Assembly (NCBI GenBank): GCA_963812605.1
Contig: CAWEWF010000006.1
Span: 410,942 to 474,941 of the forward strand
Length of the DNA: 64,000 nucleotides
From: an uncultured Verrucomicrobiae bacterium
GTDB taxonomy: Bacteria; Verrucomicrobiota; Verrucomicrobiia; Palsa-1439
Direction of reading: 5' to 3'
In this document: piece after piece, positions 1-64,000 of the stretch
How positions within the stretch are numbered: position 1 is the stretch's first letter
Layout: each line of letters starts with the position of its first letter
Translations under genes and position numbers: made by a program
The notes under the pieces: model-generated
The model's database searches: none
Seen by the model: only the letters and a program-made list of their open reading frames with translations
What the model was told of the DNA's origin: nothing

Positions 1-443
1 GTGGAGGATTCGGCGGCTTCTTCAACCAGGGAAACGTCCCGACCGTTCAGACGCCGACCAGCGACCGGATGAAGAAGAAAGGCGAGGTCATCGCGGTACC
101 GGACCAGCGCACGTCGTCGGTCATTATTAGCGCCGCGGGCGATTTAATGCCCCAGATCGCCGCCATGATCGAGCAGCTCGACGGCAATTCATCCAAGAAA
201 CAAAGCGTCTATGTCATCCCTCTGGAAAACGCGGAAGTTACCGATGTCCTGCCCGTGTTGCAGGATATGTTCAACAAGAATAACAACACGTCCAAGAGCA
301 GTGCTTCGAGCCAGAATGACCAGAATAACGCGCTCAATGCCCGAGCCACCCGGAACAACCAGCAATCGACAACCGCCGCCGGCACAGGGATGCGCACCGG
401 TGGTGTCGGCGGGGGCGGAGCCGCCGGCGGAGGCGGATTCTAA
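1..443 (+). CDS. Secretin N-domain repeat protein (GspD-like), 5'-truncated by window edge
   Basis: VIAVPDQRTSSVIISA...IEQLD...VYVIPLENA matches Secretin_N repeats; ends in a Gly-rich tail. Confidence 0.7.
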   Translation, partial: GGFGGFFNQGNVPTVQTPTSDRMKKKGEVIAVPDQRTSSVIISAAGDLMPQIAAMIEQLDGNSSKKQSVYVIPLENAEVTDVLPVLQDMFNKNNNTSKSSASSQNDQNNALNARATRNNQQSTTAAGTGMRTGGVGGGGAAGGGGF

Positions 444-445
444 CC

Positions 446-1670
446 ATGATCGAATTCTCTGACAAACAGAACACCGCAAGGCGAAATATGATAAACAAGG
501 TTTGGCAGCCAAAAAAAGTTCTCGTCGGGATCGTCAGCTTCTGGATGTGTGCCGTGCTCCAGGTTCGTGCGCAAGGGCAACAGCAGTTGCAGCCGCGACC
601 AGCCGCGGCGTCTTCCTCGACCGCTGGCAGCCGGCCGTATGTTCCCAATGGAACGATCGGTGACGCGGTGATCTCCAGCGACCCGGATACCAAGCAGATC
701 ACAGTCATCGCCGACGAGGAAACCGCTGGGTATATCAAGCAAGTGATCAGCGGGTTGGATCGCCCGAAGCCCCAGGTACTGATCAAAGTTGTTTTCCTGG
801 AAGTGGAATACGACAACGCTTCCGACATTGGCGTTGAGGGCAACATCACCGGCAAGCTCCGGGTCCATGACCGGTACAGCCTCGAATATTTTCGGCCTTC
901 TTTCATCGGGCGCCTCCCCGGTGCCGCCGGGCGCCGGGCTTTATACTGTCCTGGGAAATGATTTTTCGGCCACCCTGCGGTTGATTGCATCGGCGGGGAA
1001 AACGGAAATCCTTTCCCGTCCTTCAATCCTTGCCCGAAATAACCAGCAGGCCACAATCACGCTTGGCCAACAGGTCCCCTTGATCACCAGCACACGGTTT
1101 GATACGCTGGGCAACCAGATCAACTCCGTCACCTACCAGAATGTCGGGATTATCCTGCAAGTGACCCCGTTCATCACGCCGGAGGGATTTGTGGAAATGA
1201 TCGTCTCGCCGCAAACTTCAGAACTTGCTGATCGATCGCAGTGGGTTCCCATCTCGAGTGGACCCAGCGGTTCCATTAGCGCCCCCGTGATTAACACACG
1301 GTCGGCGGACACCGTGGTGGTTGTTCCGGACGGGCAAACATGCATTATTGGTGGGTTGATGGAAAATCAGCGCGTTAGTTCCGACAGCAAGATCCCGATC
1401 CTGGGCGACATTCCCCTCATCGGCAATGCGTTTAAGCGCCAAACAAAAACTTACACCAAAACCGAACTCATCATCTTCCTGACCCCGCACATCGTTGCGA
1501 ACCCTGTGCAACTTGTCGGGTTGTCCGCAAGGGAGAAGGCAAACGCGCAATTGGCCCCCAAGGCATTTACGGAACAGGAACTGGACCGTTTTCTGGACAC
1601 CGTGCCCGTAAAGGGTAAGACCAATAGTATGAATCGGGCTGGCACCCAGCCCACGAAGAGCGCGCAATAA
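446..1670 (+). CDS. Type II/III secretion secretin (GspD-like), frameshift near 855
   Basis: ORFs 446..961 and 789..1670 join: LDRPKPQVLIKV, ILSRPSILARNNQQATITLG, KIPILGDIPLIGNAFK, KTELIIFLTPHI. Confidence 0.85.
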
Positions 1671-3230
1671 ATGGCCGAATCCGAAGCGACTTTTACCTCG
1701 CGCATCCGGCGGCGGACTCCGCTCGTCTACGGTTTTCTGCTGGCGGCCTGGGCCACGATCATCATCTGGCAGGTCCTGGAATACCGTTGGGTCAAGGAGT
1801 CCGCGCGGACAACACTAATCAACCGATCCCGAGACATCGCCGCAACGCTGAGCATCGTCATTCGGTCGCAGCGGCGCTTCGGGGGAATTGTCTCCCAGGA
1901 ACGCCTGGAATCCGCGTTGAATGAACTCGCAAAATCCGGCGAACTCATCTCGGTCGCGCTCTTAAATGCCTCGGGCTACGTGGTGGCCTTCGCGGGCAAA
2001 CCCCTTGATTTCGAAACGACGGATGCGGCCCAGCAGGCGGAACGGTGGAACGACCGGAGCGTCACCCTTGTGAATCTGATCGATTTGGGCGCAAGCGTGA
2101 CGCCAGCCGGCGAAACCAATCGCCCGACAATCATTCTGCCGCGACGGGATGCGACAAATGTCGTTCGCAATGTCGAGAGAGGAATCGAACGCGGCGAGCC
2201 CCGTATGGGCGATCCACCGTTCCAACGCCCTGCCGACAGCGGGATCACCAACAACACGACGACGAACACGGTCGAGCGGGCCGAAGGTCCCAGGGATCGC
2301 GGAGGCCGCCCACGGTTCGGACGACCATTTTGGATGGATGAGAAAGAGTACCAGGAGTTGAGCAAGACGCGCGGGCTCCATCATTTGGTGATCGCCATGT
2401 CCACCGAGTCTTTTCGCACCGCGTCCCTGCGGGATCTCTGGCTGCGGTTTATCATCGGCTTTCTGGCGACGGTCGCCGTCGTCGGTATCGGACTGGCCTG
2501 GCAGAATCTCGTCAAAACCTCCGAATTGCAGGTGTACCTGCTGCGCGCCAGCGAACTGAACTCCCACTTGCGGGAGATGAACGTGGCCGCGGCCGGTCTC
2601 GCCCATGAAACCCGCAATCCACTGAATATCGTTCGCGGCCTGGCGCAAATGATTTCCAAGGAACCCGCCACGCCGGAGGAAATTCGGGATAAATCACTCC
2701 AGATCGCCGATGAGGTGGATCGGGTGACCGCGCAATTGAACGAATTCATCAACTATTCCCGGCCGCGTGAAGTGCGACGGTCGGCGGTCGCCCTGGATTC
2801 GGTGATCCGCGATGTGGTCCGCGCGCTCCAAAGCGACCTCGATGACAAAGATATCGAACTAACGATCGACGACGAGGGCCTTACCGTGGAAGCGGACGCG
2901 CAGTTGCTTCGCCAGGTCATCTTTAATCTGCTGATCAACAGCATCCAGGCCCTCCCGTCGCACGGGGAGATCCAAATCGTTTCCCGAAAAAGCAGCGCCA
3001 CAGAGGCGCAGCTCGATGTTCGGGACAATGGCCCGGGCGTTTCACGCGAGCACCGCAATGAAATCTTCAAGCCATACTTCACCACCCATCCGAAGGGGAC
3101 GGGATTGGGGCTGGCGGTCGTCCAGCAAATTGTTCTCGCGCACGGATGGGAGATTCAATATATCCCCAAGGAACCGAACGGAGCGATTTTTCGTCTCAGT
3201 CGCCTGAAACTCTCTTCGAAGACGGGATGA
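1671..3230 (+). CDS. Membrane sensor histidine kinase
   Basis: Two TM segments, H-box LAHETRNPL, DNGPG and GTGLGL boxes. Confidence 0.92.
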   Translation: MAESEATFTSRIRRRTPLVYGFLLAAWATIIIWQVLEYRWVKESARTTLINRSRDIAATLSIVIRSQRRFGGIVSQERLESALNELAKSGELISVALLNASGYVVAFAGKPLDFETTDAAQQAERWNDRSVTLVNLIDLGASVTPAGETNRPTIILPRRDATNVVRNVERGIERGEPRMGDPPFQRPADSGITNNTTTNTVERAEGPRDRGGRPRFGRPFWMDEKEYQELSKTRGLHHLVIAMSTESFRTASLRDLWLRFIIGFLATVAVVGIGLAWQNLVKTSELQVYLLRASELNSHLREMNVAAAGLAHETRNPLNIVRGLAQMISKEPATPEEIRDKSLQIADEVDRVTAQLNEFINYSRPREVRRSAVALDSVIRDVVRALQSDLDDKDIELTIDDEGLTVEADAQLLRQVIFNLLINSIQALPSHGEIQIVSRKSSATEAQLDVRDNGPGVSREHRNEIFKPYFTTHPKGTGLGLAVVQQIVLAHGWEIQYIPKEPNGAIFRLSRLKLSSKTG

Positions 3231-3242
3231 CAACCGGAGCGC

Positions 3243-4650
3243 ATGCCACAAAACACCAACCACCCATCCTCCAGCGCAGGCCGCATCCTGATCGTCGACG
3301 ACGATGCCGGCCAGCGCAGCCTCCTGAGTTCGTTTTTGAACGGCCAAGGGTTCGAGACCGTGCCAGTCTCCTCGGGCGAAAGTGCGCTCGAAGTCCTGGG
3401 CGAACAGGAATTCGCCATGATGATTACCGATGTGCGGATGCCCGGCATCTCCGGCCTCGAGACGCTGCGACGTTTGCGAAAGGTGCGCCCCGCCCTGCCC
3501 GTCCTGCTCGTCACTGCCTATGCGGACATCCGCGACGCGGTCGTGGCGATGCGTGATGGCGCGGTGAATTACCTGGAAAAGCCGATTGATTTGGATGAAT
3601 TGCTGGCCTCCGTTCGGACCGCCGTCGGCCTTGATGGCGCGGTGGCTCCGACGGTGACGGAAGAACGGCCGTTGCCCAAAGGCGTCGTCGCCAGCAGCCG
3701 GCTCATGCAAGCCGTCTTTCGCGACACGTCGCTGGTCGCTTCCTCCGAAACCCGGATCCTGCTCGACGGGCGAGAGTGGCGTCGGCAAGGAAGTGATCGC
3801 CGAAGTCATCCACGCGTGGAGTCCTCGAGCCGCCGGTCCCTTCGTCAAAGTGAATTGCGCGGCCATTCCGGAAACCCTCCTGGAAAGTGAACTCTTTGGC
3901 CACGAGAAGGGCGCCTTCACGGGCGCGTACACCCAGCGCATCGGGCGTTTCGAGGAAGCGAATCAAGGGACTATTTTCCTCGATGAAATTGTCGAGATGT
4001 CTTCGCCGCTGCAGGCAAAATTGCTGCGCGTCCTCCAGGATGGGCGATTTCAACGGGTGGGCTCCAACAAGGAATTGCATACGGACGCGCGCATTCTCGC
4101 GGCCACCAATCGCGACCTGGAAGAGGTCGTCGCCAATGGGGAATTCCGCGAGGATCTGTACTACCGGCTCAATGTGATGGAGATCCACGTTCCGCCGCTT
4201 CGTGAACGTCCGGAGGACATTTTGCCGCTGGCGACTTTGTTTCTCGGGCAGTTTACCGATCACAAGGCGAAGTTTTCGCCGGGTGTCGCGCGCTTTCTGG
4301 AGGCGTACAAATGGCCCGGCAATGTACGGGAATTGCGCAACGCGATTGAACGGGCGGTATTGATGTCGCACGGCAACCTGATTCTGCCCGAACACTTCCC
4401 CGCCCGTGTCCAGGAAGATTCGACGAAGTCCACGGAAAGACTGACCCTTCAGGCCAGCCGCTTGGAAGACCTCGAACGGGAAGCGATTCTCCTTGCCCTG
4501 CGCGAGCACAGTTTTAACCGCACCGAGACCGCCAAGGCGCTGGGCCTGAGCCGTCGAGCCCTGCTCTACAAGCTCCATCGGCTGCGTGAGCTCGGATTTC
4601 CAGTCGATCCGCCGGCAGCCGGTGCCGCGAAAGATGCACCAGCTACATGA
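3243..4650 (+). CDS. Sigma-54-dependent response regulator (NtrC/AtoC family), frameshift near 3765
   Basis: Receiver (ILIVDDD, DVRMPG) in 3243..3890; AAA+ [23 protein letters not shown] and Fis HTH in 3793..4650. Confidence 0.92.
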
Positions 4651-4841
4651 GTCGTTCCCCCGTTGGGTGCGTTCGCCATCTTCCATAAATTGCTTTCGCG
4701 GTTACCGATGGATCTCATCCGCGCATTTGCCGGTTTCAAAAAACCTGTTGCCCTCCGGGGCATGGCTGTGGCACTAAGAATGGTCAGCGCGTTGCGGAAC
4801 ACACCGTCCGCCAAACGTGACGACGGGCCGAGGTTATCAAT

Positions 4842-6158
4842 ATGGCGACACCAGCATTTCCCGACATTGCGCGAATCGAATACGAAGGCCCGAAGTCGAA
4901 GAATCCGCTCGCCTTCAAGCATTACCATGCGACCGAGAAACTCGACGGCAAAACGCTGCGTGACCATTTGCGCTTCGCGGTCTGTTACTGGCATACGTTT
5001 CGCAACCCATTGAGTGATCCCTTCGGCGTCGGGACAGCGCTTCGCCCGTGGGATGACGGCTCGAACTCCGTCGCGAACGCCCAGCGTCGCGTACGCGCCG
5101 CCTTCGAGTTCATCGAAAAACTCGGGGTGCCGTTCTTTTGTTTTCACGACGGAGATGTGGCGCCCGAAGGCCGCGATCTTCGCGAAACCAACAAGAATCT
5201 GGACGCGGTCGTAAAGGTCCTCAAGGAAGAACAACAGCGCACCGGCATCAAGCTGCTCTGGGGCACGGCCAACTTATTCTCCCATCCGCGCTACGTCCAC
5301 GGCGCTTCTACAAGCTGCAACGCTGACGTGTTCGCATTCGCGGCGGCGCAGGTGAAGAAGGCCCTCGAGGTCACGCACGAACTCGGCGGCGCGGGTTATG
5401 TTTTCTGGGGCGGACGCGAAGGCTATTCGACCCTGCTCAATACCGACCTCAAGCGCGAACAGGAACATCTCGCGAAGTTCCTGCATCTGGCGGTGGACTA
5501 CAAGAAAGTCCTCGGCTTCCGGGGCCAGTTTTTCATTGAGCCGAAGCCGAAAGAGCCGACGAAACACCAGTACGACTCCGACGCGGCGGCCTGCTTGAAC
5601 TTTCTGCGCGAGTTCGACCTGCTCGACCACTTTCAACTCAACATCGAAACCAATCACGCCACGCTGGCCGGTCACACGATGCAGCACGAACTCGCCGTCG
5701 CGGCGGCGGCTAGCCGGCTCGGGTCGATCGATGCCAACCGCGGCGACGAATTGCTCGGGTGGGACACCGACCAATTCCCAACGGACATTTATTTGACAAC
5801 ACAAATCATGCTGGTCGTGCTCGGTATGGGTGGATTCAAGGCTGGCGGATTCAACTTCGACGCAAAAGTCCGCCGGGAAAGTTTTGAGCCGGTGGATTTG
5901 TTTCACGCGCACATCGGTGGCATGGACGCGTTCGCGCGCGGGCTAAAGATCGCCGCGGCAATCCGCAAGGACGGCCGTCTCGCCGCGTTCATAAAGGAGC
6001 GCTATGCCTCGTGGGACCGCGGTATTGGCCGTGACATCGAAAAGGGCAAGCTTGGTCTGAAGGAATTGGAAGCGTATATGCTCAAGAAGGGCGAAGCCGA
6101 CGTGAACACGAGCGGACGACAGGAAATGTTGGAAAATCTCATCAACGAGTTCATATGA
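4842..6158 (+). CDS. xylA: Xylose isomerase (class II)
   Basis: [40 protein letters not shown]. Confidence 0.97.
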
Positions 6159-7668
6159 ATAACCTCGATTCCGTCGAAATCTGGTACGTCACCGGCAGCC
6201 AGCACCTGTACGGCGAAGCAGCGCTAAAACAGGTGGCGACGAATTCGCGGCAGATCGTGACCGCGCTGAACGCTTCAAAACGCCTGCCGCTGAAGATCGT
6301 CTTCAAGCCGGTGCTCACCGGGCCCGACGAGATCCGTCAGCTTTGCCTGGACGCCAATCAATCGCGGAAGTGCGCCGGCTTAATTCTCTGGATGCACACG
6401 TTCTCGCCCGCCAAGATGTGGATCGGCGGCCTCACCGCCTTGAAAAAGCCGTTCCTGCACCTGCACACGCAATTCAATCGCGACCTGCCCTGGGCTGAGA
6501 TCGACATGGATTTCATGAACCTCAACCAGTCCGCCCACGGCGACCGCGAAGCTGGCTTCCTGCACACGCGCTTGCGACTGAATCGCAAAGTCGTCGTCGG
6601 CCATTGGTCCGATCCCGACGTACAGGAGCGAATCGCTACCTGGATGGGCGCGGCGCGAGCGTGGCACGATTGGCAGGGCGCGAAGTTCTGCCGTTTCGGC
6701 GACAATATGCGCCAGGTGGCGTCACCGAAGGCGACAAGGTCGCCGCCGAGGCGAAGTTGGGTTACGCGGTCAATGGCTACGGCGTCGGCGATCTGGTGAA
6801 GTCCATCAATGCCGTCGGCGACAAAGCTGTCGATCATCTCTGCGATGAGTACGAACAACGCTACACCGTAGCGAAGGAACTTCGCAAAGGCGGGACGCGT
6901 CACGAATCGCTCCGCGATGGCGCGCGCATCGAACTCGGCCTGCGCGCCTTCCTGAAAGCAGGTAATTTCAAAGGTTTCACCACCACGTTCGAAGACCTGC
7001 ATGGCTTGAAACAATTGCCCGGCCTCGCCGTCCAGCGCCTGATGGCCGACGGCTATGGATTCGGCGCGGAAGGTGACTGGAAAACCTGCGCGCTGCTTCG
7101 CGCGATGAAAGTCATGGCCGCCGAACTCAAAGGCGGCACGTCGTTCATGGAGGATTACACCTATCACCTCCACCCTGACGGCCCCCTTGTCCTCGGCGCG
7201 CACATGCTCGAAATCTGCGAGTCCATCGCCGCCGGCAAGCCGTCCCTTGAAATTCATCCACTCGGTATCGGCGGCAAGGCAGATCCCGTGCGGCTCGTAT
7301 TCAACGCGCCCGCCGGTCCCGCGATCAATGCCTCCATCATCGATCTTGGCAACCGCTTCCGCCTCATCGTCAACGAAGTGGACGTGATCAAGCCGCCGCA
7401 ACCGCTCCCAAAACTCCCCGTCGCCCGCGCCATCTGGAAATGCCGCCCCGATTTCAAGACCGCCTGCGCCGCGTGGATTCAGGCTGGCGGCGCACACCAC
7501 ACCGGCTTCAGCTACGCCGTTACCACCGAACATATGGAAGACTTCGCCGAAATCGCCGGTCTCGAATTAGCAGTCATTGATCGCGACACGAAGTTGCGCG
7601 CCTTCCAAGAGCAGCTCCGCAACAACGAACTCTACTACCACCTCGCCCCCGGCCTGGCACGACTATGA
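6155..7668 (+). CDS. araA: L-arabinose isomerase, frameshift near 6720
   Basis: [28 protein letters not shown] / [22 protein letters not shown] across two ORFs. Confidence 0.95.
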
Positions 7669-8717
7669 CGATGCTTGCCGCCCGTCTTCACGGTCCGCGC
7701 GATATGCGCGTCGAACGCGTGCCTCACCCCGGCAAACCCGGCCCGGGTGAAGCGTTGATTCGCGTCACCGCGACCGGTATTTGCGGCAGCGATCTGCATA
7801 CCTATCTCGACGGCCGCATCGGCGACACCGTCCTCAAAGCGCCATTGATTCTCGGACATGAGTTCGGCGGTGTTATCGAAGCAGTCGGCAAAGATGTAAA
7901 GAATCTGAAACCCGGGATGCGGGTGGCTGTCGATCCCGCGCAACCCTGCCACCACTGCGACCTCTGCGAGCGTGGTCATCCCCATCTCTGCCGCCGCCTG
8001 CACTTCTGCGGCTTGTACCCCGACGATGGCAGCTTCGCCGAGTTCATTCGTGTGCCTGCCGGAACCTGTTTCCCGGTGCCCAAGACGATCGATGATGCGG
8101 CAGCGGCGCTGCTGGAGCCGCTCGGCGTGGCGCTGCACGCCACCACTCTTGCCAAGATACATGACGGCGACCGCGTGGCTGTTCTTGGGGCCGGTCCCAT
8201 CGGTCTGTTGCTCATTCAAACGGCCAAACTGGCCGGTGCTGGCGAGATTCTTGTAAGCGACCCGCTTGCATGGCGCGTCAAGCTGGCCCGCAAGTTCGGC
8301 GCAAAGCCGTTTGGAGGGACGCGCTCCGTCGCGTCCGTTCCCGCAACACGGCCACGACGGAGCGTGGCCCTCCGGGACTTTGAGGCGGACGTTGTCCTCG
8401 AAGCGGCGTGGGGTGGCGAAGCCATCGAGCGGTCGATTGAGATCGTGCGACCCGGCGGCCGCGTCGTGCTGGTCGGCATCCCGTCCGAGGACCGCTGCGC
8501 CATCAAGCACTCGACGGCCCGCCGAAAAGGTTTGACGGTCCTCTTCAGCCGGCGCATGAAACATACGTACCCGCGCGCGATCCAACTGGTGACCTCCGGT
8601 CGCGTGGATTTGACTTCGCTGGTGACGCATCGGTTTCCGCTGCGCCGCGCCGCCGAGGCGCTGGCGCTGTGTGCGGACTATCAAGACAAGGTCGTGAAGG
8701 CGGTCATCACTTATTAG
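7665..8717 (+). CDS. Zinc-dependent alcohol/polyol dehydrogenase (MDR family)
   Basis: [14 protein letters not shown], four-Cys Zn loop, GAGPIG. Confidence 0.92.
8313..8373. repeat. Imperfect palindrome (REP-like) inside the dehydrogenase CDS
   Basis: ggagggacgcgctccgtcgcgtccg ... cggccacgacggagcgtggccctcc are near reverse complements. Confidence 0.7.
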
Positions 8718-8729
8718 CAGGAAAGATAC

Positions 8730-10391
8730 GTGAGCGCTCATTACAGCATCGGTTTGGACTACGGCACGAACTCCGTTCGCGCCCTCATTGTCAACGTCGC
8801 CAACGGCAAGGAGGTTGGCACGGCAGTCTGGGAATACGCGCACGGGACGCACGGCGTGATTCTTTCCCGCGATCCCAACCTGGCCCGGCAACATCCCGCG
8901 GATTATCTCATCGGGGCAGAGGTTACGATCAAGAAGGCCCTAGCCCAGGCGAAGCGCGCCGTGCGCGGTTTCCAGCCGAAACAGGTCGTCGGCATCGGCG
9001 TCGACACGACCGGCAGCACGCCCCTGCCGGTGAACGCCAATGGTCGAGCGCTGGCATTCGACAAGCGCTTCGCCAAAAACCCCGCGGCGATGGCCTGGCT
9101 CTGGAAAGATCATACCAGCGTGGTCGAAGCGGCGGAGATCACGGAGTTGGCGAAGAAAATTCGTCCGCAGTATCTCGCCAAGTGCGGTGGGACGTATTCC
9201 AGCGAATGGTTCTTCAGCAAAATCCTGCATTGTCTCGACACGGCCCCCGAAGTATTCGAGGCCGCGTACACCTGGGTCGAGATTGCCGACTGGATCCCCG
9301 CAATGCTGACCGGCACGGAAACGCCGGACAAACTTGCCGTTGGCGTCTGCGCGGCGGGCCACAAAGCCATGTATAATGACACCTGGGGCGGCTATCCCGA
9401 CGCCGAGTTCCTCAGTCAACTTCATCCGGCGCTCGGCGAACTCCGTTCGCGACTTCGTCCGCGGGCCCAGGCAATCGATCGCGCGGTTGGCAGACTGACA
9501 GCGGATTGGGCGCGACGCACCGGCTTGCCCGCGGGCATTCCCGTTGCCGTCGGCGCGTTTGATGCGCATCTTGGCGGCGTTGGCTGCGGCATCGCGCCGG
9601 GCACGCTCGTCAAGATCATCGGCACCAGCACGTGCGATATTGTGATTGCCCCGGTCGGTGAACCACTGGCCGACATCCCCGGCCTCTGCGGCATTGTCAA
9701 TGGGAGCGTCTTGCCGGGCTATTACGGGTTGGAAGCGGGCCAGTCGGCGGTGGGTGACATTTTCAACTGGTTCGTCAATTATCTCCGGGTTGGTAGCCAC
9801 GAAGGCCTTACGAAGGACGCTGCCCGGCTGGAACCTGGCGCCAGCGGTTTGCTCGCGCTCGATTGGAACAACGGCAACCGCACGATCCTGGTGGACCAAC
9901 GACTCACGGGTTTGCTGCTGGGCCAAACGTTGTACACGACGCCGGCCGAGATTTATCGAGCGTTGATCGAGGCGACGGCCTTTGGGGCGTTGACGATTAT
10001 CAATCGCTTCGAGGAATACGGCGTAAAGATCGAACAGATCGTCAATTGTGGCGGTATCGCCGAGAAAAACCCGGTCGCGATGCAGATTTACGCGGACGTG
10101 ACCGGTCGCCCGATGAAAATCTCGCGGTCGGCGCAGACCTGTGCGCTCGGCGCGGCGATTGCGGGGGCGGTCGTGGCCGGAGCGCACGCGAATTACGCGG
10201 CAGCCCAGAAGTCGATGACCGGGGTGAAGAGGCAGGTGTTCCTGCCCAATCCTCGGGCGCATGCCGTCTACAAGGAGCTTTACGCGCTCTACCGCAAACT
10301 GCATGATGCCTTCGGCACCAAGGAATGGAATGGCAACCTGCACGATGTGATGAAGCGGTTGCTCGAAATTCGCGCGAAGGCCAGAAACTGA
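8730..10391 (+). CDS. araB: Ribulokinase
   Basis: IGLDYGTNSVRA, WKDHT, GAFDAH, LDWNNGNRT. Confidence 0.95.
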   Translation: MSAHYSIGLDYGTNSVRALIVNVANGKEVGTAVWEYAHGTHGVILSRDPNLARQHPADYLIGAEVTIKKALAQAKRAVRGFQPKQVVGIGVDTTGSTPLPVNANGRALAFDKRFAKNPAAMAWLWKDHTSVVEAAEITELAKKIRPQYLAKCGGTYSSEWFFSKILHCLDTAPEVFEAAYTWVEIADWIPAMLTGTETPDKLAVGVCAAGHKAMYNDTWGGYPDAEFLSQLHPALGELRSRLRPRAQAIDRAVGRLTADWARRTGLPAGIPVAVGAFDAHLGGVGCGIAPGTLVKIIGTSTCDIVIAPVGEPLADIPGLCGIVNGSVLPGYYGLEAGQSAVGDIFNWFVNYLRVGSHEGLTKDAARLEPGASGLLALDWNNGNRTILVDQRLTGLLLGQTLYTTPAEIYRALIEATAFGALTIINRFEEYGVKIEQIVNCGGIAEKNPVAMQIYADVTGRPMKISRSAQTCALGAAIAGAVVAGAHANYAAAQKSMTGVKRQVFLPNPRAHAVYKELYALYRKLHDAFGTKEWNGNLHDVMKRLLEIRAKARN

Positions 10392-10393
10392 TC

Positions 10394-11092
10394 ATGCTCG
10401 AAGAACTGAAACAACAGGTGTGCGAGGCGAACCTGAAACTGGTCGCCACCGGCCTGGTTATCCAGACCTGGGGCAATGCCAGTGGCGTGGATCGCGCCAG
10501 CGGCAACGTCGTGATCAAGCCGTCGGGCGTGTCCTACGATGGGTTGCGACCGGAACACATGGTAGTGGTGTCGCTCGCCACCGGCAAGGTCGTGGAAGGC
10601 GATCTCAAACCAAGCTCCGACACCCCGACACATTTGGTCCTGTATCGCGCGTTCACGGAAATCGGCGGCATCGCGCATACCCACAGCCTCTACGCCACCG
10701 CCTGGGCACAGGCCAGGCACGAGATTCCGGCATTCGGCACGACGCATGCGGATTATTTCGACGGGCCGGTTCCCTGCACCCGCCTGCTCACGGCGAAAGA
10801 AATCAAGAACGACTATGAAGGGAACACAGGACGCGTCATCATTGAGCGGTTCAAAAAGCGCAATCCGCTGCATTTTCCCGGTGCGTTGGTGGCCTGCCAT
10901 GCGCCGTTTGCGTGGGGGGTAACTGTCGAAAATGCGGTGGAGAACGCCATCGTCCTCGAACACCTGGCGTGCCTGGCGTCTGAGACGCTACGCGTGAAAC
11001 CGTCAATCAGGCCAATACCCGACGGGCTGCTCGATAAACATTTTCTCCGCAAACACGGTCCCAGCGCGTATTACGGCCAGAAGATGGAGTAA
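10394..11092 (+). CDS. araD: L-ribulose-5-phosphate 4-epimerase
   Basis: TWGNAS, IKPSGV, PSSDTPTH, HFLRKHG..AYYGQ; start moved to ATG 10394. Confidence 0.95.
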   Translation: MLEELKQQVCEANLKLVATGLVIQTWGNASGVDRASGNVVIKPSGVSYDGLRPEHMVVVSLATGKVVEGDLKPSSDTPTHLVLYRAFTEIGGIAHTHSLYATAWAQARHEIPAFGTTHADYFDGPVPCTRLLTAKEIKNDYEGNTGRVIIERFKKRNPLHFPGALVACHAPFAWGVTVENAVENAIVLEHLACLASETLRVKPSIRPIPDGLLDKHFLRKHGPSAYYGQKME

Positions 11093-11094
11093 CG

Positions 11095-11727
11095 ATGGAA
11101 CGCATTTCAAAGGTACGGGTCGTGCCCGTCGTGGTCATTGACCGCGCAGAAGACGCCGTCCCGCTCGCCGAGGCGCTCCTGGCTGGCGGGCTCAACGTCA
11201 TGGAAATCACCTTCCGCACGCCCGCCGCCGAACCCTCCATCCGCAATGTTCGCGAAGCGTTCCCGAAGATGCTGGTGGGCGCCGGCACAATCCTGGATGT
11301 GGGCCAATTGCTTTATGCCGTTGATGCCGGCGCGCAATTTGGCGTCGCGCCCGGCCTGAACGAAACGGTTGTAACGAAATCCTATGCGTTGAATCTGCCG
11401 TTCGTGCCGGGGGTCATGACGCCGTCTGATGTCGAGCGCGGGTTGGCGCTGGGCTGCAAGCTCCAGAAGTTTTTCCCAGCCGAGGCCGCCGGCGGCGTGA
11501 AGATGCTGAAGGCATTGGCCGGGCCGTATGCGCACACCGGGATAAAATTTATCCCGCTGGGCGGCGTCAATGCCGCCAATGCCCGCGAATATCTTGCGCT
11601 GCCGATTGTCGCGGCCATTGGTGGTTCCTGGATGGTCGAGCGGAAACTGATAGCGGAGAAGAATTGGTCAACCATCCGCGCGTTGACCGCCGAAGTCGTG
11701 CAACTCGCGGCCTCGGTCGGCGTTTAG
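11095..11727 (+). CDS. eda: KDPG/KHG aldolase
   Basis: EITFRT, GAGT, PGVMTPSD, KFFPAEAAGG. Confidence 0.92.
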   Translation: MERISKVRVVPVVVIDRAEDAVPLAEALLAGGLNVMEITFRTPAAEPSIRNVREAFPKMLVGAGTILDVGQLLYAVDAGAQFGVAPGLNETVVTKSYALNLPFVPGVMTPSDVERGLALGCKLQKFFPAEAAGGVKMLKALAGPYAHTGIKFIPLGGVNAANAREYLALPIVAAIGGSWMVERKLIAEKNWSTIRALTAEVVQLAASVGV

Positions 11728-11760
11728 GACGTCACGATCTCAAAACTCGGATGCCGTTTT

Positions 11761-12309
11761 CTACCGGAAGGTCTTATCGTCGGTGCGGCGCAGGTCGATG
11801 CCGTCCTTGAAGACCTCAACCGTCACGATCGCGAAGGTGAACACGCTGGTACCGGATTCCAAGTGTCCACCAAAGGCCCTGTCCGGATCGGCCAGGGTAA
11901 GGTGGGCGTGAACGCGGCCATCGATTACATAGCCGTTCATGCTCACGATGTCAGCGGGGCCAGCAGGGTTCTTTACGTAGATGTTCCTGGAAGGAAAGGT
12001 TCCATTACTGACCGTATGGAAGTGATAGCCGCGAACTGACCCAATGCCCGCCAGTATCACGGCATTACGGATCTTTTCCTCTTTCACCATGCGCTCAAGG
12101 CCCGCGAGGAGGTCGGCCTGGTATTTGAAGCGCAGCACTACGATTCGGTCAAACTGCCCGTTCAGTGCATACACGTCCGGCACGGCGCTGCTGTTCGGCT
12201 TCGAATCTTCCGCCGCCGTGGTGGCGTTGGTCAACTCGGTGCGGATTGATTGGGCCGCGGTCACGCTCACGATTGCCAGAAGAGCCACAATTTGAATCAG
12301 TCGACGCAT
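11761..12309 (-). CDS. PPC-domain (DUF296) protein with N-terminal signal peptide
   Basis: AGIGSV, VHAHLTL, AFGGHL. Confidence 0.8.
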   Translation of the reverse strand: MRRLIQIVALLAIVSVTAAQSIRTELTNATTAAEDSKPNSSAVPDVYALNGQFDRIVVLRFKYQADLLAGLERMVKEEKIRNAVILAGIGSVRGYHFHTVSNGTFPSRNIYVKNPAGPADIVSMNGYVIDGRVHAHLTLADPDRAFGGHLESGTSVFTFAIVTVEVFKDGIDLRRTDDKTFR

Positions 12310-12413
12310 GGGATGTCTCCTTATATCAATGGAAGCATGATAATAGCCTGGCTGCAATCAAGGGGCCAGACCGCAGTTCTCATCCGGCTGTAGCCGCGGT
12401 TCGCCAACAGTAG

Positions 12414-13145
12414 TCAGTGGCTTGTCTTGTCAGTGGGAGCGACGTATCCGGGCAGATTCTTCGCTTCAGCAGAATGGGCGACCTTCACTGCCTCCAGCGT
12501 AGCTTCCTCGAAAGCATTCGTGCCATTCCCCAGATGAACGCGCGCGCGGAAGAAATCTGCCCAGTGGAAATCCGCGTAAGGACTTTCCGTCTGCAAGTAG
12601 CCGTCTTTTTCGCGCACAAGCCATGCCAGACTGCGATAGGGATCATCGCGCATACTTTCAATTGTGCGTGGAAGGCTCGTTGGATCAGGCAGGGGCTTCC
12701 CCGTTTCATCATGCAGGTAGACCCAATCCCGCTCCTTCATCCTGGCCCAGAATTCCGGCTCGGAAAGCTTCGACCAATTCTCTTTCACTTCGGCATACAG
12801 GGTCCGGCCTGCGTGCGCTTGCAGGAGCGCGCGCGCGAGGTGCTGATGATCCAACAGATAGGGAACCCCATCCGGACCAATCGCGATCGGCGCCACATGT
12901 TTGCGCAGGTAGTGATCCAGCTCATTCGCCGTCATTTTGCCGATTCTTTCCGCGCGGATTTCCACTTCTTTCATCCCTACGGCCGACTGGGTGGGACAAA
13001 GGATCGCTATTTCAACGGTACACATCGAGTGCGCGGGCAGATTGGGGTCAAAGGGAATGTCGCCCGCTGCCAGCGTCACCGAGACGGTGAACAAACAGGA
13101 ACAAAGAACCGCCCGAACGCAACGATTTACCGGAGAGAATTGCAT
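12414..13145 (-). CDS. ParB-like domain protein with probable signal peptide
   Basis: LCPTQSAVG, IGPDG.PYLLDHQHLARAL, DDPYRSLAW, DFHWADFFR. Confidence 0.75.
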   Translation of the reverse strand: MQFSPVNRCVRAVLCSCLFTVSVTLAAGDIPFDPNLPAHSMCTVEIAILCPTQSAVGMKEVEIRAERIGKMTANELDHYLRKHVAPIAIGPDGVPYLLDHQHLARALLQAHAGRTLYAEVKENWSKLSEPEFWARMKERDWVYLHDETGKPLPDPTSLPRTIESMRDDPYRSLAWLVREKDGYLQTESPYADFHWADFFRARVHLGNGTNAFEEATLEAVKVAHSAEAKNLPGYVAPTDKTSH

Positions 13146-13360
13146 GGCGAATAGTAGGAGGGTCAATCTGTGAGGATTTGCCGGCAACCGGGTAACAATG
13201 CGGTGACGACCGAAAACCTTGGCGAGCACAGGTCCCACGTCACCCGCCGGCCAAAGGGGATCAGTGAGATAAACCCTTTATCTGCCAACAAGATACAGAA
13301 ACCGCTGGCTTGGCAGGATTGCTGCTTATTTCGGTGTCCGAGGCACCGACAGAAGTTCAA

Positions 13361-13984
13361 ATGTCAGACTGGAGCCGGTTCAACTTGAGCGTTCAGGAAA
13401 TTAAAAACAAGATCGAGGAATTGAAGGGGATGCGGTCGCGACGGCGCAGATGGCTCGGAGGCACAAGCCTTGGTGCCCTGGGCATCACAACCGTTTGCCT
13501 GTTGATCGCCAGGAATGCCGCTGTGGGTTTACTCCAAGATGGTCCCACGCACGATGAATTCGTCGCCGACCTCACCCACCAAATCAGCAAACAGGTCTTG
13601 CCGCAAATGGACGGGTTTGACATTCAGGCATCTTATGGAAGACTTCCCTTGCCGGACACGGCTTCGCCCATCTCCCATCATCCCAAGGCTCGAACGAGCG
13701 AAGAGAAAACCGTCGTGGGAGTTTGCGGTGCCGCGGACGATCCGCAAAAGCCGCTGGGACGTTTTCGCGAGCAGACGGTGTCGGAGTACCAGACTACCGT
13801 GACCAAGATTGTCAGCGATCTCGCGGCCATTCGTGGCCGGGAAGGAAAGGACGCCCATGCCGGGTTGTCCGCCGGCGCGGTGGCCAGTTTGTTTGTCAGT
13901 CATGTGCAAGAAGAGCTTCCGAAGCCATCCCTGGAAAGTTACCGTCCGCCGGTCGACGTGAACTCATCGAAAGACGCCCGATGA
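13361..13984 (+). CDS. Hypothetical single-pass membrane protein
   Basis: ORF with basic stretch followed by one TM segment; stop overlaps the next start (ATGA). Confidence 0.55.
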   Translation: MSDWSRFNLSVQEIKNKIEELKGMRSRRRRWLGGTSLGALGITTVCLLIARNAAVGLLQDGPTHDEFVADLTHQISKQVLPQMDGFDIQASYGRLPLPDTASPISHHPKARTSEEKTVVGVCGAADDPQKPLGRFREQTVSEYQTTVTKIVSDLAAIRGREGKDAHAGLSAGAVASLFVSHVQEELPKPSLESYRPPVDVNSSKDAR

Positions 13985-14739
13985 TTTTATCCTCCGCTCG
14001 ACCCGAAACCGAACGCGGTGCCGACCGGGGCGAAGACGGTGCGCTCTCTTTTCTCGCGGAGCAGGTCGCCATTCATTACATTGACGAGCAGGTCGAAAAG
14101 GCCCGGCGATCCCTGCGCCGAACCCGAGTTTTTTGCCTCATCACCTTGTTCCTGATTCTGGGCTACATGAGCTTTGTTACCATCGCCATCCGCAACCGGC
14201 TCCTCCGTCCCGAGGCCGCTGCCGAGATGGCGGCCTACTATTTCTCCAGATTCGCCGCGCAGAATGACCGGGCGCCATCATCCAGCTTTGGGGAACAGCC
14301 ACGGGAATCGGCCATCCCGGTCTCCAGCAGCCTCACCATCAAGTCGGTCGGAAATCCGGAACGCACTTTTGCCGGGGTGAACCCCGCCAATGGTGATCCG
14401 GCCGTGGTGCAAGCCGAAGTGGCCGCTTACGTGCGGGGATTTATTTCGCAGCCCCAAGGAAATCTGCAGGACCTGGTCCGGGAGGCGCAGCATCCGAAGA
14501 CGGTTCAGCAGCTCAGCGACGAACTCGATCAGGAGATGCGCGAGCGCCTGCCTTCACGAGTCAGATACGGCTCGCCAGACCCGATCTATATGTCTTATGT
14601 GGATCAGAAACTGGCGACACTTGCGGAACTCGAATCGCAGTTTGATCGGCTGGCGCATGCTGACGACCTGACCCCATACGAAAGGACGCTACGCCATATC
14701 CTTGCGTCGACAATGGGTAGTGTCCATCAAGGCTCCTAA
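13981..14739 (+). CDS. Hypothetical single-pass membrane protein
   Basis: ATG coupled to previous stop; TM FCLITLFLILGYMSFVTIAI. Confidence 0.6.
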   Translation: MILSSARPETERGADRGEDGALSFLAEQVAIHYIDEQVEKARRSLRRTRVFCLITLFLILGYMSFVTIAIRNRLLRPEAAAEMAAYYFSRFAAQNDRAPSSSFGEQPRESAIPVSSSLTIKSVGNPERTFAGVNPANGDPAVVQAEVAAYVRGFISQPQGNLQDLVREAQHPKTVQQLSDELDQEMRERLPSRVRYGSPDPIYMSYVDQKLATLAELESQFDRLAHADDLTPYERTLRHILASTMGSVHQGS

Positions 14740-14828
14740 GTCCTTTCCCGATCGTTCAGCCCGGTCCGATCCTGATCCGAGCCCTCGACTACATCCTCTT
14801 CCGCCGTTGATTGGGAACCGATGTTTCG

Positions 14829-17123
14829 TTACGGCGCGGTTGGCGTGCTGATGTCGATGCGGTAATACTCATTCGACAGTACCGCATTCGTATCGGTAAT
14901 CGTGGCCTGATTGCCATTGATCACGGGACCAACGTAAGTGGTCAGTTGCGTCCAAACGCCACTGACCATGTCCGTGGTGAACTGCGGCGTGTAGGTGCGC
15001 CCGCCGGCCACGGGATTAAAGATCAGGTTGACCTGGGTCGGTTGCCCGGTCACGCTGGCGATCGTAAGCACGAACACCGAGGCCGGGTTGGTCGGATCGA
15101 GACCGGCGACAAACTTGAATTGGTTATTCTGGCCAGTGCCATCGAAATCAAATGCCGGGTCGGCTTGCGGGCAGTTGGTGCACATGAAGTATTGGAGCTG
15201 CCACTGGGAGAATGACAGCGCGGATGATGTCGTCGTGGCGCTGACCTCGGCGGAGTTGGCGCCTTCGTCGCAGACGCCTGCGACAGCCGAGACCACGTAA
15301 TAATAGGTCGTCCCGCTCGCCAAACCGGTATCGGTGTAGTTGGTCGCCACAATGCCGCTGACCATCAGGTTCGTGTACGGTCCGCCATGAGTTGTCGATC
15401 GCCCAACGTCGTAGCTGCTGGCTCCCGATACGGCGCTCCAGGCCAACGCCACCTGGCCGACTTCGCCAGTCGCTGTCACCCCCACGGGTGCAGCGGGCGC
15501 CGGCAGGATGATTTCGATCCCACTGGATTTAGCCTGGTCCACGGCGCCGTTCGAATACGTAATGGAAATCTGTCCATTAGCCGCGGGCGTGACGGCGTAC
15601 TGCTCGATCACCGCCGTGTTCATCCCGCCCGCCCTGGCGAAGATATCAAAGTTCGTCAGCACCTGTCTGCCGTTGATGAATACATTGAATTCCCTCTGTC
15701 CAGCGCCGCTGAAATAAATCTCAGCCTCATGCAGGCGCACCGTGTAGCTGGTGCCCGTCGTTAGACCGCTAAACGTGTACATGAAATTGCCATATCGCTC
15801 GGTTTTGTAAACGGCCTGGGGCGCGGGGTTGGTCACGGTGCTGGTGACAATCGTCGCGGTGCTCGTCGACGCGACCGTCCCGCCCGTCTCGTCCGTGTCG
15901 GCGACAAATGGGCTGGCCGCGCTGCCTCCTGAATTCACGGCAAAATAATACTCGTAGCCCACCGGGCTGGCGGCGGCTTCGTTGGAATTGGTGCTTTCGC
16001 CAATGGCATTCACGGCGGAAACCACGTAATAGTACTTGGTGCAGTTGGTGACGCTGGTGTCGGAATAGCTGGTCGCTGTGGTGCTGGCGTTGGTCGTGTA
16101 CGGTCCGCCGCTGTGGGTTGCCCGCTTCACATTGTAGCTCACGGTATTGGTCGAGGCATTCCAATTCAGCAAGACGGATGGGCCAACTGCGGTTGCTGTC
16201 AATCCCGTGGGTGTTGGCGGGGGTATCGTCGTCGGAACAAACTGATAGACGCGGACGTAATCCACCTGAATTTCCTGGGGCAGAGAAGCCGCGATGCTGT
16301 TGGTAGACGGATTGCCAACGTAGTTGCCGCCAGTAGCGAGATTCATGAGCAGGAAAAATGGCTGGTTGAAGGGGAACGGATACGCGTTTGTCGTGGAACT
16401 GCCCCAACTGGTTTGGGTTTCATAGGCCACACCATCGACCGACCATGTAATCGAGACCGAGGTGCTCGAGTTGGACACCCAATCCAAATCGTAAACATGG
16501 AAGTTGGTGACCGAGTCGCCACTGGTGAAATTGTAAACCTGGGTCGCATCGGTTCCGGAGTGGATGCTTCCCTGTTCGAAATTGGGTGTACCATTATTCT
16601 CCACCACATCGATTTCCCCGCAGCCCGGCCAGAGGGTGCCGACAATGTTGGTTCCCATCATCCAGAGTGCCGGCCACATGCCGACGCCGGAAGGGAACCG
16701 GGCGCGCCACTCGATGCGCCCATAGAGCGTCCAAAAAAGGCCCTGGGTCTTCATGCGGGCGGAAGTGAAGCGGAATATGTTGGTGGTTGTGCCGTTGACC
16801 ACGTTGGTGTTCTCTACTTGAGCATGGATATGCAGCAAGCCGCCGGCAACGAAAGCGTTGTTGGTGCGGCCGGTGTAAAACTCCAACTCATTGTTGCCCC
16901 AGCCGCCGTTGTTGCCGCTTTCGAAATTCCACTTGGTGTTATCGACATTGGAACTGGTAACGCTATTGAACTCGTCGCTCCAGATGAGTGACAAGCTTTG
17001 GCCGCGTGCCGTGGTCACTGGGACCCCGAGCAGGCCCAAGAGTAGTAGCGTGGCAACGACGAGGGTCGAAAGCAGGCGGTGGGTTCGAGACAGCGAAACA
17101 AGGATGCGGCGTAATACAGTCAT
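14829..17123 (-). CDS. Secreted GH16 glycoside hydrolase with FN3 and malectin domains
   Basis: WSDEFN, FTSARM, WPALWMMG, GEIDVVE; YYYVVSAV (FN3); VRLHEAEIYF..REFNVFING (malectin); start uncertain. Confidence 0.88.
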   Translation of the reverse strand: MTVLRRILVSLSRTHRLLSTLVVATLLLLGLLGVPVTTARGQSLSLIWSDEFNSVTSSNVDNTKWNFESGNNGGWGNNELEFYTGRTNNAFVAGGLLHIHAQVENTNVVNGTTTNIFRFTSARMKTQGLFWTLYGRIEWRARFPSGVGMWPALWMMGTNIVGTLWPGCGEIDVVENNGTPNFEQGSIHSGTDATQVYNFTSGDSVTNFHVYDLDWVSNSSTSVSITWSVDGVAYETQTSWGSSTTNAYPFPFNQPFFLLMNLATGGNYVGNPSTNSIAASLPQEIQVDYVRVYQFVPTTIPPPTPTGLTATAVGPSVLLNWNASTNTVSYNVKRATHSGGPYTTNASTTATSYSDTSVTNCTKYYYVVSAVNAIGESTNSNEAAASPVGYEYYFAVNSGGSAASPFVADTDETGGTVASTSTATIVTSTVTNPAPQAVYKTERYGNFMYTFSGLTTGTSYTVRLHEAEIYFSGAGQREFNVFINGRQVLTNFDIFARAGGMNTAVIEQYAVTPAANGQISITYSNGAVDQAKSSGIEIILPAPAAPVGVTATGEVGQVALAWSAVSGASSYDVGRSTTHGGPYTNLMVSGIVATNYTDTGLASGTTYYYVVSAVAGVCDEGANSAEVSATTTSSALSFSQWQLQYFMCTNCPQADPAFDFDGTGQNNQFKFVAGLDPTNPASVFVLTIASVTGQPTQVNLIFNPVAGGRTYTPQFTTDMVSGVWTQLTTYVGPVINGNQATITDTNAVLSNEYYRIDISTPTAP

Positions 17124-17505
17124 CGTGAACTGGTCCCGTATTGAACTGGCTTTACTAGTATGCCCAACTTGCCACCAAAGTGCAACCCCAAAGATGGATG
17201 ACAACGTTTTCATTGTAGGCTCAACTGCGATAACGAGATACAAAGGCGAAATCAGCTTGCATCAGGGTATTACATCCAAAAGTGCCCGACCAAGATTTCG
17301 TTTGCAGAATACCGCGGCGCAGCAATTGGGTGTCGTGTGTAACAGGAGAGGTTTTTCGCAGAGAAGCCAAGCTGTTCCCAGAGGCGATAATCGAACTCTT
17401 CCAAATGAGAGGATTTGGTGCGGTTTTTCAAACATCAGATCGCCTGTAAGCCAGAGTAATATTGATTTACAAGACGTTAGATCGGTTGCTCCTTTCATCT
17501 GAAAC

Positions 17506-17521
17506 TGGTGCGATTGCTGCT
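17506..17521 (+). promoter_or_regulatory. Possible sigma-54 (-24/-12) promoter
   Basis: TGGTGCGATTGCTGCT = GG-N10-GC just upstream of a PEP-CTERM gene. Confidence 0.45.
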
Positions 17522-17538
17522 AAAGCACAGCCCTGACG

Positions 17539-18297
17539 ATGGGATTCAGGGCAAAAAACGTCATAGCGGGTTGTCTTGTAGTTACCGCACTGGTTGTCGC
17601 GTCTGTAACGCACGCTCTAACCTTCACTGGCTCGGGTCCGGGCAATGATCCCGGCGAAACATTAGAAGCGTCGGCGACGTTCAGCGTTTCCAATCAGGAT
17701 CTGGTTGTCACACTCTCCAATACCGGCGCCTTTGACCCGAACGATGCTCCCGACATACTCACGGCGATTCTCTTCACGATCGCCGGAGATCCGATCCTGA
17801 CGCCCGTCTCCGCCCAGGTCGCACCCGGTAGTTTTCTCACCGGTCATCGCCTGCTGCCCGGTTTTATGGGCGACGTTGGCAGCCAATGGGCCTATCGAAA
17901 CGGCCTGGCCGGCGCCCCGCTCGGGGCAAATGAAGGAATCTCCAGCACCGATCTGAACTGGTTTGGGAAGAAGAATCTTTTTTCAACCGTGAAAATCCCC
18001 GGAGCCAAGTCATTCAATGGCGTGTCCTTCGGGCTCACCACGCTCTTTGATTTTCCCGCCAATGACCGCGGCAGTATCAAGAACCAGACCTTGATCGAGA
18101 ACTCGGCCGTTTTCGTTTTCTCCGGGCTGCCGGCGGAGTTTGCTGTGTCGAGCATCTCCAACGTCACTTTCCAGTACGGCACCAGCGTCAAACAACCAGA
18201 ACTCATGGGCGTAGCGCTTATTCCCGAACCCACCACCATCTTGCTGGCGGCCGCAGGCCTGGGAGCCCTGGCGTTTTCATGCCGCCGGCGAGTGTAG
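17539..18297 (+). CDS. PEP-CTERM (exosortase-dependent) surface protein
   Basis: Signal peptide; NVTFQYGT; C-terminal IPEPTT-hydrophobic-RRR. Confidence 0.88.
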   Translation: MGFRAKNVIAGCLVVTALVVASVTHALTFTGSGPGNDPGETLEASATFSVSNQDLVVTLSNTGAFDPNDAPDILTAILFTIAGDPILTPVSAQVAPGSFLTGHRLLPGFMGDVGSQWAYRNGLAGAPLGANEGISSTDLNWFGKKNLFSTVKIPGAKSFNGVSFGLTTLFDFPANDRGSIKNQTLIENSAVFVFSGLPAEFAVSSISNVTFQYGTSVKQPELMGVALIPEPTTILLAAAGLGALAFSCRRRV

Positions 18298-18403
18298 GCG
18301 GCATTACAAAGATTACGGCCCGAGGCGAACACGGTAGTAGCGGCCAGGGCCATTGGTCACCCCGCCCGCGTCGAGATAACACATCAGGACACGGCACACG
18401 TAC

Positions 18404-18445
18404 AAAAAAACTCACACACGCCGCGACTGCGGCGTGTGTGAGAAA
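18404..18445. terminator. Intrinsic terminator hairpin between convergent PEP-CTERM genes
   Basis: ctcacacacgccgc-gact-gcggcgtgtgtgag with adjacent A7 (U-tract on minus strand). Confidence 0.8.
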
Positions 18446-18478
18446 GCGGGGTCTAACCCCCATCGAAATAACTCAGGA

Positions 18479-19203
18479 TTAGCGACTGCGACGACGACGC
18501 ATCAACAATGGTAAACCAACGAGAAGGCCCATCGGCCCCAAGCATCAACGAAGACGGCTCAGGAACGGCCACCAAACTAAGGTCATCAATCCAAGTACCG
18601 GCAGACCCGTTACTCTCCACCACATCGACGGAGATTGCATATACGTCCATATAGGCCGTCCCGGCGGGCGCGGTGAAAACGCCAGTATCCAGGGGAATCC
18701 AGAACTGATTGCCCTGAACCCCGGTGCTAATCGTGACGTTGTTGGAATTAATCTGGTTCGAGAATATGGCGTGTGCCCGGACTAGTCTGCACGGTACCTA
18801 GGTTCGCACCGGCTGCACTGAAGAAAGTGGCCTGGACGCCAGAAAAACCGCTGACAATGCTATTAGTGACCAAACCATAAGCCGTCAGGTCAAACTCCGA
18901 GCCAGCCGTTATATTCGTAAGCTGGGATTGAGCGGTCCTTCGAAGGCAAGGTTCACAGCATTACTACCCGCCGGCAGCCTAAAAGAGTGACCTCCTGTCG
19001 GTGGCGTGGCTGGTGTACGGGAGAAACCGGTCGAGCGTACCGCACCGCCAAGGTTCCAACCGCCCGCGCTTGCCGCCGTATTAAGCTCCTCACTTGGATC
19101 GATCAATAGGTTTTGGGCCGATGCTGAAAAAGTGGAAATGAGACAGGCCAGTGCTGAGATACCGCCCAACAAGCAAAACTCGCTTCAATGTAACCGTTTG
19201 CAT
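18479..19203 (-). pseudogene. PEP-CTERM protein broken by several frameshifts (pseudogene or sequencing error)
   Basis: Pieces in different frames: MQTVTLKRVLL, ASAQNLLIDPS, VQATFFSAAGANLGT, WIDDLSLVAVPEPSSL, LLMRRRRSR*. Confidence 0.7.
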
Positions 19204-19536
19204 AAACCCTTCCCTCGCCTTTCTGCTTTCGATTTAACTCGCCCGCGTCGACAAACCTTTTGCTTCTCCGCCTCCCATCATACAAATCCGCATGGCTAAT
19301 GCAAGCGTTTTCTTTTAGGGATAACCAGTCTTTTTACCACCCTGCCACCTCTCAAATTTGAGGCGATTACTTGGAATCCATTTACTAGCATCGCCAACTC
19401 TTGACGACATAAGCTATGTAACCGCCCAAGAGAGAAGTTCTTATGGAGAAGTGTAAATACGATTCAAGTCTCCACTTCACCTTCAATACCCTTACTCCAA
19501 CTTTCAAACCTGGCCAGGGAGACGGTTATTACAAGA

Positions 19537-21872
19537 CTAACGATACTGATCGCCAGCGACCACCACAGGATTGCAGGTGAAAAACGCACGACAATCTGCC
19601 CCTGACCGGCTTGCTGGAATTACGAGGCCTTGGAACGCCCCGAAAACTTCGATCAGTTTTATCCGCTCATTGTCAGTCACCCAGCCGGGGTAAAATGTTT
19701 GTGACACAAAAATGATGCCTGGGCGCGTCAGGTTGTAAGAGACGGTGTACTTCTCCGGTGTCACGCTCTCGATCTGAACCACATCATTAGTATCTGTCTC
19801 CTGACTTTGCTCGTCTCCCGTCGGCAGGTCGACCGTTGGGAAATCGCGCACAGCGGCTACACTGCTCCAATTTATCTCGCCGTCTTCCAACGCTCCCAGT
19901 AAAGCGGCCGTGGAATCGTAGCGACGGACTCGTGAGAAGAATCGGGCGCGCGGGAACGTATGCGTGACTTCGGCGAGCAGATAAGGACCTGGCGCGTCCC
20001 TGACCGCGACGGCCTTGATATTTTGAATCGCGAGCTTGGCATTCTCATTGGTGATGCTTTGAAATCGCGCCACCGTATCCAAATAAAAACTCGTGTACCC
20101 CTCGGGAACCTCCATGAAGTCATGGAAATACGGCAGGTTTTGAAACGTGGCCACCTCCTCGTGAAGGCCGCCCTGGGTGATCTGACCGAAACGGTAGGGT
20201 CCCCAGCGTTCGCGGTCATCCTTCAAGAGCGTAAGCAAACTGTTGGTTTCTGGGAAACACCTGTCAGGGCTGGCTCCTCCGCGCTGAATGTCCCCATACG
20301 CATGATAGAAATCAGCAACGGAGACGGCTAGCAGGCTGCACAAACACAGTTGTTGCATCCGTCGCCGATGACTGCGAACTGCGCCAATGACCGCGCACGC
20401 GCAGAGGGCACTCACCGCCAAAGCGAAAGACGTTTCGTGGCGCGACCAATTCAGCCTGTCAACACGCTGCAGCGCGGACGGCAGATGCTCCGCACCGAAA
20501 AACAGCGCCGACGCAAGACCGGCACAGGTTGCGGCCGGCAGAAGACCGGCCAGCAACGCAGCGGCTGCGCGCGGCATCTGAGCACCTCCACCGAATAAGC
20601 GCTGAGAACCGCGGCGGCAAAGGTGGCCACACAGGACATTTTGGCCGGCCCGCGGAACATCGATACCCCGGGGAGGATGTGGTACAGGACTTGAAATAAG
20701 CCGCCGTATCGGCCCAACATGAACCAGGTTGCCACGGCCCAGGTCGCCACAAAAAAGCCAACCAGCTGCCGGTTCTCGATGCTCCGCCAATTGCAGAGAA
20801 CCAGCAGGAGTGCGACCCAGAAGATTTGCCCGGCATAAGACCCAAATTCCCAGTACAGCCAATAGCCTCCCCCGTTTCCGAACTGGTTTTGGATGACGGT
20901 AGCGCTGCGCGGATCGAAACCCCAAAACGCAACCGGTGAGTTCGTGAACTGGGTCTCCCCGAAGAAATTGGGCACAAGCAGGGTCAGGAGCTGATCGTAC
21001 GGCAGCGAGATGTCCGCCACGGTGTCAAGCGACTGATGCGGTCGTCCCGTGTGCAACCAGTTTTCCGCCGCCGGAATCACCATGCAGGCGCTCAAGCCGA
21101 AAACGAGGAGGAATGTCCCAACCAGTTTCGGCGCATCCTTCCCCGCTATTTGCCAGATCGTTAATTTCCAATCCGAATTTTGTTCCCGGCGCCGGCCATA
21201 GCAGCGATACAGCCAATAAGCGATGACCAGATACCAGCAGTAAACGGTGGTCTGCTGATGTCCCGCCAGCAACGACAGGAGCATGGCCCCGCCGAGACCC
21301 AGCCAGGCGCGGCGGCCTCCGCCGGACGTGAGGCTATGCACGCAGAGAAGTTGTAGCGGAAGCCATGCATACACCTGAATCATGACAAAATTCACGATCC
21401 GAAGTGAAGCGAAGCCGGAGAGAGAAAAGACGAGCGCGCCGGCGAGCGCCGCCATGGGACTGAGTTTGAGCCGTTTGAGAAACGCATACATGAGCAAGCC
21501 GCCCAGCAGGTAATGGAGAACGATGTAGCGCTGATAAACCAGGAACGGCAACCGTCCATCTTCTACGAAGGGAACCAGGAGCCATTGCGGCGGATAAAAC
21601 ACGGCCATCTGAGGATCAGAATAAAACGGCAGGCCATCGCGAACGCCCGGAAACCAAAGGGGAAAACGGCCGCCCTGGATCGATTTCGCGAAGTAATTCA
21701 CACCGGGATAGAACTCCGTCAGGGTGTCGTCCGAGATATACGACCGCCCGATCCAGAAGCCCCAATAAAAGAAGACGAGGGTCAATACCAGGGCGGCGAT
21801 GGCGACCGCATCCGGATTCCATTGCCGGCTGGGCCGGATCTGGTTGTCAGCGGCCCCGAGATTTATCATCAC
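19537..21872 (-). CDS. YfhO-like multi-pass membrane protein (GT-C-like), frameshift near 20545
   Basis: GRFPLW.P...GLPFYSDPQMAVFYPP; many TMs; SQTFYPGW near the C-terminus. Confidence 0.8.
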
Positions 21873-22191
21873 AAATCCAGATTGCGATTTCCCAAGGAAT
21901 GACTTTCATGATACGGCGTCCCTTCCCTCCTGCGCATTCTTAACGAGCAGGTGCGGGCGGAGTCAACGAGATTACAGATTGTAATAATTCTGGCGCTCCC
22001 TGACGGCGATTCCGCAGTAACTCCTTTCATCTAAGCCATATCCCAATTGGGTTCGGAAGGCCCTTGCGGCGTTGCTTCCAAGGTGCAGTTTCATTGTGGT
22101 AACCAGCCGAAAAGCCTTGCTTTCCCTGCCCTGTATGGCAACATCGTGACGGTCGCGGTCCAAACCATCATGTGAAAAGAGGTAGAAGTAT

Positions 22192-22365
22192 ATGAAAAGG
22201 TGTCTACAGAAACTTGTTCGCGGGGTCAAGAAGCAATCAGGTCAGAGTCTGGTGGAGTACGCGCTGATTCTGGCTTTGATCGCGGTCGTGGCGATCCTGG
22301 TTCTTCAAGGACTCGGCGGCAAGGTCAATAATACGCTGTCGTCCGTCAACGCGAACCTGCCCTAA
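22192..22365 (+). CDS. Flp family type IVb pilin (57 aa, missing from ORF track)
   Basis: MKRCLQKLVRGVKKQSG|QSLVEYALILALIAVVAILVLQGLGGKVNNTLSSVNANLP; G|xxxxEY prepilin motif; gaggtag RBS-like sequence upstream. Confidence 0.9.
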   Translation: MKRCLQKLVRGVKKQSGQSLVEYALILALIAVVAILVLQGLGGKVNNTLSSVNANLP

Positions 22366-22462
22366 AGCGGCAGGGCGCGTCGCGCGCGGGCTGATTCGTC
22401 GGTATTCCACCGCCAGTTTCCCGGGCGATTCGCTCGGGGTGTGGAACGACGCGCAAAGTTTG

Positions 22463-22664
22463 TTATTGAGTTCCCTGCACTCGCGCCAGGTTCCTTTGCG
22501 CCAGGATGAAATCGGGCCAGATTCGCAACGCCTGCAGGGTCAGCCACAACAAGATGGCACTGGCGTAGTGCAGCGCGAGATTGACCACGCGGTACCCGAC
22601 CGGGCGATTGCCCCATAACCGCCACTCCAACCACCACAAACTTCCAATCAACGGATAGTAGTCC
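22463..22664 (-). pseudogene. Internally deleted remnant of a TMTC-like membrane/TPR protein
   Basis: DYYPLIGSLWWLEWRLWG..PVGYRVVNLALH joined directly to the TPR-type tail ALRIWPDFILAQRNLARV*. Confidence 0.6.
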
Positions 22665-22684
22665 GCCGCGTCCGTCGGGTTGAT

Positions 22685-23069
22685 TTAGCAATCCCGCGTG
22701 CCCGGTTTATCACCGCAACAAACCCAGTACACCCAAGCGATCAACACTGCCTTGAAGGGGAAGACGCGCCCATAATGTCCATTGCGGTATTTGCACGCCA
22801 GGCCAGCCATGCAAGGCCACTTGCACGTTCGCCGGGAAAACGGCCACCAGCAGGACAATCAGACCCCAGCCCGCCAGCCGCCGCATTTTGGGGATGAGAA
22901 CACCCAACCCCCCGGCTATTTCCGCAACGCCGCTCGCAATGATCAGCCCCGCGTGCCAAGGAAGATACGGCGGCATCATGGTGAGATAAGGGCCCGGATT
23001 CAGAAAATGATTCGCACCGGCCGCCACAAAGAATACAGCCAGGATCCAGAGTGCAACGGCGCGAGTCAT
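22685..23069 (-). CDS. DoxX-like membrane protein, frameshift near 22750
   Basis: AGANHF, MMPPYLP, SGVAEI, AVFPAN, WARLPLQ. Confidence 0.8.
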
Positions 23070-23216
23070 GGCACTTGGAATGTGGAACGACTTATTTGCA
23101 ACACGATTCCCCTCTCCATTTGGCAAAGCCTAATAAACCTGCGAAGGAACCGCAAGCGGGACGCTCGCGCTACCAGAAGAAAGGCTGCCTTGGGATGAAT
23201 TCTGGTCCTGCTGAAA

Positions 23217-23276
23217 GTAGAACGGGCGTCTCGCCCGTTTTCCCATCTCAATGAACGGGTGCCTCGCCCATTCTAC
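23217..23276. repeat. REP-like imperfect palindrome
   Basis: gtagaacgggcgtctcgcccgtt ... aacgggtgcctcgcccattctac. Confidence 0.55.
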
Positions 23277-23281
23277 AAACA

Positions 23282-23313
23282 TAAAGGCCGTGCGCGTTAA
23301 CGCACGGCCTTTA
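23282..23313 (-). terminator. Terminator hairpin downstream of glnII
   Basis: taaaggccgtgcg-cgttaa-cgcacggccttta. Confidence 0.75.
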
Positions 23314-23349
23314 CAACGAATTACCGGGTTCGGCTGAAAGCCCGAAGCC

Positions 23350-24376
<1,027 letters not shown>

Positions 24377-24451
24377 GAGGATGAATTCCGAATGCTTTTA
24401 TTTTGATTTTGGGACGCTGAACTCGCCAGCGTTAACGGTGCTGCCCCGTCT

Positions 24452-24467
24452 AGCAGGCGAAATGCCA
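24452..24467 (-). promoter_or_regulatory. Probable sigma-54 promoter of glnII
   Basis: Minus strand TGGCATTTCGCCTGCT = TGGCA...GG-N10-GC. Confidence 0.6.
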
Positions 24468-24669
24468 TTGGGGGAAAGAACTCGCGTGACAACCGTCCGG
24501 AACGCGTTGAAAAGCCCGCCGACAGGGCGTTTCCTTCACATCGCCATTTCTGTTTTGAAAAACGCTCTCCGAACGACAACTGTATTTATTTGCTCGGGCT
24601 GCGCGATTTTCCTACCGTACAAAGTGTCTTTCCCAAGGGAAGTAAATGCGCCATAGTTGAAAGCCAAAC

Positions 24670-25053
24670 ATGCTGCCAGTGAAGGATACTCTCCGGGCGA
24701 CGGTCAAACTCAGTTTCGATGGCCGGGTGTACAAGACGTACCACGGCCCCGACGCAGCGGCGCGATTCGCCAAAGAGGTGCGGGTCCTGCGCCATCTCGA
24801 AGCTCGGGGATGCGGGTTTGTGCCCAGACTGCTCGAGGCCGATCCCCAACGACTCCGGATCATCACCACGAACTGTGGTAACCGCGTGGAGCATGTGGAT
24901 GCGAAACGCCTGCGGGAATTGTTTGCCGAGCTTGAGCCTTTCGGCGTCCGCCACGACGATCCCGACATCCGCAACGTGACCTACCGCCAGTCCGATGGGC
25001 GCTTTTGCCTGATCGATTTTGAGCTGGCCACCATCCTGCCGGGCTTCGAGTGA
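24670..25053 (+). CDS. Small kinase-fold protein
   Basis: VYK, EVRVLRHL, VRHDD...NV, LIDFE resemble minimal protein-kinase-like motifs. Confidence 0.7.
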   Translation: MLPVKDTLRATVKLSFDGRVYKTYHGPDAAARFAKEVRVLRHLEARGCGFVPRLLEADPQRLRIITTNCGNRVEHVDAKRLRELFAELEPFGVRHDDPDIRNVTYRQSDGRFCLIDFELATILPGFE

Positions 25054-25065
25054 CCGCGCACCGCC

Positions 25066-25910
25066 ATGGATCTTCAACGCCAAGTGCCCAGCCCCGAAAC
25101 GTCTCAAGTGGTTTGGCGAGACCGATCGCGGCAAGGTTCGCTCCAATAATGAGGACGCCTTCCTGGGTCTTCGGTTCGACTCCAAAGAAGTTCACCATCT
25201 GGGAAAGCACGGGGAGGCGCCGACGAAGACCACGGACTTTGTTTTCGCGGTGAGCGATGGGATGGGCGGGGCAAAGGCCGGGGAATACGCCAGCCGAATT
25301 ACGATTGAAAAAATCACGGCACTGCTCCCGCGCTCGTTCCAACAATCCGCCGTGGGATTGGCCGCCGGGTTTGAAGATGTGCTGACGGAGCTTTTCAATG
25401 AAATCCACGAGCGCGCTGACGTACGTGGGGAGCAGTTACCATGAGTGCGCGGGGATGGAGGCCACCCTGAGCCTGTGCTGGTTCACGCCGCGCTGGATGT
25501 ATTTCGCGCATATCGGCGACAGCCGGATTTATTATTTGCCGGCGCGGGGTGGCGGGATCAAACAACTCAGCCAGGATGACACGCACGTGGACTGGCTGTT
25601 CCGCACCGGGCAGATCAATGAACGCGAGGCCCGTTCCCACCCGCGCCGCAACGTGCTCCAAAAAGCCCTCGGCGGCGACAACCAGTTTGTCGATCCGCAA
25701 TTCGGCGCAGTGGCCTATGAGCCCGGGGACATTTTTCTGCTCTGCACGGATGGTTTGGTGGAAGGCCTCTACGACAACCATCTCCTCGACCTGTTGCGCC
25801 CGCCTAAATCCGCCAAATCGCACGCCAACCCCGCGCGCCGCCTGGTGCAGGAGTCGCTGGAGAAAGACGGCCGCGACAACACCACCGCCCTCGTGATCCA
25901 GATGGTGTGA
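25066..25910 (+). CDS. PP2C-family Ser/Thr phosphatase, frameshifts near 25095 and 25410
   Basis: TDRGKVRSNNED, VSDGMGG, HIGDSRIY, LCTDGL, GRDNTT. Confidence 0.88.
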
Positions 25911-25955
25911 GAAATCAGCTCCCCGCTTTGGACGATTTGCGAACCTTTAGAATTC
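25911..25955. repeat. tRNA-end-like att repeat (motif L), outlying copy
   Basis: gaaatcagctccccgctttggacgatttgcgaacct. Confidence 0.85.
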
Positions 25956-25999
25956 AGTTGCCGAGACCGACGACTGGGGCACACCGATATTAGCCTGCA

Positions 26000-26605
26000 T
26001 TATTTCTGTATCTCGTACGCTTCTGAAAAGTCCTGCTTCGATGGCGTCTCTTCGTCGAGACCTGCGCTCAACAACGGGGAAACACTCGGCATCGGGTGGA
26101 CATACCACTTGCCGTTGCTGTCCTTGATCACCATCGTCCGATTGAGCGCATGGTCGCCGTTTTGGAGGAAAACTCCAACATCCACGAACATAATATCCTG
26201 AAAGTCAAATGACGCGTAACCGTACGACGCGGGCCCACTCATGCTGAGATGGCGCGCCGCGAAAACCTTCCCGACGGACTTCGGTCCACCTGGTGAAGGC
26301 TCCTTCTTGGCAGCTTCCGCCCTCATTCCGGCCATCGTGTTCATGAGAAACGTCGCATAATCCGCCGGTCCCCTACCGCCTCCGTAAAGCCTGATGCAAG
26401 TATTGGTGAACAGTGCGACATCACGGTTAATAAATGCTCGTGCCAAATCGCAAGCTGCGCCCTCTGGTGTATCGTGGCCACTCGGATAACCATCGGCGGC
26501 CACTCTCAATTTCGGCTTTGTGGCCGTGTCGGCAGCGACGGAATAGAGAATCATTGTGAAGATACAAAAAAGTGTTGTAAGCGCTTTCATATTGCGTGCG
26601 TGCAT
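26000..26605 (-). CDS. Hypothetical secreted protein (cassette gene)
   Basis: Signal peptide MKALTTLFCIFTMILYSVAA; flanked by motif L and motif R. Confidence 0.75.
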   Translation of the reverse strand: MHARNMKALTTLFCIFTMILYSVAADTATKPKLRVAADGYPSGHDTPEGAACDLARAFINRDVALFTNTCIRLYGGGRGPADYATFLMNTMAGMRAEAAKKEPSPGGPKSVGKVFAARHLSMSGPASYGYASFDFQDIMFVDVGVFLQNGDHALNRTMVIKDSNGKWYVHPMPSVSPLLSAGLDEETPSKQDFSEAYEIQK

Positions 26606-26623
26606 GGTCAGCTATGTGAAGCC

Positions 26624-26664
26624 CATTAGACCTCTGATAGAACCCCTAGGAAAGCACAAAAAAA
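26624..26664 (-). repeat. Promoter-like repeat (motif R), outlying copy
   Basis: cattagacctctgatagaacccctaggaaagcacaaaa. Confidence 0.85.
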
Positions 26665-26696
26665 GACCCTACCACTTAGATATTGTGGGCTGGGCT

Positions 26697-28139
26697 TTAC
26701 AGATACGGTGAAAATAACCGCGCTACGGCGTCGCGTAGTTTTGCGGGTAACGATCGCGCATTCACTTCCGCCAACGTGACCTCGCGCGCGCCGTGAAGTT
26801 TCCGTTGAATCACCGCTTCCATTTCACGGGCGAAATCGTGTCCGTAACATTCGAGGTTCAATTCAAAATTCAACCGCAGGCTGCGCGCGTCCCAATTCGC
26901 CGAGCCGAGCAGGACCCAGTGGCCGTCCACGATCATCAATTTGGAGTGGTCGAAGGGCGGTGGGGTGAGCCAGACACGACAGCCGCGTTTCAGCACCTGC
27001 CACCATAGGGCTCGTGAGGCCCAATGCACGAACGGCAGGTTGTTCTTCGCCGGCAGCAGAATGTCCACCCGCACGTCCCGCATCGCCGCGAGGTTCAGCG
27101 CGGTGATGAGCGCCGTGTCCGGCAAAAAATACGGCGTAACAATCTGCACGGACATTTGCGCCTCAGCCAGCGCCGCCAGCAGCGCCCAGCGGAATTTTTC
27201 GAAATCCTCATCCGGCCCGTCCGTGATGACGCGCGCGATGACTTCCCCGCATTCTTTCAATTCGGGGAACCAGATGTCGCTGTCGAGTGTTTCGCCGGTG
27301 GTGAAGGCCCAATCATTCACAAACGCCTCCTGCAATCGCGTCACCACCGGGCCTTCGACGCGAAATTGCAAATCCTGCACGGCATGTTGCGGGTGTTCGG
27401 CCAGGACGTTGCTGCGGCGGATGTTCATGCCGCCGGTAAAAGCCGTCCGGCCATCCGCAACGAGAAGTTTGCGGTGATTGCGCAGGTTGATTGTTGTCAC
27501 GCGCCAGGGGGTCAACAAAGAAGCCGGCAGGAATTTCGCAAACGGGACCTGCGCGCGTTTCAGTCGGTGGGTGATGGGCGGCCACGAGTAGCGCGTGCCG
27601 GCCGCGTCAATTAACACGCGCACAACCACCCCGCGTTTGACAGCGCGGCCCAGCGCGTCAACAAACTGTTTTCCGCTGGGGTCGTTATCGAAAATGTAGG
27701 TCGTGAACGCAAGGGACTTGGTGGCGGACTCGATCGCGGCAATCATGGCGGGAAACGCCGCGTCGCCGTTGACCAGTGATTGGACGCGGTTGCCAGGCGT
27801 CAGCGGCTGCCCGACGACGTGACTGACAACGCGCGCGAGTTGTTGCAGGTGCTGCGCTTCCACAGCCTCGGTTTCACCCAAATCTTCCGGAATGGGACGG
27901 CTGGTGATTTTATGTATGCCGAGGGAGATGGCGCGTCGGCGAATGCGGTTGATGCCGAACACCAGATACAGCATCGGCCCGAGCACCGGCAGAAACCAGA
28001 TGAGACCGATCCAGAGCGCCGCGGCACGCGAATCGCGCTTGTGTAGCAGGACGTGGATCGCGGCGAGCAGCGCCGCCAGGAAGCCAAAGCCCGCAACCAA
28101 ATGCGGCCAAAACCTCGAAATCGCCTGGGGCCAGTCCAT
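26697..28139 (-). CDS. cls: Cardiolipin synthase (PLD family)
   Basis: Two HKD motifs (RNHRKLLVADG, HSKLMIVDG), N-terminal TMs. Confidence 0.92.
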   Translation of the reverse strand: MDWPQAISRFWPHLVAGFGFLAALLAAIHVLLHKRDSRAAALWIGLIWFLPVLGPMLYLVFGINRIRRRAISLGIHKITSRPIPEDLGETEAVEAQHLQQLARVVSHVVGQPLTPGNRVQSLVNGDAAFPAMIAAIESATKSLAFTTYIFDNDPSGKQFVDALGRAVKRGVVVRVLIDAAGTRYSWPPITHRLKRAQVPFAKFLPASLLTPWRVTTINLRNHRKLLVADGRTAFTGGMNIRRSNVLAEHPQHAVQDLQFRVEGPVVTRLQEAFVNDWAFTTGETLDSDIWFPELKECGEVIARVITDGPDEDFEKFRWALLAALAEAQMSVQIVTPYFLPDTALITALNLAAMRDVRVDILLPAKNNLPFVHWASRALWWQVLKRGCRVWLTPPPFDHSKLMIVDGHWVLLGSANWDARSLRLNFELNLECYGHDFAREMEAVIQRKLHGAREVTLAEVNARSLPAKLRDAVARLFSPYL

Positions 28140-28213
28140 GGATGGAATACTTTTAGTGGAAGCGACTGCCCGACGCGAGGATTTAGAAGACCGGCTGGGT
28201 TGTCCGCCAAAAG

Positions 28214-28278
28214 GAAAGTTGGCTCCCCGCTTTGGACGGTATGCGAACCTTATGTTTTGAACTTCTGAGGGTTTCCGA
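28214..28278. repeat. tRNA-end-like att repeat (motif L), outlying copy
   Basis: gttggctccccgctttggacggtatgcgaaccttatgttttgaacttctgagggtttccg. Confidence 0.85.
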
Positions 28279-28309
28279 GCTAATAGAAGCCACGATCAAA
28301 TAAGGGGTA

Positions 28310-28894
28310 TCATTGATTGAGACCCGCCCGAGGAATTTTGGTCTTCGCGAGTCTCAAAACCCCCTTCCAAGCCAGAAGATGTTGCGTGCCTTGAGGTGGG
28401 CTAACTGCGAATGTGGCGGAGAGAAAGTAATCGTCCCGAGATTCAGCTGGTATGAGCCAAATACCCCCCAATCCGACAGACACTCCTCCCTGTTTAGAGG
28501 CGAACGTGTAACCGCTAGTAGAAACACGAAATCTCAATGTCGAATCGTACGGGATGACAATCCAATAAGGTGACGGCATCTGGATGCTGAGGGCGCAGGG
28601 CGGTGTAGGTGGTGGAGGTTTACCTGAAGAGTCGAGCACTTCAGATTCCAATGGGTTTACAGTGTTGTAGAAAATTTCCATCGGGCCGTTAATATTCAAA
28701 GCGTTTTGGAGTTCCAAATACACGACCGTCTCCCGCACGTTACCAATCCACCGCCCTTCCCCGGAGATCACCAATCGTCCTCGCAGTCCGTTGACCGTTT
28801 CAGACCAATCACCGACCGACATTGTATTGGTTCCCGCAGCTGCGATACAGCATTGAGAGCATACTAAGAGGAAGGAAAGTGCCATGGCTTTCAT
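28310..28894 (-). CDS. Hypothetical secreted protein (cassette-like gene)
   Basis: Signal peptide, GDWSETVNGLRGRL; visibly more AT-rich; ends just before motif L. Confidence 0.75.
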   Translation of the reverse strand: MKAMALSFLLVCSQCCIAAAGTNTMSVGDWSETVNGLRGRLVISGEGRWIGNVRETVVYLELQNALNINGPMEIFYNTVNPLESEVLDSSGKPPPPTPPCALSIQMPSPYWIVIPYDSTLRFRVSTSGYTFASKQGGVSVGLGGIWLIPAESRDDYFLSATFAVSPPQGTQHLLAWKGVLRLAKTKIPRAGLNQ

Positions 28895-29038
28895 GATGTG
28901 CGGATTCCACCAACCATTTGATTATGCCACGCGCAGCGTCACGATTGCGAATTAAAACGATGCGTTACCGTGCGCGTCCGCAGGTAGAACTCGAACCTCC
29001 GCTGACACCCCAGCCACCAGCCAGAGGCATGCTGACGA

Positions 29039-29809
29039 TCACAATCGCTGCACGGTCAGTCCGCCATCGACCATGATGACCTGGCCGGTGGAATACGGCA
29101 GGGCTCCGCCTGCCAGAGCTGCGACCGCTTTCCCCACGTCTTCGGGCGTGCCCCAACGGCGCTGGATTGCCAGGCCCTCGTCGAGTAACTTGTCGTACTT
29201 TTCCTGCACGCCCGCGGTCATGTCGGTCTTGATGATGCCGGGGCGCACCTCGTACACGGGGATGGCGAACTCGCCAAGCCGCGCGGCCCAAAGTTGTGTC
29301 GCCATCGCCACGCCCGCCTTGGAGATGCAGTATTCGCCACGGTTCACGGACGCGACGGTGGCCGAGATTGAGGAGACATTGACGATGCACCCGGCAAAGT
29401 TTGCGTCGCCGTTCTTCTGTTCGACCATCCACTTCGCGACCTCCTGCGTCAGAAAATACGGGCCTTGCAGGTTTGTCCGCACAACGTGTTCGAAACTCGC
29501 TTCCGTCGCCTCCAGGATGTCGCGGCGTTCCTGCGGCGCGACTCCGGCATTGTTAACAAGCACGTGCAACCGGCCGAAACGCTGTCGGACTGCCGCGATC
29601 ATTCGTGCGCGCGCCTCGCGGTCGGCCACGTCGCTCTGGCGGTACAACACTTCGGCGCCGAGCTTGCGCAAAGCCGCCAGCGCATCGGCCACGGCGTTCT
29701 CGGATCGCAAGCCGCACACGGCGAGATCCAATCCGTCGCCTGCCAGGGCTTGGGCGATGCCAAACCCGATACCGCGTGATCCCCCGGTGATGAGAGCCAC
29801 TCGTTTCAT
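29039..29809 (-). CDS. SDR oxidoreductase (3-ketoacyl-ACP reductase-like)
   Basis: TGGSRGIG, NNAG, YCISK. Confidence 0.92.
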   Translation of the reverse strand: MKRVALITGGSRGIGFGIAQALAGDGLDLAVCGLRSENAVADALAALRKLGAEVLYRQSDVADREARARMIAAVRQRFGRLHVLVNNAGVAPQERRDILEATEASFEHVVRTNLQGPYFLTQEVAKWMVEQKNGDANFAGCIVNVSSISATVASVNRGEYCISKAGVAMATQLWAARLGEFAIPVYEVRPGIIKTDMTAGVQEKYDKLLDEGLAIQRRWGTPEDVGKAVAALAGGALPYSTGQVIMVDGGLTVQRL

Positions 29810-31278
29810 GACGTGGATGATTTCTTGATTTGTTTTAACAATGCTGCGGCAGGACTGCGCTTGTAATGGTCGTCCAACGGATAGCACCCGGACGGCAATC
29901 CGTGACGCGGCGCCGTCGTGCAATCGCTAAACGTCCGACAAATCTGCCGATGCTCGAGATGCCCCTGCTCCACTGCGTCCGCGAGCACGCGCGGATAGCT
30001 TAACACCACGCGACCGATGCCCACGCTGTCGACGTGCCCGTGCCGCAGGTAATACTGCGCCACGTGCGGAAGATATTCCTGCAGGTAGGTGTACGCCGAG
30101 CCGACGATGAGCAGGTTGGGAAACTTCGCCTTGAGTTCCCGGACCACGTTGATTTGCCGCGCGCAGCCGACAAGCGGATCCTCCGGCGGCAGGTAGCCGT
30201 CGGATGGTGGATAGGCGGCCGGCCGCTGGATGTGCGGATTGTAGTACGGACTGCCGGCCGATAGATTGATCAGCGTGATGCCGAGCCGCTCGCAGAGGCG
30301 AAGAAACTCAACGGCCTCGGTCAGGTCGTATTCCAGCGGGTTCTCCGCATTGACACCGAACGCATATCGGTACGGCAAACAATGCGAAAAATCCTCGGGG
30401 ATACCCGGTCCAGGTTTACCCGGTTTACTGAGCAGGGGATCGGGTTTGAAGGGCACGATGTCGAAAATGCTGACGCGCACCGCGAGGCCCAGTTTCGGGG
30501 CGGCGGCGCGAACGGCTGCCGCGATCTCGCGCAGCGGTCGTGTGCGATTCTCGAACGAACCGCCATATTGCCCGGCGCGTGTGTGAGCGCCGAGAAACTC
30601 GTGGAGCAGATAGCCGTGACAGTGCTTGATGTCCACGAAGTCTGCGCCCACCGCGGCGGCAATCCCGGCCGCCTTCGCATAGTCCTCGACGAGCTGTTTC
30701 ACTTCATCATCACTGAGAACCTGCGCGTCGCTCGTGACGCCGAATTTTGCGTCGAGAATCGGGTGTCGATAAGCCACGCGCGGTTCCGTCCGCTTTTTGT
30801 CATTCGGACGGCAGAAGCGCCCCGAATGCGTGAGTTGGAACCCGATCACGAGATCGTCGATGCGGCCAAAACCTTCGTGGTGGGCCGCGACCAGGGTTTC
30901 GCGTAACTGTGCCAGCCCTTTCTGGTTCGTATCATTAATAATGATCTGATTCGGATTGGCGCGACCTTCCGGGCACACCGCCATCGCTTCGCCGCCCCAA
31001 ATGAGTTTCGCGCCACTCGCGCCGAAATGCCGCCAGCGACGCATCATCGGCTCAGTAATACCGCCAGTGGTCGTGCCATCCCATCCTTCCATCGGCTGGA
31101 CACACCAGCGGTTGCCAATGGCGCGATTGTTCCACCGCAGCGTCCGCACCAACGGGGACGAGCTGCCACGGACAATTGTGTCTTCCGCGTGCAAATCGAT
31201 GCCGAGACCGGCGGCGTGGTCGCGAAACGCCTGAACCGTTCGCAAGCCGGGAATCCGCGTGATGGTGACGGGATTCAT
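29806..31278 (-). CDS. NADH:flavin oxidoreductase (Old Yellow Enzyme family)
   Basis: QPMEGWD, QLTHSGR, KHCHGYLLHEFL, YGGSFENRTR. Confidence 0.9.
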   Translation of the reverse strand: MNPVTITRIPGLRTVQAFRDHAAGLGIDLHAEDTIVRGSSSPLVRTLRWNNRAIGNRWCVQPMEGWDGTTTGGITEPMMRRWRHFGASGAKLIWGGEAMAVCPEGRANPNQIIINDTNQKGLAQLRETLVAAHHEGFGRIDDLVIGFQLTHSGRFCRPNDKKRTEPRVAYRHPILDAKFGVTSDAQVLSDDEVKQLVEDYAKAAGIAAAVGADFVDIKHCHGYLLHEFLGAHTRAGQYGGSFENRTRPLREIAAAVRAAAPKLGLAVRVSIFDIVPFKPDPLLSKPGKPGPGIPEDFSHCLPYRYAFGVNAENPLEYDLTEAVEFLRLCERLGITLINLSAGSPYYNPHIQRPAAYPPSDGYLPPEDPLVGCARQINVVRELKAKFPNLLIVGSAYTYLQEYLPHVAQYYLRHGHVDSVGIGRVVLSYPRVLADAVEQGHLEHRQICRTFSDCTTAPRHGLPSGCYPLDDHYKRSPAAALLKQIKKSSTS

Positions 31279-32606
31279 AAAAAGAACTTCAAGTACGGCT
31301 TCCCTTCGGCGATTCGCTGCACATACAACGCAACTTCGCGGGCGTGATAATCCCCCCACATGCTGGACTCGCCGCAGGGAACTTTGTGATTTGGCGGCAC
31401 GTGGTCCCAGCCATTCGGACGGTGGTACACGCTATGGAGAATCAGTCCTTGATGCCCGGCCCGGGCACCGAGATATGGTTCATCGAACAACGTGTCGAGG
31501 ATCGTCAGCCCGGCCTGCCAGTAGAGCGCTCCAGCCTTGCCGAGATAGCGCCCGAGCCGCAGCAAGCCTTGCGCGGCGATCACCGCCGCCGAGCTGTCCA
31601 CCGGCTCGAAGTCATTGAATGGATCGGCCGGCCGAGCCAGATAATCCCCCAGCTCGTGCAGCCCTGGCGCTCCTGTGTCCCAGTACGGGATGCCGTCAGT
31701 CGGGGTGTTGGCGATGTAGAAATCACAGGTCGCGCGCGCCGCCTTTTCGAACAACGCCCGGTGTCGCTTCTCTCCCGTGGCGTCGAGGAATTCCAGTTGT
31801 TCCGCGAACCCGCACATTGCCCACGCCAGTCCACGGGTCCAGGTCGTAAACGGCGAGTAGCCTTGTTGCGAATTGGGACAACGAAAACTGCCGTCGTTGA
31901 CATTGAAAATGGCCTCGTGCGCGACGCGTCCACGGACGTCAAACGCGTCGCGATGTTTACCGTAATAAATCGAGTACGTCGCGGTCGCGCGCACATGGTC
32001 GAGCAATCGCTCCAACAGCGAGATTCTCTTGTCGCTTTCGCCCATCAACACCTGCCCCAGTTGGTGCGCCATGGCCAGCGAGCGCAACGAGCGGATCGTG
32101 TCCACGAACAACGAATGGGGACCATTGAAGGAATAGATGTAGCCGCCGTCGCGAAGTTTCGTCCAGCGACTTGCCTGGACAGCGCCCGAACACTTCAGCG
32201 CCAGTTCGTAGAAATTGCGTTCCCAGGCGTTCTCCGCGATGCGACCCTCATTCATCAACCGCAACAAATTCCCGTACGTGCTAATGTTGTTGAATCCGTG
32301 GTCGTGCACGCCGGTGTGCGTGACGTGGCCCGCCATCACCTGCACCGTTTTCTCGCGGCCGATCCGCAGATACCGCTTGTCGCCCGTGGCATCGAACTGC
32401 AGGATCGCGGAACCGTATTGAAATCCCTGGGTCCATTCCGTCCACCCGCGCGCGGTATATTGTCCGCGCACGGTGAACACCGGCGAACCCTTCGAGGTAT
32501 CATAGCGCTTCTCGATGGCAGCGATTTTGGCCGACGACAACCGCCACAGGCGGTCGATTTTCCCGTGGAGGTGCGCGGGCCGCAGCGCGTGGTTGATCCT
32601 GAGCAT
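31275..32606 (-). CDS. GH88-like unsaturated glucuronyl hydrolase
   Basis: WTQGF, HDHGF, TWTRGLAWA, PYWD, DSSAA, WGDY. Confidence 0.85.
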   Translation of the reverse strand: MLRINHALRPAHLHGKIDRLWRLSSAKIAAIEKRYDTSKGSPVFTVRGQYTARGWTEWTQGFQYGSAILQFDATGDKRYLRIGREKTVQVMAGHVTHTGVHDHGFNNISTYGNLLRLMNEGRIAENAWERNFYELALKCSGAVQASRWTKLRDGGYIYSFNGPHSLFVDTIRSLRSLAMAHQLGQVLMGESDKRISLLERLLDHVRATATYSIYYGKHRDAFDVRGRVAHEAIFNVNDGSFRCPNSQQGYSPFTTWTRGLAWAMCGFAEQLEFLDATGEKRHRALFEKAARATCDFYIANTPTDGIPYWDTGAPGLHELGDYLARPADPFNDFEPVDSSAAVIAAQGLLRLGRYLGKAGALYWQAGLTILDTLFDEPYLGARAGHQGLILHSVYHRPNGWDHVPPNHKVPCGESSMWGDYHAREVALYVQRIAEGKPYLKFFL

Positions 32607-32610
32607 AATG

Positions 32611-33153
32611 CTAGAAGCGTTTCCCCTTGCGCAGGTGCAGGATGATGACCTGGCAATTGTCCAGCGCCTGGTAGGTGTGATGCAGGATCGCGTCGAATTG
32701 GATCGCCTCGCCCGATTTCAGTTGGTGCGTCTCGTGCGGAAGCGTAACGGAAAGTTTACCCGACAACACCCAGCACACCTCGTAGTCGTCGCGATGTATT
32801 TCCGGGCGCGAAACCTTGGCGCCCTTGGGCGCGGCCCCGAACAAGGCGCGCACATTGCCGTACTGAATCTCGCGGAACACGAATTCGCCGCCGACATGGG
32901 ATGCCTCCACCGCGCGCTGGGACGTACGGGCCTCTGCCAGCGCCAGCATCTCGGTGGCATTCATGCCGAACACGCGACTGAGTCGAAACAATGTCTCCAA
33001 CTCGGCGCTGGTCTGGTTGCGTTCGAGCTTGGAGATGACGGCGGAAGAGATGCCCGAACGCGACGACACATTTTGGATCGTCAGCCCGTCTCGTTTGCGC
33101 AGGTCGCGCAGGAAAGAGAAATCGTACGCCCGCGTTTCCGTAGTTTTACGCAT
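32611..33153 (-). CDS. XRE-family regulator with cupin domain
   Basis: HTH (SGIS..VISKLER) plus cupin (GEAIQFDA..HHTY). Confidence 0.9.
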   Translation of the reverse strand: MRKTTETRAYDFSFLRDLRKRDGLTIQNVSSRSGISSAVISKLERNQTSAELETLFRLSRVFGMNATEMLALAEARTSQRAVEASHVGGEFVFREIQYGNVRALFGAAPKGAKVSRPEIHRDDYEVCWVLSGKLSVTLPHETHQLKSGEAIQFDAILHHTYQALDNCQVIILHLRKGKRF

Positions 33154-33272
33154 CTGGATATTTCTTTGACAGCAACAACATGCGTAATAATCGACTGTTT
33201 GCGAAATATTGTCAAGGGAATAAACACCGTTTGCAAAACAGGATTACCCGGTCTAGTTTCGTCTGAAGGCAG

Positions 33273-33816
33273 ATGATGGCATTCGACCTGGAGAATATCC
33301 CGACGCGCAATCAGGCGGGCGCATTTCACGTGGTCGTTGAATCGCCCCGCGGGTCAGGCATCAAATTCAAGTACGAAACCGATTCTCGGCGCAATGGTCT
33401 TCGACCGCCCTCTCACAAGCGGCTTGGTCTATCCGTTCGACTGGGGTTTCGTGCCGGGTACGCGGGCCCCGGATGGTGATCCTTTGGATGCGCTGGTGAT
33501 GTTTGATCAACCCACCTTTCCCGGGGTTGTTATTGCCTGCCGTGCCCTGGGAGTCATCCGTCTGAAGCAAAAGCGTCACAAGCAAAAACATTGGCAGCGC
33601 AACGATCGAGTGATTGCCGTCCCGCTGAAAGCGCCCCGCTTCGAACACCTGCGCGATCCCGGTGATTTATCGCAACGCCAGCGAGACGAATTGGACCAGT
33701 TTTTCCTGTCCGCCATTCTGTTCGAGGATAAAGAGGCAAAAGTATTGGGCTGGGGCGGATCCCGCGAGGCCGAAAACCTCGTGGATAGCACCTGCACTTC
33801 CCGCAAATGCTCCTAG
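33273..33816 (+). CDS. ppa: Inorganic pyrophosphatase, frameshift near 33378
   Basis: VVESPRGS..KFKYE, YPFDWGFVPGT, DGDPLD. Confidence 0.85.
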
Positions 33817-34000
33817 GGAGTCGGCTGCTGCCCGAATCAGATTTCGTCTGATTGAAGCGCCTGCGATTCCGAAGGATTGTCGGGTGTACAGATTCGGGTT
33901 TTGAACAGGAGGCGGTTACATGAATGGAGCAACCAGGCCACTGGGCGCTGCCGAAAACAAGGATCCGGCTGGGCCATTTCCTTTTTTGGAAACGCCGCCG

Positions 34001-34987
34001 ATGGACCGTCGTGGTTTTCTGAAAGTGTCCGTCGCCACAGCGGTGTTTGCGGCAACGAGCGGGATCACCTGGGCAATGGATGAAAAGGCGGGCATTCCGC
34101 GGCGGAAACTCGGCCGGACCGGCGAAAGTGTTTCCATGATCGGTCTCGGTGGTTTCCACCTTGGAATGCCCAGCGAGGAGACAAGCCTGCGCATTGTTCG
34201 CACGGCCATCGATAACGGCATGAACTTTCTCGATAACTGTTGGGACTACAATGGCGGTGTCAGTGAAATACGGATGGGCAAAGCTTTGCGCGACGGTTAT
34301 CGCGACCGCGCTTTTCTGATGACGAAAATCGATGGACGAGATCGCTTTACGGCTCAAAAGCAAATTGATGAATCCCTGCGTCGGCTACAGACCGATCATC
34401 TTGACCTGCTGCAGTTGCACGAAGTGATTCGATTAAACGATCCGGACCGGACCTTCGCCAAGGGCGGGGCCATTGAAGCGTTGTTAGAGTCCCAGAAGGC
34501 CGGGAAGACGCGTTTTCTGGGTTTCACCGGACACAAGGACCCTCAGATTCACCTGAAAATGCTCGAAGCCGCCGCGGCACACGACTTCCACTTCGATACC
34601 GTGCAAATGCCTCTCAACGTCATGGACGCGCATTTTAACAGTTTCGAGAAAAAAGTATTGCCCGAACTCGTGAGGCAACAGATCGGTGTGTTGAGCATGA
34701 AACCCATCGGCAGCGGTGTTATTCTGGAGAGCAAAACCGCCAGCGCCGTGGAATGTCTGCACTATGCGATGAATCTGCCAACGAGCGTGGTCATTACGGG
34801 TTGTGACTCCCTGGCCATCTTGCAACAGGCGTTGGATGCCGCCCGCGGTTTTCGCCCGATGAGCGAGGACCAGGTTTCAGCGTTGCTCGCCAGGACAGCC
34901 CAGGCATCCAACATTGGACAATTTGAGCTGTACAAAACCTCCCCGCGATTCGATAGCACACAGCAGCATATCGAGTGGTTGGGCTAG
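34001..34987 (+). CDS. Aldo/keto reductase with Tat signal
   Basis: MDRRGFLK; GLGGFHLG, DNCWDY, LQTDHLDL. Confidence 0.9.
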   Translation: MDRRGFLKVSVATAVFAATSGITWAMDEKAGIPRRKLGRTGESVSMIGLGGFHLGMPSEETSLRIVRTAIDNGMNFLDNCWDYNGGVSEIRMGKALRDGYRDRAFLMTKIDGRDRFTAQKQIDESLRRLQTDHLDLLQLHEVIRLNDPDRTFAKGGAIEALLESQKAGKTRFLGFTGHKDPQIHLKMLEAAAAHDFHFDTVQMPLNVMDAHFNSFEKKVLPELVRQQIGVLSMKPIGSGVILESKTASAVECLHYAMNLPTSVVITGCDSLAILQQALDAARGFRPMSEDQVSALLARTAQASNIGQFELYKTSPRFDSTQQHIEWLG

Positions 34988-35194
34988 GCGCGATCCCCGT
35001 GCGATGTACTCCGTATTATCTCTGATTGCGCTCTCGGAAGGCTTCCTAGAGTAGAATCGGGAAGCCTCCGATTGCCGGACATTCGGCAAATATGCTTATC
35101 TTTCCTCGATAATGCGAAAGACATTGTTTGGGGAACCGCGACTTCCGGTTATGTCTCGTCCAAATAACGCGGATAGTGCAGGAAGAGGCCGTTC

Positions 35195-40951
<5,757 letters not shown>

Positions 40952-40960
40952 GAAACCAAT

Positions 40961-42106
40961 ATGCTGACCGCACTCAGAACCGAACGGAAGATGACGACGG
41001 AACCGCAGGAATCACCGGCCGCGGACAGCCCGGTCAGTATCCTGCTCGTGGACGATGACGCCCGCAACCTCGATGCGCTGGAAAGCATTCTCGATTTCCC
41101 AGGGTACCATTTGGTGAGCGCGCAGACTGCCGAGGAGGCGCTGCTGGCGTTGATCTCGAATGACTTTGCGGTGATCGTGCTCGACATCCGCATGCCGGGA
41201 ATGAACGGCCTGGAACTGGCCCAGATCATCAAGCAGCGCAAAAAGACCCAGCACATCCCCATCATCTTTTTGACCGCGTACTATCAGGAGGGGGACCAGA
41301 TGATCAACGGTTACGATGCGGGCGCCGTTGATTATCTAAGCAAGCCGTGCAACCCGGTCGTCCTCCGTTCGAAGGTTTCTGTGTTTGTCAGCCTTTTCCG
41401 CAACGCGCGCGCACTTCAGACGGAAATCAGCGAGCGCCGGCGCCTGGAATCCGAACTTGCCCGGGCCATTGAGCGCGAACAACTGCGCCTGGGCCAGGAA
41501 CTGCATGATGGCCTCGGCCAGCAATTGACCGGCATCTGTTACATGATACAGGCGCTCCAGGCCAAACTCCAGAAAGCATCGCCGATGGCCGCGCGGGAAC
41601 TGGAAAGGTTGGGGTCGCTGATGCAGCAAAGCATCGACCAATCTCGCGACCTGGCAAAGGGATTCTATCCGGTGGAGTTGGAAAGGCTCGGGTTGCTGAC
41701 CGCGCTGCAGGAAATCAGCTCCAAGATGAGACAGCGCTCCAACATTTGCTGCGTGGTGGAATCGGATGGGGATCCATTCTGTTCCAACCTGAAAGGTCCG
41801 GTGGCGATCCAGCTTTTCCGCATCGCCCAGGAAGCGATGCACAACGCGATCAAACATTCCCAGGCAAAGCGGATTGTGGTGCGTCTGGCGTCGACTAACG
41901 GTCATATTATCCTCACCGTCAAAGACGATGGGATCGGTTTCAATGCCCATGCAAGAACCAAAAAGGGAATGGGCCTGGCCATCATGCAGTATCGGGCGAG
42001 AATGGTGGACGGGACTTTGGATATTCGGACCACGGACGAAGGCGGCGTGGTCGTCACTTGCTCGGCGCCGCTGGAAGCCTTGAAAGATGCCGCTCGCGCC
42101 GATTAA
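40961..42106 (+). CDS. Receiver-HisKA_3 histidine kinase
   Basis: ILLVDDD, ELHDGLGQ, KDDGIG, GMGL. Confidence 0.92.
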   Translation: MLTALRTERKMTTEPQESPAADSPVSILLVDDDARNLDALESILDFPGYHLVSAQTAEEALLALISNDFAVIVLDIRMPGMNGLELAQIIKQRKKTQHIPIIFLTAYYQEGDQMINGYDAGAVDYLSKPCNPVVLRSKVSVFVSLFRNARALQTEISERRRLESELARAIEREQLRLGQELHDGLGQQLTGICYMIQALQAKLQKASPMAARELERLGSLMQQSIDQSRDLAKGFYPVELERLGLLTALQEISSKMRQRSNICCVVESDGDPFCSNLKGPVAIQLFRIAQEAMHNAIKHSQAKRIVVRLASTNGHIILTVKDDGIGFNAHARTKKGMGLAIMQYRARMVDGTLDIRTTDEGGVVVTCSAPLEALKDAARAD

Positions 42107-42166
42107 GGCAGCCTCGCGGCAACGGTGCGCCGGTTTCGGGCGTTGCCTGAACGATGATCTCGATGC

Positions 42167-43021
42167 TCAGGAACCGATTCGTTTGCGCAACCGCCTTTTC
42201 ACATCGGCCTGGAACTCATCGATGAACCCGCATACATACTCAACAATATCGCGCGACTCATCGACTACCAGCGGCGTCAGATCCATGCCAAACGCCACCG
42301 CCGTGGCCTGATCCGTGGCGTGGGACTTGAAGAACGTCGCGTTGGCACGACGACGACCGAGCACGGCAAGGTCGTAACGCTTGCCACCCGCAATTTGCGA
42401 AGCAAACACGCTGTTGATCGCCGCGGCGAGGTCCTCGTGACCGCTGACATCCATCAGCACCTTGCGCTCATCGGCCAACCAATCGAGATCACGCCAGACT
42501 TCGCAGCCCCAAACTTTCCGTGGACGTCGTTCCGTCGGTAATTCGCGCATTGCCTGGAGCGCGGCGATAACGACGCCGATGTGTGTATCGTGTTTGTCGG
42601 CGGGATTATGGGTGTAGAGAATCTGCGGATGCATTGCGGCGAGCAATTGCTTCAAGTCGTCCTGCAACGCGGTATCGGCCGAATTCCTGACGGCAGTGCT
42701 GGAGTAACCGAGTTGCGCCATCAATCCGTAGCGTCCAATCGTTGCGGCGGCTTTCTGTTCCTGGCGACGGACAGCCTGCATTTGTTCGTCGGTGTGGTTG
42801 GCGTACACGCCGAGGCGCGCGCTCCCGCCGCCATCCGTACAGGTGATCCCCCCGAACCCTTTGTTGTCAGCCTGATAACATTCCACAATCCCGTGGAAGG
42901 CCATGAACTCCAGGTCATCCTGATGCGCGCCGATCCCCAAATGCGTGATACGACGGAGCGCTGCCTCAACAGGCTGGCCGTCCGGCACAAAGATCTCCGC
43001 GGACTCGTTGCGCAGTTTCAC
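42167..43021 (-). CDS. PIG-L family deacetylase
   Basis: GAHQDDLE, THNPADKHDTH; GTG start inferred, in-frame ATG also at 43144. Confidence 0.85.
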   Translation of the reverse strand: MKLRNESAEIFVPDGQPVEAALRRITHLGIGAHQDDLEFMAFHGIVECYQADNKGFGGITCTDGGGSARLGVYANHTDEQMQAVRRQEQKAAATIGRYGLMAQLGYSSTAVRNSADTALQDDLKQLLAAMHPQILYTHNPADKHDTHIGVVIAALQAMRELPTERRPRKVWGCEVWRDLDWLADERKVLMDVSGHEDLAAAINSVFASQIAGGKRYDLAVLGRRRANATFFKSHATDQATAVAFGMDLTPLVVDESRDIVEYVCGFIDEFQADVKRRLRKRIGS

Positions 43022-43183
43022 GATCTTCTCCTCAACGCCGGCAGACCGGCGAGCGGCCTGGCCGACCAATAGTCCGCCATACACGCCCGCCACCAAGTTG
43101 GTGAGTGCGATCAGAAAAGTTTCTCTTTTGGTCAAGACGCGCATCGGGCTGTTTTCTCCACAACGGTCGGAGGTGCAAATTTG

Positions 43184-43220
43184 ATTAAACCTCTGATGGA
43201 ACCACGAGGAAAGCTCAAAA
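43184..43220 (-). repeat. Promoter-like repeat (motif R)
   Basis: attaaacctctgatggaaccacgaggaaagctcaaaa. Confidence 0.85.
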
Positions 43221-43290
43221 GCGCCCCATCCCACCCGGAATTGTGGGTTTCAACAGCCCACAGCCGCAGCGGAGACTGGGGAGGTAAATA

Positions 43291-43350
43291 TTGAAATTGG
43301 CTCCCCGCTTTGGACGGTTTGCGAACCTTGCGGTTCGAACTTTCAAAGGC
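43291..43350. repeat. tRNA-end-like att repeat (motif L)
   Basis: ttgaaattggctccccgctttggacggtttgcgaaccttgcggttcgaac. Confidence 0.9.
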
Positions 43351-43359
43351 TGCCACGGT

Positions 43360-43446
43360 GGCTGTCGTAGACCCTCAGACCGCGCAGGCCCCAGAGCATC
43401 CAAGCGGAGTGCGCGGGCGGCGGCTGCCTGCAGGGTCTTGTTAGCC
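43360..43446 (-). mobile_element. Degenerate integron attC-like site
   Basis: Minus strand GGCTAAC-AAGAC-CCTGCAGG...TCTGAGG-GTCTAC-GACAGCC, immediately 3' of a cassette gene. Confidence 0.6.
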
Positions 43447-43464
43447 GTTGTGGCCTGTGATTTC

Positions 43465-43947
43465 TCATTTCGCTCTCTCCAAAATCATAGCCTCCCCGCC
43501 GTCTGGATCGCCCAACGTGAAAATCAATCCATAAGGCGGCTTCTGTCCAGTCAGGCCGACTGGCTTAATCTTTGCACTCGGAGAATCCAAGTACACTCCC
43601 CAGTGTGTCTTGAGCGACCCGTTGCCGTTGTCAATCGAACCAACACTGTCAATGCGCCAAGTGCCCGAGGCTGTCAAAAGCGAACTGAAAAAGTTCGTGC
43701 CAGTCGAACCAAGCTCCCACGGCGGAACGTTCGTGGCGGTGAATGTGCCATCTGCTTGCAGATAAATGAGGCAAGGCTTGCCCTGAAACGCCGCCAATCC
43801 ACCTTGTGTAACTGTCTGACTTGCCAGCATGTAGAGACCGGCAACATCTGCAGTCTGCGGCTTCTCGGTTGTGTAGAGGTGTGCGTATGGGTCATACTGA
43901 CAACCCTGCGCCAACAACAAGATCGTAAGAAATGAGAGAACGCGCAT
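43465..43947 (-). CDS. Hypothetical lipoprotein (cassette gene)
   Basis: MRVLSFLTILLLAQGC lipobox-like start at 43947. Confidence 0.75.
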   Translation of the reverse strand: MRVLSFLTILLLAQGCQYDPYAHLYTTEKPQTADVAGLYMLASQTVTQGGLAAFQGKPCLIYLQADGTFTATNVPPWELGSTGTNFFSSLLTASGTWRIDSVGSIDNGNGSLKTHWGVYLDSPSAKIKPVGLTGQKPPYGLIFTLGDPDGGEAMILERAK

Positions 43948-43956
43948 AGAAATGCT

Positions 43957-44035
43957 ATTAGACCTTTGATAGAACTGTGAGGAAAGACCAAAATACGTCC
44001 CCGCTTTGGACGGTTTGCGAACCTTGCGGTTTGAA
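43957..44035. repeat. Cassette junction: motif R + motif L
   Basis: attagacctttgatagaactgtgaggaaagaccaaaa-tacgtccccgctttggacggtttgcgaaccttgcggtttgaa. Confidence 0.9.
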
Positions 44036-44146
44036 ATGGTCAGCGTCTGATTATCTCGGACTGCGGTGCCAGCCACGCGCGCGTTCGTGGCCGTGCCGAT
44101 GTCGAGATAGTTGCCCCTGGTTCGCTCCAGTGATTTTGTTAGGCAC

Positions 44147-44596
44147 CTAATTGACATCACCAAGATAGATCGTGTGAAAGTCGCCCAGACCTTTCTGAAA
44201 AAGCTTCGGGTAGACCCGAACACTACCCAAGCTTTCGAGGGGCACCCATTCCACATCAACCTGATTGGTATCCCTCATTTCTCCGTTCCTGGGTTCTGGT
44301 CCGGACACCAGACCACACTCGAAGTACAATTCCACCTGATGAACATCACCGTCAGACTCCGGAAATTCATGGTTCCTTCCGATGTACTCGCGCACAAGAC
44401 GCAGCGGCCCGACAGAAATCGATATGCCTGTCTCTTCGAAGCATTCCCGGCGTAGCGCGGCAAGCATGTCCTCGCCGGGATTTTGCCCACCTCCAGGGAA
44501 AACGTACCAGAAGCCATCTTGATCAATGTTCTTGATGAGGAGCACATGACGGTCACGGATTATGATCGCTTTGATAGAGTTGCGAATTGGCTTCAT
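44147..44596 (-). CDS. NUDIX hydrolase (cassette gene)
   Basis: PGGGQNPGE....ALRRECFEETG Nudix box. Confidence 0.9.
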   Translation of the reverse strand: MKPIRNSIKAIIIRDRHVLLIKNIDQDGFWYVFPGGGQNPGEDMLAALRRECFEETGISISVGPLRLVREYIGRNHEFPESDGDVHQVELYFECGLVSGPEPRNGEMRDTNQVDVEWVPLESLGSVRVYPKLFQKGLGDFHTIYLGDVN

Positions 44597-44623
44597 ATCT
44601 TCCTTCCAGATCGGCGCGTTCCC

Positions 44624-44720
44624 ATTAAATCTCTGATGGAACCACTAGGAAAGCACAAACGGGGCTCTCCGCTTCTGGCGCTTTGCGAACCTGGCCGGTT
44701 TGAGGTACTGAGGGCTTCCG
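44624..44720. repeat. Cassette junction: motif R + motif L
   Basis: attaaatctctgatggaaccactaggaaagcacaaac-ggggctctccgcttctggcgctttgcgaacctggccggtttga. Confidence 0.88.
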
Positions 44721-44754
44721 TGTTATCAAAGGCTTTGCATACCACACCGACTGC

Positions 44755-45243
44755 TTAGAAAATTCCCGATTTCGCATACTCGCGGAACTTCTGCCGTTGT
44801 TCGGGGGTAAACGAACTCTTTGGAATGACCGATGCAAGACCGGTTTTGGAAAGGTGGAGATAAAAGTAATCGGCATCTTCCGAGAACCCGTGAAATCTCG
44901 TCCACGGCATTTCGCTTCTCCAGTCCGGTCCGACAACTACCAGGCGCGACTGGCCGAACTCGACTGTCTTCGGATCAGTTAACTGAGAGTTACCATCGAC
45001 CACCCTGCCGAGGCCCCGGTAAAGAAAGATTGGGAGTAAGACACATAGCACGAAAAGAAAAATACCGATAGACTGACTGCCGCGATCAAACGCGAGGAGG
45101 AACATGCCGCAGACGAGCAACGCCGCCATGCTTGCGAGACGACGGGGGCGAAACATCATGCGCCTCCACAAAATCCGGACAAGAACATCGCGTGGCATTT
45201 TGTAGCTAATGGATGAACTCTCAAGAAGTGGAGGAGGTTCCAT
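44755..45243 (-). CDS. YcxB-like membrane protein (cassette gene)
   Basis: Two TMs then SEMPW..F....ED..YFYL....VIPK.SF; ATG at 45243. Confidence 0.75.
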   Translation of the reverse strand: MEPPPLLESSSISYKMPRDVLVRILWRRMMFRPRRLASMAALLVCGMFLLAFDRGSQSIGIFLFVLCVLLPIFLYRGLGRVVDGNSQLTDPKTVEFGQSRLVVVGPDWRSEMPWTRFHGFSEDADYFYLHLSKTGLASVIPKSSFTPEQRQKFREYAKSGIF

Positions 45244-45253
45244 TGCTTGGCTG

Positions 45254-45350
45254 ATTAAACCTCCGATCAACCCCGGAAGAAAGCACAAAAAAGGAGTCCC
45301 CGCATTGGGCGATTTGCCAACCCGGCGGTTTGAACTTCCGAGGGTCACCG
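45254..45350. repeat. Cassette junction: motif R + motif L
   Basis: attaaacctccgatcaaccccggaagaaagcacaaaaaa-ggagtccccgcattgggcgatttgccaacccggcggtttgaacttccgaggg. Confidence 0.85.
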
Positions 45351-45378
45351 ATTGTTGTTCGCTTTTCCTCAGGCGAAA

Positions 45379-45815
45379 TCCGCCTTCGCTAAAGCTACGG
45401 AGGACAAGCCTGCTCGGTTATCGTTAATCGATAATTGTTCTGGACACGGTGTTTCCGGGTAGGTATAGTCGGGGAGTAAACAAGTGAACACTCAATGTTC
45501 AACTCTCCGTCGCGAGTATGGAAATACCCCTCACCCTAACCCTCTCCCCCAAGGGGAGAGGCAAGCGGAATGGCAAGGCTTCCGCCGTCGCTCTTCGAGC
45601 TATGGCGGACAGGTCGGCGCGACTTGCGGGGGGGCCCCTATACGTTTCTGCGAAACGAACCCACCGTTTTTTGACGGAATTTATATTGTAAATGCCTATG
45701 AATGCATGCGTTATGCAAGAAATGCGCGAGGTGAATCGGTGGGTTCGTTTTGGAAAACGAACCCACCGGGGAGGGTTTTTGGGGTCGTTTCCGGTGAAAA
45801 GTGGGTTCGTTTTAG
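45379..45815. repeat. Cluster of short palindromic/REP-like and aacgaacccac elements
   Basis: ccgccttcgctaaagctacggagg; ccctcaccctaaccctctcc..ggagagg; ccgccgtcgc..gctatggcgg; several aaacgaacccac / gtgggttcgtttt. Confidence 0.65.
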
Positions 45816-45935
45816 GAAAGCGAAGCCGGTTGCCCCAGACGACAACGGCATTTGGCTCGGCTCCGTCCGACTCGGCTTGCGGCGCAACGAGTTTGAAATT
45901 GGCTCCGCGCGTTGGACGGTTTGCGAACCTGGCGG
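45797..45935. repeat. ~110-bp direct repeat copy ending in a hybrid tRNA-end/motif L junction
   Basis: Similar to 46921-47030; ...ttgaaattggctccgcgcgttggacggtttgcgaacct. Confidence 0.88.
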
Positions 45936-46068
45936 CTATAGATCGTGCGTGGGCTTTGAGGTCGCTCAGTGGTCGATCTCTGCAACGGGCAAGAAATCTG
46001 CTCAAATTCCTATTGTTCCAAGCCGAGCGAAAGGATATGGAATACGTAGGTTGTTTCAGGCTGCGTCA

Positions 46069-46914
46069 ATGAGATTTTACAAACTCGATCAGGTTACGAT
46101 TTCTCGCGAGGATCACGTTTTCAAGGTCTCGCCGACCTTCCAGACGATCGGGCTGTTCATGACGTCGGGAGTTGTTCTGACTTTGCTGGTCCTCGCCATT
46201 CGCAGCGGAATACACCGCCACGTGGTTCCCGCATTTTTCGGCTGCGCCTTCGCGGGGATGTTCGGTTTATTCACGCTGAATAGCTACGGTTCCTCACGCG
46301 CCAGCCGCATGCCTACCAACTGGCTCCTGCGGTGTCACGCTCGCGGGCTCTTGATCCATTATCGGTCATACCGGAACTGGCGCTTTCCCGCTGACACTCC
46401 CCAGGTCGTCGGCTGGGATTACGCGGAGATTGCGTGGGTGCGCGTCGCCAAGGAAAGGCGCATCGTTCCCAGTATGGCGCACGGAGCGAACAGTTCCGAA
46501 ACGCATTTCATGACCTTTGTGGAATTGGGACTGGTGAATCCGGATACGACCGAGTTGGAAAAGTATCTCAGTGCGGACCGCAACCTTTCTGCAGGAGTCG
46601 GCTTGGTTGTGGGGGATTACCCGGTGCAGGTGTTGCCGGGTGGAATCGTGCAGATGTCCTGGAGCGGCATGCACCCGTCCGCGCATCACGCGGTGGAATG
46701 CCTCGGTCGCCATGTGAAAATCGTCGAGACGGACCATCGCGTCGTCGATCTCACCCCTCATTCCAAGACGCCGCCTGAGGAGGAGCGTCAGAAAATCCTC
46801 CAGCTCGTAAGATCTGGCGACGTTCTTGCGGCCGTGACCATGGCGCAACGGGTCCACGGCTATTCGCTGACCGAGGCCCACGAGTTTGTGGAAAAGCTAA
46901 AGACAGAAACGTAA
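46069..46914 (+). CDS. Hypothetical membrane protein with a C-terminal L7/L12-like helical tail
   Basis: Two TMs; ends AAV....VHGYSLTEAHEFVEKL; upstream extension in the ORF track runs through repeats. Confidence 0.65.
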   Translation: MRFYKLDQVTISREDHVFKVSPTFQTIGLFMTSGVVLTLLVLAIRSGIHRHVVPAFFGCAFAGMFGLFTLNSYGSSRASRMPTNWLLRCHARGLLIHYRSYRNWRFPADTPQVVGWDYAEIAWVRVAKERRIVPSMAHGANSSETHFMTFVELGLVNPDTTELEKYLSADRNLSAGVGLVVGDYPVQVLPGGIVQMSWSGMHPSAHHAVECLGRHVKIVETDHRVVDLTPHSKTPPEEERQKILQLVRSGDVLAAVTMAQRVHGYSLTEAHEFVEKLKTET

Positions 46915-46920
46915 GGGGCC

Positions 46921-47030
46921 AAAAGTGGGTCGTTTCAGGAAAACGAAACTCGTTGCCGCGGACGACAGCGGCACCTGGCTCGGCTTCGTTCGACTCGGCT
47001 TGCGGCACAACGAGGTTGAAATTGGCTCCG
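46921..47030. repeat. ~110-bp direct repeat copy abutting the tRNA-Asn 3' end
   Basis: aaaagtgggtcgtttcaggaaa...cgactcggcttgcggcacaacgaggttgaaattggctccg. Confidence 0.88.
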
Positions 47031-47097
47031 CAGGTAGGACTCGAACCTACAACCCGCGCATTAACAGTGCGCTGCTCCACCATTGAGCTACTGCGGA
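47023..47097 (-). tRNA. tRNA-Asn(GTT)
   Basis: Cloverleaf TCCGCAG...GCGCA-CTGTTAA-TGCGC...GTAGG-TTCGAGT-CCTAC-CTGCGGA-G-CCA. Confidence 0.97.
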
Positions 47098-47115
47098 ACG
47101 GAAAGTGGTGGCTTG

Positions 47116-47727
47116 TTATATAGGCGACACACCGAGTTTCGTCAACTCTGCGCGTGCCTGGTCGGGATTATGGAAATGGATGGCCAGCATCCCGGCGTGG
47201 CGGGCGGCCTCGGCATTGGCGGCGATGTCGTCGAGGAAAACCGTGCGGCCGGCGGTCAGGCCGGACGTGCGCAGCACATGCTGGAAAATCGCGGGATCGG
47301 GTTTCAGCAGGCCGACCTCGTGGGACAGCACGTGCGCGTCGAAATCCCGCAGCAACGGGTATTGCTCGAAGACGTAGTCCATGTGGATGGCGTTGGTGTT
47401 CGAGAGGATGAGCCGCGGCAGGCGGTTCTTGAGTGATTCGGCCAGCGCCATCATCGGCTCGATGGGCGTGAAGATGTCCGACCAGATCAACGCGAACTCC
47501 TCGTACGTGCCATCGAAGGCCAGATCTTTCGCGACGGTGTGAAAGAACCGCAGCTTCGTTACCTTGCCGAGCGCCAGTTCGGTCACATGCGGCGTACCGC
47601 GCGCGTACTCGTAAATCTGCTGCGGTGTGCGACCCGTACGCGCGCCGAGGCGCTTCACGGCGCGCGACTCGTCAAACGCCAGCAACACATTGCCCAAATC
47701 AAAAATGACCGCATCGATCCCGTTCAT
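47116..47727 (-). CDS. HAD family phosphatase
   Basis: FDLGNV, LSNT, KPDP, FLDD. Confidence 0.9.
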   Translation of the reverse strand: MNGIDAVIFDLGNVLLAFDESRAVKRLGARTGRTPQQIYEYARGTPHVTELALGKVTKLRFFHTVAKDLAFDGTYEEFALIWSDIFTPIEPMMALAESLKNRLPRLILSNTNAIHMDYVFEQYPLLRDFDAHVLSHEVGLLKPDPAIFQHVLRTSGLTAGRTVFLDDIAANAEAARHAGMLAIHFHNPDQARAELTKLGVSPI

Positions 47728-47857
47728 GGTTGTTCCAGAATTTCGCGGAACCAGAACCCATCCCCCAAATGGTGGGACAGGCCTCCGTGCCTGTCAAAAT
47801 TCACCCACACAGGCCCCGAAAGCTTTCGGGGTGCCACCGAAGGTTTATGAGACCACT

Positions 47858-48454
47858 TCAAACTTTTCGGCGGCCTTCCAGCGCGCGGGAGAGCGTGACT
47901 TCGTCGGCGGTTTCCAGCGCGCTGCCGACGGGCAACCCCAGCGCGATGCGGCTGACGGAAACACCGAGCGGTTTGAGCAGGTCGATGAGATGGTTTACCG
48001 TCGCTTCGCTTTCCACGTCGGCCCCCAACGCGAGGATGATCTCCGTCGGTTTTTCCTGCGCCACGCGCTCCAACAACGCGGCGATGCGGAGCTGCTCGGG
48101 GCCGATGCCGTTCAACGGCGAAACCCGCCCCATCAACGCGTGGTAAACGCCCTGGTGCACGCCCGCGCGCTCCAGCGTGAGAATGTCGTTGGGGCCTTCC
48201 ACCACGCAGATCGACGACTGTTCGCGGCGCGGGCTGTCGCAAATTTCGCAGGGATCGTTTTCGGTGTAGCCGCCACAGCGCGAGCAATTGCGGATCTTCG
48301 CCTTCGCATCGAGGATCGCTTGCGCCAGGAGTCGATTGGTGTCCCCATTGGCCTTCAGCAGGTGCAAGGCGATCCGCTCCGCGCTACGCTTGCCAACACC
48401 GGGCAGGCGGGACACCTGGGCGATCAGGTTTTGGACTGGCTTCGGATAATCCAT
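47858..48454 (-). CDS. recR: Recombination mediator RecR
   Basis: LPGVG.RSAERIA, C4 zinc finger, Toprim ICVVE, SRIALGLPVG. Confidence 0.96.
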   Translation of the reverse strand: MDYPKPVQNLIAQVSRLPGVGKRSAERIALHLLKANGDTNRLLAQAILDAKAKIRNCSRCGGYTENDPCEICDSPRREQSSICVVEGPNDILTLERAGVHQGVYHALMGRVSPLNGIGPEQLRIAALLERVAQEKPTEIILALGADVESEATVNHLIDLLKPLGVSVSRIALGLPVGSALETADEVTLSRALEGRRKV

Positions 48455-48538
48455 TAGTCCCGCTACTATCCGTTCTCACCTCCAAAAAGCAAGCAAAGGG
48501 AAGAGGCAAAGGCGCCGAACTTCACCCGTGCGTGGGCG

Positions 48539-50536
48539 CTAGCGGACGACCCCCAGCCGCGCGAGTGCAGTTCGCGCTTCGGCGAAATCAGGCTTGAGAT
48601 GCAATGCCTGCTCGTATTCCTTGATCGCTTCATCAGACTTTCCGACCAGCTCCAGGGCTGCAGCCAGATTATAATGGGCCTCAACAAAATCGGGCTTGAT
48701 GTGTTGCGCTTGTTCGTAATGCCCGATGGCATCCTCGATTTTGCCTTCTTGAAATAACGCATTCCCCAGCTTGTAGTGTGCATCCGCCAGATTCGGATTG
48801 ATTTGCACGGCCTGCTCATATTGGCTGATTGCGTCCTGAATCCGGCCTGTTTGTTGCAAGGCAGATCCCAGGTTGTAGTGCGCTCCCGCATGGTCAGGTT
48901 TAATCCGCAGCGCCTGCTGGAAATGTTCGATAGCCTCTTCCGTTTTGCCCGCTTGCAACAAGGCAACTCCCAAACTGTTGTGCGCCACGGCGTAATTGGG
49001 ATTGATCCGCAGCGCTTGCTCGAAGTGGTCAATCGCCTCCGGTATTTTGCCCTCATCCATCAGCACCACACCCACGTCGTTGTCCGTCTCAGCGTAATGT
49101 GCAACGCCTGCGAACAGGTTAAACGCCACCGAAAAGCTCAGTAGCAGGCCCCATCCCCCACGCACACTACGGCGCCAGACCAGCCGGTCAGCCAGGGCGC
49201 GTTCCAGTCCCAAGATACCGACCACGGCCAGTTGCAGCACCACAGGTAAAAATTCCACCTCGTAGCGCATGGCTGCCTGGCAGAAGAAGCATAGGGTCAC
49301 CGCGCAAACCGTCCCCAAGAGGGCCAACGTTGCCAGAAACGCGCGCAAGGTGGAGCGCACCTCCTCAGAACGACCGCGCCAAGCCAGGGGAGCCGCCAGC
49401 GCGAGCCACACCAAAGGAATATTGGTCAACACGCCGAAGGGAATCTCAACCGGCCAGTGACCCGCCGGCAGGGACGGCGTGGCAGCCTCTCGCACGAAAG
49501 GAAAACGATGGCTCCAGCGCGCCGGCTGCAGAAACAAGACACGGAAATTGAACCAGAAATAGCGCAGACTGAAAAACTGCTGTGTCCCTTGCCGCACTTC
49601 GCGCAACACATAGTGCTTGCCAAATTCGAACGGATTGCCGAATCGCAAAGTGTTGTAGAACATCAGCCCCGCCCCGATGAGTATGATCGGGCCGGTCGCT
49701 GCGGCCAGCAAAGTACCCATTGGTCGGCGTTCCCGCCACGCGCGGGCCACCGGCACCAGGAGAATGACCGCGCCGGGCAGCAAGTTCGGCCGCGCCCCCA
49801 CCGCCAGCCCGTAAATGGTACTCGCGGCCACCAACCACAGGCATTTCCGCTCCGGCTCGTGCAACGCGCGCCAGATTGCTCCCAGCGCCAGCATCGTCAG
49901 CATATACCCACAGGCAATCGCCACCTCGTAAACTTCACATCGCGCCAACAGCACCGGCACAAACGTCGCCAAACCAAGGGCAAGTACGCATGCCGCCACC
50001 ACCCCGACGCTCACCCTCGCGAAGTAGCAGCACCACAGCGAACGCAGCCAGGTAACGCTGGCGAAAAACCCGATGGCGCAAAACATCAGCACCGCTTGTC
50101 TCTCAGAAAGGTAGTGGCCGGTCAGCGCGACAAATGGCCAAAACGATATCAAGACGGGTGTAACCCCAAAGTCCAGATAAAGCCGTCCCTTGTAGTAGGC
50201 CAGGTCGTGCAACCCGTAGGGTGCGCCCCGGTAGGGAGCATTGGCGGTGGGATCGTAGGGGTCCGTGAGTTGCGCGAGCCCGGGTGGTACTTCCTTTTTC
50301 ACGCTGAGCTGGCCGGCGCGAAAACCTTGCACAAGTATATTGTAATAGCTGTCAGCCGCGTTCCGGCGTAACAACTCCAGGGAGCCCGAGCGCCCAGCGT
50401 AAACGTAAAGCCCGATGACCAGCGCGCAGGTTGCGCCCAGGATCCCGCACTGCATCCACCGGGACTTGCCTTCCGCGAGCAAGGATTCTCCGCAATCTGG
50501 CAGGCTACCATTCATCTTTGAGGTGGAAATCTGCAA
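48539..50536 (-). CDS. Multi-pass membrane protein with C-terminal TPR repeats
   Basis: Many TMs; repeated EAI.HF.QAL.I.P..A.AH.NLG; start uncertain. Confidence 0.85.
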   Translation of the reverse strand: MQISTSKMNGSLPDCGESLLAEGKSRWMQCGILGATCALVIGLYVYAGRSGSLELLRRNAADSYYNILVQGFRAGQLSVKKEVPPGLAQLTDPYDPTANAPYRGAPYGLHDLAYYKGRLYLDFGVTPVLISFWPFVALTGHYLSERQAVLMFCAIGFFASVTWLRSLWCCYFARVSVGVVAACVLALGLATFVPVLLARCEVYEVAIACGYMLTMLALGAIWRALHEPERKCLWLVAASTIYGLAVGARPNLLPGAVILLVPVARAWRERRPMGTLLAAATGPIILIGAGLMFYNTLRFGNPFEFGKHYVLREVRQGTQQFFSLRYFWFNFRVLFLQPARWSHRFPFVREAATPSLPAGHWPVEIPFGVLTNIPLVWLALAAPLAWRGRSEEVRSTLRAFLATLALLGTVCAVTLCFFCQAAMRYEVEFLPVVLQLAVVGILGLERALADRLVWRRSVRGGWGLLLSFSVAFNLFAGVAHYAETDNDVGVVLMDEGKIPEAIDHFEQALRINPNYAVAHNSLGVALLQAGKTEEAIEHFQQALRIKPDHAGAHYNLGSALQQTGRIQDAISQYEQAVQINPNLADAHYKLGNALFQEGKIEDAIGHYEQAQHIKPDFVEAHYNLAAALELVGKSDEAIKEYEQALHLKPDFAEARTALARLGVVR

Positions 50537-50654
50537 CGCTATCGCTCAGGCGCTATAGAAGGTTGCTATCGATTCATCAAGCAGCTACTGATGCACCCGC
50601 CGATGTATCGGCCGGCATTTCCCACGAAGGGACACCAACAACTCTGGCTGGTCG

Positions 50655-50967
50655 TTACATCATTCCCGGCAGATTCATGCCCGGCGGTGACTTTCCCCAA
50701 CTCTTCTTCCTGCGTCTTCTTCGCCGTCGCCAGGGCACTGGTCACGGCGCCGAGGACCAGGTCTTCGAGCATCTCAACGTCCTTCGGGTCGACGACCTTC
50801 GGGTCGATCTTAATCAACGAGATGGTGCCATCACAGCGCGCGACGGCCTTTACGGCTCCCCCGCCCGCCGAGGCTTCGACTTCGCGCTGCGCCAGTTCCT
50901 CCTGCACGCGCGTCATTTCGGTCTGCATCTTCTGGGCTTGTTTGAGAAATTTTCCGAGTCCGGCCAT
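50655..50967 (-). CDS. ybaB: YbaB/EbfC nucleoid-associated protein, frameshift near 50680
   Basis: KQAQKMQ, AGGGAV, EMLEDL; natural end GMNLPGMM* lies in a shifted frame. Confidence 0.92.
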
Positions 50968-51029
50968 ATGATCCTTTCGGCAAGCGGGCCGCTTGCCCTA
51001 CAAACCAAGCGGGCGAGACGCCCGCGCCA

Positions 51030-52693
51030 CTATTTTCTGACTTCGACGATTGTTCCTTTGAAAATCTCCAGCGCTTTTTTGATCAACGGGTCATTCTTGA
51101 AATCATCCACATTCATTTTTGCCGGTTCGGCCGGTTTCGCCGATGTTCCCGGTTTTGTTGGCGAAGACGTAGACGCCTTCGGCGCAGGCGCGGTTGTAGC
51201 CTCCCCCACCTCAAACTTCAGCGCGACGTCCATCCGCAGCTTCTCCTTCAACTTGCCTTGCAGTATTTCTATGTTGCGGGGATGGTCGGCGAATTCCTTG
51301 CGGTCGGCGAACTCCGGATCGAAGCGCACGACCAGCACATTGCCGCGCAGACCCAGCGGCTGCGCCCCGACCAGGTAACTCTTCGCCAGCGGCGTGACCT
51401 TCCCCAGGTGTTCCACCGCGTAGGCCCACGCCTCGTCCACTGCGGCCGATGAATTCGTGGGCGCGGCTTCCCGCACATGATTTACCGGTGTTACAGGCGC
51501 GGCTTTTGCGACAGGAACATCGATCCGCATGGGGGCTTGACGGCACCCCACCCTTCAATTCGTTCAGTTTCTTCAGCAAGCCGTCGATCCCGACCATGTC
51601 GCGCGCCTTGACGGCTTTCACCAGCGCGATCTCGAAAAACACGCGCTTCGATAACGCGTAGCGGAGCCGTCCCTCGGCGGCCGCCAGCGCGTCGATGATC
51701 CGCAGCACCGCGTCGGAATCCGTGCGCTTGGCCTGCGCCACAAGCAGGTCCATTTCGGATTCGGGCAATTGCAAGGACGCAACGCCCTCCGCCCCCAGCG
51801 TCACAATCAGCAAATTGCGAAAATGATCGAGCAAATCCGCCGCGAGGCGTTGCAGGTCTTTGCCCGGCGTCGTCGAGTTCCTTCAACACCTGGAGCGACT
51901 TCGTCGTCTGGCCGTCGAGGACCGCGTCGGTGAGGGCCGCGATCCGGTCGTGGGCGACCAGCCCGAAAACCGACAGCACGTCCGCCTCGGCAATCTTGTT
52001 CCCGCAAAACGCGATGAGCTGGTCTAGCGTGCTTTCCGCGTCGCGCAGGCCGCCTTCCGCGCCGCGCGCGATGGCCGCCAGCGCCTCGTCGTCGATCGCC
52101 ACTTTCTCTTTCTTCGCGATTTCCTTGAGGTGCTTGACGATGAGGCTCGCGGGAATCCGCCGCAGATCGAACCGCTGGCAGCGCGAGAGAATCGTCGGCA
52201 GCACTTTCTGCGGCTCGGTCGTCGCGAAAATGAATTTCACATGCGCCGGCGGTTCCTCGAGCGTCTTGAGCAGCGCGTTGAACGCCTGCGTGGTGAGCAT
52301 GTGGACTTCATCGATGATGTAAATCTTGAACTTGCCGCGGGCGGGCGCATAGCGGACGGTGTCGCGCAGTTCGCGGACCTGCTCGACACCGTTATTGGAA
52401 GCGCCGTCGATTTCCAGCACGTCGAGCGACCTCCCCTCGGTGATCTCCCGGCAACTATCGCACTCATCGCAGGGCGTGGCGGTCGGCCCCTTCACGCAAT
52501 TGAGCGCCTTGGCGAAAATGCGGGCGATGGAAGTCTTGCCGATGCCGCGCGGCCCGACGAAGAGGTAGGCGTGCGCGAGGCGGTTCTGCGCGATGGCGTT
52601 TTTCAACGTGGTGGTGACATGCTCCTGCCCCACGACATCGTCGAACTGCTGCGGGCGCCATTTCCGCGCCAGAACCTGATATTGTTGCGCCAT
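51030..52693 (-). CDS. dnaX: DNA polymerase III subunit gamma/tau, frameshifts near 51865 and 51535
   Basis: [34 protein letters not shown]; three overlapping ORFs. Confidence 0.95.
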
Positions 52694-52784
52694 AAAAGCT
52701 GTTGTCGGCCGACTCTGCGAGTCGGCGCTGCATCTTTCGTCGCCCCGAACGGATTCGGGGCAGCCCACCGCGGTTCAAATGAAT

Positions 52785-53051
52785 GGCCGTGCACCTCGCT
52801 TCGACAAGCGACATCGGTTCGCGCGCCGCGGTTGAAGCTCCAGCCAGGCGCCCCGACGGCACATGGAACATCAAGCTTACCGTTGCTGTCTTCCGACCCT
52901 GGCGGGGTTCGCAAGCAACCATTGCATCGGACCCGGCCTTCGACGCCGCCCCGCAGTCTGCTCGCCCACATCACCGCCTCGGCGAGGAATTCGGCCCAGC
53001 TATAGCGGGTTGCTGGTGCAGGGAACCGCTAACTCCCCGCCTAGCACGACC
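52785..53051 (-). ncRNA. ffs: Signal recognition particle RNA, large (Alu-domain) type
   Basis: Domain IV GCCAGGGUCGGAAGACAGCAAC; 5' GGUCGUGCUAGGCGGGGAGUUAGCGGUUCCCUG pairing with 3' GCACGGCC; upstream of dnaX. Confidence 0.88.
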
Positions 53052-53191
53052 AAAAATCTACCCGCGAAACCATTTCGCGGTTGCGCCCTGTACTTAGCCC
53101 GAACGACAGCCTAAAACAAGAGCAAATTGCCGTGGCGGTTCTGTCGATTCAGTGCTCATTTTTAGCGATTTGCTTGCGCGCGGGCGCAACG

Positions 53192-53200
53192 TGGCATAAT
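53192..53200 (+). promoter_or_regulatory. Extended -10 element of tRNA-Thr
   Basis: TGgCATAAT 16 nt before the tRNA. Confidence 0.5.
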
Positions 53201-53216
53201 ATCAGACACCAGTTTC

Positions 53217-53292
<76 letters not shown>

Positions 53293-53312
53293 ATTTTTTT
53301 GATTCACAGCCG

Positions 53313-53348
53313 CGAGCCGCCTCGAGATGATCGGGCGGCTCGTTTTTT
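53313..53348 (+). terminator. Intrinsic terminator after tRNA-Thr
   Basis: cgagccgcc...gggcggctcg followed by T6. Confidence 0.85.
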
Positions 53349-53350
53349 GG

Positions 53351-53540
53351 GAGGCCGACGATACACGGGCAGGCGTGAGCGCCGAGTATGCCTAATGTGG
53401 CCGGAGAATGTGGGCAATGGGGCCGAGACTGGAATCTGGAGGCGCACAACGGGAAGTCCTATGACGTGTTGACTGTCAAGTTAAGCAGCGGACAGGTCAG
53501 GATCTTCTACTTTGACATCTCAAGATTTGTTGGAAAATGA
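53351..53540 (+). pseudogene. Probable 5'-truncated gene fragment
   Basis: AGVSAEYA / ...GKSYDVLTVKLSSGQVRIFYFDISRFVGK* reads protein-like across a one-base shift. Confidence 0.4.
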
Positions 53541-53689
53541 ACCTGGCGGAAGTTTGGATCGCGAAACGGTGAAGAAAGAGGGCCAGTCCGCCTTTCAAAA
53601 CATGCTTACAACAAGCGAACTGGCCTCTTTAACACGCACCCACCCTGCAACTGAGGCGAATCAGGAGCCGGCGGTTTTTGGGTGTTTAC

Positions 53690-53884
53690 TCAGTGATGAT
53701 CCTGATCATCGTGGTGATCTTGATCGGCAGGGTGATCGTCGTGATGGTCCTGATCGTCGTGGTGATCCTGATCGTCGTGGTGATCATCATCATGTCCGCG
53801 CCAGATAAAGCATCCCGTGAGCAACATGCTGAGGGCCCCCAACAACACCGCAAACTTCAAAACTGACCATTTGGTTCTATTCAT
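53690..53884 (-). CDS. Small lipoprotein with a His/Asp repeat tail
   Basis: Lipobox LLTGC then DQDHHD-type 18-bp repeats. Confidence 0.7.
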   Translation of the reverse strand: MNRTKWSVLKFAVLLGALSMLLTGCFIWRGHDDDHHDDQDHHDDQDHHDDHPADQDHHDDQDHH

Positions 53885-54338
53885 AGGGTTCCAATCGGGC
53901 CGCCCAACGTCGGCATCTTTTTCGTGAGATCGTGTTTCATGAAAGAACGATACAACGAGACGTAGCGCAAGCATATGGGGTATTCACCCCACCGACGCCG
54001 GCGGTTTAATTCGGCGTTTGCATTTTGAATTGCGAGGCGCTCAATCAGCGCACAACGACATTGTATGATGGAAGGCGCGAAATACGCCCAGGGCCGAATG
54101 GCTCTTTTCGCGCCCAGTCTAGGTACTTTCCCTTATGGACATTCAACTGGTCTTTGTTGGGAAACGGTATAAATTGGCCCTCGTTAAGCTGACTGTACAA
54201 TGAGCATCTGGGAACCCCTCGGCTCATGGTTAAGTTGCTTATTATGGTAAAGCCCTGTTTCCAAGGGATCTGTCAGCAATGCCGGCTATCACCGGCTGGG
54301 GGATACGAACTCGACCGTCGACCTGTCATTGAGACGAA

Positions 54339-56120
54339 ATGAAGACGAATAATCAAGACGTGGACGTGGCCACCAACGAGATACAGGTTGACCAGGCCCA
54401 AACACAAGTTGAGCAGGCCGAGGCCCGGACCCAGCAGGCGGAAGCGCGGACCGGGCAGGCTGAGGCGCGAACCGGGCAGGCCGAGACACGAACGGAGCAA
54501 GCCGAGACGCGGACGGAGCAGGCTGAGTCACGAACCAAGCAGGCGGAGGCGCGGACCGGTCAGGCCGAGACGCGGACGGAGCAAGCCGAGGCACGAACCG
54601 AGCAGGCTGAAGCGCGGAGTGAGCAGGCGATCCGCGCCTCTGAACTCCGGTACCGGCGGCTGTTCGAAACGATGCAGGACGGCATCCTCATTCTCGATGC
54701 CGACACCGGGCAGGTGGTGGACGCCAACCCGTTCATGAAAGATTTGCTTGGTTATTCGCAGGAAGAATTTCTCGGAAAGAAACTGTGGGAAATCGGTCCC
54801 TTCAAAGGCGAGGCGGCTTCCAAAATCGCTTTCGCGGAATTACAACACCAAGACCGTCTTCGCTACGAAGGCCTCCCCCTGGAGACGAAGGACGGACGGC
54901 GGGTCGAGGTCGAGTTCATCAGCAACGCCTATCTCGCGGACCAGAAGCGGCTGATCCAATGCAACATCCGCGACATCACGGAGCGCAAACGAGCGGAAAT
55001 AGACTCAATCCGGCTGGCGGCAATTATCGAATCCTCGGACGACGCCATCATCGGCAAAGACCTGAATAGCATCATCACCAGTTGGAACGCCGGCGCCGAG
55101 AAGGTTTTTGGGTATTCCGCGGCAGAGATGGTGGGCAGCCCGATTATGCGGCTGATTCCAGCCGATCGGCAGGAAGAGGAAAGCCAAATAGTGGGAAAGA
55201 TCCGGCGCGGTGAAAAGGTGCGGCATTTTGAAACCGTCCGGCAGGCAAAGGATGGCCGGATGATTGACGTTTCCGTCACTGTTTCACCCATTAAGGATTC
55301 GACGGGTAAGGTCGTCGGTGCGTCGAAAGTGGCGCGGGACATCACCGAGCGGAAGCAGGCGGAGGAAAAAATCCGCAGTCTCAACGCGGAACTGGAGCAG
55401 CGCGTCGCTGAACGCACAGCACAATTAGAGGCGGCGAACAAGGAACTGGAGGCGTTCAGCTATTCCGTCTCCCATGACCTGCGCGCGCCGTTGCGCCATG
55501 TGGCGGGATTTGTGGAACTACTGAAGGCCGATGCTGCGCCCGTCCTTTCGGAGAAGAGCCGCAAACACCTGGGCACGATTTCCGAATCCGCAAAACGGAT
55601 GGGGGATTTGATTGATGACCTGCTGGCGTTTTCGCGGATCGGGCGATCGGAAATGCAGAAGTCAACCGTCAATCTCGACGACCTCGTCAAAGAGACACTG
55701 GCCGGGTTGCAAGCGGAGACGAAGGAACGAAACATTACCTGGAAAATAGACCCGTTGCCCGAAGTGCAGGCGGACCGTTCGATGTTGCGGCAAGTGTTGG
55801 TCAATCTCCTGTCCAATGCGGTGAAATTCACCCGCCCGCGCAACCCGGCCACCATCGACGTCGGTTGCGCCGCGGCGGACAACAAGGAAATCACCATCTT
55901 TGTCCGCGACAACGGCGCCGGGTTCGATCCGAAATACGTTGGCAAACTTTTCGGCGTATTTCAGCGCTTGCACAGCAGCAATGACTTCGAAGGCACGGGC
56001 ATCGGGCTGGCCAACGTCCAGCGCATCATCCAGCGCCACGGCGGCCGGGTCTGGGCGGAAGGCGCCGTGGACCAGGGCGCGACGTTTTATTTTTCAATCC
56101 CCAAATCCAAGGAGGCGTAA
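54339..56120 (+). CDS. PAS-PAS histidine kinase with N-terminal heptad repeats
   Basis: TxQAE(A/T)R repeats, two PAS-PAC, SVSHDLRAPL, GTGIGL. Confidence 0.93.
   Translation: MKTNNQDVDVATNEIQVDQAQTQVEQAEARTQQAEARTGQAEARTGQAETRTEQAETRTEQAESRTKQAEARTGQAETRTEQAEARTEQAEARSEQAIRASELRYRRLFETMQDGILILDADTGQVVDANPFMKDLLGYSQEEFLGKKLWEIGPFKGEAASKIAFAELQHQDRLRYEGLPLETKDGRRVEVEFISNAYLADQKRLIQCNIRDITERKRAEIDSIRLAAIIESSDDAIIGKDLNSIITSWNAGAEKVFGYSAAEMVGSPIMRLIPADRQEEESQIVGKIRRGEKVRHFETVRQAKDGRMIDVSVTVSPIKDSTGKVVGASKVARDITERKQAEEKIRSLNAELEQRVAERTAQLEAANKELEAFSYSVSHDLRAPLRHVAGFVELLKADAAPVLSEKSRKHLGTISESAKRMGDLIDDLLAFSRIGRSEMQKSTVNLDDLVKETLAGLQAETKERNITWKIDPLPEVQADRSMLRQVLVNLLSNAVKFTRPRNPATIDVGCAAADNKEITIFVRDNGAGFDPKYVGKLFGVFQRLHSSNDFEGTGIGLANVQRIIQRHGGRVWAEGAVDQGATFYFSIPKSKEA
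54408..54638 (+). repeat. 21-bp tandem repeats (about 11 heptads)
   Basis: VEQAEAR TQQAEAR TGQAEAR TGQAETR TEQAETR... Confidence 0.9.
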
Positions 56121-56579
56121 ATGAATGCCGAGGTAAAAACCATTTTGTTGGCGGAAGACGATCCGAATGATGTGGAACTGACGCTGACGGCACTGGAGGA
56201 ATACAACCTGGCCAACAAAGTCACGGTCGCCCACGACGGCGCGGAGGCGCTGGATTATCTTTATCACCGGGGAAAGTTCGAGGCGCGAGTCAACGGTAAC
56301 CCGATCTTCGTACTGCTGGACCTCAAAATGCCGAAGGTGAACGGACTGGAAGTATTGCGGCACATGAAGACGGACGAAAAACTGAAAATGATCCCCGTCA
56401 TTGTGCTGACCTCCTCCCGCGAAGCGCCTGATTTGGCCGAATGTTACAAGTTGGGGGTCAATGCTTACGTAGTGAAACCCGTCGATTTTCACGATTTTAT
56501 AAAGGCGGTCAAGGAATTGGGTGTGTTTTGGGCGGCCGTCAATGAGCCACCGCCCAATAGCATAGAAAAAAGGGCGTAA
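56121..56579 (+). CDS. Single-domain response regulator (Rcp1-like)
   Basis: ILLAEDD, LLDLKMP, LTSS, NAYVVKP. Confidence 0.93.
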   Translation: MNAEVKTILLAEDDPNDVELTLTALEEYNLANKVTVAHDGAEALDYLYHRGKFEARVNGNPIFVLLDLKMPKVNGLEVLRHMKTDEKLKMIPVIVLTSSREAPDLAECYKLGVNAYVVKPVDFHDFIKAVKELGVFWAAVNEPPPNSIEKRA

Positions 56580-56630
56580 TACCCAGGGATGGCAGGCTGA
56601 TTGCTTGTTGATGGGGCGGAAGTATAGGTT

Positions 56631-58202
56631 ATGAAATCACCCCTGCGCATCCTGCATCTGGAAGACGACGAAAACGACGCCGACCTTGTCTTGTCAACGC
56701 TCGCGGCCGAAGGGATTCCCTGCCAGGCGAAGCGCGTCCAAACCCGCGCTGATTTCACCGCCGCGATTGAGCACGGCGGCTTTGACATCATTTTCTCAGA
56801 CTTTGCCCTGCCTGCCTTTGATGGAATAGCCGCGCTGGAAATGACGCAGAAGCAATGTCCCGATGTGCCTTTCATCCTCATCTCGGGCACGCTGGGCGAG
56901 GAATTGGCAATTCAATCACTCAAGAGCGGCGCCACGGATTACGTCCTCAAGCAACGCCTTTCCCGCCTCGCGCCCGCCGTGCGCCGTGCGATGCAGGATG
57001 TCGAGGCCGTTGCCGAGCGCAAACGGTTGGAAGCCCAGTTCATCGAAGCCCAGAAGATGGAAGTGATTGGCCAGCTTGCCGGCGGGGTGGCACACGATTT
57101 TAACAACCTGCTGGCCGTCATCATGGGTTACAGCGAACTGATGATGGTCAAACTTCCCCCGAACGAACCCATGCGAAAAGAAGCCGAGGAGATCGGGCAT
57201 GCCGCCGACCGCGCCGCGGGTCTGACCCGGCAACTCCTGGCATTCAGTCGCAAGCAGAAAGTGCAGCCTGTCGTCCTCGATCTCAACGAGGTTGTCGCCG
57301 GCATGGAGAAAATGTTGCGACGCCTGATCGACGAGAACGTCGAACTGCAACTCGTACCGGGAAAAGAGATCGGTCGCGTCAAGGCCGACTGCGGTTACGT
57401 CGAACAAGTCTTGATGAACCTCGTCGTCAACGCCCGTGATGCCATGCATAACGGCGGAAAGCTCACCCTCGAGACGAGCAACGTCGCCCTGGACAAGACT
57501 TATGGACACACGCATGACGGCGTGACTCCGGGAAGTTATGTGATGCTGTCGGTCAGCGACACGGGTAGCGGCATGACCGATGAGGTGCAAGCACACCTCT
57601 TTGAAGCATTCTTCACGACCAAGCCGAAGGGCAAAGGCACCGGCCTGGGCCTGGCGACCTGCCAGACCATCATTAAACAATGCGGCGGCCATATCAACGT
57701 CTTCAGCAAGCTGGGCAAAGGCACGACTTTCAAGATTTATTTCCCACGCGTCGAACAGGCTCTGGAGTCATCGGCTCACCCACACGCCAAGGGAGGAGCA
57801 ATGCCGCGTGGCACGGAAACGATTCTGTTCGTGGAGGACGAACCGGCCGTGCGTCAGTTGGCTTGCAGCGTCCTGGAATCTCTCGACTACAAAGTCCTGC
57901 GGGCGAACAACGGCCAGGAGGGATTGGATTTGGCTCTCAAGCGGAAAGGAGGGCCGATTCAGTTGGTCGTCACGGATGTCATTATGCCCCAGATGGGCGG
58001 CAAAGTGATGGCCGAATGGCTGAAAGCCACCTACCCCGATTTGAAAATTCTTTACACATCCGGGTACACCGACGACGCACTGTCCGAACACGGCGTGCTG
58101 GAGCCCGGCATCGCCTTTCTGCCAAAACCCTACGCGCCGGCGGCACTCGCCGGTAAAGTACGTGAACTGCTGGATACGCCGCGAACCAAAGTGCGGCCGT
58201 GA
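56631..58202 (+). CDS. Hybrid receiver-histidine kinase-receiver
   Basis: LHLEDD, GVAHDFNN, GTGLGL, C-terminal REC. Confidence 0.93.
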   Translation: MKSPLRILHLEDDENDADLVLSTLAAEGIPCQAKRVQTRADFTAAIEHGGFDIIFSDFALPAFDGIAALEMTQKQCPDVPFILISGTLGEELAIQSLKSGATDYVLKQRLSRLAPAVRRAMQDVEAVAERKRLEAQFIEAQKMEVIGQLAGGVAHDFNNLLAVIMGYSELMMVKLPPNEPMRKEAEEIGHAADRAAGLTRQLLAFSRKQKVQPVVLDLNEVVAGMEKMLRRLIDENVELQLVPGKEIGRVKADCGYVEQVLMNLVVNARDAMHNGGKLTLETSNVALDKTYGHTHDGVTPGSYVMLSVSDTGSGMTDEVQAHLFEAFFTTKPKGKGTGLGLATCQTIIKQCGGHINVFSKLGKGTTFKIYFPRVEQALESSAHPHAKGGAMPRGTETILFVEDEPAVRQLACSVLESLDYKVLRANNGQEGLDLALKRKGGPIQLVVTDVIMPQMGGKVMAEWLKATYPDLKILYTSGYTDDALSEHGVLEPGIAFLPKPYAPAALAGKVRELLDTPRTKVRP

Positions 58203-60441
58203 ATAAACTTCGGCAACTGCCGCTGGGCGCACAGGTGTTGCTCACCTTCGGAACGCTCTGTGCCATCCTCCTGATCATCGGCGGGTTGTTTTTTTTAGCC
58301 TGCGAGCCATCGAGCGCGGTAATCAAGTGCAGCAATCGCGCGCGCTGAATAAACTGGCTGTAATTGATGACGCGGCGCAGGACGTTGAGCAGATGCAAGC
58401 CGAAGTCCTTCGGGAGATCCTGGCGACTGACCTGGAGGAGATCAAGCGTCTTGATCAAACCGTTCGCGATACAGAAAGAATCAACGCCAAGGAACTCGTC
58501 GCTTATCAAAGGTTCGTTGATACGGCAAAGGAAAAACAGCTTTACGATAGCGTCCTCCAGGCGCGAAAAGCGTATTGGGAGCAGACGGAAACGGTCCTGA
58601 CGTTCGGCCACGCCAATCGGGATGCCGAAGCGATGGAATCCATCAACGCGAAGCAGGCTCCCGTCTACGATGAATACCTCAAAACAATCAACGAATTGAT
58701 CCAATACGTGGAAACCAGCACGCAAGATACCACCGAAGCCGTGTCTCGTTTCATTTCCCAAATTAGAATCATTGGCGATGCTCTCGCTGGCATTGCCATA
58801 CTCATTGCCATCGGCACCGGTTTCGCCGTGGTGGGAGTCGCCCGCCGACTCGAGGAGGACAACCGCCTTTTGCAGGTCGAAGTCACCGAGCGAAAAGAAG
58901 CGGAAGAAACCTTGCGCGAAAACGAGGAAAAATTTCGCCAGTTGGCGGAGAACATTGCCGACGTTTTCTGGGTGACTTCGCCCGACCTGCAAAAGATTCA
59001 CTACGTCAGCCCCGCTTACGAACAGATTTGGGGTCGTTCGGTGCAAAGCTCCTATACCAACCCGCAGGAGTGGGCCGAAGCGATCTTTCCGGAAGAACGT
59101 GAGCGTGTGTTTGCTACATTCCTCAAGCTGGCGCAGGAACCCAGCGTGAGCACCGAGTTTCATATCACGCGCCCCGACGGCACGGTCCGCTGGATCTTCA
59201 GCCGCGGTTTCCAAGTCCGCGATGCCGCGGGCAAGGTGATTCGCATCACCGGCGTGGCCAGCGACATCACCGAGCGCAAACAGCTCGAAGCCCAGTTATT
59301 TCAATCCCAGAAAATGGAAACGGTCGGCAAACTGGCCGGCGGGATCGCGCATGAGTTTAACAGCATCCTGACCGCGATCATCGGCCGCAGTGAATTGCTG
59401 CTCAGCGATCTTCCCTCCGGCAGTCCGCATTGCGCCAACGCGATCGCCATCCGCAAAGCCGCCGATCTGGCCGCCTCGCTGACGCACCAGCTTTTGGCGT
59501 ACGGTCGCAAGCAAATTCTGCGGTCGGACTCCCTCAATCTCAACCAGATCCTGTCGGGTATGGAAGGCATGTTGCGTCATTTGATGGGCAGCGATGTGGA
59601 CGTGCGCATCGTTCCCGCGGTGGGCCTGCCCGCGGTGAAAGCGGACGCTGGCCAAATTGAGCAGGTTATCATGAACATCGCCATCAACGCCCGTGAAGCG
59701 ATGCGTCATGGCGGCAAGCTCACGCTGGAAACCTCCCCAACCACTCTCGACGAGGAATATGTCCACCGGTTTCCCGAAGTGAAGCCGGGAGATTATGTCA
59801 TGCTCGCCATCTCCGATACCGGCGCCGGCATGAACGAGAAAGTGAAAGCGCATCTCTTCGAGCCGTTTTTCACGACCAAGGGCGTCGGCGAAGGCACGGG
59901 ATTGGGACTGGCCACGTGCCACGGCATCATCAAACAAAGCGGCGGCCACATCAATGTGTACAGCGAACTCGGACGGGGCACCACGTTCAAGGTTTACCTT
60001 CCCCAGGTCGAACAGCGAATGGAAGTTCCCGCTGTAAAGCCGGCGTCGAGGGATCTGCCGACGGGAACCGAAACAATCCTGCTCGTCGAGGATGATCCCT
60101 CGTTGCGTGAGATGGCCAGCCTGTTGTTGCGGCGGTTGGGCTACGCCGTGCTGGCGGCTGCCAATGGGCCCGAAGCCTTGAACCTGACCCACCAACGAGA
60201 CGCGGGGAATATTGACTTGTTGTTCACGGACATCGTCATGCCGCAAATGGACGGCAAAGAATTGTCCGACCGCATTCGCGCCCTGCGTCCGCAAACGAAA
60301 ACGCTCTTTACTTCCGCCTACACGGAAAACGCCGCCATCCACCAAGGAGTGCTGAGTGAGGGTGTCGCGCTCCTGCAAAAGCCCTTCACACCTTCCGCGC
60401 TCGCGCAGAAATTGCGCGCCGTTCTCGATGGTCGTTCCTAA
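58199..60441 (+). CDS. Membrane hybrid histidine kinase (helical sensor, PAS, REC), frameshift in T8 run near 58290
   Basis: GTG start coupled to upstream stop gives the first TM (VLLTFGTLCAILLIIGGLFF), continuing into ORF 58327..60441; GIAHEFN. Confidence 0.88.
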
Positions 60442-60498
60442 ACTGGTTCGTTGAATTCCGCGTTTGCATTTTGAATGCCGAGGCGCTAAGTACAGGCC

Positions 60499-62598
60499 GT
60501 GCAGAATATGTGGCGTCAGGGCTTCAGCTCAGGTATTCGGATTTCTACTCCACGCAAACTTCTCGTTTTGCTACTCACGGGCAGTTGCGCCGGGATTGTT
60601 TTCACGGGAACCGCGCGGGCGCAGACCGGGACGGTTGTCTTCAGCCAGTCGGCTTACACAGCGAACGCCTCGCAAAGCAACGCGGTCATCACGGTCATTT
60701 TCTCGGGCACCACCGACCAGGTAGCCTCAGTCGATTTTTCGACCAGCGACGGCACCGCGATGGCGGGCGTGGCTTACGTCGCCATCTCCAATACCTTGAA
60801 CTTCGCGGGGGGAATCCTCACCAACACCGCCAGTATTCCCCTCTTGAACAATGGCATGGCGGGATCGACGCAGACCGTCAACCTTGCCCTGTCCAATCCC
60901 ACCGGCTCCGCCGTCCTGGGCATTCCGTCGACGGCGGTGCTATCGATTATCAATAATGAAATCGAACAATTGCAGTTTGCGCAGGCGTCGTTCTCGGTGG
61001 ATGACACGGACACGGTTGCGACCATCACGCTGGTCCGGATCGGCGCGACGAACGGGACGGTTACCGTGAATTTCAGCACGAGCGATGGTTCCGCGCTGGC
61101 CGGAGTCGATTACACGATGACCACGGGAACGGTCACGTTTGCGGATGGCGTGCTCACCAATACCGTCACGATCCCGATCTTGCCTCCGGGACCATTGGAA
61201 ACCAATAAGACCGTCAATCTCACGCTGACCACGCCGACGGCCGGCGCCAGCCTGGGTAGTCCCATCCATGCCCAGTTGATCATCATGGCGACGGGGCCGC
61301 AGACCATTCAGTTGAGCGCGGCCGCCTACAATGTCCACGAGCATGTCGGTCGCGCCACGGTCACGGCGATCCGGTTTGGAGATGCCAGCACGCAGGACAC
61401 GGTGAATTACGCCACGAGCGATGGCACGGCCAGCAACGGAGTCGATTATTTCAGCACGAGCGGTACGCTCGTCTTTGCGCCGGGCGCGGCCCGGTCGAGC
61501 TTCAGTTTCTCCATCCAGACATTCAAGACCTTCCAGAGCAACAAGACCGTCAACGTGACATTGTCCAACCCCGTGGGCGCCACCCTCGGAACGCCAACTG
61601 CCGCGGTGGTCACCATCGTCAATGACGAACCGCAGACAATTACTTTCACGAATGCCGGGGGCGGCGTGGTGACGCTGCTGCTGAAATTCGCGGGAACCAT
61701 GTCGCCCGCGCACCTTGAACCCCTCGACCTGACCCTGTCGGCGACGGATAGCGGGAGTATTCTCACCATCAAGGTAAAAAAGAACAAGGGGGGGACCGGT
61801 TCGCTGCAGATTGACCAGATCATTGGTGATGGCGGCTGTCGCCTTATCGACGCTGGGGATTTTGATGTCGTCGGGGCGGGCATCGAATTGGGCGATTACC
61901 TGAAGCAATTGAAGATCCACGACCTGCTCAACGGCGCAGGCATTGTCGCCAACGGCGCGGCCAATCAGAGTACCAGCATCTCGGCCCACGACCTTGACGA
62001 CGGCTGCGCGATCGATCTCGGAAGCCGCCTCAGTAAACTGACAGCGGCGCGCCTTGGCGACGGCGCCACCATCGTCGCACCGGCGATCGGCAGCATTTCG
62101 ATCAAGGGTGACAAACGCAATCTGATTCCGGGTGATTTCCGGGGAAGCATTGCCGCGTCCGGTGATGGCATCGCGACGAATCAGAATGCGCTCGGAAAGC
62201 TCGCAGTGTCGGGCATGATTAGCAACGCCAGTATCGTCGTCACCAACGGCAGCGTTGGCTCGATCAGCGCTTTTCAGATGATTGATTCCACTGTGTACGT
62301 CGGTTACACGCCGACCGATCCAGGCAACCCGTTGGCGAGCGGCACCTTCGTAGCCGACCTGCGCCTCGGCAGCGTGAGCGTCCGTTCGCTGGCCAATGGC
62401 TTTGTGAACAGCGATCTCGCCGCTTCGATCGTCGGCAATGTGAAACTTTCCACCGTCATGGCCCCCAATGGCGGACTCATCTTCGGTGTCGCCGCCAGCC
62501 AGCACGTCGGAGGAGTTACGGTGAAGACTCCTCCCTTCCGCTGGATGTCCAACGGCGCCGACGACCAGTCCCTCGGCGACTTCCACGTCCTGCATTAG
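60499..62598 (+). CDS. Secreted Calx-beta domain protein
   Basis: Three F/L-S...TSDG(T/S)A..GVDY repeats; signal peptide. Confidence 0.85.
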   Translation: MQNMWRQGFSSGIRISTPRKLLVLLLTGSCAGIVFTGTARAQTGTVVFSQSAYTANASQSNAVITVIFSGTTDQVASVDFSTSDGTAMAGVAYVAISNTLNFAGGILTNTASIPLLNNGMAGSTQTVNLALSNPTGSAVLGIPSTAVLSIINNEIEQLQFAQASFSVDDTDTVATITLVRIGATNGTVTVNFSTSDGSALAGVDYTMTTGTVTFADGVLTNTVTIPILPPGPLETNKTVNLTLTTPTAGASLGSPIHAQLIIMATGPQTIQLSAAAYNVHEHVGRATVTAIRFGDASTQDTVNYATSDGTASNGVDYFSTSGTLVFAPGAARSSFSFSIQTFKTFQSNKTVNVTLSNPVGATLGTPTAAVVTIVNDEPQTITFTNAGGGVVTLLLKFAGTMSPAHLEPLDLTLSATDSGSILTIKVKKNKGGTGSLQIDQIIGDGGCRLIDAGDFDVVGAGIELGDYLKQLKIHDLLNGAGIVANGAANQSTSISAHDLDDGCAIDLGSRLSKLTAARLGDGATIVAPAIGSISIKGDKRNLIPGDFRGSIAASGDGIATNQNALGKLAVSGMISNASIVVTNGSVGSISAFQMIDSTVYVGYTPTDPGNPLASGTFVADLRLGSVSVRSLANGFVNSDLAASIVGNVKLSTVMAPNGGLIFGVAASQHVGGVTVKTPPFRWMSNGADDQSLGDFHVLH

Positions 62599-63821
62599 GC
62601 GGTTTGCCAGTTACCGTGTCGGCGCTCGCGGCGGATCACCACCAGGAGCAGTGCCACCCACACCATCAGGGTTGCCCAGCAAGGAGCGCCTACCACCTCC
62701 AGTTGGTGGATGCAAGCGGAAGCCAAAACGACCACGCCAAAAAGCATCAGTGTCCAACAGGTGATTCGCCGCGTCGTATCATCCGGCTCCTCCAGTGCCA
62801 CTGTCATCAACGTTATCAGCGGCAGGAGCAACAGGATGAAATAATGCGTCTCCGAGACCGGCGGCAGCAGCAGCATCCAGGTCACGACGGCGGAACCGAT
62901 CAGCAACTCGGAATCCCGCCCCGTGTTCCGTCCCACCATCCACATGGCTCCGATCATCGCCAGTCCAACGAACACGGTCGTCCCCCGGGCTAACAAGTCG
63001 TTGTTCGTCAAGCGGCTGAGCACGGCAAGCAGAGATTGGTTGCGCGGTCGGTACGGGTTGAGCAATTGATCGTTTAATACGCTCCGCGTCCGTTGAGCTT
63101 CCGCCGCGAGCGCCGGTCGGGCGATGGCTTGCCCCCAACTCTCCCAGTATGCGAGGCTCCTTTTGAAACCGAAAACAGCACCGGGAAGAATCAGACCGAC
63201 AGCAATAACGGTCGCCAGCGTGGCCAGCAGGAACTTCCATTTCCTTCTCCAGGCAAAATATCCAAGCAAGACCAACGGGAAGGCTTTCAACAGAATGGCG
63301 CCGGCCAGGCAGGCGCCGCCCCGCAAGTCGTGACCTTCCCAATGCCAGCAGAAGGCTGCCAGCACCAGCCACATCATCAACACCGAGGCCTGACCGCGTT
63401 CGAGCCCCGACGCGAACCACACCAACAGCAAGACGATGGGTACGACGAACCGAATCAAAAGATGGTTTTCGCCAGGCAAGGCCGATCGCACCGTCCTCAG
63501 GCACAGCAGCAGTGTCCAGATAATCAAAGCCACCGAGATCAGGTACCAGACCAACGCCCCCCAAAACACCGACAGCAGGGCGAAGGGCGCCATGAAAATT
63601 GCAAAGGGCGGCGGGTACACGTACGCCCATCCCCGGACGTTGTGCACTTGATAAATGTCGGTCCCGTCAAGGACCGCCCGGCCAGCCAGTTGGTAAACAG
63701 TGAAATCCGACCTTTGGATTGGTAAAATCGCCGCACGATACACGGTACTGATGCCGAGCCAGATGACGAAAGCCAACGCTATCGTCAGGCAAGCTGCCGT
63801 TCGCCTATTGACCAGCGGCAA
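62595..63821 (-). CDS. GT87 (DUF2029) glycosyltransferase
   Basis: DFTVY, YVYPP.FA, GQ, LKAFP, NQSL, HY. Confidence 0.85.
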   Translation of the reverse strand: MPLVNRRTAACLTIALAFVIWLGISTVYRAAILPIQRSDFTVYQLAGRAVLDGTDIYQVHNVRGWAYVYPPPFAIFMAPFALLSVFWGALVWYLISVALIIWTLLLCLRTVRSALPGENHLLIRFVVPIVLLLVWFASGLERGQASVLMMWLVLAAFCWHWEGHDLRGGACLAGAILLKAFPLVLLGYFAWRRKWKFLLATLATVIAVGLILPGAVFGFKRSLAYWESWGQAIARPALAAEAQRTRSVLNDQLLNPYRPRNQSLLAVLSRLTNNDLLARGTTVFVGLAMIGAMWMVGRNTGRDSELLIGSAVVTWMLLLPPVSETHYFILLLLPLITLMTVALEEPDDTTRRITCWTLMLFGVVVLASACIHQLEVVGAPCWATLMVWVALLLVVIRRERRHGNWQTA

Positions 63822-64000
63822 AACATTCCTTTGGAGAGATCCCGGGTCTTCGATGATCCACGATTGCGCTTGCCATTGTTACGCCCCGCTCCGGGAAATG
63901 AACATGGTATCCGTCTCTCCCGAGAATTTCCAGACCTTAAGACGCTCAGATTGCGGATGTCTTACGAGGGCATTACCATTCTGGTTGCCTTGCGGATTCT

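Follow-up and report, generated by a model that had tools for sequence, protein, structure and literature searches.

The window, by which we mean the whole stretch of 64,000 nucleotides that was analysed, belongs to a 90%-complete MAG (G000) and contains an intact tRNA-Asn gene that heads an array of small genes separated by copies of two repeats, L and R. The single genes that lie between junctions downstream of the tRNA (lipoprotein-like, NUDIX and YcxB) are as a preliminary description of the locus had them. Listed outward from the tRNA, with the second array of the window last, the features are:

47023-47097, minus strand: intact tRNA-Asn(gtt), head of the array (ARAGORN; Rfam tRNA 69.7 bits)
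46927-47022, minus strand: module D', lying directly 3' of the tRNA, with a hairpin and then a T-rich run
46072-46914, plus strand: gene of the cassette nearest the tRNA, encoding 280 aa without a Pfam family, in opposite orientation to the other cassettes
45893-45935, minus strand: hybrid site (L copy 1) that forms the distal junction of the proximal cassette
45804-45892, minus strand: module D, older copy, colinear with the sequence directly after tRNA-Asn in relative G004
45349-45803, no strand assigned: repeat-rich spacer without a convincing gene (repeat families I5, D4 and D6)
45254-45341, minus strand: junction L2+R2, L' core at 45297-45322 and directly after it R' at 45289-45254
44755-45243, minus strand: YcxB-like cassette gene (Pfam PF14317)
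44624-44712, minus strand: junction L3+R3 (repeat search, nhmmer and R pattern)
44147-44596, minus strand: NUDIX hydrolase cassette gene (Pfam)
43957-44045, minus strand: junction L4+R4, core at 43998-44023, pattern matched exactly
43465-43947, minus strand: lipoprotein-like cassette gene, 160 aa, no Pfam family, N-terminus MRVLSFLTILLLAQGC
43184-43348, minus strand: split junction of L5, a hairpin module of ~70 nt (43220-43290) and R5 (43184-43219)
42167-43144, minus strand: final unit, in which a PIG-L family deacetylase gene stands behind R5 but no L follows
25911-28997, minus strand: second array, headed by a bare tRNA-Asn 3' fragment

The last bases of the tRNA-Asn gene, GGTTCGAGTCCTACCTGCGGA, are followed by GCCA and then ATTTC, and serve as the model for the L sites. 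Module D' is a second copy of D, with 84% identity (repeat search family D2, 114 nt). L copy 1 joins an L-type body, GGTTCGCAAACCGTCCAACGCG, to a tRNA-type end, CGGAGCCAATTTCAA, and its core (45904-45929) has two mismatches. The spacer holds a perfect 15+15 palindrome at 45737-45768 and other dispersed short repeats; a weak Whalefall-1-like match lies at 45527-45562. The YcxB gene starts 11 nt beyond the R' of junction L2+R2, and the N-terminus of the 160-aa product resembles a lipoprotein signal. L5 has its core at 43302-43327 and the tail GCCAATTTCAAT, and the hairpin module that separates it from R5 also stands after L sites elsewhere. On the minus strand, the second array reads as the tRNA-Asn 3' fragment (28977-28997), orf194, L (28215-28271), a PLD-family gene (26697-28139), R (26622-26661), orf201 (26000-26605) and L (25911-25947).

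The five copies of L and four of R described earlier are present where they had been placed, with none expected by chance. L corresponds to repeat family D1 (43291, 43987, 44655, 45286 and 45893; 70-100% identity to the reference copy) and R to family D3 (43184, 43957, 44624 and 45254; 78-100% identity). A 26-nt L core allowing up to three mismatches matches the window six times against 0.00 expected (100 shuffles), four times in the array under study and twice in the second array (25920 and 28224); the copy at 44655, which carries an indel and escapes this pattern, was recovered by nhmmer (E=4.4e-13). The 34-nt R pattern gives two matches, again against 0.00 expected. Read on the gene strand, L' is a 48-nt sequence made of a left arm of ~22 nt, CCCTCGGAAGTTCAAACCGCAA, and the 26-nt core, GGTTCGCAAAYCGTCCAAAGCGGGGA, which is followed by GCCAATTTC and module D, X or Y, or by the leader R', itself located 5-83 nt ahead of a start codon. 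Over 81 distinct contexts in ~17 species L' is near-identical while its flanks are unrelated, and conservation falls to noise right after GGGGA(GCC). The left boundary is sharp (at GGTTCG) and the right one takes two forms, lying after GGGGA or after GCCAATTTC; a single crossover point fails to explain these boundaries. Two L' sites adjoin inverted genes, so that L' is not strictly an element of gene 3' ends. No structured RNA was found in L' (RNAalifold 0 kcal on 81 copies). By eye, the core contains a 16-bp imperfect dyad, AAGGTTCGCAAACCGT.

The core of L' corresponds to the T-arm and acceptor end of tRNA-Asn, apart from some substitutions and an insertion of 5 nt. This insertion is the only one when the distal L copy is placed against the tRNA-Asn 3' end in a three-way alignment with G004, and the two share GCGGAGCCAATTTCAA; intermediate forms also exist, such as GGTTCGAGTCCTACGTGGGGA in G002. 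We compared the flanks of 113 distinct sites, comprising 72 L-type sites, 23 bare tRNA-type fragments and 18 genuine tRNA-Asn genes, and found six right-flank families common to different site types: X (five tRNA, one fragment, one L), D (two tRNA, two L), Y (one tRNA, two fragments, one L), R' (two L, three fragments) and two further families. Because these families are shared, tRNA-Asn genes, bare 3' fragments and L copies are interchangeable; alignment and flank sharing thus bear out the view of L as an att-like copy of the tRNA-Asn 3' end. L-type and tRNA-type cores are identical over at most about 12 nt at the junction, and identity of ~12 nt is too short for RecA-type exchange. At G005:C3 a HAD gene and tRNA-Asn come first, then a 4.9-kb element whose integrase is split; a 45-nt half of a tRNA follows, a second integrase and a tRNA fragment come next, and the locus continues with two genes, each followed by L'. 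This is a continuum between L' arrays and classical elements.

Specificity to this tRNA-Asn locus, which the preliminary description had assumed, does not hold. Across about 10 loci, the genome has about 22 copies of L and 17 of R; only two of these loci lie within 5 kb of a tRNA, and most are far from any. This agrees in part with the scattering independent of tRNAs that had been named as evidence against the proposal; however, several of the other arrays start from a decayed tRNA or from a tRNA-Asn 3' fragment standing by itself. The L family is confined to one genus of peat and soil Verrucomicrobiia, where it occurs in 17 of 18 species at 0-35 copies per genome, with no match to a reversed-pattern control.

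The genomes compared are all MAGs, one per species; assemblies tend to break at repeats, and several of the contigs stop at the tRNA. In the 14 relatives whose contigs reach this region, homology to G000 stops between window positions 46922 and 47020, that is, at the tRNA 3' end or within about 100 bases of it. L sites occur up to 12 kb downstream of tRNA-Asn in six of 15 relatives examined (arrays of 5-6 L sites in G006 and G004; 1-2 L sites in G015, G010, G009 and G008), and no cassette gene is common to G000 and these six. Gene order at the locus, which the preliminary description would have expected to be the same in relatives if it was wrong, differs completely in cassette content between species with HAD genes 87-90% identical.

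Its view of the units as portable, with turnover at the junctions, is supported by an empty site, a shared cassette and a slot replacement in relatives. In G004, tRNA-Asn, D and older DNA are contiguous and the tRNA-proximal cassette is absent; G000 has ~1.1 kb extra (D', the gene at 46072-46914 and the hybrid L). The G006 tRNA-Asn array shares 955 nt (89.5% identity) with the C10 array of G000, whose head is a decayed tRNA, and the shared block is bounded by GGGGA at one side and by L' at the other. A metagenome locus (L166) keeps the flanks of the second array (82.7%, 75.6% and 85%) with extra units present, and its R'-to-L' slot holds a gene unrelated to that of the window (no BLASTP alignment). 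Individual genes are sporadic: YcxB is found in one of 18 genomes of the genus, the lipoprotein-like gene within the genus in G000 only, and the accessory PIG-L gene in four of 18, on other contigs and without R or L. In G016 and G001 the NUDIX gene (91% nucleotide identity) has neither R nor L beside it, which would also fit capture instead of shared mobility; G012 has a 132-nt 5' piece of it behind R and a tRNA-Asn 3' fragment.

As described earlier, the window has no recombinase (of the genome's matches to PF00589, PF00239 and PF01797, none lies within it). The suggestion that one might adjoin L elsewhere gained no consistent support: PF00589 lies within 5 kb of L in three cases, G000 C14 and G010:C62 among the matches listed (79 L and 104 integrase matches lie outside the list) plus G041. 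The integrases of C14, G005 and G041 share only 21-32% identity with one another, ORFs taken from G010:C62 have no match to any of the three, and 80 metagenome loci yield only 2-3 integrase-like matches. No circular or excised form was seen in the sequencing runs found, which are low-depth contigs only.

By sequence comparison, the sites are demonstrably homologous to the tRNA end and interchangeable, flanks have been exchanged, and cassettes have been gained, lost and replaced at the boundaries. The single-gene modules form a stack that changes fast and has the look of a site for swapping genes, built up through repeated integration. We assign a probability of roughly 0.55 to the reading that cassettes accreted and were exchanged by site-specific recombination at tRNA-Asn-derived att sites, by an enzyme acting in trans or now gone. 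Short integrase-less modules, mostly of one gene each, would have been stacked downstream of tRNA-Asn as a tandem accretion array, each module on the gene strand ending in L', and whatever comes after the core belonging to the next. Put in classical terms, L' would correspond to P-O of attP or attR, and the P' or B' arms would be supplied by R', D, X and Y. The catalyst may be a tRNA-Asn-type tyrosine integrase supplied in trans, with crossover probably near GGA/GCCAATTTC, and R' may provide expression signals.

A less probable account, though one to be taken seriously, is that of a fossil island, in which old tRNA-Asn integrations left an array that is now inert, L' and R' persist as end- and start-of-gene signals or because they are young, and later shuffling reflects homologous recombination between repeats of 50-90 nt. 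It fits with the lack of a cis recombinase and of an orthologous integrase beside L, with the mere 84% identity of the D copies, and with an L'-then-PLD-gene junction that is common to G000 and G012 and may therefore predate their split. L' also lies within 170 nt after the end of a same-strand ORF in 37 of 48 contexts, and 15 of 17 R' copies stand at most 83 nt ahead of an ORF of at least 98 aa. Against it are the near-identity of the L' core in the 81 unrelated contexts, the range of copy number between species, the flank exchange between L-type and tRNA-type sites despite so short a shared core, and the wholesale difference in cassette content next to a conserved HAD gene.

We consider it improbable that L is an ordinary dispersed intergenic repeat (of the REP, BIME, BOX or MITE-like type) that a transposase or copying has spread, with the likeness to the tRNA end secondary and the array consisting of small genes that each acquired the repeat. 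The many loci far from tRNAs, the restriction to one genus, the modular build from short repeat families (L, R, D, X and the hairpin module) and five Y1 (IS200/RAYT-type) transposase genes in the genome are in keeping with such a family, but none of the five lies near any L copy in the genome. L has no palindrome or hairpin and, by eye, neither terminal inverted repeats nor target duplications, and it has far fewer copies than typical REPs, for which PMC2817692 gives usual values of >100 per genome. Moreover, L never inserts alone but always bounds exchanged DNA, and genuine tRNA-Asn replaces it before the same flanks; a diverged T-arm and acceptor end with interchangeable flanks is not the ordinary REP/MITE family which the preliminary description had named as evidence against itself. 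A regulon, with L' as operator and R' as promoter under a single regulator or sigma factor of small accessory genes, is very unlikely: R' does stand at a fixed short distance ahead of start codons and the dyad might suit an operator, but a sigma-70 consensus scan does not flag R (whose earlier designation as a promoter was conjecture), an operator needs less than a near-perfect identity over 48 nt, L' is often found by itself behind stop codons or ahead of inverted genes, neither motif accompanies the NUDIX and PIG-L orthologues of relatives, and the tRNA homology and flank exchange are left unexplained.

That the array is a chromosomal integron or CALIN with L and R as attC sites can be dismissed almost entirely: the compact, co-oriented, mostly single-gene units (630-770 bp) of unrelated function with a conserved site between them, and junction ends (ATTAAAC ... 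GTTTGAA) that by eye loosely recall R'' and R' boxes, are outweighed by a best integron integrase score of 92 bits in the 90%-complete genome against a cut-off of 265, by single-strand DNA folds with z-scores around zero on either strand (-0.9 to +0.35), in line with the earlier statement that the junction has no attC geometry, and by a conserved part that is linear and homologous to a tRNA end. The term integron-like, used previously, thus applies to the logic of the array and not to its membership. As integrons and CALINs are outlined in PMC4889954, the likeness extends to one recombination site at the end of each cassette, a fixed entry site at the head (with the tRNA end here in the role of attI), content that is hypervariable between relatives, and arrays without a neighbouring integrase; here, in contrast, IntI and a folded single-strand attC are absent, nothing points to a shared Pc promoter, the sites are linear and double-stranded, and many cassettes have their own leader R'.

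Accretion by site-specific recombination at att sites has closer parallels. Tandem accretion of integrative elements and CIMEs at the 3' ends of tRNA and other genes is treated in the review PMC5704250, and such systems are catalogued in ICEberg (PMC6323972). In these accounts, as here, units bounded by direct att repeats from the 3' end of the target gene are stacked at one site, and some have no integrase and would depend on one in trans. Our units differ in being single genes of 0.6-1.1 kb, in a repeated site that is a diverged 48-nt derivative kept across the genus rather than a plain copy of the tRNA end, in forming arrays also away from any tRNA, and in that neither genes for conjugation or mobilisation nor a cognate integrase were identified. 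Tycheposon-built islands of Prochlorococcus (bioRxiv 10.1101/2020.12.28.424599) are described as seeded at tRNA genes and carrying adaptive accessory cargo; successive integrations push older elements outward with partial tRNA copies between them, and degenerate remnants and further partial tRNAs are scattered through the islands. The window lacks the hallmark genes given there (integrase and replication module), its units are far smaller, its att copy has a conserved left arm of its own and a disrupted T-arm, and its host is a soil or peat Verrucomicrobium. The ssrA-specific islands of Dehalococcoides (PMC3146451), which are described as having their own recombinase and measuring several kb, unlike the recombinase-less units here, likewise make up a hypervariable region that arose as one site-specific integration after another took place at the 3' end of a gene for a small stable RNA.

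The array lies downstream of the 3' end of a tRNA-Asn gene, and consists mostly of single genes set between junctions built from two motifs, L and R. A repeat search recovered both motifs where the preliminary description had placed them, and the window holds six matches to the 26-nt core of L (at most 3 mismatches) and two to a 34-nt R pattern, with 0.00 expected in each case. The tRNA and most of the genes here are on the minus strand, where the motifs are termed L' and R' and stand in the order L', R', start codon. The tRNA's own 3' flank, module D, is present in two copies (84% identical in the repeat search), one on either side of the inverted gene nearest the tRNA. A second array begins with a bare tRNA-Asn 3' end, for which we use the term fragment.

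Features of the two arrays (window coordinates)
47023-47097, minus strand: tRNA-Asn(gtt), with the array downstream of its 3' end
46072-46914: inverted gene nearest the tRNA, no Pfam family, flanked by the two D copies
44755-45243, minus strand: YcxB-like protein gene (Pfam)
44147-44596, minus strand: NUDIX hydrolase gene (Pfam)
43465-43947, minus strand: lipoprotein-like protein gene
42167-43144, minus strand: PIG-L deacetylase gene, behind the last, split junction
43291, 43987, 44655, 45286, 45893: five copies of L (repeat search; 70-100% identity to the reference copy)
43184, 43957, 44624, 45254: four copies of R (repeat search; 78-100% identity to the reference copy)
25911-28997: second array, comprising the fragment (28977-28997), orf194, L', a PLD-family (cardiolipin-synthase-like) gene, R', orf201 and L'

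The gene-less spacer of the first array also contains a short dispersed element (45527-45562), which translates as ...LTLTLSPKGRGK... and has a weak Whalefall-1-like Rfam match below threshold, and a perfect 15+15 palindrome (45737-45768, CGGTGGGTTCGTTTT/AAAACGAACCCACCG).

L' is a block of ~48 nt (CCCTCGGAAGTTCAAACCGC AAGGTTCGCAAAYCGTCCAAAGCGGGGA) that is very strongly conserved over 81 distinct contexts, with an almost invariant core. Just past GGGGA the conservation drops to noise, with a weaker GCCAATTT tail. The block has two boundaries on the right (after GGGGA and after GCCAATTTC) and one sharp boundary on the left, at GGTTCG. A same-strand ORF ends at most 170 nt before L' in 37 of the 48 contexts with enough flank, the typical distance from the stop codon being 10-140 nt. 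The preceding genes are diverse, and many encode large TPR-repeat proteins and PEP-CTERM proteins. For R', an ORF of at least 98 aa begins no more than 83 nt downstream in 15 of 17 copies, and R' may act as a promoter; a sigma-70 consensus scan did not flag it. A weak terminator-like hairpin at an L'/R' joint (44012-43996) was flagged in one of four junctions and is given no weight here.

On alignment, L' is the T-loop and acceptor end of tRNA-Asn with a 5-nt insertion. The distal L copy reads AGGTTCG[CAAAC]CGTCCAACGCGCGGAGCCAATTTCAA, and the tRNA-Asn of the source genome (G000) and of its relative G004 reads AGGTTCG, a gap of five and AGTCCT(G/A)CCTGCGGAGCCAATTTC, which demonstrates the homology behind the likeness to the tRNA end remarked on earlier. 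The relatives G002 and G008 have intermediates in which the T-arm is of tRNA type and the GGGGA end of L type. Bare 21-nt tRNA-Asn ends are scattered in the genus, with three matches in G000, six in G012 and five in G005 (the real gene included) and none in the control. In G000, fragments stand directly ahead of R' at C14:591420, C13:~60905 and C14:~868940, and in G012 the R' of the NUDIX cassette comes after a fragment, where ...GGTTCGAGTCCTGCCTGCGGA is followed by CTCC-R'. The array on G000 contig C10 is headed by a sequence ending in ...TTTGGGGA that shows, in pairwise comparison with tRNA-Ala and tRNA-Glu, remains of the D, anticodon-stem and T arms. Rfam gave no match to it at E<=1, and we therefore call it decayed tRNA-like only, and not a tRNA pseudogene.

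Related sites differ in their left arms. A sister family in G012 and G006 (L108-L111, L094, L095) joins another conserved arm, TACAAAATGGCCGAGAATTGAGGATTCGGA, to the unaltered tRNA-Asn 21-mer, and has GCCAATTTC flanks or R' on its right side. A third left arm (..CAGGAAAACAGAGGTACAAA plus GGCGCGAGTCCT..) is found in G016, G011 and G001. The second tRNA-Asn(gtt) of G000 (C14:750654-750728) is much diverged, and its tail and flank are not L-like.

The right-hand 60 nt were clustered for 113 distinct sites, of which 72 are L-type, 23 are bare tRNA-type and 18 are genuine tRNA-Asn genes, and six flank families span site types. Module X stands to the right of genuine tRNA-Asn genes at five sites, and of a fragment and an L' at one site each; module D, of two tRNA-Asn genes and two L'; and module Y, of two fragments, a single tRNA-Asn gene and a single L'. 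R' is found to the right of L' sites and of fragments alike, and one entire R'-lipoprotein cassette comes after a fragment at one G000 locus and after L' at another. By this comparison the site types are demonstrably interchangeable, and flanks have been exchanged between them. General homologous recombination has established minimal-homology requirements, and it is an unlikely route for this exchange because at the junction no more than ~12 nt are common to the L-type and tRNA-type cores. Site-specific recombination offers a simpler explanation.

These sequences are best read as an accretion array anchored at tRNA-Asn, in which the derived att site L' closes each unit. Units would have been inserted, moved and swapped by site-specific recombination, with R', D, X and Y representing the starts of neighbouring units. 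The enzyme is probably a tyrosine integrase acting in trans, crossover would take place near the joint of GGA and GCCAATTTC, and the sites may be active at present.

Comparison with relatives demonstrates turnover at unit boundaries in the form of gain, loss and replacement, as judged from aligned loci. Each species is represented by one genome, in every case a MAG (completeness of G000, 90%); assemblies break at repeats, and the contigs of several relatives stop at the tRNA. A HAD-hydrolase gene and tRNA-Asn are kept in 16 of 18 genomes, and homology to G000 stops between window 46922 and 47020 in all 14 relatives with a contig that reaches the tRNA; the contig of a fifteenth, G003, stops at 47060. 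Within 12 kb downstream of tRNA-Asn there are five L sites in G006, six in G004, two each in G015 and G009, one each in G010 and G008, and zero in G012, G016, G005, G001, G007 and G013, while the contigs of G011, G003 and G017 are too short for this count. Gene capture at tRNA-Asn had implied that cassette content would vary, and it does: no relative shares a G000 cassette gene at this locus. The YcxB and lipoprotein genes are each present in one of 18 genomes, the PIG-L gene is present in four of 18, elsewhere and with neither R nor L, and the NUDIX gene is present in G016 and G001, likewise with neither motif.

Turnover is directly visible in three comparisons, with G004, with G006 and with the metagenome locus L166. 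G004 has an empty tRNA-proximal slot, in which the tRNA, D and older DNA are contiguous; relative to it, G000 has ~1.1 kb extra, with a hybrid L as the distal bound. The G006 tRNA-Asn array and G000 C10 have in common a 955-nt cassette (89.5% identity) that contains an inverted PEP-CTERM gene, and the homology extends from the end of ...GGGGA up to the next L'. A block syntenic in seven relatives (29020-33216) starts right beside the fragment of the second array, and these seven have no fragment, L or R there. The metagenome locus L166 has kept the flanks of the second array, at 82.7% identity for one flank and at 75.6% and 85% for the other; it has extra units, and the gene that stands between its R' and L' is unrelated (no BLASTP alignment). 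Pieces of window 23500-43200 are spread over different contigs in the relatives, where the left end of the variable region was looked for and not located.

The motifs form a genus-wide family that is not private to the tRNA-Asn locus. G000 (4.17 Mb, 15 contigs) has 19-22 copies of L (22 by profile search at E<1e-4) and 17 of R (profile search, E<0.05), at ~10 loci. Apart from the tRNA-Asn locus, just one of these, near tRNA-Met, has a tRNA within 5 kb. The preliminary description had regarded scatter of R and L independent of tRNAs as evidence against it, and half of that situation is found: the motifs are scattered, mostly away from tRNAs at the ~10 G000 loci. The junction query matches 17 of 17 other same-genus genomes, one of seven genomes from other genera of the family, and none of 16 outside the family. 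The core (at most 3 mismatches) is present in 17 of 18 genomes, and its copy number per genome ranges from 0 in G013 and 1 in G014 to 35 in G008, against 0 for the reversed control. Exact core matches among 185,579 species genomes amount to 39 loci, all in Verrucomicrobiia MAGs from peat, bog or soil; a search of viral contigs gave 0 matches, and metagenome contigs gave 85 matching stretches.

The window has no tyrosine, serine or Y1 recombinase gene, in line with the lack of an integrase noted from the sequence. The check for a recombinase gene adjoining L gave no consistent neighbour, either among the genus PF00589 matches listed or in 80 metagenome loci (2-3 integrase-like matches). L lies within 5 kb of an integrase in three cases, among the L copies and PF00589 matches listed plus the further genome G041. 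The integrases of G000 C14, G005 and G041 are just 21-32% identical pairwise, and neither these identities nor the PF00589 matches listed point to a common cognate integrase. When seven recombinases of G000 were compared with the loci by tblastn, a single neighbour, L026, came up.

Two loci place units beside integrases. On the tRNA strand of G005:C3 a HAD gene and tRNA-Asn are followed by a 4.9-kb element, in which the tyrosine integrase is split, and by a 45-nt half of the tRNA. A second integrase and a tRNA fragment come next, and then two genes, the first a large TPR-repeat gene and the second for a repeat protein, each with an L' after it. Integrase-bearing elements are thus proximal and integrase-less L' units distal, as expected from serial integration. 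This locus (L107, G005:C3:6000-25900) is the second HAD-tRNA-Asn locus of G005, with a broken copy of the HAD gene; G005 has 4% contamination, so the contig may come from another strain. L066 (G000 C14:866535-871110) is a 4.5-kb integrative element at tRNA-Met, flanked by direct repeats of 30 nt at 866582 and 871081. Its integrase gene (866554-867867) overlaps the end of the tRNA, and directly next to this gene and an AlpA-like one the element also carries a single L'-lipoprotein-R' unit with a degenerate tRNA-Asn fragment at its head. Three adjacent tyrosine-recombinase genes occur at G015:C16:30067-32605 and at G003:C15:29842-32381, and the G015 cluster is directly beside a block syntenic with window 29020-33216.

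Accretion arrays with cis-mobilizable elements (CIMEs) have units flanked by direct repeats matching the tRNA 3' end, and we find these in the L alignment, the bare fragments and the common flanks; insertion polymorphism exactly at the tRNA 3' end is seen in the empty G004 and filled G000 slots. The array follows the same logic as the tandem accretion of integrative and cis-mobilizable elements outlined in excerpts of PMC5704250 and PMC6323972. This logic also matches that of the Prochlorococcus tycheposon islands, in which, according to an excerpt (bioRxiv 10.1101/2020.12.28.424599), successive integrations are set apart by partial tRNAs and leave remnants. Tycheposons are marked by an integrase and replication/primase-helicase genes, whereas the window has no tyrosine or serine recombinase, and its cassette products are NUDIX, YcxB and PIG-L proteins and proteins of no known family. 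Unlike CIMEs, tycheposons and integrons, the units here are of single-gene size, the dispersed arrays have bare tRNA fragments at their head, the 48-nt site is diverged, genus-wide and equipped with a left arm of its own, and R' is a common leader. In the literature searched, neither this repeat nor any tRNA-tail-derived cassette site is described for Verrucomicrobia.

The accretion reading does not account for the paired right boundaries and sharp left one, the 48-nt conservation, or the fragment-headed arrays far from tRNAs. A bolder reading, which we consider rather unlikely, is that of an independently evolved integron analogue. Here the 48-bp double-strand site would act as attC, and the tRNA-Asn 3' end and its bare copies as attI, while a host tyrosine recombinase in trans would capture, stack and swap leader-carrying single-gene cassettes genome-wide. 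Of the integron-like character first proposed, the cassette layout stands and the integron hallmarks do not. The integrase IntI (TIGR02249) has 0 matches over the cut-off in the 90%-complete G000 (best 92 bits, cut-off 265), and six single-strand DNA folds (three junctions, both strands) have z from -0.93 to +0.35 with no end-to-end stem. The folds are no more stable than shuffles, in agreement with the earlier view that the junction lacks attC geometry, and we reject an attC reading on these folds and the IntI search.

A dispersed repeat family fits less well. REP/BIME elements are short palindromic stem-loops, often flanking a RAYT gene, and REPs usually exceed 100 copies per genome (PMC2817692, in excerpt); L has 19-22 copies in G000, none of the five Y1_Tnp genes is near it, and across 81 copies RNAalifold shows no conserved pairing in either orientation (0 kcal). 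The L'+R' unit might be a MITE, a class with terminal inverted repeats, a target-site duplication and insertion as a bare element; no inverted ends were seen by eye in the unit, and the repeat search gave no inverted repeats at junctions. A structured RNA is rejected on the same RNAalifold result and on Rfam, which matched no family at L' or the junctions and gave only the tRNA and chance-level matches; a coding role is rejected on the diverse contexts and the lipoprotein start after R', although three frames are open by eye; and descent from a tRNA-Ala(CGC) anticodon arm is rejected on just 7 nt in common. The ARAGORN 'tRNA-Ala(cgc)' in question (G000 C14:697567-697657) has an odd length of 91 nt and poor arms, and looks false-positive. 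To a Xer/dif site we see what we take to be a loose likeness, in one arm only.

If the accretion array's sites are active, the genus would have cassette exchange without integron machinery, with a tRNA tail turned into a portable recombination site. Small accessory genes (NUDIX hydrolase, YcxB-like, lipoprotein-like, PEP-CTERM and large TPR-repeat proteins) would then be shuffled in abundant, uncultured peat and soil bacteria, which would give a concrete mechanism behind strain-level variation in gene content, and the 26-nt core would be a simple sequence marker for flexible regions in metagenomes. Even as a fossil, the array would record serial tRNA integration decaying to units of one gene each that lack an integrase and have a derived att site as their boundary.

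In three sequencing runs of one study (X1-X3), contigs lead from window 46972 back to 45643 across 22 intervening letters, and this joint probably represents another genomic copy of the D and hairpin repeats. The remaining joints in four DNA runs, available as low-depth Logan contigs only, resemble other repeat copies and have no bearing on excision or expression. Left of the array, window 35195-40951 encodes a hybrid sensor kinase of 1918 aa, in which repeats of ~90 aa (HAMP-like by eye) form a long, near-identical series. The next gene (40961-42106) is for a response regulator/kinase. This block is retained in the relative G014 at 81% identity.

Follow-up and report, generated by a model that had tools for sequence, protein, structure and literature searches.

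Behind small genes of this Verrucomicrobiae genome lie sequences that are best explained as decayed attC sites of former integron cassettes, the genes now being split from one another by a junction made of two repeats, D6 and D8; we put the probability of this reading at roughly 75%. The window, by which we mean the whole 64-kb stretch of DNA that was analysed, is C6:410942-474941 of a source genome of 4.17 Mb that is 90% complete. An integron-cassette origin is supported for three of its genes, which encode a lipoprotein-like protein, a NUDIX hydrolase and a 201-aa protein, with a strength that differs by gene; this bears out the earlier note on this DNA, which had claimed that the cargo began as integron cassettes. 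All three would once have been mobile. The attC of the lipoprotein gene would have stayed full-length with mutated boxes, that of the NUDIX gene would have lost its right half, and the genes would now be carried by Verrucomicrobia of soil and peat, in a genus where the integron integrase, IntI, was not found.

The run of small genes lies on the minus strand and is headed by an intact tRNA-Asn(GTT) (47023..47097, minus strand). It contains a YcxB-like gene (44755..45243, 162 aa, PF14317), the NUDIX gene (44147..44596, 149 aa, PF00293, E=5e-17), the lipoprotein-like gene (43465..43947, 160 aa, no Pfam family) and, after it, a PIG-L deacetylase gene (42167-43144). The 201-aa gene, whose family is unknown, occupies a separate part of the window (26000..26605, minus strand). 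The YcxB-like member bears no attC trace, and its protein has no homologue in the 300 other genomes of the phylum sample. Genes in the run are separated by D6, often followed by D8 (TTTGTGCTTTCC...GGTTTAAT), a promoter-like box that ends a few bases ahead of the next start codon. The D6 copy that follows the lipoprotein gene (43294..43342, minus strand, core GGTTCGCAAAYCGTCCAAAGCGGGGA) starts about 17 nt past the attC relic; further copies in the window are at 43990-44038, 44658-44706, 45289-45337, 45896-45944, 25912-25960 and 28216-28264. D8 is found at 43954..43992 (minus strand), immediately upstream of the lipoprotein start, and at 43181-43219, 44621-44659, 45251-45289 and 26622-26660. At Rfam gathering scores the window yields SRP RNA and two tRNAs only. 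A search of sequencing runs for the array listed no RNA run and three soil-metagenome DNA runs from one study (0.15-0.21 of words), whose short contigs showed no differences; they cover the array in parts, bridge no informative junction and possibly stem from the source sample itself.

To judge the tails of these genes, real attC sites were taken from IntI loci identified with TIGR02249, the integron integrase profile; the fetched loci hold arrays of 60-135-nt sites with ends GCCTAAC...GTTAGGC. A covariance model, R1, was trained on 30 attCs from three arrays of one integron family, and it generalises, with attCs beside IntI in other families, that of the window included, scoring 19-52 bits. 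A broader model, R2, was trained on 32 R1 matches outside the R1 training set, none of them from the window; two of these lie elsewhere in the same genome and seven on contigs with lipoprotein homologues, and the E-values of R2 are approximate. With R2, real attCs score 19-65 bits (with R1, 19-52 bits outside its own family), and true attCs read on the reverse strand score 13-15 bits (R2). A model-free test was also made, in which each tail was globally aligned to 14 real attCs and compared with 400 random genome segments of equal length; this test is not trivially positive, because two other cassette tails were not significant in it. Scanning for R''/R' boxes, strict or relaxed, was not retained as evidence, its rate of matches being that of chance: with up to 2 mismatches allowed, pairs that are at least as good number 1017 in the 64-kb window against 1172-1258 in shuffles, and strict boxes match 86 times across the 4.17-Mb genome.

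Two other matches in the window may be recorded here. The top R1 match, 53109-53173(+) (14.8 bits, E=0.14), is a hairpin between SRP RNA (52787-53049) and tRNA-Thr (53217-53292) and is probably a terminator rather than an attC. R2 matches occur on both strands at 62963-63045 (13.6 and 10.5 bits, beginning GGCTAACAAGTCG); they lie inside a 408-aa minus-strand ORF and were therefore taken as chance.

The clearest relic is an 87-bp element (43360..43446) that begins 18 nt past the lipoprotein stop codon (43465-43467) and lies on the same strand as the gene. From 43446 to 43360 the minus strand reads GGCTAAC-AAGAC-CCTGCAGG ... TCTGAGG-GTCTAC-GACAGCC; this string and the two others that the earlier note had quoted were all found in the sequence. 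The attC layout that had been claimed for the element is present, but its box geometry alone does not go beyond chance. Its R'', GGCTAAC, has one mismatch to RYYYAAC, and its R', decayed to GACAGCC, has three to GTTRRRY, with the GTT lost, placing the site outside those that keep the conserved AAC/GTT. R1, whose training set is wholly independent of attCs linked to lipoprotein genes, recovered the exact ends of the element on the minus strand (8.8 bits, E=4.3, rank 8 of 12 in the window), a score that is at noise level because a 10.2-bit R1 match sits inside the lipoprotein ORF. With R2 the same coordinates and strand were the first of 31 matches in the window (16.9 bits, E=0.047), and the reverse strand of the element was absent from these matches. 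An attC-model search was the check that had been proposed for the claim, and it thus returned a signal on the exact site, though a weak one, so that the outcome named beforehand as refuting the claim did not arise. A score of 16.9 bits is lower than that of every real attC scored (19-65 bits) and lies below the level of functional sites; being the best in the window and yet sub-functional, the element was therefore classed as a relic rather than a working site.

In the model-free test the 87-nt element aligned to real attCs with z=5.9, none of the 400 random segments doing as well; its reverse complement gave z=3.5, again with 0/400. The best single alignment was to a sister-genus attC that lies next to IntI (L054), which reads ...TCTACGTTAGGC where the window reads ...TCTACGACAGCC, and in which the replacement of GTT by GAC at R', as had been proposed, can be seen directly. 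The minimum free energy fold of the 87 nt (-21.6 kcal/mol) pairs GGCT with AGCC and AGACCCT with AGGGTCT; compared with shuffles it has z=-1.03, and 26 of 200 shuffled sequences fold as well. We consider it likely that the relic attC behind the lipoprotein gene is real.

The relatives of the lipoprotein gene point the same way. No homologue was found in 46 other genomes of the order; relatives are encoded on 12 metagenome contigs, at 52-78% identity. Five of the 12 contigs hold attCs on the strand of the gene (20-65 bits with R2), the matches on L123 and L128 lying outside the R2 training set. On L123, L126 and L130 the stop of the homologue is followed within 15 nt by the start of an attC, and on L126, L128 and L130 an attC ends at most 6 nt from the start of the homologue. 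The L130 site starts GGCTAAC...TGCAGCGAACC, to be compared with GGCTAAC...TGCAGGCAGCC in the window. The other seven contigs gave no covariance-model match; on L122, GTTAGAC can be seen by eye 4 nt before the ATG, also without a model match. Homologues of the lipoprotein gene do occur, on these five contigs, as attC-bounded cassettes in arrays.

The tail of the NUDIX gene (44039..44144, minus strand like the gene) begins 2 nt past the stop codon and reads GCCTAAC-AAAATC-ACTGGAGC-GAACC from 44144. Its left half, R''-L'' (44144-44117), is clear, with the R'' GCCTAAC fitting RYYYAAC; R' is absent, and no L'-R' right half was found between the left half and the D6 repeat. The left half agrees with an attC of L046 at 24 of 26 positions with one gap, for one extra base, in keeping with the claim that only a left half is left here. 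In alignment to the 14 real attCs the tail gave z=4.9, with 0/400 random segments as good, and R2 gave it 7.6 bits (E=6). The extra base caused an ungapped weight matrix of the left half to miss the site, and a gapped left-half nhmmer profile placed it at rank 11 genome-wide (E=24); a right-half profile run across the genome found nothing convincing. Orthologues on L061 and L062 (89-90% aa identity) have the opening ~35 nt of the tail in common, with GCCTGAC where the window has GCCTAAC, and diverge after that; from this common stretch it follows that the half site travels with the NUDIX gene. No attC was found by R1 or R2 near the orthologues on L061-L063, and models and box scan found no NUDIX relatives inside an attC array. 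On balance, the NUDIX tail is probably an attC relic. On a MAG contig (L063:3830-3880), a truncated NUDIX copy has D8 before it, and this D8 is preceded by a tRNA-like 3' fragment within a cut ComM/YifB-like gene.

The third gene differs in that its evidence comes from a relative. The heptamer GGCTAAT to which the earlier note had drawn attention is indeed present on the minus strand (25995-25989, feature 25989..25995), 4 nt past the stop of the 201-aa gene, but no attC signal goes with it: the tail aligned to real attCs with z=1.3, 36 of 400 random segments were as good, and R2 found no match there at E<=10. For comparison, the tail of the YcxB-like gene in the same test gave z=-1.4, with 367/400 as good. 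Homologues of the 201-aa protein occur in two of the 300 other genomes of the phylum sample (L132, L133), with no attC near them by R1 or R2. In G004, a genome of the same genus, the homologue has an intact attC at its stop (L135:712-781, 39.6 bits, E=5e-7), a site outside the model training set. The motif itself is no evidence, and its gene is a cassette elsewhere. The expectation that homologues of these genes would be found in integron arrays was thus borne out for the lipoprotein (5/12 contigs) and for the 201-aa protein (G004), and not for NUDIX.

A genome search for intI had also been proposed, and none was found: the best TIGR02249 match in the source genome, at 92 bits, falls short of the cut-off of 265. 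With the genome only 90% complete, this absence is not proven. IntI was found in none of the 18 genomes of the genus (TIGR02249, E<=1e-40). In the same family, 16 of 27 genomes from sister genera have it (15 of them above the curated cut-off), spread over 10 of 14 genera, and 86 of the 301 genomes of the phylum sample score above the curated cut-off. With no IntI found in the genus, its attC sites would be unmaintained and decaying; we infer, from the distributions of IntI and attC, that IntI was lost and that attC decay followed. Intact attCs are nevertheless present in the source genome, at C8:95801-95860 (40.8 bits with R1) and at C6:351217-351312 (34.1 bits with the independent R1; R2, in whose training it was used, gives 53.7 bits). 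Three D6 copies lie in the run of small genes that holds the latter site, near which there are lower-scoring matches at C6:350664 (14.2 bits) and C6:352690 (13.1 bits). In G006, an array at tRNA-Asn has an attC (R1 23 bits, E=0.0017) 27 nt before a D6 copy.

The junction itself is a feature of the genus. The source genome has 22 D6 copies, and the 26-nt D6 core (<=3 mismatches) was found in 16 of 17 other genus genomes, at as many as 36 copies; two sister genera have it once or twice, and it was seen in none of 16 genomes of other families. At 7 of 14 loci D6 lies behind tRNA-Asn and on its strand, and no cargo family is common to the window and those tRNA-Asn loci. Aligned with tRNA-Asn, the D6 core matches a stretch that opens at GGTTCG in the T-loop, reaches GCGGAGCCA and extends into the flank ATTTC. 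Two continuations are seen right of ...GCGGGGA, either GCCAATTTCC, as after the tRNA, or CTCC and D8; the arm left of G|GTTCGC is variable, with 3 of 34 copies reading ...CTGAAnTCTAAAG|GTT and the rest CCTCRG..CAAG|GTT. Furthermore, ahead of three D8 copies there is an end that is more tRNA-like, GGTTCGAGTCCTGCCTGCGGA. D6 is conserved in sequence and not in fold (z about 0). A cardiolipin synthase block (26692-28197), kept in three relatives in other contexts, ends at D8/D6 borders, D6 flanking this gene too. Neither D6 nor D8 was seen beside IntI in 30 fetched integron loci.

A further repeat is found where the array begins. It is a 114-nt direct repeat (family D10; 46927-47040 and 45804-45917, 84% identity) made of the final 18 nt of tRNA-Asn and 96 nt of flank, which brackets ~1 kb with a plus-strand 284-aa ORF that has no Pfam family; the distal copy (45804-45917) has a D6-type core and not one of the tRNA type. 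The same flank also follows a D6 copy on C10 and tRNA-Asn in G004. A tRNA-targeting element would be expected to have an integrase next to the tRNA and direct repeats of the tRNA 3' end at both ends; 3'-end repeats are present, and no integrase was found in the window array. No recombinase gene was found beside any D6 array. A large serine recombinase (541 aa, L013:11678-13303, G009) ends at the 3' end of tRNA-Asn, as it also does in G007 and G015, and pieces left of its 3' end are found after a D6 copy in the source genome (C2:44780) and after tRNA-Asn in G008. As a candidate for the D6 enzyme it adjoins tRNA-Asn in only 3-4 genomes, and the source genome has a 30%-identical relative of it on C3. 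In relatives, tRNA-Asn loci (L014, L015, L010, L013 and L023) hold tandem paralogous TPR-repeat genes of 600-800 aa, several with a D6 copy within 8-12 nt of the stop. D6 was also considered by eye as a dif-like Xer site, a sigma-54/ECF promoter, a tRNA minihelix and a REP-like palindrome, and these were dropped, there being no matching arm symmetry or spacing.

The preferred reading of the junction is that D6 would be the shared core of an attachment site for a trans-acting recombinase, which would stack single-gene units behind tRNA-Asn and at other D6 copies, with D8 driving each gene. The earlier note had held that the cargo was re-captured by a tRNA-targeted system which supplies its own promoter. 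Fitting observations were obtained for this still hypothetical mechanism; no recombinase, excision product or transcription start was found, and D8 was not called as a sigma-70 promoter in a promoter/terminator scan. The facts of the junction fit a recombination core, none of them demonstrating recombination, and recapture by a second, tRNA-Asn-linked mechanism using D6 and D8 is plausible. In its fullest form, the proposal would be that a genus which appears to have lost IntI swapped attC for a core derived from tRNA-Asn (D6, T-loop to acceptor end), a trans-acting recombinase stacking promoter-bearing single-gene units, behind tRNA-Asn and at D6 copies elsewhere, into arrays like those of integrons, with cargo taken partly from the integron cassette pool and attCs decaying in place; this would be a second cassette-array system, of independent origin and supplied from the first. 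This we offer tentatively, as a scheme that may well prove wrong.

Alternatively, there may be no second capture system. These would then be old integron arrays (CALINs) that remained after the loss of intI, and D6 and D8 would be repeats that spread later, for example a terminator-plus-promoter module or a small mobile repeat, with shuffling by homologous recombination between the repeats. We regard this as possible though hardly probable. It accounts for the presence of an intact attC, attC relics and D6 copies in one array and for attC followed by D6 in two genomes, and it would leave room for D8-led genes that end in attC-like sites without D6, as at C4:36529 (22.1 bits) and C13:62151 (21.7 bits, both R2). 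Several loci have D6 only 8-12 nt past a stop codon, the large TPR genes among them, like a 3'-end element; D6 could equally be a 3'-end signal there, and the promoter/terminator scan showed a weak stem and T-run at one D6/D8 joint. The lack of a nearby recombinase is also as expected of repeats. What such repeats explain poorly is that D6 is conserved as sequence and not as fold, that its core matches the 3' end and flank of tRNA-Asn, that arrays recur at tRNA-Asn with different cargo, that homology blocks stop at D6/D8 borders and that D6 is not beside IntI in the fetched sister-genus integron loci. A CALIN is defined as two or more attC sites within 4 kb and no integrase; clustering of that type within the window amounts to one weak match and one half site.

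D6 could also be a product or substrate of integron-type recombination, IntI having inserted cassettes at the G|TT of a tRNA-Asn-like T-loop (an attG-type site), in which case the left arm of D6 would be the right half of an attC and its right arm the 3' part of the tRNA. Part of bioRxiv 10.1101/2022.09.11.507474 describes the insertion of cassettes by IntI at 5'-GWT-3' genome sites; the constant D6 core begins at GTT, the arms of the 3/34 copies ending ...CTGAAnTCTAAAG|GTT are like attC L'-spacer ends, and the intact G004 attC ends in GTTCGCT. This explanation is nonetheless unlikely, as D6 is conserved in a genus where IntI was not found, no covariance-model match was obtained over the three copies with such arms (class B), the TPR-gene loci have no room for an attC left half, and the head tRNA-Asn is intact.

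Finally, chance resemblance, with the tails being ordinary GC-rich 3' hairpins or terminators bearing attC-like heptamers, would suit the box geometry, the R1 E-value of 4.3, the fold z of -1.03 and the non-significant GGCTAAT tail, but it is very unlikely given the R2 top match on the exact coordinates, the z values of 5.9 and 4.9 against a null of real genome segments, the homologues that are attC-bounded cassettes, and the absence of a T-run after the hairpins, where no terminator was called.

In comparison with known systems, passages of PMC4889954 describe attC sites without integrase (CALINs) and their possible origins, place about half of CALINs in genomes lacking intI, as in the source genome where no integrase was found, and name Verrucomicrobia among the integron-bearing phyla; part of bioRxiv 10.1101/2022.09.11.507474 deals with SALINs (single attCs) and with the 5'-GWT-3' sites (attG). 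Since integrase-less attC sites (CALIN, SALIN) are already known, the relics themselves are ordinary. Like these sites, they lie directly behind a small strain-specific gene and on its strand; the 87-nt element has the R''-spacer-L'' ... L'-spacer-R' layout, and its sequence is similar to attCs of integrons in the same family and class. They differ in that the lipoprotein site has lost its GTT (GAC), has one mismatch in R'' and scores below real sites, in that the NUDIX site is without a right half, and in that the next gene is reached through D6 and D8 and not through R'.

Tandem genomic islets at the 3' end of tRNA genes are integrase-mediated and share a block of identity that spans T-loop to acceptor end. 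Like them, the window array starts at tRNA-Asn, its junction core resembles the tRNA (GGTTCG through GCGGAGCCA, with the flank ATTTC), and cargo varies between species at the same tRNA. In contrast to islets, its units are single genes of 0.6-0.7 kb with no integrase beside the arrays, the D6 core is not a working tRNA end (it is 5 nt longer and diverged), and D6 copies are at many non-tRNA places. The attG case is similar in that attC cassettes lie outside an integron platform and need a resident promoter, and the D6 core begins GTT; it differs in that no IntI was found here and the junction is a long conserved repeat rather than a 3-nt site, and any link would be hypothetical. A shallow literature search on integron attC/attG found no title on a tRNA-derived junction in such arrays.

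It is the setting that is unusual: sister genera carry IntI, and a genus where it was not found has tens of copies of a tRNA-derived junction per genome, D6 punctuating hypervariable single-gene arrays in which former integron cassettes sit. Should the junction prove a working recombination site, a change of carrier could let cassette genes survive the disappearance of an integron, and this would be a natural case for how cassette-array systems arise. If it is a repeat only, the locus still documents the path of attC decay after integrase loss.

Several features away from the array were also noted. A 1918-aa ORF at 35195-40951(+) contains nine tandem copies of a 276-nt (92-aa) unit with 64-78% identity (repeats 35692-38201), and at 54372-54644 a coding region contains a 21-nt (7-aa) unit, rich in CAGGC/GAG codons, that is repeated ten times in tandem. 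The stretches 57013-57758 and 59270-60015 are paralogous, 2257 nt apart and 70-73% identical (families D5, D9 and D11), and look like duplicated sensor-kinase genes. Outside the window, 19 tRNA genes, a second tRNA-Asn included, lie within about 7 kb of the source genome (C14:750058-756692).
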